Assembly: GCF_000143415.4 (NCBI RefSeq) | Contig: NW_003314289.1 | Coordinates: 1,234,293-1,298,292 of the forward strand | DNA: 64,000 nucleotides | Source: Selaginella moellendorffii | Taxonomy: Eukaryota; Plantae; Lycopodiophyta | Direction of reading: 5' to 3' | In this document: positions 1 through 64,000 of the stretch, in pieces | Position numbering within the stretch: position 1 is the stretch's first letter | How the letters are laid out: each line of letters opens with the position of its first letter | Notes under the pieces: generated by a model | Told to the model about the DNA's origin: nothing | Databases searched by the model: none | Seen by the model: the letters and a program-made list of their open reading frames with translations, nothing else | Program-made: the position numbers and the translations under genes

Positions 1-98
1 AGGGAGTGCACTGGAGATACACCCAAAGGAGGGCTGATGCCACATCATCGCCAGGTAAGTGGAGAGAGAGTGAATCAGGATGGTGTTTAATGGGAGGC

Positions 99-1184
99 AT
101 CCAGATGGGATGGAGTGGCTATACGAAGACGAGGAATTCGATGTGGATGATCCACAGGATGTTCAGAATGCGTGCTATGGTATTCGGACCTTTAGCGGAG
201 AGAGATTGGAAGATATGTTGATGAATGCTAGGAGGTTGATTGCACAGCGATGCTTCGAGCAGAAGGTGTTCCGTCTGGTTGAGCCCGAGAGCGACAGCGA
301 CTTAAGTTGGATTGAGCCAGAGGCTGTTGCGATGCGGGACAGGTTCCAGGATCTCGTGGCCCGTGTGTTCTTCCAGGGGACTCTGGTGGGAGGAGGCGCT
401 TTGATTCATCCCGATGGCTCGATTCTCACATCGATTTCCTGTCTTCCCAAGCCCCGTGGGGATCCAGACCACGTCTTTGAGGTGGAATTCAAGTTCCTCA
501 AGGTCAAGTACTCAGCCAGAGCTATGGATCTAGACGAGTTTTCTTTTACGGCGGTGCTAGTTCCCATTGAGGATCAGACCTCAACATTCCATGGCAAGCA
601 GTGTTTCGACCGACATGTAGCGGTGTCCGACTGTGACCAGATCCTTTACGCCTTTCAGCTGGGTATGGATGTCCCCAAGAAACGTCCAACCTCTATGGAT
701 CTCAAACAGCTATGTGTCAAGCAAGGGATTACCATTCGAAGCAAAGCCAAGCCCAAGGTTTCAGAGCTCGTGGCGGCCTTGGAAGAATTCCGAGTGATCA
801 AGATGGTTTGCTATGATGACATTGGGATGCATGGAGAGCTCGCACTGTCCATGGGGGCCGTGGGTGACATGGCTATAGGGTGCCCGGTTCTAAATACTTG
901 GGGACGAATGGTTGGAGTTATTTCGGCTATCCACAACGTTCCAGAGCGAGCCAAAGATCCACCGCTGCTTACTTTCTTTGGGGGAAGGGAGCCTTGCGAG
1001 TTCCAGTGCGTCGATGATTTTAAAGAAAGCAGATCTTCTGAAGGAGCTGAGGGACAATGTTGTGGCTGCTAAAACCATTGTGGAGTTTGCTAACGATCTC
1101 AACACATAGTACCCGAGCTTGGAGTGGCAGGAAAGGAATTCTCTCGAGAACTTCAGGAAAAGGAGGTTCAAGGATGAAGCTTAA
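99..1184 (+). pseudogene. Disrupted copy of the trypsin-like/SAP-insert gene at 7555-8706
   Basis: Near-identical to 7610-8706. The 5' end is replaced by unrelated sequence upstream of 99. There is a +1 frameshift near 1018 (gatgattttaaag vs gctgatttgaag) and a nonsense change (aacacaTAG vs aacacaAAG) near 1107. Confidence 0.85.
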
Positions 1185-1495
1185 ACTCATACTTTTCTAT
1201 GTAAAGGTTTTTACTACTTTTAATAATAATTTAGCTTTAGGAAAGGAATGGAGCTTAGTTTTCCTTTTCCAACGGCCAACTCCGAACCTAACAAGCAAAT
1301 GTTGCAACACTAACGCTTTGCCTTGTGATGCGATTGGTCTCTACTGTCAAAACAGGCCTTCTCAAACATTGCTTTATTCCAAGAAATGTTCACTACAGGA
1401 ATCATCAGAAGAAAACGTAGACCCAGCGGACACTTCCCAGCAAGGTGGTGTCGGGTGATGACGAGGTGGAGCTCCGGTTCTCTACAACGTACACG
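99..1495 (+). repeat. Local segmental duplication, copy 1 (copy 2 at 7610-9253)
   Basis: Colinear near-identity covering the gene, its 3' flank and ATG4-derived fragments. Copy 1 lacks roughly 8880-9135 of copy 2. Confidence 0.9.
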
Positions 1496-1932
1496 GAGAT
1501 AACGCCAGGACCAAAGCATAGCTGAAAGCTCTCAATCTCTCAGTGACAATTTCATGGGGGTAGTGTATGTTTCTATACGATAATTTTTTTAAAGGCTTTT
1601 TTGTAAATATTTTCTAGGGGGAAGGACCAAAGGGATTCCATAGATCTATTAAAGAGATATCCGTACGATTAAAGAGATTAAATCTTCCTCATAAACATAA
1701 GATTATAAAAAGATGTTTTGACGGACTACACAAATTTAGACCTTAAGCACAATGTCAATAAAATATTGAAAAAATCATATTCATTTATATTTTAAGTAAA
1801 TGAATTCATTAGGGTTGACTTACACCAACGTCCTTGAATATTTACAAAAAAGCCTTTACAAAATTATACGAAACTGTCACTGAGAGATTGAGAGCTTTCA
1901 GCTATGCTTTGGTCCTGGAAGTTGTCTCCGTG
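1492..1932. mobile_element. MITE-like / fold-back element with long imperfect terminal inverted repeats
   Basis: cacggagataacgccaggaccaaagcatagctgaaagctctcaatctctcagtgaca (from 1492) is the near reverse complement of 1875-1932. A second inverted block pairs about 1578-1612 with 1837-1870. The core is AT-rich and non-coding, with TA on both flanks (1490-1491, 1933-1934). Confidence 0.7.
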
Positions 1933-1947
1933 TAGTACTGGTCACGG

Positions 1948-3417
1948 ATGGATCAGTTCCGCCAGCAGCTGGAGCTGATCGCGCAGGAGCAAGCCATCAT
2001 GAAGTCGATCGCACATCCAAACGTCGTCAAGCTCCTGGGGATGATCAGTGAGGATGAGCACGACGAGCTCTCCACGAAGTACCTGGTGATGGAGTTCTGC
2101 GAGGGTGGCGATCTGGATCACTACATTCACCTCAACAAGAAGGTCAGCGCTGGGGTCGCGAGGACGATCATGCTCCAGCTAGCGGCGGCGCTCCAAGAGC
2201 TCCGGAGGATGAACTTGATCCACCGGGACCTCAAGCCCCACAATCTCCTGCTCAAGAACAAGGTCGCGCCGGGGTCAGATCCAGAGGGAGAAGCGATCGT
2301 GGTGAAGCTCACGGATTTTGGGCTGGCGAGGAAGCTCCAGCCGCAAGGAATGGCTTAAACAATGTGTGGAACGTATCTCTACATGGCCCCGGAAGTGATC
2401 TCGCACAACAAGTATGACGCCAAGGCCGATCTCTGGAGCGTCGGGGTGATGCTCTACCAGATGATCACTGGGCGGAGGCCGTTCGAGGCCTGCAGTAGCG
2501 AAGATCTCTTCCGCAAGCTCGGGAACAAGATCCAGTTTCGAGGAGAGGATTACTGGGATCCGGATTGCCGCGATCTTTGCGAGGGGCTGCTGAGGAAGAA
2601 TCCCTTGGAGAGGATATCTTTCGAGGAGTTCTTCAATCACAAGTTCCTGCGAGGATCGAGCAAAGCTGCACTGGTTTGCGATCAAGAGAAAGCCGACAGC
2701 GTTGCGATCTTACACCGAGCGCCACGGCCACTGGAGACGATCCCCGGGGATCGCCAGCGGCCTGTGAGAGGGAGGAATCCACTGATGGACTCCATTGAAG
2801 AGAGGATTGCCAGAGAGTATGTGATGGTGTCTAGCCCCAGCTCTTCAAAGAACAAGCATCCTCACTGCCCGATTCCAAAGCCAGCACCGCCGCCGCCGCG
2901 TGCGCATCCACCGAGCAAGAATTCGAGCAAGGAAGATCTGGAGCGCAGCGAAACCCTGCGAATCTGCGCCAAATTGCTAGGCGAAGTGGCAAGATTCAAG
3001 CTACAAGACAGTAAGAAGCTTGAATCCCTCTCGCTCTGCCTCGCCGCGCTTGGATCGCTCAAGCGCGCCTTGAGCATTGCCACCACGCCCCAGCTCTTGG
3101 AGGATTTCTCGGCCGCCCTGGACGAAACCGAGGCCGTAGCGGCGAATCTCGACAGGAGCTCGGATCAGGCGCTGCCAGATGCGGCGGAGATAATCTATCA
3201 GGCAGCGCTGGCGGCAGGGAGAGCCGGGGCAGTGGACGAGATCCTGGAGAAGCGAGGGCGAGCATCGGTCGAGTATGCCAAGGCATCAACGTTGCTCTTC
3301 TTTCTCATCATGGATGACTCCCCGATCCACCTACATTCGTTAGATGTTGCTAGCGCACACCATTGCTTCCACGCTATAACAGTGCGTCACAAGCAGTGCA
3401 AGAACGCCAGCCACTGA
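1948..3417 (+). pseudogene. ATG1: Intronless ATG1/ULK-type Ser/Thr kinase pseudogene
   Basis: HRDLKPHN, DFG and YMAPE kinase motifs, an AIM-like EYVMV, and an ATG1-like C-terminal MIT region (LPDAAEIIYQAAL...GAVDE). In-frame TAA at 2356-2358 (GMA*TMCG). The Gly-rich loop and VAIK subdomains are missing next to the MITE. Confidence 0.8.
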
Positions 3418-3660
3418 TTTCTTTAAATTATATTAATACTAAATAATACTTCATTTATTAGTTTGTAGCCATAATTATTTTTTATTTTTATTATTTTATT
3501 TAAAAGAGTGTTTTTTTTTTTACGAATATTTTATCTTATTATACCAAATGTTTCATTATAGTTTATTCAATTTGCACTCAATGTTAATATGTGATTTCCA
3601 ATGTATTTATTCATTTATCTAGATATAAAATTGATATTTTGGGGCTCAATATATCAAGTT

Positions 3661-3893
3661 ATGGGTAGTTCAAAAAGTTTAATTATATTACTACTTCTAG
3701 CATATTTAATAGTTACACAATCCCGTGATTTATTTAATAATACTATATCTAGAACAGGTAAATTATATTTAAACTTTTTCTAATTCATTTTTATATTTAT
3801 ATTCTTTCAGTGCCATGTCTTCCACAATATCATGCATGTTGGCCAATATTTTCTGTATGTTGTGATGACAGAACTTGTGTTTTTGTTTGTTAG
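3661..3893 (+). CDS. Small secreted cystine-knot (knottin-like) peptide, 59 aa, two exons (3661-3757, 3811-3893)
   Basis: Signal peptide MGSSKSLIILLLLAYLIVTQS and a canonical 53-nt GT-AG phase-1 intron. Exon 2 encodes PCLPQYHACWPIFSVCCDDRTCVFVC* with C-x6-C-x6-CC-x4-C-x3-C spacing. Confidence 0.7.
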
Positions 3894-4825
3894 TATAGTT
3901 TGGTATTATTAAAAATTTCTTATACTAATTTGATTTCTTTTTGTGGAAAAGATTATTTATTAAAAATTAATTCATATTTATTTGTTGATATACTAATATA
4001 AAACTTTCCATTTTATGATAATATATATTTTGGTTCTCAATTTTATATTTATAGTTCCCCCTTTTGCCTTTAGAAATCATTGAGGATGTATGTTGAACAA
4101 CATAGAAAAGACTACAAGCATTGACAATGTCAAGAATATTGATGTTATAGTTCTACTTGACTAAAAACTTTTATATTAGAAGCACACCACCCTTCCTAAC
4201 CTCTAATCCTACCAATTCCTGACTGATCCTAAGGTCTATTGCTCTAATTCTTGCTCTAATTGTGTGCATCAAGATCTTACTCTTGCTCTACATACACTTC
4301 TTCCATTATTTGAGTTCTCTTGAGCCAACAACACTAGGTCGTTCTTGGGCTAACTTTCTCTAGTTATAGAACATAGAAGTAGACACATTAGCTTGCATGT
4401 ACACCATTTTGTAATTCTCTATATGTGAAGTAAAATCATAAGGTCTTCTTAATATAAAAACATAGATATAAAACTCAGTTTGTGCCTGCATTTTATCCAT
4501 AACTTTAGCTTTTGATCTCTCTGTTTTTGTTCTTCTTCAAGCTGGATTGTATAGTCAATCAAGGCATGTTCTCAATGCCTAGATGACAGCAGCATGTTCT
4601 TCACCTTGTTGGAGCTGGTGCATTGTTGGTTTCGCATAATCTAAGCTTTTGGAATGGGTTAATCTAACAGCCCAATGCTAAAGGTATTGCATTCCAAAAG
4701 GGAAGAATTTAGGATACCTTCCAAGTCATCTTGAAGATGTCATACATTAGGGCTTTCTGTTGTGTCCATTAGTGTAGTGTGCTTAATCCCGATTTATCTC
4801 ATGGTATTGGAGTTGGGATAGTGCT

Positions 4826-5770
4826 ATGGAAGGAAAACCATCCATCTGCAAGTTTGATGAAGAAGGTTTTGAGGGATTCAATATCCATTTTGAATCCTAC
4901 CTCTTGTTTCATGGTTTATTGGGGGTTGTAGATGGGACAGAGCTGGGGCTCTAGCATTGTTGAGGTGCATGACTGGATTCCAAGGCTAGAAGGAGCAGTG
5001 CAATGTGCCTGTCAAATGTTTTCTTTGCTACTTCATTAATTCCCAAATTCATTTTTGCAGCACTCTGGAAATGTTTGAGTACCTACAGCACCAAGAGTGA
5101 GATGGATATCTTCAACATCCATTCACAAATGGACTCCCTTAGGGTAGAGGAAAATGGTATTATATAGATTTATATTGCCAAGCTCTAGGGCTTCTTCACA
5201 CAGCTTGCAACTGTTGGAGAATGAGTATGGCTATCTCAACTCAGCAAGCAGCCCTCGAGCTTAGACTAGTTCCCCGCTAAAAGTAGTGAGTGCAATGTAC
5301 TTGGCTTCTATGTTAGAAAACACTACCACAAGTTGTTGCTTGGAGGCCCATGCAATGACACTTCTTGAGAAGCAAAAGCAGATTCTAGAAGTTGAGAAAT
5401 GGCCTTTATTGTTAGCAAAGATAACATTGATGTAGCATGTCAATAATGCATCACCTCCCGAATAAAAAATGCACTTGGCAGCCACAAGCACAAAAAAGAT
5501 ACACACACTAGCCATTTTGATAACCAGTGAAAATGTTACATCATAATGAAGGTCACAGGCAAGATGAATTTCTTTTTGGGATCTAGCTTTTTCAAAAGTT
5601 GATCAAGGATATGTGTATAGAAAGTGGGACATATTAGGACTAGAGTCTATCCAAACCATGGTGTGAGCAGCATGGCCATGTCCAAGAACCCTATCCAACA
5701 TGCTAGCTCAAAGCACATTGAAGTCCAATTTCACTACATGTGTGGGCTGGTCGACTGCAGCACCCATCAC
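4826..5770. mobile_element. Degenerate, internally rearranged Ty1/copia remnant
   Basis: Gag-like pieces on + (YLLFHGLLGVVDG). RNase H motif IAWASKQQLVVVFSNIEAKYIA on - (5261-5515). RNase H motif SKNPIQHASSKHIEVQFHY on + (about 5670-5740). Confidence 0.75.
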
Positions 5771-6339
5771 CAAGCCATTGAGGCCACACTAGTTTCAGCT
5801 CCTGTGCAACAGATTTGGTTTGGTAAGTGACACTCCTCACCACATATACAGTAGGGCTTGATTTGTATCAGAAGAGTGAGCTTAAAACCCTCTACTACGA
5901 GCCAAGTCGAGAGCTTTCCTCAAGCCACCCAGCTCGGTTGTCCTTCACGCACGTCATTGTTCTTGGAACTCCTTCGATTGCTGTAAGTTTCTTTCCTTGT
6001 TCTTAGTTCTTCATATCTTACCGACAATTTATGTAGCTCGGGTATACTTCTTGGACGCAAGCTGATACGAAACATTATACATTTTATGGTGACCTCCTCT
6101 CGGGAACTTGGGATGTATGGGGAAGGATAGCTGGCCATAAAGGAGTATGTTTTCTATTCAAGTTCATGCATTGTTTAGCTGATTTCTTATCTTGGCATGC
6201 AGGCGTTAGTAGCAGCCGCTATTGGTAGCCATGGCAATCGAACAAAAGGAGAAAAGCTTTACAATTGCTTTACATTATTATTTCCTTCACTGTAAGTCAT
6301 GTACATTTATTCCAGTTACATACCGAGTAAAAGTCCTTG

Positions 6340-7220
6340 TGCAGGTTCCAACTTATAGTGCTGATGTGCCAAACACCTGCAAGGAACTTTGGGTGTTCGC
6401 TAATTCTCTTTTGTCTCTGTTTTCTTATGTTTGGTCCTTTTCAGTTGGTATCATATATGGCGGGGATTGTTTTTTCAATGCTTGGGCTAGTTGTTTGCTG
6501 CGCAGCAGCCCATACGGGAAAATAATTTTGTGCCAAACAAACCTTAAGAAGGCGTGAGGAGCTCTCGATCAATGGTTCCATATGCCTCTTGGAGCTCTAC
6601 TTTGATCGGGCTTTGTTTCATCACTGAAACACCTCGCTGGGAAAAGAGTTCAATTTTCTCCTCAATATTGGAAATGCCGATCGTAGCAAAGATCTTGCTG
6701 CGGCTCTTCAGAAACTAGGAGGAAAAGATTATAACATAAGCTCGGAGCTTTCAGAGATTCAGGTAATGGGAACGTTTAGTTTTCACTATAACATGAAGTG
6801 CATTAGAACGTTGCAGAGATATCCGCTAGTTACAGAGCTATTTCGATTACGACTCTCCCAAGCTCTTTCTTCCTTTGTCCGTTTGTCTCAACATGAATAT
6901 TTTTTCTGTATAGCCAGGAATAGGCCTCATGGCCTCGCAGCAATTTAGTGGAGTCAACACAGTCATGCTCTATGCCGTTGAGATTTTCCGTACAGTCTAG
7001 CTACTTTTCTTGCAGGATTGAAGTTAGCAAACGCAGCTTCCTAGCCATGTTACAAGTAATTCTTGTGTATTGATTTTTGCACGAAAGATCGTTTTCTGTA
7101 TAACAGGTAACCGTGACACTCACCTTGGAAAAGGCTGGATATTGCAAATCATGTATAGTTATCATCCGGAGGCATGGCTCTCAGCGCTTTTCTTGTGGGA
7201 TTCTCATTCTTTCTACGTGT
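6340..7220 (+). pseudogene. ERD6-like / sugar-porter MFS transporter pseudogene fragment
   Basis: Spliced fragments translate to QVPTYSADV, LFFITETPRW, ALQKLGGKDYNISSELSEIQ, GIGLMASQQFSGVNTVMLYA and SSGGMALSAFLVGFSFFL. Frames are broken. Confidence 0.7.
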
Positions 7221-7554
7221 AAGCTTAAAAAGATGCAATGACTTGCGAATGTTCGCGTAGCATTTTTTTTTCCTCGCGACAGAACTCATTCATTACCTTC
7301 TGGTAAGAAAAACCTTTTAAGTAAGCGTTCTAACTAAGTGACGCATCTTTCGATCCCAATGCAGAAGCTCCCAAAGCTAGCTATATGGTCTAGAGTTTGG
7401 TTTGAAAATTGAAAGAAGTCAATCCAATTTTATGTTGTATCGTTTTCTTTTGGTCCCGGAAAGTATGTCAACCGGAAGCCTTAAATTGGGCGCCTTTCTA
7501 AATTGAAGATAGAAAATGGTGAAATTCCCTAAAACTTTTTAGGCGATTGGAGCT

Positions 7555-8706
7555 ATGGTTGAAAGCGTTATTGGACGAGAGAAAGGTCGTCCAAAGCGCC
7601 CCAGGTATGATCCAGATGGGATGGAGTGGCTATACGAAGACGAGAAATTCGATGTGGATGATCCACAGGATGTTCAGAATGCGTGCTATGGTATTCGGAC
7701 CTTTAGCGGAGAGAGATTGGAAGATATGTTGATGAATGCTAGGAGGTTGATTGCACGGCGATGCTTCGAGGAGAAGGTGTTCCGTCTGGTTGAGCCCGAG
7801 AGCGACAGCGACTTAAGTTGGATTGAGCCAGAGGCTGTTGCGATGCGGGACAGGTTCCAGGATCTCGTGGCCCGTGTGTTCTTCCAGGGGACTCTGGTGG
7901 GAGGAGGCGCTTTGATTCATCCCGATGGCTCGATTCTCACATCGATTTCCTGTCTTCCCAAGCCCCGTGGGGATCCAGACCACGTCTTTGAGGTGGAATT
8001 CAAGTTCCTCAAGCTCAAGTACTCAGCCAGAGCTATGGATATAGACGAGTTTTCCTTTACGGCAGTGCTAGTTCCCATTGAGGATCAGACCTCAACATTC
8101 CATGGCAAGAAGTGTTTCGACCGACATGTAGCGGTGTCCGACTGTGACCAGATCCTTTACGCCTTTCAGCTGGGTATGGATGTCCCCAAGAAACGTCCAA
8201 CCTCTATGGATCTCAAACAGCTATGTGTCAAGCAAGGGATCACCATTCGAAGCAAAGCCAAGCCCAAGGTTTCAGAGCTCGTGGCGGCCTTGGAAGAATT
8301 CCGAGTGATCAAGATGGTTTGCTATGATGACATTGGGATGCATGGAGAGCTCGCACTGTCCATGGGGGCCGTGGGTGCCATGGCTATAGGGTGCCCGGTT
8401 CTAAGTACTTCGGGACGAATGGTTGGAGTTATTTCGGCTATCCACAACGTTCCAGGGCGAGCCAAAGATCCACCGCTGCTTACTTTCTTTGGCGGAAGGG
8501 AGCCTTGCGAGTTCCAGTGCGTCGCTGATTTGAAGAAAGCAGATCTTCCGAAGGAGCTGAGGGACAATGTTGTGGCTGCTAAAACCATTGTGGAGTTTGC
8601 TAACGATCTCAACACAAAGTACCCGAGCTTGGAGTGGCGGGAAAGGAATCCTCTCGAGAACTTCAGGAAGAGGAGGTTCAAGGAGGCACCCCTTGATGAA
8701 GCTTAA
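7555..8706 (+). CDS. Trypsin/HtrA-like fold pseudo-protease with an inserted SAP/HeH-like motif and basic NLS-like ends (383 aa, intronless)
   Basis: Intact ATG-TAA ORF. GGGALIHPDGSILTS, FTAVL and GCPVLSTSGRMVGVI align with the HtrA motifs GSGFI..DG.ILTNAH, DLAVL and SGGPLLN..G.VIGI. Confidence 0.6.
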   Translation: MVESVIGREKGRPKRPRYDPDGMEWLYEDEKFDVDDPQDVQNACYGIRTFSGERLEDMLMNARRLIARRCFEEKVFRLVEPESDSDLSWIEPEAVAMRDRFQDLVARVFFQGTLVGGGALIHPDGSILTSISCLPKPRGDPDHVFEVEFKFLKLKYSARAMDIDEFSFTAVLVPIEDQTSTFHGKKCFDRHVAVSDCDQILYAFQLGMDVPKKRPTSMDLKQLCVKQGITIRSKAKPKVSELVAALEEFRVIKMVCYDDIGMHGELALSMGAVGAMAIGCPVLSTSGRMVGVISAIHNVPGRAKDPPLLTFFGGREPCEFQCVADLKKADLPKELRDNVVAAKTIVEFANDLNTKYPSLEWRERNPLENFRKRRFKEAPLDEA

Positions 8707-8799
8707 ACTCATATACTTTTCTTTGTAAAGGTTTTTACTACTTTTAATAATAATTTAGCTTTAGGAAAGGAATGGAGCTTAATTTTCCTTTTCCAACGG

Positions 8800-9253
8800 C
8801 CAACTCCGAAGCTAACAAGCAAATGTTGCAACGCTAACGCTTTGCCTTGTGATGCGATTGGTCTCTACTGTCAAAACAGATCCTTCTCTTGCACTGGGTT
8901 TCTACTGTTTGTGTTTGACGGTAGAAACCCAGCGCGAGAAACCAAAATCTGAGAAAGCACGGCTCAAAACTACAAGGGAGAAGGATAGATTGTATCCAGT
9001 GGCATTACTGCAAAACCAAATCGCCACGACCAGCGAGAGGTTTTGATTCACGAGAACCTATCACACCTGCAACCAAGCTCACACTGAGTGAGAAAACGAA
9101 AAGACCTTGGAGCGGCACTTTGTGGGAAAGCAAACGTCGCTTTATTCCAAGAAATGCTCACTGTAAGAAAGAAAACGTAGGCCCAGCAGACACTTCCGCA
9201 AGGTGGTCTCGGGTGATTACGAGGTGGAGCTCCGGTTCTCTACAACGTACACG
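8800..9253 (-). pseudogene. Scrambled ATG4 gene fragments (shorter copy at about 1275-1495)
   Basis: Matches ATG4 exon and intron sequence at about 11390-11480, 11515-11620, 11827-11852 and 11983-12064, with deletions and local inversions. Confidence 0.8.
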
Positions 9254-9334
9254 TGGCCACCGTTTCTAATCGATTTTCACAAAATAAATAAGCGTTAAGT
9301 TAGGGTTGTTTCCGTGAATGCTCTAGAGTGCGAG

Positions 9335-10828
9335 ATGTCAAGGCCCAGTGTAAGCTTTCAATTCTAGATTTTCTATTTTCTTAGCTCGTTTTCCCCTGTG
9401 TAGTACAAGAGTTATCCGAAGGTTGTGGAGCCCAAAGAGCGAATACTTGAGCACCGCAAGGGGAAATCTGCTGCTGCCGCAGTGGCTTCGAGGGCCACGG
9501 ATAATGCACTGCAGAAGTTGGCTGAGGAAACCAAAGAGACTGCCGAGTCTGCCCGAGCAAGTGAGCGTGTTGAAGGGTTGAAGCAGACTGTGGAAGAGGT
9601 AAAGAAGCAAAGCGTGAGCCAGCCGCCATCGGTGTCTACTACAAGCAAGAGGAAGAAGTGGTTTGTCACGGATCCTGCCGAGATTGCCCCTCACTTCTAC
9701 GACAAAGATTTGTTCCGAGCTAACTTCCCGCTGATTGATGTGGAGGAAATTCCAGAAGGCCACCCATTTCCTGTCCCAGACAAGTTCGAGGGTGCTGTGC
9801 TTGACGACGAGGCAACTCGGGTTGCGAGGAAGAAGTGGATCAGTAGGCTGTTCGATGCCATCAGCGCTTACAAGGCCCCGGAGAATGAGAAACAAGCGTT
9901 TCCTTTGCATTTTGCGTTTTTGGAGCCTCTCCAGAAGCTGACGAGGCCCTCCAGGTACGATTTGCAGAAGCATGAAGAATGCTGTGGAAAGAGGAAATGG
10001 CGGTACGAGGACATCCGTGATATTGGCAGGCCGAAGCCCAGAAAGACTGGATCCGAGGAGCACGAAGGCATGTACTTGGAAGTGCCAGAACCGCATCATC
10101 CTGGTGAAGATGACTCAGATGACGAGGAAGCTGTGGAAGTGAAAGGAGGTCTCAAAGACGTTCCAACCGGTTCTGCGGGCGGTGTCATCCACGTCTTCGA
10201 TGATCCTCAGCTCGGCATCACTGCTCGTGGCAACCCGGACAAGGTGGCAGCGGTTCTAGAACGAAACTTCTTTGAAGACAAGCTCAAGTGGAATGGACGT
10301 TTTCGAGGAGGCTTCTACGCTGTGAAGCACTGCCTTGACAACCTGCGAAAAGGTCACGGAAGTGTGATTTATGTGCTTGTCATGGCCTCTGCAACATGGA
10401 CGTATGGGATCCTTGTCCCTGAAGGCTGCGTAGAGATTCGCAATGGCACGATCGAAAGCGAGTCTATGGAACAGTTCCAGAAACACCAGGCTATGACAGG
10501 GCAGTCCTCGGCGAATTTGGAGGCGCTGCAAGTGAAGCTTAAGACCGGAACGGCATTTTACCGACGCTGCTATCGTGATAACCCGGCTGCAGTGTACAAA
10601 GATGGCCCCATGCTTGTTGGGAAATTCTACTTGTGCTCTACTTGGTTCCGGCTACCCAGGATGGTGGTCGGGGGAGGTCGCGATCCCGGCGGCCGCAGGC
10701 TGTTCGATGGTCTCCTCAGGCTTGTTATTGGAGACTCGGTCATGGATCTGACCAAGGAAGACTTTGAGCTCAGGATGCGTCTCAGGAAGGAGATGAAAAT
10801 GCAGCGGCAGGATGCGTGGTTCTCATGA
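9335..10828 (+). CDS. Putative PD-(D/E)xK restriction-endonuclease-fold protein (Crinkler-REase-like), two exons (9335-9349, 9404-10828)
   Basis: ATGTCAAGGCCCAGT|gtaagc...tgtgtag splices in frame to the 467-aa ORF. Motifs ENEKQ...RGNPD...FFEDK...VIYVLVMASATWTYGIL, plus an N-terminal coiled coil and a basic KRKK. Confidence 0.55.
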
Positions 10829-10918
10829 ATCTCCCGCGTTTCTATGTCTTTTGGTGCTTCATTACTCTCATGCGTCTTAAGGTCTGGCTGTCTGTCAAAG
10901 CAGGAAGGTTTTTCAACC

Positions 10919-11085
10919 CAGTCAATGCAATGTTATCTTCAGTCAATGCAATGTTAACATAGTCAATGAGAAGTCAATGAAAGTCTATCTTCGGTCAATG
11001 CAATGTTAACATGGTGAATGAAAGACTTCAGAATGGTTTATCTTCGGTCAATGCAATGTTAACATGGTCAATGAAAGTCTTCAGA
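10919..11085. repeat. Imperfect tandem repeat built on gtcaatgcaatgtta, unit about 54 bp
   Basis: tatcttc(a/g)gtcaatgcaatgttaacat(a/g)gt..atga occurs three times between the convergent 3' ends of two genes. Confidence 0.85.
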
Positions 11086-11228
11086 TAAAATATCATGGAA
11101 CTTGGCGTGTTGGTAATGAAAGAAAGAACCTAAAGGTTATTGCCGCTGTGTGATTAAAAGGAAAAAGAATCGCTGTACACGAACGAACATCAAGCTTCGT
11201 TTCTCTTGGTGCATCAAATCGTATCAAA

Positions 11229-13232
11229 TCAAAGAATCTGCCAGTCTTCCTCGCTCGTGGAATCCATTCCCAGATTCAGCTTGTCCAGCCTCAACTCGCT
11301 CGTCGATTCGCTCGTCTCTTGCTCCTTTGCCAACGTCCTCCCAAAACCTTCCGCCACTGTAAACATTGGCGCTCCATTGGATTGACTCGCCAGCTCCGAA
11401 GCTCTCGCGCACAAGTCATCCAAGTCCTCTACGCACAACAAGCAAACGTTAGCTTACACGCGACACTAACGCTTTTGCCTTACCCCTGTTCCGGCAGTAG
11501 AATCCTAGAGCTAGAGAAGGATCGATTGCATCCAGTAGCATTTTCCTCACCACACTGCAAAACCAAATCGTCACTACCAGCGAGAGGTTTTCATGCACGA
11601 GAAACTATCACACCTGCAATGGTACGATGCCGAATCAAACTCCAAGCTCTCGCCTGAAACGCTCACCACCTAGAGAGCAGCGTGGTGTGAGAAACCGAAA
11701 CATCGAAAAGATGGAGAGCGTTTCCACTTACCTTTTGCACCTCATGCGGGTCGAGGTACAAGGCCTGGTCGTCCTGGACGCCAACGAAATACACAGACGC
11801 AGCAGGCTTTCCACCAGCAATCCCAACACTTTGTGGGAAAGCAAACGTCGCTCGTAGCGAAGGCAGGTATCTGTGCCAGAGTATTCCAAGCAGCCTCACT
11901 ACAAGAATTTCGCCACAAAAATAACGTACCGAGGATTGATCTTGTCCAGGCCCAGGACAAGCGGGACGAGTATCAACACTGGACACTTCCCAGCAACGTC
12001 GACGTTGTAGAGAACCGGAGCTCCACCTCGTTCTCCGTGTGCATCACCCGAAACCACGTACACGGCCAGATGATCCTCCCCTTCTCGTCCGCGGCCATCG
12101 TTCCTAGCCAGAGCTTCGATCGCATGGCACAGCGCATACGGGCCTAGCCACGACCCCGCAGCCAGGCCGTAAGGACTGCCCGCACGGATAAAGTTATGAA
12201 TAGAGAACGGGCACGCCGGAGAAGGAGAGTCCACGAAGCTGTGCAAGATTTCGAGGTACTCCCGAGCATAAGGCTGCATCACCAACATTTGACCAATCTC
12301 ATGAGCTATCCTGCAACGCCAAGTCCAAACCAGAGCCATCATACAAACAGTCACCAAGGCAGGCCGTGCAAGCAAAATATGTAGCAGCAAGAAAAATGTG
12401 TGCACCAACCTGTTCTCCTCGCCGCCACCCTCGTCCCAGCCGATGGCAAACAAGAGCCTGGAGGAAACAAAACAAACAAGACCTTTCACGTAAATGAAAG
12501 AAGAGAACGGAAAAACAAGTCACCTGAGCAAAGAGCATCTGTCCACTCCTGATCATACACCCCCATCCAACATCGCTCGTGAACTTCGATTCACCGATAG
12601 CCTCAAATCCTGCCATACCAAAGCACGTACTCTCGGGCTTTGCTTTTCCTTCTTTGAATAGAAAGCTCAAAAAGCTTACCTTGCCTGTAAGTAATCCAGA
12701 TCCTCGAGCTAAAGTCGAGCAAAAAATCCGCAACAGCCTCGGGAGAAGACGAGGTTGATTCCTTGGCTTCTTCATCCGTGCTGCTGGTCGAAGAAGCACC
12801 CATCCTGTAGCAAGCCCCGAGCAGCCAAATGGCGCTGCCCGAAGAGATCCCATTCCCGCCTCTCATTCCCATGAGGCATTCCTGGATTCGTCTCACGGGC
12901 CCAACAGCCCTTCTCACCGCAGCAGTCCATTGCAGTGACCCAGCCAAGGAATTTAATCCTTTGTCCCTTGCCTTCGCGGCTCCTGCCCGTGCATCAAAAA
13001 CCCCAAGAGTGGAAGATATCAAAGATGACCACAAAGAAGAAGAAGAATTTGGAGCAGAAGAATTGGCAGCACCTTCCTCGGCAACCGCAGCGGCGTCGAT
13101 GATGATTTCCTCGGACGATGGATCGATGCTAGACACTTCCGGCCCGATTCCCTCGGCCGCTGCCGCTGCTGATACCGCGACCTCGCCATTGATTCTCGCG
13201 AGAGGAGGCGGAGGCGATGGAGAGTGCCCCAT
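11229..13232 (-). CDS. ATG4: Cysteine protease ATG4 (about 8 exons)
   Basis: [22 protein letters not shown] (catalytic Cys), YLDPH (Asp/His), [10 protein letters not shown] and a C-terminal AIM (EEDWQIL*). Canonical short introns. Confidence 0.95.
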
Positions 13233-13573
13233 TCTGGAATTCCGCGCTCGGAACGAGAAAATATTTCAGGGCGGAGGAGAGGGGGAATTCTGTTACCTCG
13301 ATCGGCAGGGACGAGCGCCAAATTCTATCGCACGATTTCCGGAATCTAGAACCTGGATCGAGCTGGCGCGGGGGAGCGCCAAAAGAAAAAACCTACACTC
13401 CCCAAAGAACCCTAAAATGGGGAGCGACAAGCCACAACCCAAAAACTTTTAAGCAAGAATATTCGAGAACAATTAAACAGAGATTATATTACCACAAAAT
13501 AATCATGCTTAACTCTTTCATAAGCAAATTATACAAAACTTTCCTCCATTCCGCGGAGATTTTCTTCATCGTT

Positions 13574-15859
13574 TTAAATGGTCATTCCCTGTGGAGCTGC
13601 TGGCGCTGGCGTCTTTGGCTTTGGTTTCTCCACTACCACTGCTTGGGTCGTCAAAACCATGCCCGCCACCGACGCTGCGTTCTGGAGAGCGCAACGAGTT
13701 ACCTTGGCAGGATCGATCACTCCAGCCTCGAGCAAGTTCTCATAAACATCGGTCATTGCGTTGTAGCCAATCTCCCACTCGCTCGCCAGGATCTTCTCCA
13801 CAACCACGGCTCCCTCCACGCCAGCGTTGTGCGCGATCAAAGCTGCCGGGGACAAGAGAGCCTGTGTGTATGATCCAAGTGAGAAACAAAGCAAATGATA
13901 AGAGAAAAGTTACCTTCTCTACGATGTCAGCTCCAATCTTTTCCTCGGGGTCTTGCAAGCTTTGCTTGATCTTCGACACAGAGGCCGAGAGGTGTACCAT
14001 GGCTGCTCCTCCGCCTGGAACGATGCCTTCCTCTATGGCGGCAAAGGTGGCATTCTTCGCATCTTCGATGCGTAGTTTCCTGTCCTCGAGCTCTACTTCG
14101 GTAGCAGCACCAACCTACAAGAGACCACCGCGATTCGGAGTTTAGAGAAAGAAGAACAAAAGAAAAAAATCCGTACCTTGATGACTGCCACTCCACCGGA
14201 AAGCTTGGCTATTCTCTCCGATAGCTTCTCCGTGTCATAGACTGAGTCGGTTTCTGCAAGTTCTTTCTTGAGCTGAGCGATCCGAGCTTGGATCTCGTCC
14301 TTGCTCGCGACGTCGGCAATGATCGTTGTTGAGTTGTTGGTGATTTTAACTTTGCGTGCTGTTCCCAGCTGCTCGAAAGTGGCGGTCTCGGGTTTTAGCC
14401 CAAGATCAGAAGCAATATATTCAGCGCCTACAACATCACGCAAATGAAAACTCAAACTACAACAAGAAAAGAAAAACTCTTGTATACCTGTGATGATGGC
14501 AATGTCCTGAAGGAGTGCTTTTCTCCGCTCTCCAAAGCCAGGAGCCTTGGTTGCTGCAACGTTGAGAACACCCCGGAGCTTGTTCACGACCAACGTGGCC
14601 AGAGCTTCTCCGGACACATCCTCGGCGATAAGGAGCAGCGGAGCACTCTTTTGAGAAGTCTTCTCCAGCACCGACAATATATCCTTGATGGTTGTGAGCT
14701 TTTGGTCCGTGACTAGAACTTTGGCATTGTCGAACTCTACTGTCGACTTTTCTGGATTGGTCACAAACTGTGGAGAGATGTATCCTCTATCGTACTGCAA
14801 AACGTTTGTGTGAGATGAAGCTCAGCCAATAAATACCAATTCGACTCACCTCCATCCCCTCTTCCACATCAACGGACGTTTCAAACGAAGACGACGACTC
14901 GATAGAAAGTACTCCGTCGGGGCCGACCTTGTCAATCGCATCGGCAATCATGTTTCCAACAAAATCATCGTTTCCAGCAGAAATAGTAGCCACAGCTGCA
15001 ACCAAAGAAGGAATACTTGAGAACCAGAAAAACTGTGACATGCATAGACTAACCTTTAATGTCTTCCCGTCCCTTGACTGGCCTCGACTTATCCTTGAGC
15101 TCCTCAATCAAGGCAGAGACAGTTTTGTCAATGCCTTTTTTGATTGCCACTGGATTAGCTCCCGAAGTCACGGACAAAAGTCCCATTTTGATGAGCTCTC
15201 GTGCCAATACACACGCGGTGGTCGTGCCATCGCCAGCTGAGTCATTCGTTTTGCTCGCAACCTGTATAAAAAAGACTGATAAGATACGCGGAGAGAAAAA
15301 AGAAAGCAAAATGAGGACGAAAAAAAAAGCTTACCTCTCTGATGAGAGCAGCACCCGCATTTTCCATGTTATTTGGAAGCTCAATTGCTCGAGCAATCGT
15401 AACACCGTCGTTGACGACTTTAGCATTTCCAAACTCATCCAACACCACATTCCTTCCTGGAAAGGAAGAAAAGAGGGCATGAAGGGAAAGCTAGAAGGAA
15501 ACGAAGCCTTTTTCTTACCCCGAGGACCAAGCGTGACGCCAACAGCATCGGTCAATTTATCAATCCCGGCTTGCAATGCTGCTCGCGAATCCTGGTCGAA
15601 GGCAATCTCCTTGGCATTGGCACGAACAACAAATCTATTCCGCCTCGGCCGACACACCGCTCGCAGCCCCACTGCCGAAGCTCTCCCAATTAGCTTCCCC
15701 TGCGACGAGCCGGAAGGCCGGCCCAGCTGCTAGAACAAGCAATCGAGGAGAAATTCACAAAAAGGCCACAGATTCGCGACGAGAAATGGAGCTTACCGAG
15801 AGAGGCGCCGCCGCTAGGCATGGCGAGCGATGTGGGAGCAGCGCATTGTTGGCCGCCAT
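13574..15859 (-). CDS. CPN60A: Plastid chaperonin-60 alpha (RuBisCO-binding protein alpha), multi-exon
   Basis: Transit peptide followed by [54 protein letters not shown] and [10 protein letters not shown]. The C-terminus ...APQGMTI is alpha-type. Confidence 0.95.
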
Positions 15860-15967
15860 GCTTGCGCTCCTGCCCTAAACTCGCCCTCTCTAAACCTTAG
15901 AAGCCTCTAGAAAAAAATATCTTAATATTCCTCCCCTGTTAAAAATTTGTCTCGTACATAAAATAAA

Positions 15968-16040
15968 TGGAGATGCCGGGTATCGATCCCGGTACCTCTC
16001 GCATGCTAAGCGAGCGCTCTACCATCTGAGCTACATCCCC
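15968..16040 (-). tRNA. tRNA-Ala (AGC)
   Basis: GGGGATGTAGCTCAGATGGTAGAGCGCTCGCTTAGCATGCGAGAGGTACCGGGATCGATACCCGGCATCTCCA; cloverleaf with G3:U70. Confidence 0.97.
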
Positions 16041-16249
16041 TTAGCAATTCTATTATTACTAAAATAATCACAAAACTATTTTTAATTAAATTATTACTAT
16101 TTTAACTAAATCATTATTTACTAATATTAAGAGTTTAGCAATTTTTATCTTTTTTTACGATGGGAGCTACTGGCTAAAAGGCTCCTTTCGGGTTCATAAA
16201 AGTGCTTTGAAGATCCAAGAAGCATTACCAAATGCCATCCCAACATATC

Positions 16250-17076
16250 AACGATCAGGAGTACCATCCATCAAGATCAAGACCAACTTGTCGTGAAGAG
16301 CTGGTGCTCGCAATCTTGATAGACAAATGATCAAAATCTGAAGTACTGAGCAAATTTCTATACCAAGGGCAAGGAAGACAAGTGGAGTGCTGGCACTGAT
16401 GAAGAAAATGTTATACCATATCACTAAAATGAGAAGTAAACTTCTTCCCATTGGCAATTCTGTTCACACGATCGAAGCCACACAAGTATGATAAACTCCT
16501 CCATCGGCGTAGAGAAGAAACAGACTCATCAGACAAAATCCCCAAGTGATCCAAAACATCTTCATCTGCTTCTAAAAGCAATGCCTTGAGCGTAGCCGAA
16601 AGATGCTGACCGAGGCATCCCTTGCCATTGCGCTGCTCACATCCTTCTCCAGGACAGAAAACATCCCCCAACCAAGTAATCGAGTATGTCAAAAGACTTG
16701 CCATGGGAGCCCAGGTAGGGGAAACAACTATTAAGTCTCGTCGTCCAGTAGTCAACAGTTGCCGAGCATAGAGGAGACCAAAGTTTCGATACCCCAAACC
16801 AATAGTCACCCCCGAGCTGCTCGGAAAGAAAGCGGAAAAGTAACTCCAGCTCTCCATGGATGACTACCTTTCCCCCGAGTCCAGGCGTTGCAATGCCTCT
16901 ATCTGCTTGCGTGAAAAGACCCTCTCCAGAAACAGTTCCCACGGATCCGAAAACGTGGCTTTCTCGGATCCCCCGAGCTCAAACCGAACAGTAAAATCAG
17001 ACGCATCAACTTTCAGCTCCCTCTTAAAGTTGATTCGACCACCTCCTCTCAGATCGAAGGCCTGCACTTTTGCCAA
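16250..17076 (-). pseudogene. Probable decayed gene of unknown family
   Basis: ORFs 16864-17076 and 16411-16857 lie in one frame separated by a single stop and look protein-like. No recognisable motif. Confidence 0.3.
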
Positions 17077-18470
17077 TGCATGAGGACCCTGGACATTCCT
17101 AATCAGAGCGCCCTAATGTGGCATTAAACTAGATTTAAACTCTAGGTTTTATAGTGGTTTAGATGGCGAAGGGTCTGTGCCCGAGATGGGAGAGTTGTTA
17201 GAATGATCGTGTGGAGTTTGGAATCGCTTGAAATCGATCATATGATAAGAGCTTCCGGTATTTCACTCGTTCACAGTTGTTGACAAGGATACCACGCTGT
17301 TTGAGGTGCATACCAGTGGGTGCAAATTAAACCAGTTTGTGATCTTAGCCATGGAGATTTCAGGGCAAAGCAACTCAAGAGATCAATCTTGAGCTCAAAG
17401 GACATGCTCAAGGATACAGTGCTTCAAGAAGGATATTCCTTTCCCACCTGTTGTAAAAACATTTGTACTAACTCTACCAGAGCTTTGTAGGATCGACGAA
17501 ATGCTGGGATTGGCACGTACGTTGTCTTGCCGTAACTCTGATTTGTTACAAGGACGACTTGCGAAGAACTGAACGTGAATCCCCTTCGAAACGTGTCGAG
17601 GGAGTGTAATTGAAAGCTCAAGTTCAAGACTAGTCTTGTTCGATTTTCTGTATCTCTTCTCATTGAGGTCCAGGGTTCGACCTTATGCTGCGCTCATGAT
17701 CTAAAACATGTAGGTACAAACAACAATATAGGTTCCACTAAGTAAATTACCATAGTGTCCAGACTATAATAAAATGCGAAAACGTTTTGGGGTGTGTGTG
17801 AGATCACGGGACGAGACAACGAAACGAGCAGTGGCTCCATGTGCTATGGTCGCATACTTGGTAGATGCCAGATCGTCACGCTCGTGAGCGCGCAGCATTC
17901 TTTACTCCCTTGTCATTCCCTGGTGATTAAAACCCCATCGCCACACTTCCTTCTCACATTCCACATTCCTTCTTGCGTGCCGGGGATCTCGCAAGAACAG
18001 TAGCGCTGCTCCTCAACCAAGTTCTTCGTCGCGCGCGATCGATCGTCAAGGTAATGGAACTTTGGTTCTGCCTGGCTCCTTGCGTGCCAATTCGAGAGCT
18101 CGCCACAAAGAAATGCGTGTTTTCTGGCGAGCTTTATACTTGGCACGCAGCGTGTCGGGCTGACTGACTCCCTCTGGATCATCGTGTCAAAGTTCCACCA
18201 CGCCACCACCATTCACGTCTCTGATCCTTTTGTTCTTGACTGTGTCACTGGCTTGACTTGATCCTGTCCTGGAATGGTTGCTCTAGTCCTGTCCAATGCT
18301 CTCCAAAAGTCTCTTCTGACCGTGACTTAATCCTTCTCGTTGCCATGGTGGTGGTCGAGAGCAGCAGAAACTTAACTTGGTCCTCGCTTGAACGCTTGCT
18401 GTGATGGTCGAGTTGCTCGAGAACATCTCCTGGCTTCTTCTTCCCAGTAAAACTTTCCTGGATGCCATCT

Positions 18471-20077
18471 TCATCCCAGAGAGATCTCAAACAGGTCACT
18501 CTCGGCCTCCGGGTGTGAGAGCGACGACGTTCTCCGGCCCGACCACCAGTGAGAGTCGAGCCTTCGAATCGAGAAGAGCTCGCTGCCCTCGCCACCGTTG
18601 ATGGCGGTGCTGGATTTGCTGGCACTGCTTAAAACGTTGGTGGTGGTCGTCGTGGTCGTGGTGGTGTTGCTGCGGCCGTTATAGCTGCTCGGGTCGGCCG
18701 CTCTGTGGTCGTTTGCTGGCATGAATTCGAAGGAGCACTGGCCGAAATTCACGAGCAGTGTCACGTCGTAGTTTGATGCCACTGTTGCATGTAGAGGATA
18801 GCCAAATTCTCTGCTGCTACCATCGTTGCAGCTCAGCTCTCCCACAAGCTCTCCATCGAGAGTGAAAAAGAATCGTCTCGACTGCGGGCTGTAGCCGCAG
18901 CCTATTGTTGTGTTGGTAGTGCTCGCCCATCCGAACTTCTTCTTCCGCAGGAGCTTGCTGTCATGGCTATCGACTTGAAGCATCCCTGTAGAAAACACGA
19001 TGGAATTAGTTAGAATAGTTTTTTTTCCCTCGCAAACGCATGCTCACCATTGAGAAAGATGCGGCCGTCGGAGTGCAAGCCTACGGATCCTTGTTCCAGG
19101 CCTGGCAACCTGAACGGAGGAGCAGCACCCGGACTAAATCCCACCCCCAAAGTTCGAGTTTTCTCATTACCATCTTCTTGATCAATCCCTGTTGTTGTTG
19201 TCGTCGTTGGATCAAACGCTTTTCTGTCGTGGCCATTAGCTTGAATCCTCGTCTGGACGATCTTCTTGGTGGAGGAAGCTTTAGAGTCTCGCTGATGGAA
19301 TCCATTACCCTTGCTTCCCGACTGCGTGAGCGGATACTTCTCCGACGGGGACGGTCTCAGTATCAACTTCATGTTCTCGCTGTCCGTGGAAGACGAGATC
19401 TCGGACGCTAGAACGCTCCTCTCCTCGGAACCAACAGCAACGATGGTTATCTCAAAGTATCCTTCGGGAGGGAACGCGCCAGACGGGGGGCCGGGCAAAG
19501 GCAGTGCCGACTGTAGAGCTTGAATGAGCACAACTTGGACATCAGCGTCTAGTTGCAGAGCTGCCGGACGAGCGAGCCTTGGATTGAGCCTGATAAGTTG
19601 CATGTAATCGGACCCTGGACCAATCTCCCAAGCGATCTCCGGCTGGAAGGCCTCTCCAAGGCAGCACTTCGTGCAAAGCACGAACGCATCCGCGGACGAA
19701 ACCGGGCACTGCGAAGAACAATGGTACGTGAACGCAAATGCCGCCCATCCCCGGTCAATAGCGTCGGCTAAGAGATAAGTCGACTCGAGCCAGTCGAAAC
19801 TTCTCACTGGATACGAACCCCTCCACCTTGCGGCCATTTGGATTCCCTCCATAGCTGCTAGATCCAGTCCTTTCATACCCGAGAACGATCTGTCATACGG
19901 GAAAAGCCCACCGCCCCCATCACCATCTAGATCGTGCTTGTCTCTTGGAAGTCTCGGATGCTTTGGAAACCTTCTCGTCTTGAGAGCTCGTAGCACGCAA
20001 GTGATGACTAAAGTAGCGAGCAGCAAACTGGCAATGGGTAAACCCACAGCCAAAGCGATCTTCCTCCATGTCTGCAT
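18471..20077 (-). CDS. SPRY/B30.2-domain protein with an N-terminal membrane anchor, two exons (intron about 18987-19047)
   Basis: Hydrophobic N-terminus; GYFEITI, FRLPG...SVGLHSDG, TIGCGY, FFFTLDG and VNFGQ..F are SPRY hallmarks. Confidence 0.85.
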
Positions 20078-21084
20078 AAGTTCCCACCGCTAGAACTTTT
20101 TTTCTTCCCGGAAGAAACGATCTGATCCCTGTGCTGCTGGATTTTTATCCTTTTCTCGCTTCCCAACCAAGAATTCCTGTTCTAGTAGCTCCAACTTAGA
20201 TCTTGTCCAAGCCCGTACGAAAATCCTTGTCAACCATCACCCACCAAAAGCTCCAAATCTAAAAAAATCTCTCCCAGCCGCTAAGTAGCAATATATCATC
20301 CCCGCGAATCACTAGAAAAACTAGTCAAGCCGAAGATCTTGAATGTAAGAAGCTCTCACCTAGGAAGGTAATTGCAATGGACTTTACTCACATTCCAGCG
20401 AAACTGCCTGGATGTCGACAGATCAAAAAGAGAAAAAATGGAAAAAACAGAAAGATCGGTCAGCACGACTCCTGGATATCAACGACGAAATAATCAAACC
20501 TGCTGAGAGCGATCGATCGATCGATACCATCCATCCAGAAAATTGCCGCGCGGCTCAGAAAAAGTCGCGCCTGGATCCGCGATCGATTCACAATGCCAGC
20601 GGAGAAATTCACATTGACAGCCGAAATATCGCCAGAGATCTTCGATCCGGGCGATCGAGCTGCGATATTGCGGATCGATCAATGCAGGAGCGCGGCGCGC
20701 AGCATAAAATCCCTCTCACCGCGCCTTAACCCTATGCGCTGCCCTTGCTTGCGCCGGGGGCCATGGCGATACCCTCCATCTCGCCATGATCCCCCAAGGG
20801 AAATGCGGGGGAGAATCAGGGAAAAGTCCCGCTGCCACTGCCAACTCAGCCGACGAATATACCAGGTGGATATTGCTGGGAGCCGTTGATGAGTGGTGCC
20901 AGTGAGGTGTCAGCCGTTAGATAAGCGCAACTTGTAAGCACACTGTCATTTCGTAGCATAGCATGGAAAAGCATACACGATCCAACACGTTAGTGGCTGT
21001 CTATGGAAGATACTTCGTTGTAGATAGTAGCCGATAAAATTCTATTAGATTGAACTATATGGTATTGGTATAAATTCCCAACAT

Positions 21085-21157
21085 GGGGATGTAGCTCAGA
21101 TGGTAGAGCGCTCGCTTAGCATGCGAGAGGCACCGGGATCGATACCCGGCATCTCCA
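21085..21157 (+). tRNA. tRNA-Ala (AGC)
   Basis: Full cloverleaf, one base different from the copy at 15968-16040, with a downstream T-run. Confidence 0.97.
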
Positions 21158-21284
21158 AAGGAAAAAGTATGGCTTTGAGAATATACTTTTTTGTTGCTTT
21201 AATGATTTTTGAATTATTGTGTTTTAAGATAATATGAATCATATTAATTAAATTATTTAGTTAATAATTCTTGCCTCTTGCCAA

Positions 21285-21325
21285 GCGGATGTAGCTCAGA
21301 TGGTAGAGCGCGCGCGGCATCTCCA
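21285..21325 (+). pseudogene. Internally deleted tRNA-Ala (acceptor stem and D-arm only)
   Basis: GCGGATGTAGCTCAGATGGTAGAGCGCGCGCGGCATCTCCA joins the 5' part to the last 11 nt of the neighbouring tRNA. Confidence 0.85.
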
Positions 21326-21518
21326 AAACATTGAATTATTTAAGGTAATGTGAATAAACGAACATCAAACACAACCTCAGGACGACGGAGAACAAAAAAT
21401 CGTTTTTTTTTCTGTCATAAATTTCCATTTTTCTCTTCCCTGTACAACAAGAACATCGCCTACAAAAAAGCTTTGTGTGTGGAGAACCAAAAACTCAAAA
21501 ACTCCATGTTGTTGGCCA

Positions 21519-23412
21519 TCACTTGACGGACTTTGGAGTGGAAGGCGATGGCGATCCCCGTGGCGATGGATAATTGACTTGGCAGGAGCCGTCGACTTTG
21601 CCTTGCTTGGGATCCAACTCCGCCAAGTCGTGCTCCGCCTTCCAAAGCTTGCGCTTCAAGTAGTTCACCCTCTTCTCCGACGCAAGCTTCTCAAACCTCT
21701 CCTTGCTCAGCTCCGCCTCGAGGCTGTCCGCCTGGCTTTGGAGCCCCTTGCACTTGTCACCGTCGATCCCGGCCTGGGTCTGATACTCCTTGGTCTTGAT
21801 CTTACACGTCTCGATCTTGGAGTGAGCCTTCTTCAGCGTCTCCTGGACCACCTGGAACAATGCCAACCAAAGTTTTAGAGTCGATCGATCACCATCTTCT
21901 TCGAGTGTGAAGTTTAAGCTAGAAGTTTGATCGCTCGGGAAGTTCTGAGAAAAAACAACAGCTCTAGCAGTTTGTCAAGAAAGTAAAAGGAAGAACAAAG
22001 AAAAAGTAGTTTTGTAGCAGGAAAGCTGTGACAACAAGGAGGCAAAACAAACATAAGCTGTAAAAATCGAATCTTGACTGAAAATCACGCACAGAAAAAA
22101 GAGAAGAAAGGAGACGAACTTGAAAGAAAAATCCTGGTCTAGGACTAGAAATAAGGAAACATTGCAACTTACAGAGATGCAACCCTCGAGGTGCTGGTTG
22201 GCGATCTCCAACCGGATGACTTTGTCACGAACTCTGGCCAGCTTCTTGTTCTCGTTGACAACGTAGTCACGCAAGAGCTTGAGGTGCTCGATCAGCCTCT
22301 GGAGCCGTCCAATCTCCTCGGCAAAGATATCTCGCTCCACTTTGATTTCCTGTGCCACCGAGTGTTAATATGGAGAAAGAAGAAGCTTGCATTGAAAGAA
22401 AAAACTGGCAAAAACACTCGCATGATATTCTTACTCTTGTTCTCGTCACGCGGATGTCCTTGCGTAGCAAATTGAGCTCGTCGAGCTGTGCTTCGTACGT
22501 GTTTCTCAGGTCGCCTAAACGAGTCTTCAATCCTGTGCCGTGAAAGAAGAAGAAAGTTTCGTGAGTAGAACAAGAAAGAGAGGAGAGAGGAAGAAGAACA
22601 ATCACAATTTCTCACAAGCTTGAGAGGACAAAAGCAAGGACGAACCACAGATTCTAGCTCTCAATCTAGACACACTTCCAGTGCGAGGAGCTCCTTCTAG
22701 ACCAAGCATCTCGAGCTCCTCAATGTCCTTCTCAAGCTTCCTGCAGTAAGAAAGAACGTTTGATCCATAGCTCGCAAAGTTCCACTTTGATCACTAGCAA
22801 GAACAACCAAGAGCAAAAGCTCTAGAACACACAAGAACAAAAGAGAACACTAGCAAACTCTAGGAAAGAAGAGAGAGCTTGACAAAGAACAAGAGAATGA
22901 AGAGATGGAATGGGATGGAGTGCTTGCCTGTTTTCCAGATCGATGGTGGAGACATGGACCTTGTGGACCTTGAAGTAGTCGGCTTGCTCTCGCAAAGCCT
23001 TCCTCAAATCCTTCACCTCCTCTATCAAAGACTCCTTGTCCCTGTAAGCCAAAACCAGCCTTTGCGTCCTCACACACGAGCTCCGGATCTTGGGCGACAC
23101 TGGCCCCGTCTGTGGCGCCGGCGCCGAGAACGTTGGCGCGATGCAAAACGCGATGCCTCCATCCACCGCCGGGCAAATGCTCCCGCGCAGCGCTCCCGTG
23201 GGCGAGATCCACGTCCCGGCGCCCAGACCGCCCACGCTCTTCTCGGCGCTCTCCGCCGATCGAATCGGCTTCCACGGCTCCAATTTCACGTTGGGGCCGG
23301 CATTCACCACCAGCGCCGGGGGCTTGGCCGCGCCGGGAGGGAAATATATGCTGCCCGAGCGCTGCTGGACGGTGGCCACGCTCCCCCTGTGGCGAACCAT
23401 CTTCTTGGCCAT
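21519..23412 (-). CDS. Multi-exon coiled-coil protein of unknown function
   Basis: Pro/Ala-rich first exon, then heptad-rich exons (LIEEVKDLRKALREQ; IGRLQRLIEHLKLL; LEAELSKERFEKL) bounded by GT-AG sites. Confidence 0.6.
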
Positions 23413-23870
23413 CCCCAATCCTGGCGATCCCGGCTCAGCGTCGCCGATCGCCGCCCAGATCCAGCAACCCTTTTGGAGCTAGATCCGACCCAGGTGCTCC
23501 GATTGCTGCCCCATCCCGCGGATTCGCCGATTTCTCCCTAGGTTTTCCTCCCGCGATTGCGCATTCTTTGCTCATCGCATTGCCCCTCTCCTGTGCCCAA
23601 TCTGCCAAATCCGCCACCTGGAGAGCGAGGAGTGAGGCCCGATCGAGCTCCAGAGTAGCCAAGATCCAAGAATTTGGGAGGAGCGCTGATTTACCGCTGG
23701 ACAGGGCAGCAAAGATCCAAAAGGAAAGCCCAAACTGCCGCGTTCACGTGAACTACCGCATGAACTGTGACACGTGGCACTTGTATTTAGGGCACCTTGA
23801 TTCTAGGGTTTGGGGATTTTATTTATTTTTTGGCCTCTCTTGTGTTCTTCGTCCCCCGCCGTGATCTTCG

Positions 23871-24517
23871 ATGGCGCGATTGGTTGTTGCGATTGCCCTG
23901 GCCGCGATCTTTGCGGCGATTGCTGGAGCTGAGGTGATCTCGCTCAACGATGCTACTTTCACTGATAAGGTCTGTACGTTTTCCAAAATTTCGAGAGATT
24001 TTGACCGAAATCTTTGATTCTTTCGCTGTTTGATCGCTCTCCAGGTGAAGGAGCAAGACACGGTGTGGTTCATCAAGTTCTTCGCGCCGTGGTGTGGCCA
24101 CTGGTAACAAATTCCTTTCGCGAGCTCTTTTCTTTATTTTTTTTTCCCGATGGATGGATGGATCGATTTGCTCTTGCGCAGTAAGCGATTGGCCCCGACC
24201 TGGGACGAGCTCGGCAAGGCGATCGAGAGCGAGGCCGGTGTGGAAGTCGCGAGAGTGGATTGCACGGTTGATCGAGCGGTTTGCGAGAAAGCTGGAGTTA
24301 ACGCTTACCCGACTCTCAAGATTTTTTACAACGGCGAAGAAGTGAAGAAGTACTCGGGTAAGCTCTTCCTCCGTTCTTCTTTCTCGTTCACTTTCGATTG
24401 ATCGATGGTGTTTTGCTTGTTCTTCCAGGAGCTCGCGATCTGGACTCCCTCAAAAAGTTCGCCATTGATTCGGCAGCGGAGATCTCCAAAGCCAAGCTCG
24501 AGAACGACAGTCTTTAA
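23871..24517 (+). CDS. PDIL5-1: Single-thioredoxin-domain protein disulfide isomerase-like protein, four exons
   Basis: Signal peptide, then EVISLNDATFTDK|VKEQDTVWFIKFFAPWCGHC|KRLAPTW...VDC...YPTLKIFYNGEEV; ends NDSL*. Confidence 0.88.
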
Positions 24518-24683
24518 CTCGACGAGTGAAATTAACGTAGAAATAAACAAGCTAGACGCTGTAGATAAGAACAGATTGATCAGTTCACAGATTGAGATAC
24601 TACCTTAAGAAGTTCTCCAGATCTTTCTTCTTTTCTTTGTCGCAGAGGTCGCGATTTTTTCGAAGCTCGCGAGATTCCAACTT

Positions 24684-25336
24684 TCACCGGAGGTGGTGTC
24701 TGCCAAAGCTTTGTTCGTAAAGATCAAAGCTTGGTTTTTTGATTGACAAACCTGAGAGTTTCTTTGGTCGCTCTCCGGATCTTACACCGGATCGTTGGAA
24801 GGCCGAGCTTTTGATGTGCTTCGAATCGATGGCACCCGGAAAATCCTGCGCGAAAGAGAACCAAAAGAGATTTTAGAGCAGCCACAAGAAGATCACGTAG
24901 ACTTACCATAGTACTGCCCATCAACCTCCAAGACATCGATCTGGCCACACACACACAGTTTTTGGTTCTTCACTTCACTCTAGCTTGGCTCTTGAATCGC
25001 TCTTGGAAAGGAAAGAAAAGAGTTTTCTTACGGGCTCTTGGAGGCCGATCTCCGCAATGCTGTCCATGAGCGACTTCACTTTGTCGGGATCGTTTGATCG
25101 AGTCCGGAGTAGCGGCCTTCGTATTTGCTCCAGGGGAATATCAGCCACGATTGGGCCCCTGCGCTTGCCAACAAGGGAACCTAGAAAGAAATTCCGTCGC
25201 AAAATCAGCGGCCCGAAATTTCGATCAAGGACGAAAGGATCTTACCATTCTCCGATGCCTCAGTGGCGCATCGCACTCTTCCAGCGCACGGACGCAGCGG
25301 CAGCGGCGCTATAATCGTTCCCAACGCTACACGCAT
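24684..25336 (-). CDS. SRX: Sulfiredoxin, organelle-targeted, five exons
   Basis: IRRPLLRTRSNDPDKVKSLMDSI, GLQEP|IDVLEVDG.YYG|FSGCHR (catalytic motif); ends HHLR*. Confidence 0.93.
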
Positions 25337-26306
25337 TCTTGAAGAACCCTAATTAAGACAACCACAGAAATTTAGGGTTCTTGGATGGCGGCAAGAGAAG
25401 GCGATGGCGACAGGTCAGTACCTTTCTTCCACCTCGTTTTTGATCGCGTCGCCCGCATTTTCTCCTCCCTGGATGGATTAAATACCTGGAGGCGCTTGCG
25501 TAGCGCGTGCTTTCTCGTGATTTCTTGCGATTTCTTTGCTCGCTTGGCTTGGCTTTCTTGCTTGAATTTTTGTTCTTCTTTCCAGCTCGCGGCTAGTGTC
25601 GATCGAGCAATCGATGAGCAACTAGATAGAACAAGCCAAGCGGTCAGCTTTCAGCCTCTTTGTTTTTCCTTCCACTCGAGCCTAATCAATCCGACAAAAT
25701 GCGTCATAAAGGCTCTTGCAGCCGGCAACATCCGTTTTTATTCAGTAATTCTGTACAGTTTCAGCTCGACAAAAAATCTCGATCTCGATCGATCGATCGA
25801 TCACAGTGGAAAAGAATTCTTCTCGCTTTGCTTCTTGTGTTCTTGGGATACTTGGTTGTGGGTTATGTTAGAAAATAATCTCGTCAATCAATCAACCATT
25901 TCTTCTTCTCTTTCCTTTCCTTTTTGTCTTTTTTTCTTTTTTTGTTGCTTTTTTTCTTTTCTTTCTGTAGCTTTTCTTCTTTTTTCCTCACTCTGTCGTT
26001 CGCTGCGTTGATACACGCACACTTAGACTAGAGCTGAGCTCTTGTTATCTCGATTTTGCAACAGCATAGTGAAGAAAAAGGGGAAGGGAAAGTGTAGTAC
26101 CTGAATGAATGCGTGTCTGCCTGCTGTGTGTTCTTATTGCCTATCTCCTTTTTTTTTGTGCAGTTGCTCTTTCCCTTCTTGGTGGTCACCTGATTGGATC
26201 AAAGAGCTCGTTTTCGTGGAGTTGCTTGGCGTGCTTGCTATCGGATGCGTGTGTGCTACGGCTGGCTGGTATATGAGAGCTGCTGTATTGAGCTTACTTC
26301 CCTCCC

Positions 26307-27226
26307 TTACAGAGCTTGTCCCAGGCGAAGCTCCAGGTCTACATTCGGGTCGTAGTCCTGCAGCATCTTTTTGCGGTCGATTGTGGAAGCCGGACACGAC
26401 GGAGGTGGAGGAAATGCCCCAAAACGGTTCTTGCTGTCAACCTGCTGGAGTCTCGAGACCCTGGAAGAAAACAATTGGAAGTTAGAACATCGTATCAACG
26501 AGAACCAGACCAACTGGTTCCTAAGCAGGAAGGAAATCTGCAGATGTTACGGTATGAGATAAGAGATACGGGATACGAGAATACGAGATACGGGACAAGC
26601 GATGGAGAATTCGGAAGGGACGAGAATGATTACGAGCTGTTTTGCGGAGACGTGGTGGTGACGGTTGAAGTAGTGGGGACTTGGTGGCAGACACCGGGGC
26701 CGTTTGCCGGGGCTGGAACAGGATAGAGCCAGCAAAGTCCCAATGCAGGTGCTGCGGCGCTGGTAGAAGAATCACCCGGAGCACTGGCAGACGCTGGATT
26801 GTTGGTGGAGGAGCGCAAGAGGCCGAGCTGATTGGCATACGCTCTCTCGCGCCTGTGGACGTTCATGTGTCCTCCCAGAGCTTGAGCGGTGCGGAATTCC
26901 CGTGCGCAGAAGCTGCATGAGTAGGATCGAGGAGGCCACTGCTCGCTACAACTTGCAGCATCTTCGGCAAACGCTCTCACCTCCCAGGACTCATGATCCA
27001 CCGCTGCTGCTCCCGGTGCTGCTGCTCTTTGGTGGTGGCTCTTCCAAGCCATTGGCCAGCCAGCTCCAGGAGCTATAACTGGTGGTGCGTTATGCCAGGC
27101 ACCATTGCGCTGCTCGGGCTCGTGTTCTTCTCGCTTTTGCTGCTGGAGGTGGAGGTGGAGCTGGTGCTGTTGCGGATGCTGCTGCTGCTGTTGCTGGAAA
27201 GAAGGCACCACCAGGTGAGCAGCCAT
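26307..27226 (-). CDS. SUPERMAN/ZFP10-like single C2H2 zinc-finger repressor, exons 27226-26634 and 26460-26307
   Basis: [42 protein letters not shown] phase-2 GT-AG intron joins a second exon ending in the EAR motif DLELRL. Confidence 0.88.
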
Positions 27227-29103
27227 ATATTTCGCTCTCGCAATAATTTTTTTCTCCTTTTTCCTCTAGTTTAATCAACTGTTGCTGGAATTGGACAGCT
27301 TGATCACAGCAGCAGCAGCGGCAGCAGCGGTTTCAGCTCCATCCAATATAAAAGCTTCCTGCGTAGAAGAGACAATGAGCGTCCTCCAGCCCGATTCTGG
27401 TGTCTCGGGCAAAAAGGAGAAAGAGAGAGGCAGGAGGAAGAAGAAGGAGGCGTAAGTACCCGAGTACTGAGCTCCACGCTAAGGCTTTCAGCTTTCAGGT
27501 AGTTAAGCTCTCTATTCTATGGCCTCCTGTGCATGACTACAACTTCTGGGCCTTAAGCTGGCTACTGGAACTTTGTGTGCAGGTGCAGGATCCTACTGAC
27601 AGTGAGTGTGATTCACAAGGTACTTGCAAACGGGCAACAGACCACATCTTAAGTGGCTTCTCTCCGCATTCCCCTGGCACAGTATCAGAGAAAGGATGGA
27701 CTTGTGTTGTGAGGTATGTATTTGTGCGTTGTATCACACTGCACACTCTCATGCGGTCCTGCATTCCATCTCTCCTTTTCTTTTCAGGGGTTGCAGCGGA
27801 CTCCCCGCGGAAAGGAGTTGTGTGCTCACAGCTCTAATAGGGAGATGGAGACCCGACATATATATCGTGTATATATACCAAGGAGAGACTGTCACTCACA
27901 GCAGGTAACATCGCATTCACTGCTGCTCTGGAACGCGTTTTTTCCTTCCATCTCCTCTTTCTATTTTATGTTTCCACCTTGTTTTTCTCCACGGGTTTTG
28001 TTTTGCTCGATATTCCTTTCATGCTCTTGCCTCACCCTTGGCTTTTTGTTTCCTTGTGCATAGATGATATCGTTTGAAAGTAGCGGGATGCACAAGCAAT
28101 ACTAATCGCAGCAGCTATGATACTCCGGCAGGAATAGTACAGCGCCGCAGCGAGAGGTGGGGCGGAGCTTGACAGATCTTGCGTGCCAGCCACCTTCGCC
28201 AACTTGAAACTGCTGGAGCTCTCGACACGCACATTGTCAAGTGATCAGGAGGTGGATGTGGATGGACACACAGGCAGCGCAGGTAATCGATTATATGGCT
28301 TTGGGGTGTAAGCTGATATTCTCTCAGGTGACAAGAACGAGGTCGTTTCCATTTTGGGTGAGCCGGCAAGGACTTCTCGTACTATTTCTCTCCACCGGTG
28401 ATGGTGTCGTGTGGTTATCTTAGTCACTTGCTGCTTAACTTAAGTGGCTGTTGGAACAGTGCGATCGCTTCGACATTCCCAAGGGATCCAGTAGCTGTGA
28501 TAATTCGTGGACAAAGAGCAGGAGCGGTGGGCGAGATTGGAGATGGCACGCCGAGAAAACTCCAAAAGAGGTACTTTGGAGTTTCTCAAATCTTGAATGG
28601 AGTGTGAGAACTCTCTCTCTCTCTCTCTCGGACTTAACTCCACAGGCCGGCAACCGGCTGGAAGCAAGAGCAAGGCGACACCGCCCGCTGGCGAAATGCT
28701 GGCCGGAGGATCTCTCGCAAACAACAACTTGGATTTGCCCGAGTGACAAACAAGGCGAGTGTTTGCTTTGTTGCTACTTTTGCATTATAAAACAGCCTCT
28801 TGTTTCAATGCTCCACTTTGGCAGCTTCCATGGCAACAAAGACTCTGCGAAGGACTGAGTGAGGAAAACACTGGCGTGCTCGCGAATAATTTCGCGCGTA
28901 GTTTAGCATTTGGACTGCGAATCCGAGGACTAAAGGCGCATTATCTTCGTCCCAGCCTCGACGAGCAAGCTTGCGCGGCGTTTGATTGATTGTCTCTGTG
29001 GACTTTGCCCGCGAATGCGCGCGCGCCACGCGTCGCTCGGCCATACGCCACGAAGGAATGTTTAAAAGCGTCTTTGAGATAAAATCTAGGCCGCCAGCTT
29101 AGT

Positions 29104-29145
29104 GCCACGTGGCGCTGGGGATCTCATGGGCCTTGTTTAGGGTTT
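29104..29145 (+). promoter_or_regulatory. Promoter module: palindromic G-box, site-II element and telo-box
   Basis: GCCACGTGGC at 29104-29113, TGGGCC at 29127-29132 and TAGGGTTT at 29138-29145, upstream of likely 5' UTR exons of the gene at 30071. Confidence 0.55.
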
Positions 29146-30070
29146 GGACGATCGGCGAGCGAGCGAGCGAGCGAGCAGCGCCGGCGGCGGCGCGGCGGCT
29201 GGAATTCACTCAGGTGAGAGCTCAGACGATCTCCTCCAGCTTTGATTTCGTGATTCATCGGCCTGGAGCTGCAATCATGGCAATGTGGCTGTGTATTTAT
29301 TCGCATTCTTACTTCGAGCGTAATTACTCTCTCTCTCTCGCTCGCTCTCGCTACCTGTGAGTTGCCCCGCCCCGCGCCTGAGCTGCCAGATCGGTGTGAG
29401 TGAGAGTGGCGATTTTTCGTTTTTTTTTTGAATTTTTTTTTTCTTGGGTTCCCATTTTGGGTAGAGGAATGAGAATAATCTCCTGTGATCATGCCTGTTG
29501 TTCTGCTTGTTCTGCCTGTAAGGCCTGGTTTACCAGTTATTTCCATTTTTTTCTCCTCTCTGGCGAAGTCAACAAGCGAAAAGAAAAAAGAAAGAAAAAA
29601 ATGCAGAGAGAATTTCGTGTGGTTCCACTGTTCTCACAGATTGTTCTTTCCGTCAGCTCATCAGCCAGTGGCATTTACTTTGTGATGGTTTCTTCGTCTC
29701 ATTTGGAGCATTGATTCTAGAGAGCTTGTACAAGCAGCTTTCTAGCAGGGTGCCGCTTTCACTTTGAGGTGACTTCTTTGCCTTGCTTCCGAATCCCGGG
29801 TCCATCTTCGACATGATATCTGATCTCTGTTGCGTTTTTGTCAGGCCCGCCAGCTAAACTCACTGGGTGTGTGATTTTCGGCCAGATTTGGACCAGTCCC
29901 ACATGGTATTTAGAATAGTCTGGACGGTTCTTGATGTAGGCAGTGTTTGAGGAAAGCCGAGTGAGTTATTACAATCGGTAAGTGAAGCCAAAATCATCAT
30001 ACTTAAGGCTGCTCTAATGGAACTTGTGTGTACTTTCAGGATAGCGCCCTCAACCAAAGTACTGGAAGTT

Positions 30071-31384
30071 ATGGATGGTTTGCTCGCCTGGGCAGCTGAT
30101 GTTGTTGGAGGTGGTTCCGACCCGGAATCTCCTGCCGCCAATGCGTTTCTCGCTTTTACTCCGGACCAGCTCCAAGAGATTGAGAGGCTGGATAGAAGAG
30201 CTTCGGAGCTCCAGCGGAGTTTGCAGCAGCTGAGGCACCGCTTGCCTCCGGCAAACATTGCACAGGGTCTGCCTCACTTGCACGCGGAATCATTGGCTTC
30301 GCAGTCGGCACTGGCACTTGAGCTTCACGCTCACTCGGCCTCACGCATCCAGGTATTGCAGTGTCGGTGTCCGCAACGTTTGTGGTGGCTGCTCACTTTG
30401 GTGTTGCTTTCTTCCAGGCTCAGGTGAGAGAGTCGACTTTGCAATCTGACATTGCGGCTTACAAAAAGGCACTGGCTGCAACTGAGCAGCAGGCAGTTGA
30501 TCGCTCCCGTGAAGCACAGGAGCTTGAATTATCATTTCAGGTAAGTTGAAAAGAAAAAAAAAAGGTTTATTTCATGAGCTTATTTGGCTGTGATATGAAT
30601 GTAGGAGCTTGAACAGCTGGAGCAGAAGCTGAGAGAAGAGTACGATTGCCTGGAGGAAGAGTTGCGTGCGCAGCGCGATAGTATTGAAGAGCTAGAGGAG
30701 AAGGTACAGGAGGCCTCGCCTCTGGAGGAGGAAGAGGCGAGCGAGCTTCAGTCACTGAGAGCCGAACTGGTAATAAACTCGCCTCCACGATGCTATGATA
30801 GACATGCGCCATTATCGTGCAGGCAAAGTGGCAAACAAAGGCTGCAGAGTCGAGAAAGGAGCTGTCGATGGTAGAAAACGAGGCCCTGGCATGGCCTTCG
30901 TCTGGTAGTGAGTTTTGGATTACTTGGTTGTCGCGAGCTTACGGTTGTCAAGCAGCTCAGCGAGAAAAGGACTTGGAGCGGCGCTTACGATCCCTTACAG
31001 AGCAACTTACGGCCAAGCAAGTATGTGGTTTTCAAACTTGCTTCAGCTTTGCGTTCTAGTTTCTTCCTATGCCAGGCACAGGCCGAGAAGCTAACTATCG
31101 AGCGTGACAACTTGGAGGCGCGAGTAGAGCATGCAAACCAAGCACGGAAGAATCAGCTCGTGGAGAGCTTGGCTCACACGGTGAAGAGGAACAAGATCGG
31201 AGTGAAGCACTTGCTAATGGATCCATCAGAGCCTCAGAGAAAGTATCCTAGCCGGGGAGGATTGAGCAGCAGCCTTGGCGTGTTCCGGACGAGCCTCGCC
31301 TTTAAAGCGCTGGTAGTGGGGTACGTCTTCCTCCTTCATGTCATAGTTCTCGTGGTTCTTTCGAGCAAGCACATTGAAGACTGA
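30071..31384 (+). CDS. Coiled-coil tail-anchored (golgin-like) protein, about six exons
   Basis: Starts MDGLLAWAADVVG; long heptad repeats; ERRLRSLTEQLTAKQ|AQAE; C-terminal transmembrane segment LVVGYVFLLHVIVLVVL. Confidence 0.75.
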
Positions 31385-31529
31385 AGATGATAAAAGGTGG
31401 GCTTACTTTAGCAACTTGTGAGAACTATTCAAGTTCGTCGCTTTGTTGTTCTAGGTTGAGATGGCTATCAGGAGGAAGTATTATGACGATGAAGATGACG
31501 ATGAGTATTGTGAGGATGAAGATATGAAT

Positions 31530-32522
31530 ATTATGGATGCAAGCACGACGATACTCCACCACAGTACCCTTTTTTGATAATCGAATCACAGATGCCCGGG
31601 TTCAATCGATTTAAGCAGCTGGAGATGAAAACCATGGCTCTCATACTTGTTGTAAGCTTTTCACTACCTTTTTGTTTAAATTTTATTTTTTTGTCCTTCT
31701 CTAGATTATGGTTTTGTTTTTCAGTGAATCTTCTATCGATGAAAATCGCAAGTGCTTCTCTCCCGTGACTATTTTCACCAAAGACATGGTAGAAACATTG
31801 GAGCGGCGGAACAAGCGCAAATTTGGAGCTGACCGTGGAGACACTTGTCATTTGTTCATTTCATCCTAGTCTCTCTGGCAATTACTACATTTTTTTTCTG
31901 TAGGGAAGGTTAAGCTCTTCGTCACCCAAGCCACGGAAGCTCGCTGGTGTGATCTCTATCGACACTATAGACTGGAAGGAGGTACTCGATGTCGCGCGTC
32001 AGGAGATCTTTGACAACATAGAGAAAGGCTGCCAAGATCCCATCTCTCTCTTCTTTTTCTCTAATGAGTCCAAGTGGAACTATACAGTCCTCGATGTGGA
32101 AGGCATCGTCGGTACTAAATGTGGAGGAATTGACAAGTCTTCCCTGCCTGGCAAGTCTAGTTTGTTCGATAGTGCTTGAAAAGAATGATGTTTTTTTGTG
32201 CAGCTTTCAGAGCTCAATGCCAGTCGAGGAGATCAAACACGGAAGAAATCGATCGCAAAAGCTGGACGAGACAAAGAAGTTTGTCCAACTGGGAAGTATC
32301 TCTGTGGAAAGCTCTAGAAGAACAACGATGTGAGTTTTTTTTGTATATATATCTAACAGATCTTTAACTTTCGATTGATAACAGTGGTATCCTCTCCCGA
32401 GAGAGGACACCTTATGCAACTCTAGAGTTTTGTACGAGGGGCTGCTGCGAGTGATCGTTGGCGAGCACGTAAAGGAATGGAGCGTGGAGGACGTTTTACC
32501 TCCGATGAGAATTCTCAGGTAG
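31530..32522 (+). pseudogene. Diverged intron-containing paralogue of the nuclease-like gene at 9335-10828, probably degenerate
   Basis: DNIEKGCQDPISLFFFSNESKWNYTVLDVEG resembles DNLRKGHGSVIYVLVMASATWTYGILVPEG. WYPLPR...RVLYEGLLRVIVGEHVKEWSVED resembles WFRLPR...RRLFDGLLRLVIGDSVMDLTKED. Confidence 0.6.
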
Positions 32523-32836
32523 ATCATCCTCTTCTTTTTTTCCACTAAGTGAGCTTCTTCTTTTGCTTCTTTTTCGGATGCGATCAAACTGCGGGCGCAA
32601 GAGCAGCACGACAAACTCCGAGAGCTGCGAGAAATGGCTGCCGGTTTGAGCTGCTCTCGACATCTCGACGCCAGAGCTGCGCAGCCAGTTTGAAGATCAG
32701 ATGGAGTCTTTCAAGACACTCCTCCAAAAGCATTGTCTAGCATCAAAGTCACGAAGATGGAAAAAGGTGTAATGAACGGTTGAGATTTGCTACATCCACT
32801 ATATGTAAGGCTAGGGTTTTGTGGTTTTTGCAACCG

Positions 32837-33553
32837 ATGAAGGCCTTGTGCGTGGTGGAGGGCAATCGCATCGGCGACCAGAGCTGCTACAAAGAGGCGG
32901 ACTTCTCCCACGCCAAGCGCAAGCATCGCGACGGCACCTGGAGCTTCTTCGATTCCAAGGTAAAAGAGGTGGACGATGACGGTAAGACGCTGCCTCGAGA
33001 GCCTCCTTTTTTGCCTCCTCCACGCACCAGCAAGCCGGTCTTGGTGCTGGATCTAGATAACACACTTGTGTCGTGCTTGCTGGATCACCACGGCTCGGAT
33101 CCCGGCGGTAAGGTTTGCTCATACTTCGTGGCCAAGCGACCCGGAGTGGACGAGTTCTTGCACACCATGGCCAAGCATTACGAGATCGTTCTATGGACCG
33201 GCTCTCGCAAGCGCTATGCGGACGGGGTTTTGGAGGTTTTGCCCGACGTGTTCTCTCACAGGCTCTACAGGGTGGACAAGAAGCTGGCGAATTTGGGGAG
33301 GGATTTGCGAAAGGTGGTGATGGTTGACGACTGCCGGAGAGGGGGCTGCCCTGAGACGGACAATCTGATTGTCATCTCGCACTACGTCCATGATGGTCGC
33401 CATGAAGCGTGTAGCAAGCTCAAGGAGGTGGGCGAGCTTCTCGTCAAGATGGCTTTGGTGGAGGATGTGAGGGATGAGATGAGGAAACTGAGGGAGAGCA
33501 GGGTGCTGCAGAAGATTGCTGCTTGCCCTCACGCTTGCAAGGTACGCGGCTAA
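32837..33553 (+). CDS. FCP1/SCP-like (NIF, HAD superfamily) small phosphatase, intronless
   Basis: KPVLVLDLDNTLV (DxDxT), KRPGVDEFL, WTGS..YAD, FSHRLYR and LGRDLRKVVMVDD. Confidence 0.85.
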   Translation: MKALCVVEGNRIGDQSCYKEADFSHAKRKHRDGTWSFFDSKVKEVDDDGKTLPREPPFLPPPRTSKPVLVLDLDNTLVSCLLDHHGSDPGGKVCSYFVAKRPGVDEFLHTMAKHYEIVLWTGSRKRYADGVLEVLPDVFSHRLYRVDKKLANLGRDLRKVVMVDDCRRGGCPETDNLIVISHYVHDGRHEACSKLKEVGELLVKMALVEDVRDEMRKLRESRVLQKIAACPHACKVRG

Positions 33554-36500
33554 GTGCACCGTTAAAACTATATAATAAACAAAAGTCTATTCTGTTTTTT
33601 TAACTATTATACTATTTGGAAAACAAATACATGTATTCCATATTACGCATTTTAAGTTTGCACCTCAGCTGATAAGACATTTGTCCGTCCCGTTTTTTTT
33701 TTTTTTTTCACTAAAACATTAGGACTCAAGAATATTCTAGTGGGCTGACAGAAAGAAAGAGAAAGAAAAAAATTAATATATACTTCATATTGTTGATGTG
33801 TTGGTTTGCTTAAGCAAACCAAGGTCACAAATTAAAAGCGTATTATTATATTTAAAATTGCACATCATGTTTTATTCAATTTGGGAATGTTTTATTTTAC
33901 TGCTTCCATTTTGTTAAATTCATCCATAATGAACTCCAAACTAATAAAAGTGTTTGGGGTTTCTTCTTGTGCATGTAGTCTACTAATCTCTCACCTAAGC
34001 TGCTCCTTCTGTAGCAGAACTTAATTATATTTCTGTATACAGGAAATATACTATAATCTATTAGCAAATCATAGTATAATTATGTGAAATATGGCTAAAT
34101 CAATATATATTTTATTCGCTTATAAATAGATAAGTATTTTTAATATATTCATATTTCCAATTCAATAGAAAAGATTTATATTTTTATATATAAGATCTAT
34201 AAATATATGCATGTATATAATACATTAATTATAGTAATATAGCATATAAACTGAATCTATTCTTATATATAAACAAGGGTTTAAACCCTAATTAATATAC
34301 TCCTATTTGTGAATATAAAGAGCATTACAATTTGTCCTTGGGAAGGCAAAACTTTTTTCTAATGGTTTGCTTAGTGTTTAGGATTGTGTTTTTGTTTTAA
34401 TCTAATTATTTTTTCTCCAAATCTAAGATTGTAGATATTAGATTTGTTCTTCCTTTTCAATATTCATTATATTTTCTTCTTTTGCTATACCACACTATCA
34501 TTGATCAAAGAGTATATCACTTGAGGATACTAATAGTGCTTTATTAGATTTAGTGCTATGGGGCATGATTATATTCCCATCCTTAGTGTGTTGCTCTTGT
34601 TAACTTCTATAGGATGTTATTACATAGTATTTCCTAATTTTAGTATCCTACTATCTCTCATTGATTGTGACATCAATATGGATGATGGAATTTGATTTTT
34701 GGAGAATATTCAAGGATTAAGTTTATGGGAAGATGATGTTACAAACTTGAGTAGATTTTTGTTGATAAGGAATTCAATTACCTTGGAAATAGCTTTAAAG
34801 ACAAATTAAAGATTTTTGTAGGGTAAATATCAATCTTTTAATTTATCATTTAATACTTTCTTTTGCCTTCTACTTTTTTCCAATTTTTTTTTTTTCAGCC
34901 TAAGCCACTTTCTCATGTTCCTAGTGTCTTTTTCTCATTTGCAATTTTTTTTTTTAAATATTGATTATTTGTGACTCTTATGATTATCATTCTCAATTCA
35001 ATGTTAAATTGGGTGTTTTTAATCTCTTCATATTAATTTAAATGTTGAGCATGTACATGAAGCTAAGAATCTTAACTTTGTTTCATTGGTAAAATCTTTG
35101 ATTAATTCTAGTGTTAATTATTCCCCTATTCTAAATTTTATATTACTTTTATCAGAGTTTTGGGTTGAAGTTGAATATGTATCCTTAGTTATATGTGCCA
35201 CTAAGAGCCCTTTTTTTACTATTATTGTTGAGGATTTTCTATATTCCCTTGAGAGTGTGGACTTTTTTATTAATTTTCCCTTTTCAAGTTGTGTGTTGAG
35301 GTGGTGTGAATCTTTTATTTATCTTGTGATAGCTGAAATATTTTATAATAATAAATTTTTATTTTCCAAACTTTGAGCACATTTTTTTCTTTTTATTTCC
35401 CTATTTTCACCTTGATAGTTTATAAAAATTTATTTTATGATACTTTTTTTGACTTTTTCTTCTTCTACAATGTTTTTTCCTCAATTTTTTTCTCCTCTTT
35501 ATCCCATCACTTTGGGTAAAAGGGTCTAGCCCTAACAATGAAGTGAGAATGAATGAGATTGATCGATAGGAAGATGTAGAAATAGTTTATATTGATGGTT
35601 ATTCAAGTTAATGAGTCTTAAAGGATGGTTAATAGGTATGGTGTTTTATGGATTGCAATGGTTTTCAAATTTCTTTATTTTAGTTTAGAGTTATACTTTT
35701 GAGGTTAGTAACTGTCGCAAATGTGACTTCGGGTATCGAAAATTATTTGTCGGCCAATCCTTATGGACACTCTTTCCTTACTGCCACAATGGCAGGAGGT
35801 TAGTATTGCTGGATTCTTTATCAACCCCTCTTGTTCAAGTGTTAGTAAACTGGGCTTCGCATCTGTACTTGGCCGGATGAGTATAAGGAAGGAATTCCTA
35901 AGTGTCTATTTAGTTGAGCATACTCGGCCCAACTTGTTAGTTCTCTTTTGCTCTGTCTTGCACTGGCTTGACAAAAACCTTCGCGTATTGAGACTAGTCC
36001 CTCAATATCGCTAGATGATAGCTTACCATGTTTGCCAAACACCCTCGCTATCATGCCCTTTGTGTTAGTCTCATTTTGGTCCCAAATGCTATTTATGGAA
36101 AGTGTCTAGATTTGCTCATTTGGTATATCTACGAAATGTAGAGATTGGCCTGAACACAATGGTGTTCATCCCGTATCCAAATTCACATTCTAGTGCCATT
36201 CCATATTTAGTAAGTTTCGAGCTTGTCCCAGAGACTAACTCCTAATACTAAGGGAGGCTTGGGGTGAAAGCCCAAAGCGTGTGTTCCTCAGCTATGGGGG
36301 GTTTCAAATGTATAATAGGGATAATGGGTAGGTCGGGTATGGTCGACTAACCTAAGGCATAGTCTAGCTCCTACTTGCGTGCCTGTCCTTGTTCTGTGTT
36401 CGGCTTAAGTTTAAACCCAAGTTCCATTCCATACTAGCTGGTGGAGTACCCATATCCTCGTGTTAGGCCACCGATATGCTAAAATAGCGTTAGACTCTGT

Positions 36501-38426
36501 TTGGCTCCGTTTTGCATGTTAGTTTTAGTATTGGGATGCTAGTTGCTCTAGGACTGTTCCAAGTTGCTTCGGGCTCCTGTCCCTTCACTCCTTGGGTTAT
36601 ACATTTGGGAGTTGCTCCGTTGTTCAGTTTTGTCGTTCCTTGGCTCCATGCTTGGGAGTTTAGCACTGTTCCTTCGTTCAATGGAAGCCTTGAAACTTGG
36701 GTTCTGCACCACTGTCTTTGGACACGTGGCATGTGACATGTGGCATGTGTCACGTGGCATAAAGAGGGTTTAAGTTCCACTTCGTGGTGTTATCCTATGG
36801 TAAATCACCATAGGATAAAGGGTAAAAACCACATGCACTACATTTGGTATCAGAGGATGAGTCTCGGCGAGTACTATCCAATAAGATTAAGCAACTAGTC
36901 TCGTTGCATACACAAGAGATGGAAACAATGATTCGAGTGGGTACACGTTTGGGTGCAAAAGCTTCACAATAGTTCTTTGAGTATAAAAATTTTTGGTTAC
37001 CTTTTTGTACCTTATGATTTGAGCTTGCTCTTGGGCTCATAGGATGGATTTGAGGTATAACATTTTGCACGAGTTTGTGCTTGGGCTCGTGAGTGAGGCA
37101 CATTAGTAACTCAAGGTTGCACTTTGAGTTAGTAGGATTAATGTTAGCCTATCGGTGGTTCCATAAGTTGTTCTTTGTACCATGGGAAAAAGTAAACTTT
37201 CTCTGGGTTTGCTATGAGTGGCAAATAGGTTGGTCTGTAACTGTTTAGCATGGCACTAGTGGATCCTTCCTAGGCATGTTTACAAGTGGATTAATCAAGA
37301 CTATAGGGATTAGTCTATTGGTTCAAGTAGTCATTGCCGTGCTCTCTCATAAACTTTTCTTGGATTGGACTGAAGGTAGTGCGAAAGCAAGTTTGAGGTT
37401 TAGTCAAAGATGAGACTGAAAAAAGAGTTGTTAGGGATGAAGGATCAAACACGTAAATCATTTTCTTTTCTTGAGAGATGACTCATGTTCACGGTATGCA
37501 ATCAAGAGTCCCTATCTTAATGCATATTGAAAGTGATGGTCTTACAAGTGGTGAGTTATGGGATGGATAGCGGTGAAGTGCTAAACCATTTTATCTAGGT
37601 TTGCCATTGGAAGACTTGGGTTACAATGCTCAATTCTTTTCCAGAGAACCTTGCTATTGCTTCTTTAGTATCTTGGTGTTGGATTAGTTTTGAGTTTTGT
37701 CGAAAAGAGAGTGGCATGAACTTGTCCATGTTATGAACAAAAGTTAGTGATGTTGGGTGTTGTAAGTCTCTATCGGTAAAGTGTGGCATTTATGTTACAT
37801 TTTGTCCAATTGAGTTAGCACTTGATAATCACATAAACCTTTGTAGTAGTGATATGGGCATTACTCATGGTGTTGCTCAATTGATGATCAAGTTATTGTG
37901 ATTTCTATTTCATATATATGTGATAGTGAGCAAGGTGTTTATGAAGTTGCTTAGTTAAACAATGATCAACCCCAAAGTGGTTGATAGTGAAGCTAGTCTA
38001 CTTACATATAGTAGCATTATAGTAGCTTTGACTGGATTCTCGATGGTGATCCATTATGCTAAGCTTAAATTAGTACTTTGTTTCCTTGAGAGTTTGCCCA
38101 TGAGGTGTTGGAAAAGGGTTGTAGCATTCATTTACTATAGCTCATTGGTTGATCTATTAGCACTTGGAGTAGATTGTTGGATGGAGAAGGTGTGTGTAAG
38201 ACACAAAATCCCTAGGCCCCAAAGTGGAGTTGGAAAGGGTGCCACGTGGTAGTGGCTGAAGTGAAAGCCAAACGAGTGTAACACATTTGGACTAAAAGCT
38301 CTGACTTGGAAGGTCGAGAGCGGGAGTGGAACTCCCAACAAAGTGCTCAAGGAGCGAGCACGAAGCGAGCAATAAGCAAGGCTCCAAAAAGGGACCCAAA
38401 AGGACCAACACATGACATGTGGAAGT

Positions 38427-38891
38427 GTCCGAGATGAAGTCCGAGATGGACCCTAGTTGGAGTCCGAGATGGACCCGAAGTGGAGTCCGATATAGAGTCC
38501 GAAGTGGAGTCCGAGATGGAGTCCGATATGGAGTCCGAGATGGACCCGAGATGGACCCGAGATGGAGTCCGAGATGGAGTCCGAGGTGGACCGAGACAGA
38601 GTCCGAGATGGACTCAAGATGGAGTCCGAGATGGACCCGAGATGGAGTCCGAGATGGAGTCCGAGGTGGACCGAGACGGAGTCCGAGATGGACCCGAGAT
38701 GGAGTCCGAGATGGACCGAGATGGAGTCCGAGATAGAGTCCGAGATGGAGTCCAAGATGGACCGAGGCGGAGCCCGAGATGGAGTCCGAGATGGAGTCCG
38801 AGATGGAGTCCGAGATGGAGTCCCAGGTCGAGACGGAGTCCAAGGTCGAGACCGAGACCGGGACCGAGACCGGGACCAAGACCGAGACCGG

Positions 38892-38922
<31 letters not shown>

Positions 38923-38980
38923 GCCAAGGCTGAGACCGAGCCCGAGCCCGAGTCTGAGTCCGAGTTCAAGTTCGAGTCTG
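38427..38980 (+). repeat. LTR-internal minisatellite (12-bp GATGGAGTCCGA, then 6-bp GAGACC/GAGTCC units)
   Basis: Directly visible tandem array in the 5' LTR. Confidence 0.95.
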
Positions 38981-41900
38981 AGAGGGTGAAAGCCCAAAGC
39001 ATTCGTCTCCCAGACCCTGGGGGGTTTGGTGAGCTCCAAAAATATAGTAAGGGGGAGGACTGCAATGGAGCCAGTTTGGCCAGGAAAGGCCAGTTTGGCC
39101 TAGGAAGGCTAGACCCAGTGTTGGGTGATGAACTGACCACTGGGAAGTCCAAGACTAGAGTGAATACGGACCGACAAGTGGGGTAGCTTGGTGAAGTGTT
39201 CAAGAGCCGGCTCTAGTTCCCCCGGGAGATCGACTGGCCGATGCTCCCAGTCCAAGTGTGGGTGGCACTACCTACTTGGATACCAAGCGTGGCTCAACGG
39301 AACCTCGCTCTAAGCCCATGGCTAAAGCACCTAAAGGCGAAAGGTGGGGAGAGTACCCAGGTGGCTCGCGTAAGGCCACGGTGTTCCGAAATGTTGTCCC
39401 AAAGGCCCAGACGGTGGAAAGGAAGAGGAGCAGTCCTCTGGGGTAGTGACCAAGGACACAGTCGTGTGGTGAGGAAGTCCCAGAGGACCGTGGGACTTAG
39501 TGGTCGGGCCTGTGGGCCTCGATCCAGTGGTAATGTTGGTGAACACGGCCATGGGCAGAAAGGGACTTTGTGGGGACCAGAAAAGAGATATTGGGGAAGG
39601 CTATTCCCCACGTCTGTGGGCATCCTAAGGATGCTAAGGAGTGGATCTGGAATGATCACTCATGGACGGATGGTCCAGTCCTTGAGAGACGGGATTGTGA
39701 TGCAGGTGGTGTTAGACCACCAGTATGGCCAAGGTAAAGGGGCATGGCCTTAGCGTAACGGGCTAGTAGGTCGGTGGTACCTTGGGGTGTCGATCTTGGG
39801 ACCGGACACGTGGAGCACCTAGACTAAGTGCAAGGGATGAGTGGCATGGATGCCATTCTCGGGGCTAGCAAGTCCCAAGTCCTGAATTGGACTTAAGGAG
39901 GTTGTGAGTGAGACTCCTCCAAGTGGTCGAAGGTGTGGTTAAGTGACTAAAGTAGAATGGAAAAATTAGTTGCTTACAACTTGGTATCGGAGCTGTTCCT
40001 TAGTCCGACTTTTATTGGTGCTCAAGTATATCACTATTGATATTGGCATCGGGAGGTCCTAGGAGTGGGCCTATCCTTGAGGAGTAGCATGTCGAGAGGA
40101 CATGGCTCTCCACTCAAGTTCATGCATGAACTTAGGCGCGATGTGGTGGATAGAAAAGGGGCCAGTAAGGGAACGACTTTGGGACCTTGGGAACAGTATA
40201 AAGGTTTCCTCAGAGAGTTGAGGATGTGATCCAGATGAGCATTTGACTTAGCAAACTGGCTGATGTAATTGTGGTAAACAACTACAGTTGGGATCACGGG
40301 AAAGATGCAGACTCCAAAATAATAAAGGAGTTACAAGATAATCCACACATAGTTGAGGCTGGTGCTCATGAATTTGAGACCGGAATTAATGACCATGAGA
40401 GGTCAAGTACGGATGAGGGCAAGAGCCCTCAAAATGGTAGCTGGGGCTATCTTTTATAAATGCTGGAACAACCCAAGGAGTTGGGGGGTGTACTTAGAGA
40501 TGAGTTGGTATTCTCATCACATGGACAAGTAGTCCTAAGGGGCAAAGGTTGCCCTAGAGAACAAAATCAAGTGTCAGAGTAACACTTGTGAAAATAGTCC
40601 TTATGAATAGAACATGAATGCAAGAAGTGTATTCCAGTGAGCAAGTGCCCCACAAGTAGGACCTTACGGGCTGTGGATTAACCAAGTCCAAAACTGCTAG
40701 ATGACTCAAGTAGAGTCAAGGAATGATCCTAAAGGACTGATGGAAGCATTTGGACTAAGGTGTGTGGTACCCCACAAAGGATGGGGGGGATCATAGGATC
40801 CAAGGATGAGAACAGAGGGTATTTTATCGATGGCAAAATGTGCCATGCTAAAGTAGCGGGAAAGGTGTTCCCAAAAGAAAATAACTTTGACACAAAGTTG
40901 TGTGTGACCTCTATGGTGCAGTGCTAACGGATTGTTGGCATGAGAAAGAGCGGTATTGGTCTTGGCAAAGACTTAGACACAAAGAAGAAGTGTTATAGAG
41001 GTAGGCTCATGGAGCTGATGGTGTGGAGACACTAAATGTGCCAAGGTATGATACCTTGAGGCTATGTCGGTGGGTTCATGAGAACTCCTTGCCAAAGGAA
41101 TCCCAATGGAAATGGGAATGGCATAACCTAAGCTGCAGAGTATGTGGTTGGAGTGTGGTGGCCCAGATAACGATGGAGGTGTGGAAGCACCAAGCAATGA
41201 GTTGTAGGACTTGACAACTATGAGGCAACTAAGCAAAAGGTGCAAAATAATTGGTTAAACGGGTAGAAGGTAGCTACCCAAGCCTTCTTAATGGCATAAG
41301 GAAGTTAGATATACCCTTACGGGAGATAAGTTGCTTATGTTGCGATATAGTAAGTCAATGTCATGAAAGGAAATACTTATTGTCAAGGAAGCCATCATTG
41401 GGAAACCTGAACACTCTAGAACACCAGGAGGTGGTGTTTGATGTCGCGAGGGCAATAGATGAGGCCCAAGGGACTAAGTCCCTAGCGAATGATGGATAGA
41501 AGGTGCTATCCAAATGTCCAAGGTGGCGGAGACAGGAGAAGACTGTCTATTTGAATTGGACAAAGCCAAAAATGGAATTTTGGCAAGGCTAGCGATGGGC
41601 ATGTAAAGGCCCATAAGCAACAATGTAATCTCGGTGTGTGCGATTATAGGGTGAGCATACCTGGATTGAGGAACCACTCCCTAGGCTATTGGGTAGGTTC
41701 ATCCCTAAGAATACTTGCTAAGGCATGATAGAAAGTGCAAAGCTATCCTCCTGGTCTGGAGGGGAATGACCGAAGGAAAGGCGTGAAGCCAAAAGCAAGA
41801 AGTAAGGGGGTAGAACCGAACCATAGGAATCGAAGGGCATAACCAAGGTTGGTTATGCCAGCTGGGAGTGGAGAATCAAGTGGGGGCTTGAGGGTGTTGC

Positions 41901-42454
41901 CGCTAGCAACTGTGATGCCATGGAGAGTCTAAAATATGGAATTGTCCATGTTAGACTATATGGTAATTGGAAAGCTTGCAAAAAGGGAGGCCTTAGCAAG
42001 TTAAGGGACAGAGTTCCTTCAAGGTTAAGATGATTCTAGGTAGCTTAGTACCTAGAAAGGCCAAGCGTAAATGGTTCAAGGAACGCGTGAAATCAGAGTG
42101 GCGCAGCAGAAGCGTGGTATTGAAGCTTGCCATGAGGCAAGGCTATCAAGGTTAGGGAAGTAGTTCCCGAGTGTTCAAAGAGAGGGCTTTGAACGAAAGT
42201 CGATGATCAAGGGCTTTCACGCTTGTGCAGGAACCATGTTACAGTGGTCGGATGACTTGCCAAAGCGAGATTGGCAAGTCAGGGGAACAAATACCCTAGT
42301 TGAAGGTGATAACTTCAAAAAGGGTGGGCCATGGGGCCAAGCATTGAGGAGTCCATGCATGATCACAGACTTGTCAAGTGAGAGGACTTGGTAGTGTGGA
42401 GGAACTAGGTTCCTAAGCTATGATCTATAGCGCGCTTTGAGTAAAAGTTGGTGC

Positions 42455-43025
42455 ACCGGCGTGGAGAGTCACGCCAGGCATCCTCGGGGATGCCGTCCGT
42501 AGATGCATATACGGAGGTTGGGTTCGAGTCCCGACCCTCTAGTGCTTGGGTTCGAGTCCCAAATCACTAGGGCGTGGTGATGGTTTGGAATATGAGGACA
42601 CTCATATTTCGGTGGTCATGGACTCTCAATGAGGAGATTGGCTTGGGCACACCGCCAAGCGGGGGATGCCCCGGAGTCATGATGCACGGTTAGATTGCTT
42701 AGAGTGAAAGCTCAGCATATCTAACTTGAACACTTTGGTGCAAAAGGCACCAAAGACGTGGTGAATGAGATGGGGACACCCAGTCTCAGTTGCTATGGAT
42801 CCTTGGCCGGAAGGGCTAGCTTGGGCGCACCGCCAAGTGTGGGGGATGCCCCCGGGGTCATAGTCAACAACTTAGTAAGGTCTGGAAGACCTAATTCCTA
42901 TTGGTAGACCTATTAAGGGGTCAAGATGAGATCACTAGGTGATCTTATAGTTAAACAAGGATAAGGTCTTTGTTTGGGTTAAAGAATATGATTCCTAGTT
43001 CAAAATGTTGATTTGAACTATTGAT
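42455..43025 (+). ncRNA. Putative structured RNA element: hairpin array with two T-loop arms and two four-way junctions
   Basis: About 20 back-to-back stem-loops. The duplicated domain (42615-42683 and 42789-42868) shows compensatory base changes. Confidence 0.55.
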
Positions 43026-44307
43026 AAAGGTGTGGCTTGGTCAAGGTGACTAAGTGGGAAGGACACTTAAGGGAAATGAACTACTACAATACAATGGTAT
43101 TATGAGTTCAAGAAAATAGTCTCCAGAGACAGGCCCATGGGTGGGTCACAAGGTTGGGCTAGGAAGAGAGCCTAGAACAGTTGGGGAGACTTACTAGGGG
43201 TGAACACCCTAGTCTGGGCAAAGTAGATCCTTTGCTATGGAACCAAAAGAATACCTCAAGGAGGGAGGTAATGATCCTATGTTGCTTGGTGCAACAATCC
43301 AAGGATAGAAGCAAAAGACGAGTGCCCATGATAGGGCCGTGAAATCCATTGGAAAGAATCCAAGTGGCAAAGTTAGCCAAGGAACACTAATGTGTTTGAT
43401 GCTAACAGATTGCGGAAAAAGAAGTGGACTTCCAAGGATGGATTCCCAAGTGCTCCAATTTGGCAAAGGAAAGGCTCCAAGTGAGGGAGCAACTAAATAG
43501 CCAAAAGATAGGGCCGTGGACAGCCCTAGCACAAATAATGATAAATGGAACGTAATGCCAATGGTGGCACAAAAATAGAAAAGAGGATGAGGGTGCCTTC
43601 GATTAGAGAACTTCCTAGGAGGGGAAGTGGAGTTGCACAAAATGTGCAAGGCAAGGTGTCGGAGACACCTAGGAAATTGACTTCAAGAAGTCAAAAGTAA
43701 ACGTTCCAAAATGCAAAGGTAGATCAATGGAATCTGTGACTACTCAAGAATGAGTAGTGGAATGGAGTTAGAAAGGGTGTCTCTAATGGGTTTAGCGAGA
43801 ACTGAACCAATAAAAAGGAGCAAACCACCCCAGGTGGTCAAGTGAGTCTCTAAGTTGGAGAGACTATCCTCCTTAGAGGATGGGCAAAGCATGTTGAGCA
43901 TTTGGTGTCGAACCATTGACGAATATGGAGAAGGCATTGTGAGCCTTCAATGTCAAACCATTGACAAGTATTGGCTAGGTGCCAAGGATGGAAATGGTAA
44001 CACATGCGGGTGTTACTTTATAAAATGGTTTACCGTTCGGTGAGGATATCGAACTTCGTCTATGGGTGGTGGAGTTGTGAGACACAAAATCCCTAGGCCC
44101 CAAAGTGGAGCTGGAAAGGGTGCCACGTGGTAGTGGCCGAAGTGAAAGCCAAACGAGTGTAACACGTTTGGACTAAAAGCTCTGACTTGGAAGGTCGAGA
44201 GCGGGAGTGGAACACCCAACAAAGTGCTCAAGGAGCGAGCATGAAGCGAGCAATAAGCAAGGCTCCAAAAAGGGACCCAAAAGGACCAACACATGACATG
44301 TGGAAGT

Positions 44308-44920
44308 GTCCGAGATGGAGTCCGAGACGGACCCTAGTTGGAGTCCGAGATGGACCCGAAGTGGAGTCCAATATGGAGTCCGAAGTGGAGTCCGAGATGG
44401 AGTCCGAGATGGAGTCCGAGATGGAGTCCAATATGGAGTCCGAGATGGACCCGAGATGGACCCAAGATGGAGTCCGAGATGGACCCGAGATGGACCCAAG
44501 ATGGAGTCCGAGATGGAGTCCGAGGTGGACCGAGACGGAGTCCGAGATGGACCCGAGATGGAGTCCGAGATGGACCCGAGATGGAGTCCGAGATGGAGTC
44601 CGAGGTGGACCGAGACGGAGTCCGAGATGGACCCGAGATGGAGTCCGAGATGGACCGAGACGGAGTCCGAGATGGAGTTCGAGATGGAGTCCGAGATGGA
44701 CCGAGACGGAGCCCGAGATGGAGTCCGAGATGGAGTCCGAGAAGGACCCGAGACGGAGTCCGAGGTCGAGACCGAGACCGGGACCGAGACCGAGACCGAG
44801 ACCGAGACTGAGGCCAAGGCTGAGACCGGGACCGAGACCGAGACCGAGGCCAAGGCTGAGACCGAGCCCGAGCCCGAGTCCGAGTCCGAGTCCGAGTCCG
44901 AGTTCGAGTTCGAGTCTGAG
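44308..44920 (+). repeat. LTR-internal minisatellite, 3' LTR copy with different unit number
   Basis: Same units as 38427-38980; accounts for most of the 1784 vs 1841 bp LTR length difference. Confidence 0.95.
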
Positions 44921-47900
44921 AGGGTGAAAGCCCAAAGCGTTCGTCTCCCAGACCTTGGGGGGTTTGGTGAGCTCCAAAAGTATAGTAAGGGGGAGGACTG
45001 CAGTGGAGCCAGTTTGGCCAGGAAAGGCCAGTTTGGCCTAGGAAGGCCAGACCCAGTGTTGGGTGATGAACTGACCACTGGGAAGTCCAAGACTAGAGTG
45101 AATACAGACCGACAAGCGGGGTAGCTTGGTGAAGTGTTCAAGAGCCGGCTCTAGTTCCCCCGGGAGATCGACTGGCCGATGCTCCCAGTCCAAGTGTGGG
45201 TGGCACTACCTACTTGGATACCAAGCGTGGCTCAACGGAACCTCGCTCTAAGCCCATGGCTAGAGCACCTAAAGGCGAAAGGTGGGGAGAGTACCCAAGT
45301 GGCTCGCGTAAGGCCACGGTGTTCCGAAATGTTGTCCCAAAGGCCCAGACGGTGGAAAGAAAGAGGAGCAGTCCTCTGGGGTAGTGACCAAGGACACAGT
45401 CATGTGGTGAGGAAGTCCCAGAGGACCGTGGGACTTAGTGGTCGGGCCTGTGGGCCTTGATCCAGTGGTAGTGTTGGTGAACACGGCCATGGGCAGAAAG
45501 GGACTTGGTGGGGACCAGAAAAGAGATATTGGGGAAGGCTATTCCCCACGTCTGTGGGCATCCTAAGGATGCTAAGGAGTGGATCTGGAATGATCACTCA
45601 TGGACGGATGGTCCAGTCCTTGAGAGACGGGATTGTGATGTAGGTGGTGTTAGACCACCGGTATGGCCAAGGTAAAGGGGCATGGCCTTAGCGTAACGGG
45701 CTAGTAGGTCGGTGGTACCTTGGGGTGTCGGTCTTGGGACCGGACACGTGGAGCACCTGGACTAAGTGCAAGGGATGAGTGGCATGGATGCCATTCTTGG
45801 GGCTAGCAAGTCCCAAGTCCTGAATTGGACTTAAGGAGGTTGTGAGTGAGACTCCTCCAAGTGGTCGAAGGTGTGGTTAAGTGACTAAAGTAAAATGGAA
45901 AAATTAGTCGCTTACAGTGTGTAGTTGAGGTATTGACATTGCTAGCACTTGTGTTAGTGGAAGTGGCATTGTTATTTCGAGTGATGATGAATTTTTCCTT
46001 AAAACTTGATTTTCCATGTCATTTTTCTTGTTAGTGTTTTGGCTTCACATTAGATCTTAAAGGTGGTTAAAGAAGAATGTTAGTGCAAATGTGAATATCC
46101 AAAAATGTGGTCTTTGTGATCAAGCCTTGGATGTTCATTTTTCATTTTGCGGATGTCAGTGTTGGATGTTGGTTATATAAGCATATTATGGGTTATGAGA
46201 ATTGGTGTTGAGGTGAACTTATGTGAAATTGTTAGTAGGAAAAAGTTGGTTGAGTCTTGAAAGTTTGCATTCCTAGACTAAGAGTCATTCTTTCCCTGGG
46301 ATGGAAAATTTTCCACAAATTTTCTTAGACTTTTCCAATGGCTAATCTATTTGGCACTTTGCTCAAAAATCATTCTGTTTTCGTAAGCCAGTACAAACTA
46401 GTGAAGGGTTGGAATTGACTTCTATTAGCTTAGATCTTAGTAGGTAGTTTATATGATGTGCCCGAAAAGGGATGTTGACATTTGAAACTAAAGCAATTGA
46501 GTTGAATAGGGTCTAGAGTTGGTGTAGAAAAGTGGTTGTTGCACTTTTCTAAGAAGGGTGACTCTTGTGCTTTTCTTTTGTAGCATTATGCTTAGTGGCA
46601 GGTTGCACCTTACATTTTGTTAAGACTCTATGAGAGTAGTGAGTTCTCACTGATCTTGACTTGGTCTTGGTGGCTCTATGCCTTGGCTAAAGATGGTGAT
46701 GTCCAACTTAGTTGTTTGCGATTGAGATGTTGGTACTTGTACTATAGCTTTGTCTATGAGGAGGTTGTGTACCGAAATGAGTCTATCTCATGGTTTTCAC
46801 TTTAGTTTCGATTGAGTGTTGATCACATAGCTAGCCTCTTTAAGGTATGCTCAGAGCTAGTGGCTAAATGTTTTAATAAGCTTATTGCGGTTGAGTTGGA
46901 TTCGAGTGGTCATTTAGTTTGTGCTTGTCTATGAACTTTTATCTCGTACCTGGGATATCATGTTCATGTTGGACAAGTATATAACTTGATGACAAGAATT
47001 AGTGTTTAGGTCTTCTGAAGGCAAGTTAAAAAGTGATTGTTAGTTGTTTTGCAACTAATGATTGCTTGTAGATTTTGTCGAAGACTATGACACTTGCTTC
47101 ACTTAGTGATGATTTAGCAGTGATGGGCTTGCTTTATCGGATGGTGTTGCGGAGGATCATGTCATTAGACTTATATAGTTTTCCATGTTGATATGTTGAC
47201 TTTACCTCTGTCAATATCATTTGGTTGCGTTTAGTTTGTAGTGTTGGATTTCATTGAGTCTTGGATGTGGTGAATCACTCCTTGATGAAATGTTATCTGT
47301 AACTGAGTTTTACTAAAGGATTGGTCTCAGATACTAAATAAAGTATCTTCGACTTTAGTTAGCTTAGTTGCTAGGAAGTTTTGGGTGGTGATTCACTCGT
47401 GCTTTCTTCTAGCTTTGTTATGATGTTGATAACATTAAAGTGATACCTTGTCGTTGACATTATTGATGTTGAGATTCAAGTGAAATGAAATGTCTCTCTG
47501 ATGATTGATATTAAGTTTCATTGGTCTTGATGAAGATAGTGTTAATGATTTGGCTATAGCTTTGTGTTGTTGGCATTCGTGCATTTGCTATTAGCAACTG
47601 TGTTGACGTTCAAATGAATTGAGTGGCAAGTTTGAGTTAATTGTCTTCTAAACGAGATTATTTAGTAGAGGGTTGAGCTTTGGCTTTTCCTTGAAAAGTG
47701 ATTCAGTCTTGGACTATGCTAACTCTACAAGTGGAAGAGTTAATGATCAATATTAGAATGTTTGAATCTTTATTAGATTTGAGTTGGAATATATTGATCA
47801 TTAATGATTTTTCTTATGCTTGTTACGATATGAGTTACGTCTTGCTATAGATGAATTCATGAAAGATCGTTTGATGATCACTTGTTGAGTATAACTTCGT

Positions 47901-47953
47901 TGTGTTTGGCTTTTGGATTGATGCATATATGCTCTTCATTAGCTTTGCATTAT

Positions 47954-48908
47954 TATAGCGTATGTGATCATGGGATGAGATTTGGATATACTGTCATCAT
48001 GAATCCTTGAACCTTGGGGGATAAATGGGGATAAAATAGCCACTAAGGGCTCTCTCATCAAGTAATTGCCCCTTTTCCAGTTGGCTTAAGGGGAGAGAGA
48101 TAAAGTGCGCTACAGTTAGTATCAGAGCAAATAGCACGGGTTCAATTCCCATTGATTAGTGGCTACCTAAAATATAATATACTCTTGAGCAATATATATT
48201 CCTACCCCTAAATTTTGAAAATCGTACGTATTGGGCATCCATGCATACATCCTTCCTCTTGTGGAGCATCCCAGATGAAGGTATCCATTGTGGGATTGTG
48301 GTACAGGTGGATGACTAGTTGCCTCACATGGAATATCTAGTTTACACAATAAAAGGATTGGTAGATTCAGTGTGGAAATGGAGGTGCTGGTTCCCCTTGG
48401 CTCAGTAGGGGTTGTTAGTTAATAGTCAATGAGGACATTGACATCTCTGAAGGGGAGGTGAGTGGAAGGATTGGTAGATTCAGTGCGGAAATGGAGGTGC
48501 TGGTTCCCCTTGGCTCAGTAGGGATTGTTAATCAATAGTCAATGAGGACATTGACATCTCTGAAGGGGAGGTGAGTGTAGCGCATGTGATCATGGGATGA
48601 GATTTGGATATACTGTCACTGTGGATCCTTGGAACCTTGGGGGATAAATGGGGATAAAATAGCCACTAAGGGCTCTCTCATCAAGCAATTGCCCCTTTTC
48701 CAGTTGGGTTAAAGGGAGAGAGATAAGGTGCGCTACAATTATGAGGTGTAGCGCATGTGATCATGGGATGAGATTTGGATATACTGTCACCGTGGATCCT
48801 TGGAACCTTGGGGGATAAATGGGGATAAAATAGCCACTAAGGGCTCTCTCATCAAGCAATTGCCCCTTTTCCAGTTGGCTTAAGGGGAGAGAGATAAGGT
48901 GCGCTACA
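47954..48908 (+). mobile_element. TRIM with three ~161-bp LTRs (47954-48114, 48576-48737, 48747-48908)
   Basis: TGTAGCGCA...TGCGCTACA termini, PBS-like TAGTATCAGAGC at 48117-48128, PPT GAAGGGGAGG, and TSD ATTAT at 47949-47953, 48738-48742 and 48909-48913. Confidence 0.92.
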
Positions 48909-51098
48909 ATTATGAAGTTTGGCTTATGGATGTATTGAAAAGAATGTTGTAGGTTATCCCATGATTTCTTTTATAGCATTGAAATTAATTCATGTGAAAC
49001 TTGTGATCATTATTAGGCAAGATTTGGCTATAAACTTTTTCGAACTTTTAGTTTATTGAGTTTTATGCTCATTGTTCCATTTGTTAGAAGTTGGTGGGGA
49101 AGGTATTTTAGCTCATTAGCTTCAATGTTGAAGTTAGTTTTTGCATCTAATAATCATTGGTGATAATTGACTATCATCTAGGATAGTTGATTATCCTTAT
49201 CACAAAGTTTTACTTGATTGTTGTTGATATAGAATGATTTGCTATTCTTCGGGATGGTGGATTCCTTTTTAGACAATGGTTTTGCATATCTTTTTTGATG
49301 GGATGATTAATGATCTTTCATGATGGTTAATTGTTCTCTTTGATGGTTTATGGCTTTTTGCAATACCACATGTTCTTTGTGGTTTGCTCTAGATTAGTTT
49401 TTTGGGTTTGAGACATCAGTAAGATGTTACTGACACTTGTTTAGACAACTTGAGTTCCTTGGTATTGTTGACTGGAATCTATTCAAATTGGCTGGTGCGA
49501 TGGTTGGCATGGCTAAGTGTTTGTTGGTCCTACCACATTCATTATGTTCTGTTGATTGTTGCTCGAGTTAGTTCTGCAAGATTAGGATGTTATTTCCTTT
49601 GGGTGATACATTCGCGAGTCTTTTGTTTGCCAGTCAATGATACTTTGTGTTTTTTAAATTATTTTTGGTAAGTTGTTTAGCATACTGTCTACAATCCTTG
49701 ATAGTTAAGTTTTCTCATTGAGTTTACTTGGTGATATACCTGCTATTGAATTTTGTTGGATGGTGACTTCTATGTTTTCCAAAGATAGTGATCTTGGTGG
49801 TTCCTATACTCAAATATTCGTTTATCGGATGATAACTTACTTGGAATACATTTGTATTCTAATCTAAGATTTATTCACTAATAATTAAGTCTCTCAGATA
49901 TCATTGTCTATGACTTTGGGGGGTTCTAAATGTATAGTAGGTAGATTGGGCATGGCTGATCAACCTAAGGCATAGTCTAGCTCCCGCTTGCATGCCAGTC
50001 CTTGTTTTGCATCCGACTTGGGTCTAAGCCCAAGTTCCATTCTATGCTAGCTGGTGGAGTATCTATATCCTCACGTTAAGCCACCGGTATGCTAAAATGG
50101 CGTCAGACTCCGTTTGGCTCTGTTTTGCATGTTGGTCTTAGCATTGGGATGCTAATTGCTCTAGGACTGTTCCAAGTTGCTCTGGGCTCCCCTTAGGCTA
50201 TACGCTCGGGAGTTGCTCCGTGGTTCGGTTCTATCACTCCTTAGCTCTATGCTTGGGAGTTTGGCACTGTTCCTTTATTCAATGGCCCAAGGCTTTGAAA
50301 CTCGGGTTTCACATTAGTGTCTTTGGACACGTGGCATTTGACACATGGCATGTGTCACGTGGCATAAAGAGGGTTTAGGTTCCGCTTCGTAGTGTTATCC
50401 TATGGTAAATCACTATAAGATAAAGGGTGAAAACCATGTGCACTACAATAATTGGAATTGTAATTAGTTCATTTAAATTCCATAGTTGATTAATACTTAT
50501 GCCATAACTTTAGGTTTTATTTTTATCATGGTTGTCAGTAAATATTTTTGTATGTAAACAAAGGTTTAAACCCAAATTAATATATGATATAAACTGATAT
50601 ATACTGAATATTTTATATATTGTTAATCCACTTTTTAAATGCAGTTTACTTGGTGATACATATGTGATAGTGACACATAGAAGTTTCATTAAGGTGTGTC
50701 AGTTGTTTTAATTTGAGAAAAAAATATTTTTCACAAAATGACACACATTTATATTCAGTAAAAAGCTATTATAAAAGAATACATTTGTGATTTTATAATA
50801 TCACATTTAAATGAACTAATATTAAAAGAAATGTATATTAACTAGGGTTTAGACCCTGCTCAATTAGGAGCATACATCCATAAAAAACTGTTTTTAAAAT
50901 AGATAAATAAACAAAAGAAATCAATTTTTTTTCTTTTTGCATTTGCAAGTGTACTATTTTGGCAATAGGCTTAATTCCAATTCTTAGTATATTTCCCAGT
51001 GTTGTCCTCGAAGCACGCTCACATGAAAAACACCATTGGTGGATATAGCCTTGAATATAGTGGTGGTGTCATCAGGCCTATAACTAATTTAGAAAAAC

Positions 51099-51521
51099 AT
51101 GCATAGTCTTCGTGCTTTGTTCCTCTCCTCCTTTATGATTTTGGTGTTTAACACTGCATCTCAGAAAGAAATCTTTGTCACTCTCACAAACTATGTCGGG
51201 AGTGACTTGAAGATTGCTTGCCAGTCTTCTACACACAAGTCTTTGATGTCAAATGGATTCATGGAAGATGGTAGCACTTCTAGCTTCCAATTTGAGGGTA
51301 ACAACTCAACCATCTATCATTGTGAAGTATGCTCTAAATATGGGCATCAACAATTTGACATATTTGGGGGACATGCCCCAGGGAATTGGAAGAATGCCAC
51401 AATTGATCAAATCAATTGGTTTGTATATGGATATGGAATCTTTGTTGCCAATAGTTGTATAGATCAAAGAAAATGTTCCATGAGCAACCTAAACAAATGG
51501 TATGATTGGAAGGCTTGGTAA
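51099..51521 (+). CDS. Secreted S-protein homologue (SPH / self-incompatibility S1-like), 140 aa
   Basis: Signal peptide, then V.LTN....L.IAC.S, G....F.F, TIYHC, FDIF, W.V...GIF and a terminal WYDW pattern. Intronless. Confidence 0.65.
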   Translation: MHSLRALFLSSFMILVFNTASQKEIFVTLTNYVGSDLKIACQSSTHKSLMSNGFMEDGSTSSFQFEGNNSTIYHCEVCSKYGHQQFDIFGGHAPGNWKNATIDQINWFVYGYGIFVANSCIDQRKCSMSNLNKWYDWKAW

Positions 51522-51648
51522 ATTGGTTGAAAATATTTTCATCCAAATTATAAACATTGAATTTAATAAGGTTTGGCTTAACTTGAAATTAAACAAAACC
51601 AGAAGCGACGTGTGGGAAAATATTTCTAGGGTTCTTCGTGGAAGGCGA

Positions 51649-53401
51649 ATGGCGACCTCTGGCGTGGTCCTCCGGCCTCTCGATTGCACGCCATCGCCGT
51701 CCTCCCCACGCGGCTATGGCTGCAATTCCAGCGGCGTCGCTGGCGATGGCAGTGGCGAGGAGGAGGAAGAGAGCATCCAGATCTTCGTCGCCATGGCGGG
51801 CAAGGCGCTCATTCCCCTCCGGATCCTCACCAGCGACACCATCGCCTCGGTCAAGATGCGCATTCAATCGCTCAAGCGAGGTATGTATGTCAAGCAGCAA
51901 AAGCTCGTGCACGACGGCCGGGAGCTCGCCAGGGACACGAGCCGCGTGAAGGATTATGGGATCCGGCCTAGGGATGTGATCCATCTCGTCCTGCGCGTCT
52001 CGGATCTTCTCCAAGTGGTGGTAAAATCCGGAGGAGGGAGAGAGTACATGCTGAAAGTGGATCGAAGCAGCAGCAGGAAGCCAGCAGCACGATCCCAGAG
52101 CCTCTCTACTTCTCGCCACGAAGATCAAGGATTGATCTTGAGAGGCGAGCGCCTGGACGACAAGAGATTGATCGAGGACTTTCTCCTGGAAGACGATGCC
52201 GAGGTCCACATCGTGGCGAGAAAAGCTGCCAAAGTACGTACTTGGCACGTAGGTGGCGGGGGAACCGAAGTTTTCATCGAGGATGAGAAGCGATCCAAGC
52301 GAAGAGGAGCTACTGCTCTGATCGAGTCTGGGGTGGTGAGCTGCCAGCCAGAGATCCAAGTTCCAGAATCGCTTCTGGACATGCTCGGGGAGATCAACGC
52401 TGGGCTGGATCAAGGATTTTCTCCCGTCTTGTCCAGTGCTGGCACCGGTGGAGCGTACTGCATGCTGGATCGATCGGGAAGCAAGGCTCTGGCGATTTTC
52501 AAGCCCATGGACGAGGAGCCCATGGCCGAGAACAATCCGAGAGGTTTGCCACTGTCCATAAGTGGCGAGGGACTGAAGAGAGGGACCATTGCCGGGCAGG
52601 GAGCGCTCCGAGAAGTTGCTGCTTACGTCTTGGATCATCCGAGGAGTGGACCGAGAGCTCTGGCCGGGAAGAACGAGAAAGGCTTCGCGGGAGTTCCTCC
52701 CACTGTCATGGTCCGCTGCTGCCACGCCGGAGCGGCTTTCAGCGAGCCGGAGAAGCTGGGATCCTTGCAACAGTTCGTCTACTCGTGGAGCAACTGCGAG
52801 GACATGGGGCCTGCTCGTTTCCCCGTGGACGAGGTGCACAAGATCGCTATACTGGATATCCGACTCGCCAACACCGACAGGAATGGTTCCAACATTCTTG
52901 TTTGCGAGTCGCCGGACACCTCTTCCATGGAGCTCGTCCCCATCGATCATGGCTACTGCCTTCCAAGCAAGGTAAACCATCTCTCTCAGAGCAGATCTCT
53001 AAACTCGATCCATGCAGTTCGAGGACTGTACGTTCGAGTGGCTAACTTGGAACCAGTCCCGGCATCCTTTCTCCAAGCCGAGCCTGGAATACATCGCTTC
53101 TCTGGACGCGGACAAGGACCTGGAGCTCCTGGAGCAGCACGGGTGGCGGATTGGAGTCGAGTCGGCCCGAGTGCTGCGAGTCTCAACCATGCTGCTGCAG
53201 CGCGGGGCAGCTGCTGGGCTGTGCGCCTTTGACATCGGCTCCATGATGTGCCGGGACGCGCTGGACAGCAAGTCGGCCATCGAGAGAATGCTGGAGGAAG
53301 CCGAGGGGTGTGTTCTTCCCGAGACGAGCCAAGAGGCGTTCATGGAGGCCCTGGCTCAAGTCATGGATTATCACTTCCAGCAACCTCACACCCAACGGTA
53401 G
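51649..53401 (+). CDS. Type II phosphatidylinositol 4-kinase gamma with ubiquitin-like domains (intron 52972-53017)
   Basis: N-terminal UBL (DTIASVKMRIQ...QQKLV), GTGGAY, FKPMDEEP, REVAAYVLDH, DIRLANTDR and PIDHGYCLP..|FEDCTFEW. Confidence 0.93.
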
Positions 53402-56155
53402 CTTTCTGTAATCTTATTCTTCCGTTTCTATGGTTAAGCTTTGATCTCCACTCTCATGGTAAATGACTACCTTGCAACGTATTGAAGGGTATCCAATGTG
53501 CAAAGAACAGTTTGTGATCCAGTTAGAGATAAAACGTCAAACTTTGAAGCTCCAGGCCAAAACACAGTTTAAAGCCTTCTCTTCCTCCTCTCCTGAGATT
53601 TTCTTGTTTCCATCAGCAAGCAAGAAATTAAACAGGAAGTTCTTACTTGCTCATGATCAGTTGTTTCTCTCCTATGCACTCAAACAGCGATAAGTACAGC
53701 CATAGCTCCAGCTCCAAAGGCAAGCGTGCTGAGCAGGAGAAAGATCCACGATCCACGATCCATGATCGAGCAAGCGACTCCTCCAACCGTGCATGGTATC
53801 AACTCACTCCCGCCCCAAAACATCCATAAATTTTTTCCCAAAACCATTTCTAATTCGAAACTAAAATGGACGGTTGGCAAACCGTGCCATTAAAAGTGTG
53901 TTCAAATAACCAAATAAGTTTTGTTTGATTATTAAGGAATTTCAGCACTTTATTTAAATATTTTGAAATGCTTCTGATAATGATTAGATTTATTTTAACT
54001 CACTTTTGTTTAGTATCAAGCTTCCTGATGGTCAAGAAGATTATCGTTTGTCACTTCCACCAATTCAAATTGTAATGGCATTACCAATTCATGGCATTGC
54101 TAATTTAAATCAAATCTCCAATATAAATTATATGGTATGTGATTTATTATACAAGTGGAAGTCACACTAAACCCATTTATTATTAGACAATTGAACCATT
54201 AAATTATTAGATATTGAAGTAAGGAACATGAACAGATAGAGTTGTTTAATTATAAGATTTTAAAATAATACTTTTGTAGATTATGTAGAGAGTAATTTTA
54301 TCAAGTTTTTATATCCTTTATAGTAGGCTCAACATACAATAATATTTATAATACTTTTGTTGCATAATAAACTCTTAATTTTTTTTAGCATTATATATAA
54401 AAGTATATAAAATAATATTTGTTACTTTTAATTAATTTGAGATTTCCACAAATTATATTAAGAAAAAATTTAATAAATAAAAATTAAAAATAAATAAAAG
54501 TAAAATAATTAGACTTTACATTATTGTAAAAATTAAGGCATTAGCTATTTTTCACACTTTTATTAGAACATAAATAAAGATGTTTTGAATGAAATAAATA
54601 ATTTATTAAATTATATTTATTAATTATTTGAAGCTTGTTTCCAATTTTTTCTTTTGTTCTAGTTAAGTAGACACAAAAGATTAATGTTAATTTATTATTA
54701 TCATAAAAAAATATAAATTACTTTACATATATATAAATTTTGAATAAAGATATTCATTAAATATATTAAAGGTTGCCACGCATAAATTATGGATACCAAG
54801 ATGTATCCTAAAATAATAAAAAACTTTTACGTTAAATGGAAATAGCGTGTCAAGAGTTTAAATAAGTGTGGTGATGTAAAGGAATATGATGGTTATAAAG
54901 GATATTTATTACCTTTTATAAAAGTTTTGATATATCTATTTATGCTTATAACAACTAAGTTTTGAAAGAAATTAAAATTTATTTTGATCTTGATTTTATT
55001 ACATATAGGCAATTGTGAAAAAAGTTTTTGGTAAAAATCACAAAAAAATAAATAAAATAAAAGTATAGCAAAATCTATATTAAAACTAATTAAGTTTTAA
55101 GTAGTTTATACATATAAAAAAATTTAGTTTCTCATAATGATAAAGTATTTTTTTGTTGATTGTAAATTATAATAATATTTATAAAAAATGAGTATAAAAA
55201 ATTACATAGAACATTATGAGATGATGGTAACTGTTATTTTAATATGTTAGCTTTATGGGCTATAAATAAATATTATAGAAATTCATTATTTACTGTTTAA
55301 AATATTTATTAATGTTTTAAATATTTTTATGGTTATTAGATACATTCATTTTAATTTGATAAAAAAGTTTCATTTTAAAAATAAAAAAGTTTTCATTGAT
55401 TAATCACCCAACTTCTCACCACACCTAAAAGTAAGCTTTACTATCATTTTATGCAATGTCTAAGAAATATTAAAAAATCTGAAAACACTTAAGCAACAGT
55501 CAGGTAAAAAACAGGTCCAAGCACTTTGAGTTGATAGTGCTTAAGCATTTGATCAAGCTAACACAAACCTAAGAGAATCATTGAAAAACACAATGAGTTC
55601 ATAAAGACTCCTCACTTGGACCTTGAAAGCATAAGCTCAGAGACAGCAAAGAAAGTTTTACAGTGAGAACTCACTAGATTGGCGTGACTGAACAAACTCC
55701 TTTGCAGAAAAGTGAAAAAAGAAAAATAAAGTCACATAACATATTGTATATCAACCAACCCACACTAATGTCTTTGGCGCTTGCATTCTGCTCAAAAGAT
55801 GTTAGTGCAAACGATGGGATTGGCAACACTTTTGTTCATTGGCGTGAACAAAAGTCATCCGGATCATTTGGCTTGGGATGCGTGGGCTACTTGTACCAAA
55901 TAATTGATTTCTCGAATATCCTCGCCATGACCTTTGCAGACCCGAGGAAAACCCGAGCACAGTATTCCAGATTATATCAAGCGCTGCGCTCGCGAAGGTA
56001 CGCGTTCGCTCTGGGCATACACTGCCAACCAGGAGAATTCCCCACTCGCCATGCCATCTGGACGATGAGATGCTTGCTCGCGAGAATCTAGTGTTCTTCC
56101 ATTTGCTCGAAGAAGACTCATCAATCCAGTGAGCGGTTTGGAGGCGCCGAGGCGT

Positions 56156-58729
56156 TCATCGAGACCCTGGCTGAAGCTTCTTCCATCTCAATGGTCCAAG
56201 TTGCAAGCTTTTGCTCTCCATGAGTTTCACCACTCCCTCACATCCGGCAGCAGCAAGCCACGAGCTCGAATCGATCGTCTTCCCGGCGGCACGAACACCA
56301 CAGTCGAGATCCAGGTAGAGCTTCACCGCCGAGACCAAGGTCCCCCACTCCACACCCTTCGGTAGAACAGCCATGCTCTCGACGAGCTCCTGGGCATCAT
56401 CCAGCTTCCCGGCCTTCCCAAGGATATCGATCATGCAGCCGTAGTGCTCTCCCACCGGAGCTATGCCGTGATCCGAGACCATCGACACGAAGCACTCGCG
56501 TCCCTCCTTCACCATACCGCATCCTATCAGCACGCTCGCGTACGAGACCTCGTCCGGCAAGACGCCCTCCACTTCCATCCCCCGGAAGAGCTCCATGGCC
56601 TCTCTCCCATGGCCGTGCCGGGCATACGCCGCCACCATTGCGTTCCAAGCTCTCACGTCCCGCTCCGGCATGGAGTCGAAGAGGCTCTTGGCTTGATCCA
56701 CCTGGCCGCAGCGAGCATACGCCTCGAGCAAGCTCATGGACGAGATCGAGTTCCTGTCCGGCATCTCGTCCAGCAGCCACTTTGCCTCGTCCAGCCGCCC
56801 CGAGCTTGCGTACGCCGCCACCATCGCGTTCCAGGCCACCGCGTCCTTGACAGCTATGCCGTCGAACACCCTCCTGGCTTCCTCGAGGTGGCCGTCTTGT
56901 GCGTAAGCCACCACCATCGCCGTGGAGGATCCCTGCGTTCTCTCCGGAATGGTGGCGTAGAGTGCCTGCGCGAGCTCCAAGCTCCGCTCCCTCACGTACG
57001 CTTGCAGCATCACCGTCCACGAGGCCACGTCCCTCTGCGGCATCCTGTCGAAGATGGCCTTGGACTCTTTCATCTGTCCCGAGTGAGCGGACGCCACTGC
57101 CAGTGCCACCCACGCCGAGACGTTCCTCTCGTGCATCCTGTCGAAGAGCTTCTTCGTGTCGTGCAAGTGCCCGCTCTTCGAGAACGCCATGAGCAAGACT
57201 GTCCAGGCCGTCGAGTTCTCCCCTGGAACTTGCTCGAACAGGTCCATCACCTCCGGGAGATGCCCATACTGCTTGCACGAGCACACCACCATCGTCCAAG
57301 TCACCTCGTTCCAGTAGCTCATCCTCTCAAACACCGCCTTTGCACGAGCGAGGTGGCCAGTCCGAGCATACGCGGAGAGCAGCGAGTTCCAGGCCACCAG
57401 ATCCTTCTCGAGCATGTCGTCGAACAGCCTCCTCACGAGCTCCAGATGGCTGTCGTCGTGAGAGAAGGCCTGGAGGAGGATCGTGTTGGATGCAACGTTG
57501 TGCATCGGCATCACCTCAAACAAGGCCCTGGCATCGTCCCTGTATCCGTTGTGAGAGTAGGCCTCGAGCATCCTGTTCCAAGTCTCCAAACTCCGGTCCG
57601 GCATCCGATCAAACAGCTCCTTTGCATCGTCGAAACAGTCGTTGTCCGCAAAGGCCGAGAGCATGGTGTTCCACGACGTTGTGTTTGGATCCGGCATGAT
57701 CTGAAAGAGCACCTTCGCCTCTTCAACTCGGCCACCTTGAGCATAAGCCGAGAGCATAACGTTCCACGACACCGGATCCGGATCTGGCATGGTATGAAAC
57801 ATGCTCTTCGCTTCCTCCAGCCGGCCATTCTTCGCATACGCATTCACCACCGCGTTCCACGAGATCACATCCTGTTCCGGCATCGAGAAGAAGAGCTCCT
57901 TGGCCTTGTCCACAAACCCGTTCTCAGCATACCCGCTTATCATGGCGTTCCAGGAGATCACATCCCGCATTGGCATCCTCTTGAACAGAAACTCTGCCTC
58001 GTCGTGGAAGCCGCTCTGGCTGTAAGCCACCGTCATGGCCGTCCAAGCCACCACGTTCCTCGTCGGCATGGTGACAAACACCCGGAACGCGTGCTCGAGG
58101 TACCCGTTCTGGGCATACGCAGCAACCATCGCGTTCCAGGTGACCAGAGTTCTCTGCGGGATGGCGTCAAACAGCTTCTTGGCCTTGTTCATCTCCTTGT
58201 TCTGTGTATAGATTGTCATCATCGTGTTCCACGAGATAACGTCCCTGCCCTGCATCCTGTCCCACAGCCTCCTGGCCTTGTGCAGTGCTCCATTCACGGC
58301 ATAACCGGTGAGCATGGTGGTATAGGCCACGGCGTTCCTGTCCGGCATCCCCATGAACAGCCGCGTAGCGTCGTGCATGAGGTTGTTCTCCACGTAAACT
58401 TTGAGCATGAGCGAGTGCGTGTAGTCGTTCCTGTCCTTGATCCGGTCGAAAACCCATCTGGCTTCGACGACGCTGCCGCACTTGCCATACATTTCGATGA
58501 GCAAATTGCTGAGGAACCTGCTGCCGCGGTACACGGATTCCCGGATGCAGGCATGCACTCGCCGGCCTTCCTGCAGGTCCTTTGCATCTCCGCAGGCCTT
58601 GACGAGGCATATGAAGTTGTTTCTTTCGTTGCTCGCTTCCGCCAAGTTCTCCACCTCGGGCTGGAGATCAAGGTTTCTCGGAGCTGATTTGTCAAAATGC
58701 CATTTAGGTGGGTGGCGGATTTTCACCAT
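56156..58729 (-). CDS. PLS-class pentatricopeptide repeat protein with an E-like domain (857 aa)
   Basis: Long run of ~31-aa S-type repeats (DVISWNAMISGYAENG..A..LF..MP), then HYGCMIDILGKAGKL..A and W.TLVSA. No DYW domain. Confidence 0.93.
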   Translation of the reverse strand: MVKIRHPPKWHFDKSAPRNLDLQPEVENLAEASNERNNFICLVKACGDAKDLQEGRRVHACIRESVYRGSRFLSNLLIEMYGKCGSVVEARWVFDRIKDRNDYTHSLMLKVYVENNLMHDATRLFMGMPDRNAVAYTTMLTGYAVNGALHKARRLWDRMQGRDVISWNTMMTIYTQNKEMNKAKKLFDAIPQRTLVTWNAMVAAYAQNGYLEHAFRVFVTMPTRNVVAWTAMTVAYSQSGFHDEAEFLFKRMPMRDVISWNAMISGYAENGFVDKAKELFFSMPEQDVISWNAVVNAYAKNGRLEEAKSMFHTMPDPDPVSWNVMLSAYAQGGRVEEAKVLFQIMPDPNTTSWNTMLSAFADNDCFDDAKELFDRMPDRSLETWNRMLEAYSHNGYRDDARALFEVMPMHNVASNTILLQAFSHDDSHLELVRRLFDDMLEKDLVAWNSLLSAYARTGHLARAKAVFERMSYWNEVTWTMVVCSCKQYGHLPEVMDLFEQVPGENSTAWTVLLMAFSKSGHLHDTKKLFDRMHERNVSAWVALAVASAHSGQMKESKAIFDRMPQRDVASWTVMLQAYVRERSLELAQALYATIPERTQGSSTAMVVAYAQDGHLEEARRVFDGIAVKDAVAWNAMVAAYASSGRLDEAKWLLDEMPDRNSISSMSLLEAYARCGQVDQAKSLFDSMPERDVRAWNAMVAAYARHGHGREAMELFRGMEVEGVLPDEVSYASVLIGCGMVKEGRECFVSMVSDHGIAPVGEHYGCMIDILGKAGKLDDAQELVESMAVLPKGVEWGTLVSAVKLYLDLDCGVRAAGKTIDSSSWLAAAGCEGVVKLMESKSLQLGPLRWKKLQPGSR

Positions 58730-58797
58730 GGCTCTAAATTAACACCAGATACGAATGTTAGAAAACATAGAAGATAGCCAAGTCTTAAACCGGAATC

Positions 58798-60528
<1,731 letters not shown>

Positions 60529-60636
60529 CGATATGATCTAAGACTTCTCTATTAAGCCATAAAAGAACCAAGTTAAACTAATCACTCTTACAATACAAAC
60601 CGTCTTACCAAAATTTAGTTTTGTTTGATCTATAGC

Positions 60637-61713
60637 TTACTTCTTTCTTCTTCGTTTTCTTGGTCGATCATCTTCGTCCCTCGAGTGAGCGTGATCCAGC
60701 CTACGCTCAACACGAATACTGGGAAACGCATCTTGGAGGGCTCCAAAGAATCTTTTCCATCCCACGTAAACACCCTCGATCACCATCGCAGTGATATCCC
60801 TCGGGACTTCATCGACCGAGCCCTGAGCGATCCTGAAACATTCCAAATAGTCGTCCCTGTCCACGAAGTCGGGAGCCTTTCGCCAGCTTCCTCCAGGCTT
60901 GTCGACCAGAAGAACATTGGGAGAGACCATCGTCACGCTCTGCAAGATGTGTGCCAGCATGATCCTTCCAGTTCTCCCGTTTCCATCCACAAAGGGATGG
61001 ATGCTCTCGTACTGGAAGAAGAACCTCCCGCCGAGTTTGAGCAGCTTCGTGGTCTTGTCCTGTGATCTGCTGCTGCTGAGAATCCTGCCAAGATCTCTGC
61101 TCGTCTTCCTCATGAGACCCCTGAGCGCTGAATCGATTCTCTCGGGTCGCATGAAGAAATGCTTGCCGTCTTTGTTGTCTACGTAGACAATCTCGGACAA
61201 GTTCCTGATTCTCCCGGCGATGCTCGGACGAGTGAAGCAAAACATCGACTTGTGAGAGTCGAGAAGCAAACCAATCCCTCCACTGCCGAATTTCTCCTCA
61301 CCCTGTCCAAAGAACCATGGCACCAGTGCTTGATTCAGCCCCCAGACGTTCTTGATCCGCTCGTCACAGTCGTCGTGCATCTCCATCTCCAGGACTCCAT
61401 CCTTGTGGATTGCCTGTTGGGTCTCCTCCAAGGTATCAAACCCTTCGCCCTCGATCTTGTTCACTTGAAAGAGCCATTCTGTGGTGGCTCCAGGTGAGTA
61501 GCACCTTGCCGCCCAATCCTTTCCTGGAGCTCCTAGATTCTCATACCTTGAGCGCATTCCTGAAATCTCTTTCACCATAGCGCTGGTGCTCATTCCCTTG
61601 CCCCGCCAAAAAGGGTTCTCCCGATACTCCTCCATTAGCAAACCCAATGCTTTTGCCCTAATTTGCCAAGCTTTAAAGTCCCAAAAAGGGACAATTAGCA
61701 TTTCTCTTAGCAT
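60637..61713 (-). CDS. Fic (Fido) domain protein, intronless, 358 aa
   Basis: Canonical HPFVDGNGRTGR at 60964-60999, upstream NKIEG inhibitory-helix-like motif, and C-terminal NLS-like RPRKRRRKK. Confidence 0.85.
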   Translation of the reverse strand: MLREMLIVPFWDFKAWQIRAKALGLLMEEYRENPFWRGKGMSTSAMVKEISGMRSRYENLGAPGKDWAARCYSPGATTEWLFQVNKIEGEGFDTLEETQQAIHKDGVLEMEMHDDCDERIKNVWGLNQALVPWFFGQGEEKFGSGGIGLLLDSHKSMFCFTRPSIAGRIRNLSEIVYVDNKDGKHFFMRPERIDSALRGLMRKTSRDLGRILSSSRSQDKTTKLLKLGGRFFFQYESIHPFVDGNGRTGRIMLAHILQSVTMVSPNVLLVDKPGGSWRKAPDFVDRDDYLECFRIAQGSVDEVPRDITAMVIEGVYVGWKRFFGALQDAFPSIRVERRLDHAHSRDEDDRPRKRRRKK

Positions 61714-61728
61714 ATTCTTGTCTTTCGT

Positions 61729-62669
61729 TTAGGGCAAAACAGAGAACTTGGCTGTTCTAAAGTGCTCCAGCTTGCCTTGCGCGGAGAATTTCCACGAGAT
61801 ATTCCTCACCTCGCGCTCGCTCACCACCCAATGCACCGCGCAGGAGAACTCCTCTCCCAATTTCACCTTCTCTGGAACGCATGCGGTGAATCCATAGGGC
61901 ATGTGGATCAGCGTGCTGTCGTCGCAATCTGGCTTGAATCCTCTCCAGATCGCTGGTTTCCTCGTCGCCAGGACCAAACCGGTGGGATAGAGCGTCGTCT
62001 CCTCTCCTACGAATTCCCCTGCTGGTTCCTCTCGCTTGGATTCCAGAGCCACTGTCGCAAGATCGTGATTCCAGACGCTCCCACGCCACGAATCCTCCGG
62101 GCGATCGTCCGTGTCCCGGCTCTCCTCGAGGATTTGGGACGCTGAGAGCGATCCGTCGGTGTTGTAGCTGACGATGATCGCTACCCTCGCATTCTTGCCT
62201 GCAAAGAACAAAGAATCTCTAGAGAAAAGAAAAGAGGGCATGGATCGACGATTCGCTCACCTGGAAGCATGAAGAACACCTCGCCGACCACTGGGCGCTG
62301 AGGGAAATCGATGTCCAGCCCCAGCCAGGCAAGATCGCCATTGGGAAAGACCAGCGTCCTGGAATTTGGGACCGCGGGGTGGATGATCCCGTCCGCGCCG
62401 CAGTGCTCTTGCCGATTGATCAGCCACGATTTGGGCGTCATCTTCCTCTCGGAAGCCCCGGCCGGATCATACCAATCGTTCCTGTGGAACACAACCGAGC
62501 CATCTGCGGCGCGAGATTGGAATGACCTGATGCTGCGGTACGTCCTGGCGATCTCTAGCGAGTCGCTCACCCGCCAGTTGATCCAGATGCCGTGCCAATG
62601 CTGCCAGTGAAATTCGCCAAACCAGCGCCATAGATCTTCGGGATTGAGCTTGCGCGGTTCTTCCGCCAT
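61729..62669 (-). CDS. DUF3598-like double beta-barrel protein, two exons (intron about 62199-62260)
   Basis: W..F..FH...WHGIW, RSIRSFQS, DGIIHP...SRTLVFPNG..AW, EVFF, IIVSY...G.L and MPYG....VPEKV..G..F match the cyanobacterial-type DUF3598 pattern as I recall it. Confidence 0.65.
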
Positions 62670-62684
62670 AGAAATAAAGATTTG

Positions 62685-62757
62685 ACTCCCTGGCAGGATT
62701 CGAACCTCGCCAATACTAAGTACTCATCACTGGCAGGATTCGAACCCTCGACAGTGA
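62685..62757 (-). repeat. Two tandem tRNA T-arm/B-box-like hairpins (17-bp direct repeat ctggcaggattcgaacc)
   Basis: Repeats at 62690-62706 and 62730-62746; the minus strand reads GGTTCGAATCCTGCCAG. Confidence 0.6.
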
Positions 62758-62866
62758 TAGGGCCTTTTAGGTTTCTTGGTTTGGGGAGCGGGAACGATGG
62801 TGATGGAGGCGGCGGAGGCGGCAGAGGCGATGGAGGCGATGGAGGCGGCGGAGGTCGTGGCGAGAT

Positions 62867-64000
62867 ATGTCCTCTATGCCTCCGGCACAGGTAGGGCTGC
62901 GTGGAGAACCACGGCAAGGTATGATCGATCAATTGCGCTTGCCATCTCTTATTTTCGTTGATTGATTCCCAGTTGCTGAGGCATTTCGTTCACAAGGAGG
63001 ATTATGAAAGAAGGCGCCCGATGAAGCGTGACCCGGATCACGAAGCACAGATTTACATCGTCACTTTCTTGGTCCTTAGCCTCTCGTAAGTTTCTTCCTT
63101 TTCTTCCTCTTGTCTAGAATTTAAGGCCTTCTCTCAGGACCTCTGGCGTGGAGATTATCAAGTGTTGCAGTGGGTCTAACCAAGCGTGCGCCTTTCTAGC
63201 ATTTTCGTTTCGACAAACAGTGGCGATTATTTTCGGTGGTGGTGGCGGGGTGGACTATGAAACAGGAGAACACACTTCTTATGGGCGACTGGTATCCTTT
63301 TATCGCGCATTCAGGTCCTGTTTGGAGGAGCCATTTCCTCTCACGGTTGGGATGCTGAGAAAATGGCATCGAGATTTGGTTCCAGCCGGGGGGAACTTTC
63401 GTACCACAGACGTTTATGTCGGCTCCAGGGACTCCTGGCGTCCGTGTTTTCAACTTGAGGAGAGACTGGCTGTTGTAGTCGACGAGCTCGAAAGAAGCAT
63501 CCATGCTGCTGGTGGACGAGAGAGCTTAATCATCACAGCTGCTGGACGATTCTTCTACGATTTCGAGATGATACACCCGTTTGCAGATGCAAATGGTAGA
63601 GTCGGGCAGCTATGTTTGTTTTTTACGCTCCGCCAGGTAAATGTTCCCTTTCATTGGCACTAAAGGACTTTCGTTTTTTCCCAGGTAATGCAGTTGCCAA
63701 CGTTTCTATGGACATCAGTGGATGGCAATTCCTTGGACCGAGAAGGCTTGAATGCCTGCCTCGAAGGACCTGATGCCTCGGTGTTGATCGCAGCCATTCA
63801 GGCTGGGATTGAGTATGGAAGACACAGGGGGGTACGTAGGCTGTGCTGCATTAATCTTTTCTTTCTAGCTTTATAACCTTTGTTTATTCAGCTGGACAAG
63901 ATGCCATTGCGCTTAAACGACGAAGAAACAGCAATGTACAACAGGATGCTGCAGTATGGTCACGCTTACGCCAAGGCGATTCGAATTTTCGACGTCCTCG
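62867..64000 (+). CDS. Second Fic-domain protein, intron-containing, running off the window end
   Basis: GNFRTTDVYVG flap and FEMIHPFADANGRVGQ (63574-63609). In-frame exons 62973-63085, 63138-63636 and 63685 to about 63831. First exon uncertain. Confidence 0.75.

Follow-up and report, generated by a model that had tools for sequence, protein, structure and literature searches.

The interior of an LTR retroelement in the genome of Selaginella moellendorffii is tiled along its 4.1-kb length with short perfect hairpins. Positions 38195-45916 of the window (by which we mean the whole 64,000-nucleotide stretch of DNA analyzed) form a structurally complete 7.7-kb element in plus orientation, its sense strand being the plus strand of the window. 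The description that fits it best is a LARD-type non-autonomous LTR retrotransposon with extreme, pervasive RNA structure. The stretch at 42455-43025, flagged by an earlier sequence-only reading as an island of structured RNA, is the stability peak of a domain-wide property and not a stand-alone RNA domain. We propose that this structure may be kept as an RNA scaffold for mobilization by the proteins of a helper element, and we weigh this proposal against the possibility that the hairpins are a by-product of copying.

The hairpins had been assigned to a non-coding LTR retroelement, and the anatomy of their host bears this out: an LTR pair, a target-site duplication, a primer-binding site and a polypurine tract are present (Table 1), and no protein-coding capacity was found. 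Both LTRs start with TGT and end with ACA, and a self-comparison of the window shows them to be 92.4% identical over 1,848 aligned columns, a divergence of 7.6%. The primer-binding site fits, with one mismatch, what we take to be the 3' end of plant initiator tRNA-Met (tRNA-iMet). The longest ORF of the interior measures 146 aa on the antisense strand and 82 aa on the sense strand, in keeping with the earlier statement that no intact ORF is present. Pfam returned no match at E <= 1 for the 10 longest ORFs except one at chance level (0.055), and a word-based protein search found no relatives of the 146-aa interior ORF or of a 170-aa ORF in the LTR. Sensitive BLAST of the interior found no related coding element in the rest of the 64-kb window. 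The tandem arrays of the LTRs (38427-38964 and 44308-44920), built from a 12-base GGAGTCCGAGAT-like unit, give rise, on either strand, to spurious ORFs 250-320 aa long.

Table 1. Features of the element and its surroundings, with the density of perfect stems of at least 6 bp
Feature	Position	Strand	Perfect stems of at least 6 bp per kb	Remarks
Target-site duplication GTGTG, left	38190..38194	+		Repeated at 45917-45921, directly outside the LTRs
5' LTR, 1,784 bp, TG...CA	38195..39978	+		Array of 12-base tandem units, about 38427-38964
Non-coding internal domain, 4,097 bp	39979..44075	+		About 90 short perfect stem-loops; purine-rich, C-poor linkers
Primer-binding site TGGTATCGGAGC	39982..39993	+		3 bases after the 5' LTR
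Interior, left part	39979..41691		11.7	
Most stably folded core of the interior	41692..43025	+		28-33% better than shuffles
Flagged stretch	42455..43025	+	17.5	20 hairpin loops, 71% of bases paired in the minimum-energy fold
Hairpin, 8-nt loop with 6-nt palindrome ATGCAT (42502-42509) flanked by purines	42496..42515	+		
Pair of 28-nt tandem units folding as tRNA T-arm-like hairpins with loop TTCGAGT	42516..42573	+		
Four-way-junction module, copy A	42612..42687	+		Closing helix and three hairpins
Four-way-junction module, copy B	42789..42868	+		
Interior, right of flagged stretch	43026..44075		16.2	
Polypurine tract GGGTGGTGGAG	44064..44074	+		Adjoins the 3' LTR
3' LTR, 1,841 bp	44076..45916	+		
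Target-site duplication GTGTG, right	45917..45921	+		
Two LTRs			5.4-6.2	
Outer element			3.7-4.7	
Host DNA			2.8-4.1	

Older direct repeats (36321-36842 and 49934-50447, 83% identical) bracket the whole element, which is therefore a nested insertion. The outer, older element also lacks a long ORF, and across both inner and outer elements, between 37 and 50 kb, G exceeds C with a strong skew of +0.22 to +0.32. Both inner LTRs (38984-39026 and 44922-44964) contain a 43-base motif also present immediately left of the outer repeat (36262-36304), which hints that the two families may be related. In the right arm of the outer element, 46901-47600 and 47952-48916 hold an AT-rich patch of strong folding (z as low as -7.3 over windows of 200 bases) together with a 171-base tandem repeat in three copies and 112-base repeats at 48353-48577.

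The gene content of the window fits a plant genome, with a PI3/PI4-kinase carrying a ubiquitin domain (51502-53229), an intronless PPR protein of 857 aa (56159-58729), a Fic-domain protein (60640-61713) and a NIF-type phosphatase (32780-33550). A 1.28-kb direct repeat (99-1363 and 7610-8888, 96.7% identical) brackets 6 kb including an ATG1-like kinase fragment (2362-3414); either a further LTR pair or a segmental duplication may account for it. The only Rfam matches at gathering level in the 64-kb window are two tRNA-Ala(AGC) genes of equal score and opposite orientation, 5 kb apart and outside the element (15968-16040, minus strand, and 21085-21157, plus strand); ARAGORN agrees.

The hairpins of 42455-43025 are real and far beyond chance. 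The sequence-only reading had counted about 20 of them, a number that the minimum-energy fold reproduces, and all nine of the stems it quoted were located (42458-42475, 42477-42494, 42496-42515, 42589-42608, 42689-42725, 42733-42755, 42878-42892, 42929-42945 and 42996-43020). Folding energy was compared with that of 100 dinucleotide-preserving shuffles, a control proposed in the same reading: the plus strand reaches -245.4 kcal/mol against -185.6 +/- 6.9 (z -8.7), and the minus strand gives z -7.9. Counting perfect Watson-Crick stems of at least 6 bp with loops of 3-14 nt, we find 10 where shuffles predict 1.3 +/- 1.1. Pairing differs by base, engaging 81% of C versus 60% of A in the fold. The palindromic loop of the hairpin at 42496-42515 is, speculatively, a candidate kissing-loop (dimerization) site, one such loop among about 90 being, by our own estimate, roughly the chance rate. 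An 18-base perfect palindrome with a 7-bp stem and the self-complementary loop TGCA also occurs at 40116-40133. Its distance downstream of the primer-binding site, about 120 bases, roughly matches the location of dimerization sites in retroviruses; by that analogy the palindrome too is a speculative candidate for kissing.

Structure of this kind is a property of the entire interior. The earlier claim that the flanking internal sequence lacks such density did not hold, as perfect stems abound on both sides of the flagged stretch (Table 1). The interior (39979-44075) contains 54 perfect stems of at least 6 bp versus 8.2 +/- 2.5 in shuffles (8.5 as a second figure), a 6.6-fold excess (z 18); the excess over chance is 2.5-2.8-fold in the LTRs and 1.1-1.9-fold elsewhere. 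Hairpins of at least 5 bp number 91 without overlap, with stems of 5-11 bp, loops mostly of 3-8 nt and a median spacing of 37 nt; the longest stem in the interior is 11 bp. All nine interior tiles of 571 bases fold better than shuffles, by 15-33% (z -3.6 to -11), and six control tiles of host DNA lie between -3 and +6%. The gain is highest in the flagged stretch (33%) and in 41692-42262 (30%). The notion of a selected cis-acting RNA domain survives in part: structure far beyond chance, the pairing kept in duplicated junctions and a shorter family variant that retains this part, the last two described below, speak for it, but there is no discrete island or single domain, the chain spanning the 4.1-kb interior.

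The hairpins have no common sequence, and sensitive self-comparison of the interior returned a single significant duplicate, so the chain is not one amplified repeat unit. Unpaired bases are rich in A and G, C lying mostly within stems: interior loops are composed of A.34, G.35, T.20 and C.10, and linkers of A.32, G.30, T.22 and C.15. Neither a shared loop motif nor an enrichment of classical stable tetraloops was found among the interior loops. A single internal mismatch or G·U pair occurs in hairpins at chance level (5 versus 3.1 in shuffles); at stem ends, G·U and A·C number 21 versus 14, near expectation, and inside stems 1 versus 1. Because the hairpins are perfectly Watson-Crick, with G·U pairs and mismatches at chance and no tetraloop excess, they look young or freshly copied, not long maintained by point mutation.

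Two copies of a four-way-junction module, the one significant duplicate of that self-comparison, provide evidence that pairing has been kept while sequence changed within the flagged stretch. Each 80-base module folds alone into the same junction. Among the 22 pairs in shared columns, 6 carry two-sided changes, 3 carry a one-sided change that gives G·U on the plus strand, and none is broken, in a comparison of two sequences whose structure was derived from those same two. When partners are slid by 1-3 columns, pairing drops to 23-43%. The first hairpin of the module occupies the same place in both copies with an entirely different sequence. The two-sided changes in the closing helix are clustered, at columns 12, 14 and 15 and at columns 21 and 22. 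A covariance model of the junction scores only its two seeds in the 64 kb. In a tandem 45-nt duplicate elsewhere in the interior (43880-43924 and 43925-43969), pairing is simply lost in one copy.

Reads and contigs compared on 39400-44400 show that the family is very abundant, with 104,632 contig pieces at least 85% alike, mostly 90-99%, in one DNA run; this high copy number, reached without coding capacity, implies past mobility. In one RNA run the family is almost without transcripts: 8 of 9.2 million raw reads match the same interval. In a contig of 2,580 bases, from a run whose RNA nature is a guess, the LTR end (39980) continues directly into 42272-43083 and 43186-43720, about 10% diverged; this is a shorter relative that keeps 42272-43720, the flagged part included, and lacks 39981-42271. 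Joints in DNA contigs (39979 to 43936, 42870 to 44034 and 43396 to 44076) mark deletion derivatives. We examined the best-supported 40 of about 650 variable places by swapping letters one site at a time. This copy departs from its relatives at 29 interior sites, and substituting the alternative letter makes local folding more stable by 20 kcal/mol overall, including 3-5 kcal/mol at 40615, 41641, 42119, 42345 and 42800; all seven family-polymorphic sites among those listed are structure-neutral. Since the other letters usually fold better, this copy is a decayed version of a more structured master. Like the duplicated junctions, these two sets of sites point to structure that is maintained. Transitions in the family variation show a weak strand asymmetry in one run, A>G and C>T exceeding their complements 1.3-1.4-fold; it is absent in two others.

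Assignment to the LARDs follows from the absence of protein-coding potential and from an interior of 4,097 bp, just above the limit of about 4 kb in the definition of these elements (PMC9033089); shorter deletion relatives exist. Like LARDs such as barley Sukkula, the element has long LTRs, a non-coding interior of about 4 kb, a high copy number and presumed mobilization in trans, but Sukkula belongs to a grass and the present element to a clubmoss. According to a passage in PMC7215508 that cites Kalendar et al. 2004, LARDs and TRIMs specify well-conserved RNA secondary structure. The LARD side of this comparison is drawn from passages in citing papers, and no description among them has an interior tiled by about 90 short perfect stem-loops and folding 15-33% beyond shuffles. 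Full-text literature searches likewise returned no LTR element described as tiled with short hairpins to such a degree. Other non-autonomous classes were rejected. A TRIM or SMART should be smaller than about 1 kb with short LTRs, dimensions far from an element of 7.7 kb with LTRs of 1.8 kb and an interior of 4.1 kb. Cassandra, Helenus and Ajax TRIMs (PMC10886601) and retrozymes (PMC4918200) resemble it as non-autonomous LTR elements with a structured RNA module, but in those the module, of tRNA, 5S or hammerhead type, lies in short LTRs and the element measures less than about 1.3 kb. The LTRs here contain no 5S or tRNA sequence (Rfam gathering level, ARAGORN) and no hammerhead (Rfam gathering level).

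Outside the retrotransposons, one likeness is to viruses whose RNA structure is ordered on a genome scale (GORS), in which consecutive stem-loops are pervasive along the RNA and folding as such, not particular conserved structures, appears to matter. On the same measure, the fold gain over shuffles is 7-9% for HCV, 15% for SARS-CoV-2 and 23% for the highest vertebrate RNA virus (PMC7642675). These are coding genomes at 7-23%, whereas the element is non-coding, lies at 15-33% and has shorter, perfect stems; the comparison is one of functional analogy, not of family membership. Retroviral Psi stem-loops with their kissing-loop dimerization site (DIS), and the dispersed packaging signals of single-stranded RNA viruses, share with the element short stem-loops with purine- or G-rich loops and potentially kissing palindromic loops. 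Nucleocapsid zinc knuckles bind purine- or G-rich loops. Psi regions differ in having few stem-loops near the 5' end rather than about 90 over 4 kb. The palindromic loops of the element occur at about the chance rate.

We propose that the interior, having no protein to encode, has been shaped and kept as pervasive local RNA structure that would serve the element's parasitism of a helper element. In its most likely role this structure would offer many short stems, with G/A-rich loops exposed, as a multivalent scaffold for the helper's Gag (nucleocapsid). By binding there, Gag would package and dimerize the RNA in competition with the helper's own; greater RNA stability would come as a secondary advantage. 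Template switching during copying may be how the hairpins originate, with retention following. We hold this scaffold reading tentatively, as a plausible account somewhat short of probable. Counting against it, the plus and minus strands of the flagged stretch fold almost equally, as DNA-level palindromes would. The perfect Watson-Crick pairing of the simple hairpins, the decay of the 45-nt tandem duplicate, the weakness of the transition asymmetry and the near-zero RNA reads count against it as well.

The main alternative is that intramolecular template switching, by reverse transcriptase or during DNA replication, writes inverted repeats into an unconstrained interior, whose folding would then be functionless. 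Template switching may well be the source of the hairpins; that it is the whole explanation we consider possible though rather unlikely. The near-equal folding of the two strands, the short, perfect Watson-Crick stems with short loops, the lack of enrichment of hairpins with one mismatch or G·U pair and the lack of a special loop motif are what such a process would leave, and the non-coding LTRs, copied by the same enzyme, are also enriched above chance. Template switching is documented to make perfect stems and apparent compensatory changes in one event (PMC8794818), and the clustered changes in the junction closing helix fit one such event. That helix, however, spans about 55 nt and encloses three hairpins, which is no simple snap-back. 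Described template-switch hairpins (PMC8794818, PMC10710096) are perfect inverted repeats of similar sizes, with apparent compensatory changes made in one event, but they are described as rare single-locus events, not as tiling a whole element at six times the chance level. Also counting against a copying by-product are the lower enrichment of the LTRs and of the DNA elsewhere, stems that stop at 11 bp, one-sided changes between the duplicated junctions that give G·U on the sense strand in three cases of three, and seven visible family-polymorphic sites that avoid breaking pairs. Point mutation would erode unretained hairpins; this copy, with LTRs diverged by 7.6%, is nevertheless less structured than the majority of its family.

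A second alternative grants selection and dispenses with protein binding: pervasive local folding, like that of persistent RNA viruses, would be selected for keeping the transcript out of reach of RNA decay or of slicing guided by small RNAs, with stems too short for dicing. It is consistent with the fold gain throughout the interior, above the values for structured RNA viruses (PMC7642675), with consecutive stem-loops lacking a common sequence, as in those viruses, and with the absence of any stem longer than 11 bp. Near-zero expression in one RNA run counts against it. Its sequence predictions are identical to those of the packaging reading, and the two are not separable with present data; on its own we consider such a shield quite unlikely. 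A combination of the two, in which the RNA of a protein-less retrotransposon would be a designed hairpin chain surpassing in structure every RNA virus genome yet measured, at once a multivalent Gag decoy and, by stems too short for dicing, hidden from small-RNA-guided slicing, strikes us as unlikely, if a little less so.

It is very improbable that 42455-43025 holds a discrete captured or specialized RNA, whether tRNA-derived, a ribozyme, an IRES or an export element. The idea draws on the two tandem T-arm-like hairpins, which differ at one stem pair (T·G in the first unit, T-A in the second), on the two cloverleaf-like four-way junctions and on the report of tRNA-derived non-autonomous LTR elements in Selaginella moellendorffii (Helenus-1_SMo, PMC10886601). 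Against it, Rfam has no match at E <= 1 over 39900-44150 and none at gathering level anywhere in the element, and ARAGORN calls no tRNA within the element. The suggestion of a captured non-coding RNA is thereby reduced to the pair at 42516-42573, T-arm look-alikes whose identity as tRNA we reject. A ribozyme is rejected as well, no Rfam ribozyme family being matched at gathering level in the window or at E <= 1 in 39900-44150. The junction model finds only its own seeds, the flanks are equally dense in hairpins, and the IRES-like role put forward earlier fails because the interior has no ORF to serve. One exact match of a 23-base hairpin pattern in a 53-kb metagenome contig (Ga0007866_1000013, 3897-3919) is attributed to chance, the contig having no other similarity to the window. 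That the interior is an ordinary decayed gag-pol region, as its position between LTRs might suggest, is scarcely credible, given the short sense ORFs, the lack of Pfam families and protein relatives, and the inability of decay to make a 6.6-fold excess of perfect hairpins.

It has long been asked of LARDs and TRIMs how LTR elements without proteins prevail over their helper in packaging. A very abundant family whose one apparent design lies in about 90 short hairpins with purine-rich loops offers a tractable case, as hairpin number, spacing and loop content can be varied. Were the hairpins instead a by-product of copying, the template switching of a plant reverse transcriptase would stand recorded in this family with unusual clarity. 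If the RNA is indeed a hairpin chain that acts as Gag decoy and escapes slicing, the element would parallel, among retrotransposons, the genome-scale ordered RNA structure of viruses, having evolved under host silencing and helper competition.

Follow-up and report, generated by a model that had tools for sequence, protein, structure and literature searches.

The window analysed here, a stretch of 64,000 nucleotides, matches the Selaginella moellendorffii scaffold GL377593.1 over its whole length at 100% identity and carries two genes for Fic-type proteins, Fic1 (minus strand) and Fic2 (plus strand), with a gene of the DUF3598_N/BFA1_C type (minus strand) lying between them. This Fic/DUF3598-like/Fic arrangement, first described in an initial annotation of the sequence, was recovered with all three genes in their expected positions, and profile searches for Fic (PF02661) and DUF3598 placed Fic1, Fic2 and the middle gene above the respective cut-offs. 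The cluster is flanked by a PPR gene and an intron-rich prolyl-aminopeptidase-type hydrolase gene. These plant neighbours, the scaffold identity and the removal of spliceosomal introns in RNA contigs rule out contamination, as had already been argued; the GC3 value of Fic1 (0.64) falls inside the range of its neighbours (0.53–0.79).

Fic1 occupies positions 60637–61713 (minus strand) as an intronless open reading frame of 358 amino acids counted from the first ATG, and its product matches the Pfam family Fic (PF02661) with E = 4e-11 (44 bits against a cut-off of 24). The true start is probably M27 at 61635, giving 332 amino acids, because the equivalent of M27 is where both the paralogue open reading frame and the DNA homology set in. 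Transcript contigs over the gene span 60454–61639 and 60593–61622, and the annotation GCA_000143415.2 holds no model for it, the locus table being empty between the DUF3598 gene and the hydrolase gene. The catalytic motif read from the sequence, HPFVDGNGRTGR (residues 239–250; 60964–60999, minus strand), is a complete version of HxFx(D/E)GN(G/K)RxxR, and H239, D243, G244, N245, G246, R247 and R250 are invariant in an alignment of 14 family sequences. In the same family alignment, the glutamate position of the inhibitory-helix motif (S/T)xxxE(G/N) is taken by the nearly invariant E88, located within VNKIEG (61447–61464, minus strand) on a predicted helix (residues 62–87/88) N-terminal to the Fic core; Glu-Gly is kept there, but Val replaces the Ser/Thr of the class II motif. 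The protein ends in a basic tail, RPRKRRRKK (60640–60666, minus strand), which resembles a nuclear localisation signal, is predicted to be disordered (pLDDT below 50 at residues 336–355) and is common only to the closest paralogue (L001). The intronless structure, the canonical motif and the NLS-like tail (PRKRRRKK) reported previously are all borne out.

An AF2 model of Fic1 (pLDDT 79.6, pTM 0.80) shows the helical core of the Fic fold with a beta-hairpin flap (residues 177–186) before the catalytic loop, and 46 PDB Fic structures match the model at E ≤ 0.001, with FICD ranking first. Judged by its motifs, Fic1 would act as an autoinhibited nucleotide-monophosphate transferase, most likely for AMP, and possibly also as a de-AMPylase in the manner of FICD; the roles of the Glu-Arg salt bridge and of the motif histidine are those described in PMC8097203. 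The flap would hold the target protein, whose hydroxyl side chains would be modified, and the basic tail may carry the enzyme into the nucleus, while a nuclear or defence role of these genes is purely speculative.

The middle gene spans 61729–62669 (minus strand) and contains a single GT..AG intron of 62 nt (62199–62260, minus strand), the removal of which was seen in all four runs (joint 62197/62260, CT..AC ends). Exon 1 (62261–62669, minus strand) begins with an ATG at 62669, with contigs reaching 62665–62683, and exon 2 (61729–62198, minus strand), fixed by the same splice joint, includes the TAA stop at 61729–61731. The spliced product equals RefSeq LOC112348290 (P0168, 292 aa), which matches DUF3598_N (1.2e-15, 58.5 bits against a cut-off of 22) and remains marginally below the cut-off for BFA1_C (22.9 against 23.5 bits), a profile that the DUF3598 paralogue P0169 (locus L091) matches at 29.5 bits. 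A word-based homologue search returned only the protein itself and one 65%-identical Selaginella paralogue, and no BFA1 orthologue; its wider kinship is based on Pfam and on Atlas look-alikes, the nearest of which are clusters of cyanobacterial DUF3598 proteins. A single-sequence structure model reached a pLDDT of 36, too low for use. The gene belongs to the DUF3598/BFA1 family of the cyanobacterial/plastid lineage and shows no obvious transit peptide. It resembles BFA1, a chloroplast ATP-synthase assembly factor, in scoring above the cut-off for DUF3598_N and about at the cut-off for BFA1_C, but differs in having no N-terminal extension for a plastid transit peptide, for which the DUF3598_N match, starting at residue 14, leaves no room.

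Fic2 lies on the plus strand, with a coding sequence that starts at 63021, encodes 465 amino acids and is interrupted by five introns. Its first exon (62762–62918), identified from spliced contigs and their translation, is 5' untranslated and holds an upstream open reading frame (MVMEAAEA...) that is out of frame with the coding sequence once spliced; a coding start in exon 1 was rejected, as both the spliced translation and the annotation place the start at 63021. Exon 2 (62973–63085, from contigs) contains this start (MKRDPDHEAQ...) and encodes a hydrophobic N-terminal segment, IYIVTFLVLSLSTSGVEII, with a hydropathy of 1.88 over 19 residues. Exon 3 (63138–63636) encodes the Fic core (Pfam Fic, 2.3e-10, 41.6 bits against a cut-off of 24) with the variant motif HPFADANGRVGQ at 63574–63609, and exon 4 (63685–63831; contigs, translation and alignment) the post-motif segment DREGLNAC...AAIQAGIEYG. 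Exon 5 (from 63892) is cut by the window end at 64000 and continues on the same scaffold (locus L090) to window-equivalent position 64315. A 51-nt intron then separates it from the last exon (window-equivalent 64367–64629, plus strand), which ends 629 bases past the window. The initial annotation had assigned several spliceosomal introns to this gene, and the four GT..AG introns within the window are indeed spliced out.

The Fic2 motif departs from the complete AMP-transfer motif in two residues, with Ala standing for Gly and Gln for the last Arg; the inhibitory Glu is missing as well, with IIFGGGGG aligned at its place, and an extra C-terminal region of 230 residues gave no Pfam match. An Atlas search with exon 3 retrieved generic short Fic clusters only, dominated by phages, a length-biased and uninformative result. 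Fic2 is a very divergent, intron-bearing Fic gene with a signal-anchor-like N-terminal segment. Neither residue of the autoinhibitory salt bridge, the glutamate of the helix or the final arginine of the motif, is retained, and the protein may have an altered chemistry or regulation, or act non-catalytically. The Doc kinase and the phosphocholine transferase AnkX carry HxFxDAN(G/K)R motifs and differ from AMP-transferring enzymes in their donors or chemistry. Fic2 is like them in having Ala for the first motif Gly and no last Arg, but no kinship in sequence past the common domain is evident, and the comparison gives at most a lead for its chemistry.

As for expression, which the initial annotation had proposed to verify, all three genes are covered by transcript contigs in four runs of four studies, though that these runs are RNA is a guess; the DUF3598 intron and the four in-window Fic2 introns are removed in the contigs of all four runs. 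Two runs show discrete contigs for Fic1, and in the other two it is covered by bridging contigs. As the gene is intronless, splicing cannot tell RNA from carried-over DNA in these contigs, but the discrete contig ends at the Fic1 borders speak for a transcript. The DUF3598-like gene and Fic2 diverge from a spacer of about 92 nt (62670–62761, delimited by contig ends), which is probably a shared bidirectional promoter; GGCAGGATTCGAACC occurs twice in it against 0 expected by chance, and tRNA and Rfam scans of these repeats found no tRNA and no known RNA. On the other side, the DUF3598 stop precedes the first Fic1 ATG by 15 nt and M27 by 93 nt, the two genes sharing strand and frame, and the chance of a shared frame together with 31 stop-free codons is roughly 0.08. 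Co-transcription of DUF3598 and Fic1 on the basis of one bridging contig was rejected, as this contig also enters the opposite-strand Fic2 gene; contig bridging is therefore not evidence of one RNA.

The Fic1 family is intronless and occupies at least seven Selaginella loci. Five further loci contain uninterrupted open reading frames with intact motifs (HPFVDGNGRTGR, HPFLDGNGRVGR, HPFKDGNGRIGR, HPFRDGNGRIGR and HPFVDGNGRCGR), and five public paralogue models remove the catalytic motif as a false intron although the reading frames are intact, an observation that is new here. With Fic1 unmodelled and five paralogues deprived of their motif, public annotation hides the Fic family, and domain censuses that use these models therefore under-count plant Fic proteins. 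The closest copy of Fic1 (L001) resides on another scaffold and is about 89% identical in DNA and 90% in protein, with DNA homology confined to the coding region and 39 nt upstream. Fic1 and Fic2 share 29% identity over 147 residues (E = 1e-10), including the post-motif segment pointed out earlier (DRDDYLEC/DREGLNAC and AMVIEGVYVG/AAIQAGIEYG). This low identity, together with the location of the closest Fic1 copy on another scaffold, contradicts the previous description of the genes as locally expanded; judged from their sequences, the two appear to have diverged anciently, and local expansion is rejected.

In the phylogeny, Fic1 falls into a strongly supported clade (97/96; inner clade 100/98) that comprises eight proteins of Selaginella and four of fern or fern-like type. 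Its fern members include P0013 and P0014 of Adiantum nelumboides, and a transcript carrying no taxon label (P0003) is 68% identical to P0013. A Selaginella fic-1-like protein pairs with P0014 (95/75), and fern sequences nest inside the Selaginella paralogues at two places, so that the family arose and first duplicated before lycophytes and ferns split; being shared with ferns, it dates at least to the vascular-plant common ancestor. No bryophyte, seed-plant or algal homologues were present among the labelled hits, and since labelled plant hits are confined to lycophytes and ferns, vertical descent is shown for these lineages only. The eukaryote-like clade is supported at 99/95; its name draws on one Atlas cluster and the inspection of four contigs, most of the outgroup proteins having no taxon label. 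The prokaryote sample is separated from the plant and eukaryote-like group by a 93/76 branch. Outside the plant clade, the closest relatives are Fic genes without introns that lie on animal-like (mollusc-type) contigs of 0.6–1.1 Mb, where their neighbours include a reverse transcriptase, an SH2 fragment and genes of the carboxypeptidase-D and PXA-RGS-PX-Nexin_C types; the top Atlas cluster is 100% Eukaryota and mostly Mollusca. Fic2 sits on an end branch of 3.26, and its membership of the plant clade is neither rejected nor established by an AU test (p = 0.32).

Comparison with known systems placed FICD/HYPE and C. elegans FIC-1, the ER AMPylases/de-AMPylases of BiP, as the best structural match of Fic1 (E = 4e-8, TM 0.55–0.58, about 285–337 columns). 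The HPFxDGNGRxxR motif type and the inhibitory Glu-Gly on an N-terminal helix are shared with Fic1, and a hydrophobic segment at the start of the protein with Fic2. Sequence similarity of FICD to Fic1 is, however, marginal (phmmer E = 0.003, about 18% identity), Fic1 has neither TPR repeats (Pfam finds Fic only) nor a membrane anchor, and the plant family signatures PxWR...STS (N-terminal) and EGxYVGWKRFF (C-terminal) are absent from FICD. Given the Fic-only architecture, this marginal E-value and the separate plant clade in the tree, the sequences indicate that the Fic1 family is not orthologous to FICD. Closer in sequence is a mollusc-dominated eukaryotic group of "Fido domain-containing proteins", which resemble Fic1 over their full length (21–30% identity), share PxWR...TS, the inhibitory Glu, the catalytic motif and a C-terminal EGxWxGW, are encoded by intronless genes and are sister or near neighbour of the plant clade; they nevertheless form the separate 99/95 clade, many members have an extra C-terminal extension, and their genes stand in tandem arrays whereas those of Selaginella are dispersed. 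Among solved structures, Fic1 matches the class II protein SoFic of Shewanella best in sequence (E = 3e-6), over the helix-motif-helix core only (residues 216–265). Fic1 is not a SoFic equivalog, as the NCBIfam SoFic model scores it at 31.7 bits against a cut-off of 550; in addition, it has no winged-helix C-terminal domain, and prokaryotic sequences lie outside the plant-plus-eukaryote group.

Taken together, we consider it likely that this compact nuclear stretch holds three independent, transcribed plant genes, with Fic1 belonging to an old lycophyte–fern family, and that the three have become neighbours through tight packing. A functional three-gene AMPylation module, in which the DUF3598-like protein would serve Fic1 and/or Fic2 as partner, regulator or substrate adaptor, with co-regulation through read-through and a shared bidirectional promoter, could account for the extreme packing, including the short in-frame distances from the DUF3598 stop to the first ATG and M27 of Fic1, for the bridging of DUF3598 and Fic1 by contigs in two of the four runs and for the narrow gap between the divergent DUF3598 and Fic2 transcripts. 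We regard this reading as very unlikely, as no DUF3598 match was found within 5–6 kb of any of five other Fic loci (L001, L002, L092, L093 and L094) and no Fic match at L091, the locus of the sole, 65%-identical DUF3598 paralogue found, so that the adjacency on which the earlier module claim was built does not recur at these loci. Moreover, two runs contain separate DUF3598 and Fic1 contigs that differ 5–6-fold in depth, the bridging contig also joins opposite-strand genes, and the shared, stop-free frame is of a kind that chance occasionally produces. Decidedly unlikely, too, is a wider reading in which lycophytes and ferns keep an endogenous Fic nucleotidylylation system absent from seed plants, with a nuclear Fic1 and a membrane-anchored Fic2 of other chemistry; here, DUF3598 and Fic1, in frame with a single TAA between them, would be a fusion relic or an occasional read-through fusion that joins a beta-barrel ligand-binding domain to the enzyme.

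The initial annotation had viewed the Fic genes as bacterial-type and horizontally acquired, with subsequent expansion in Selaginella. The intronless structure of Fic1 and its paralogues within an otherwise intron-rich genome, the patchy spread of the Fic1 family among eukaryotes and the view that eukaryotic Fic groups arose through several transfers from bacteria (PMC4454073) are in line with such an origin. However, representatives of 185,579 prokaryotic species genomes yielded no close relative of Fic1 (best hits 26–28% identical, 39 bits), whereas the closest outsiders are eukaryote-like and score 65–79 bits, the nesting of ferns at two places sets the duplications before the lycophyte–fern split, and GC3 is unremarkable. 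An acquisition of this kind is thus unlikely and the earlier view is not upheld; a recent bacterial transfer is ruled out by the fern family members, and any transfer, whether from a bacterium or from another eukaryote, would, on the sequence evidence, be ancient, with a donor that is not identifiable. It is also conceivable that Fic1 is a young retrocopy or a decaying, functionless duplicate whose transcription is read-through noise from DUF3598, in keeping with the missing gene model, with the homology to its 89%-identical sister being limited to the coding region and 39 nt upstream, as for an RNA-mediated copy, and with a depth below that of the DUF3598 gene. We hold this to be extremely improbable: the 358-codon frame is intact with all family-invariant residues kept, the copies have diverged by about 11% in DNA, yet both remain open and encode 90%-identical proteins, a pattern that would fit purifying selection, and contigs are discrete in two runs, ending at the gene borders. 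Our preferred reading remains that of three packed, independent genes.

Fic-type AMPylation has been studied in bacteria and animals, and our literature searches for an endogenous plant Fic enzyme found no specific paper; a 2015 survey included plant Fic sequences in passing only, inside a mixed amoeba/fungal/bacterial clade. The locus and its paralogues would, judging from their sequences, provide a defined set of expressed, motif-intact candidate enzymes in a model lycophyte with counterparts in ferns. The ties of the Fic1 family to intronless invertebrate-type Fic genes rather than to the sampled bacteria add a modest but concrete datum on the spread of Fic proteins among eukaryotes.

The final 8 kb of the window, 100% identical to Selaginella moellendorffii scaffold GL377593.1 of assembly GCA_000143415.2, comprise five genes, namely, from left to right, a PPR gene encoding 857 aa (56156-58729, minus strand), an intron-rich alpha/beta-hydrolase gene of the prolyl-aminopeptidase type (58798-60528, minus strand), the intronless Fic1 (60637-61713, minus strand; Pfam Fic, 4e-11), a DUF3598/BFA1-like gene (LOC112348290, 292 aa, 61729-62669, minus strand; Pfam DUF3598_N, 1.2e-15) and the intron-bearing Fic2 on the plus strand, with a transcript from ~62762, a CDS from 63021 to window-equivalent 64629 and the Fic match in exon 3 (Pfam, 2.3e-10). 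The initial annotation of two Fic genes with a DUF3598-like gene between them was correct, as Pfam recovers all three domains. Spacing between the three successive same-strand genes (hydrolase, Fic1, DUF3598-like) is ~100 nt or less. Judged by its sequence, the DUF3598-like protein is a member of a family found typically in cyanobacteria and in eukaryotes with plastids; it scored 22.9 bits against BFA1_C (Pfam cut-off 23.5), and as its domain match begins at residue 14, it has no obvious transit peptide.

Contigs from four public runs of four studies were mapped across 58700-64000. All hydrolase introns, the single 62-nt DUF3598-like intron and four Fic2 introns (54, 52, 48 and 60 nt) were spliced out, and the removed introns show GT..AG ends on the matching strand, which led to the conclusion that RNA was sequenced in these runs and that all three genes fall within transcribed sequence. 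Together with the scaffold identity, the removal of introns shows that the genes are not contamination. After splicing, the Fic frame of Fic2 begins at ATG 63021, and once a further 51-nt intron past the window end is removed, its product is 465 aa long, which matches the annotated length. Exon 1 (62762-62918) is untranslated and bears a short upstream ORF (62776-62918 in this exon) that starts with MVMEAAEAAEAMEAMEAAE and sits in a GGC/GAG-rich stretch. Once spliced, the ORF terminates just within exon 2; as it does not share the frame of the Fic CDS, it may have a role in translational control. In one run, a contig departs from the window at 63984 and resumes at the exon junction ~64300/64367, a non-canonical skip of ~313 nt that reflects an artefact of assembly or else a rare isoform.

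Fic1 has no gene model in the scaffold annotation and no corresponding protein among database proteins of 197-626 aa. Two runs yielded discrete Fic1 contigs (60454-61639 and 60593-61622), while the Fic1 contigs of the other two also take in the DUF3598 gene; as one bridging contig enters the opposite-strand Fic2 too, bridging is uninformative on single transcripts. At their 3' ends, the Fic1 contigs overlap the start of the hydrolase gene, which follows on the minus strand (60454-60640; ATG 60528). Contigs from two runs match Fic1 in the window exactly. Within the DUF3598-like gene, position 61918 is followed by a 12-nt in-frame insertion in all four runs, which also share several substitutions (61801-62640), and the main transcript of the gene probably derives from the other haplotype. 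The true start of Fic1 is probably M27 (61635), since the ORF of its sister copy begins at this point, DNA homology between the two copies reaches only 39 nt further upstream, and the conserved N-terminal family motif comes directly after.

The long ORF of Fic1 shares its reading frame with the DUF3598-like ORF; between them stand one TAA and five codons (61713-61731, minus strand), and downstream of this TAA, which is kept in the RNA contigs, no further stop occurs until the conserved Fic1 start. With a chance probability of ~0.08, this arrangement may be coincidence, a fusion relic or an occasional read-through site. On the other side of the DUF3598-like gene, the ~92-nt divergent spacer towards Fic2 contains the 15-mer GGCAGGATTCGAACC twice (62692-62706 and 62732-62746, 40 nt apart), which resembles a tRNA T-arm; ARAGORN and Rfam called no tRNA or other RNA in this spacer. 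A tRNA-like stretch that looks intact is also present downstream of the stop codon in the sister copy of Fic1 (locus L001, ~7070-7150).

Sequence searches also uncovered 'hypothetical proteins' of Selaginella that lack any Pfam domain. For five of these paralogues the genomic DNA was read, and at each locus it holds an intronless, uninterrupted ORF of 313-363 codons in which the motif is complete (L001:6001-7026, L002:6001-7092, L092:5001-6071, L093:5001-6050 and L094:5001-5942), and the respective GenBank models (P0001, P0004, P0006, P0016 and P0015) drop 33-99 motif-bearing codons as a false intron, which is why the proteins carry no Pfam domain. Including Fic1, Fic2 and a RefSeq member named 'adenosine monophosphate-protein transferase fic-1' (P0017), there are about ten Selaginella Fic loci. 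The L002 paralogue on GL377571.1 starts with an N-terminal signal-peptide-like segment (L002:6001-6070; MLLRFILAIALVIAVDARA), whereas Fic1 ends in a basic tail, and family members may thus reach different compartments, with the secretory pathway a candidate for the former.

The proposal of a local expansion was not supported, and recurrence gave no support to a Fic-DUF3598 module. Fic1 and Fic2 share only 29% identity over 147 residues, and the nearest copy of Fic1 (88.8% DNA identity over 1049 bases, coding region only) lies on another scaffold among unrelated neighbours. A DUF3598 gene was found within 5-6 kb at none of the five other Fic loci inspected, and the only close DUF3598 paralogue (P0169 on GL377572.1, 65% identity) has PPR-type neighbours and no Fic gene.

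When 1.84 billion representatives were searched exhaustively without a profile, only 265 matches reached E ≤ 0.001, of which 30 reached E ≤ 1e-10. The best matches to Fic1 were the Selaginella paralogues; on the plant side, the fern Adiantum nelumboides contributed two further matches, located on nuclear contigs 1.7 and 4.4 Mb long, and unlabelled transcript assemblies two more, one of them 68% identical to an Adiantum protein. The next-ranked relatives align over the full length at 21-30% identity and share the N-terminal PxWR...TS, the inhibitory Glu and the C-terminal EGxWxGW. Four of their contigs were inspected and look eukaryotic, with lengths of up to 0.6-1.1 Mb, sparse coding density, fragments of an SH2 gene and a carboxypeptidase-D-type gene, a PXA-RGS-PX-Nexin_C sorting nexin, reverse transcriptase and tandem intronless Fic genes. 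In ENA assemblies, three animal-like contigs have two or three intronless Fic genes from this subfamily in tandem (L006:4138-10927, L007:1108-7015, L009:5876-11134), adjoining reverse-transcriptase and transposase-like (DUF6589) ORFs; these arrays indicate that the subfamily expanded within a lineage with an invertebrate-type genome. Independently, the top-ranked cluster of an ESM Atlas look-alike search was a Fido cluster that is 100% eukaryotic and dominated by molluscs, with ascomycete clusters next in rank.

In a maximum-likelihood tree of 58 rows (LG+C20 PMSF), with which a 106-row quick tree agreed, the plant sequences form a clade of twelve rows (support 97/96). One Adiantum protein (P0014) and the fic-1-like protein of Selaginella form a pair (95/75), and the group of the other (P0013) is nested among Selaginella paralogues, Fic1 included, in a clade with 100/98 support, so that at least two lineages are older than the lycophyte-fern split. 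The eukaryote-like proteins form their own clade (99/95), and a 93/76 branch sets the prokaryotic sample apart. Fic2, on a very long branch (3.26), was unplaced; forcing it into the plant clade cost 0.37 log-likelihood units (AU p 0.32), which allows a common plant origin. Among 185,579 bacterial and archaeal species, one genome each, no relative closer than 24-28% identity over ~220 residues was found. The best prokaryotic match reached 39 bits against Fic1, compared with 65-79 for the eukaryote-like proteins. The horizontal bacterial acquisition initially proposed is ruled out as a recent import by the fern members. An ancient transfer into the vascular-plant ancestor, from a bacterium or another eukaryote, is possible, as the intronless state and patchy distribution fit such an event.

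Fic1 keeps every family-invariant residue, including H239, D243, N245, R247 and R250 of the motif, as well as the near-invariant E88 in VNKIEG. Its AlphaFold model (pLDDT 79.6, pTM 0.80) features a beta-hairpin flap (177-186) before the catalytic helix-loop. Its best structural matches are FICD and C. elegans FIC-1 (E 4e-8), with bacterial Fic structures ranked below them. In FICD-type enzymes, AMP transfer needs the motif His, and a salt bridge between the helix Glu and the last motif Arg holds the enzyme off, with Glu-to-Gly substitution being activating (PMC8097203). By analogy, Fic1 would be an AMP (or other NMP) transferase autoinhibited in the same way, and perhaps a de-AMPylase too. Its disordered tail RPRKRRRKK may target the nucleus; as it is otherwise found only in the sister copy, the tail is a recent addition. 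Fic2 retains the motif His, Asp, Asn and first Arg, with the first Gly replaced by Ala, the last Arg by Gln and a glycine run at the position of the inhibitory Glu, and this loss of both salt-bridge partners suggests a changed donor, changed regulation or a non-catalytic role. It is without the N- and C-terminal signatures of the Fic1 family, has a hydrophobic 19-residue N-terminal segment (hydropathy 1.88), and its extra 230 C-terminal residues gave no Pfam match.

Overall, the observation behind the initial annotation was confirmed and its interpretation partly supported. Plant Fic sequences are mentioned only in passing in the literature (PMC4454073), and the Fic set described here adds new, in part unannotated, members to a known enzyme family, from a host lineage that is unusual for it.
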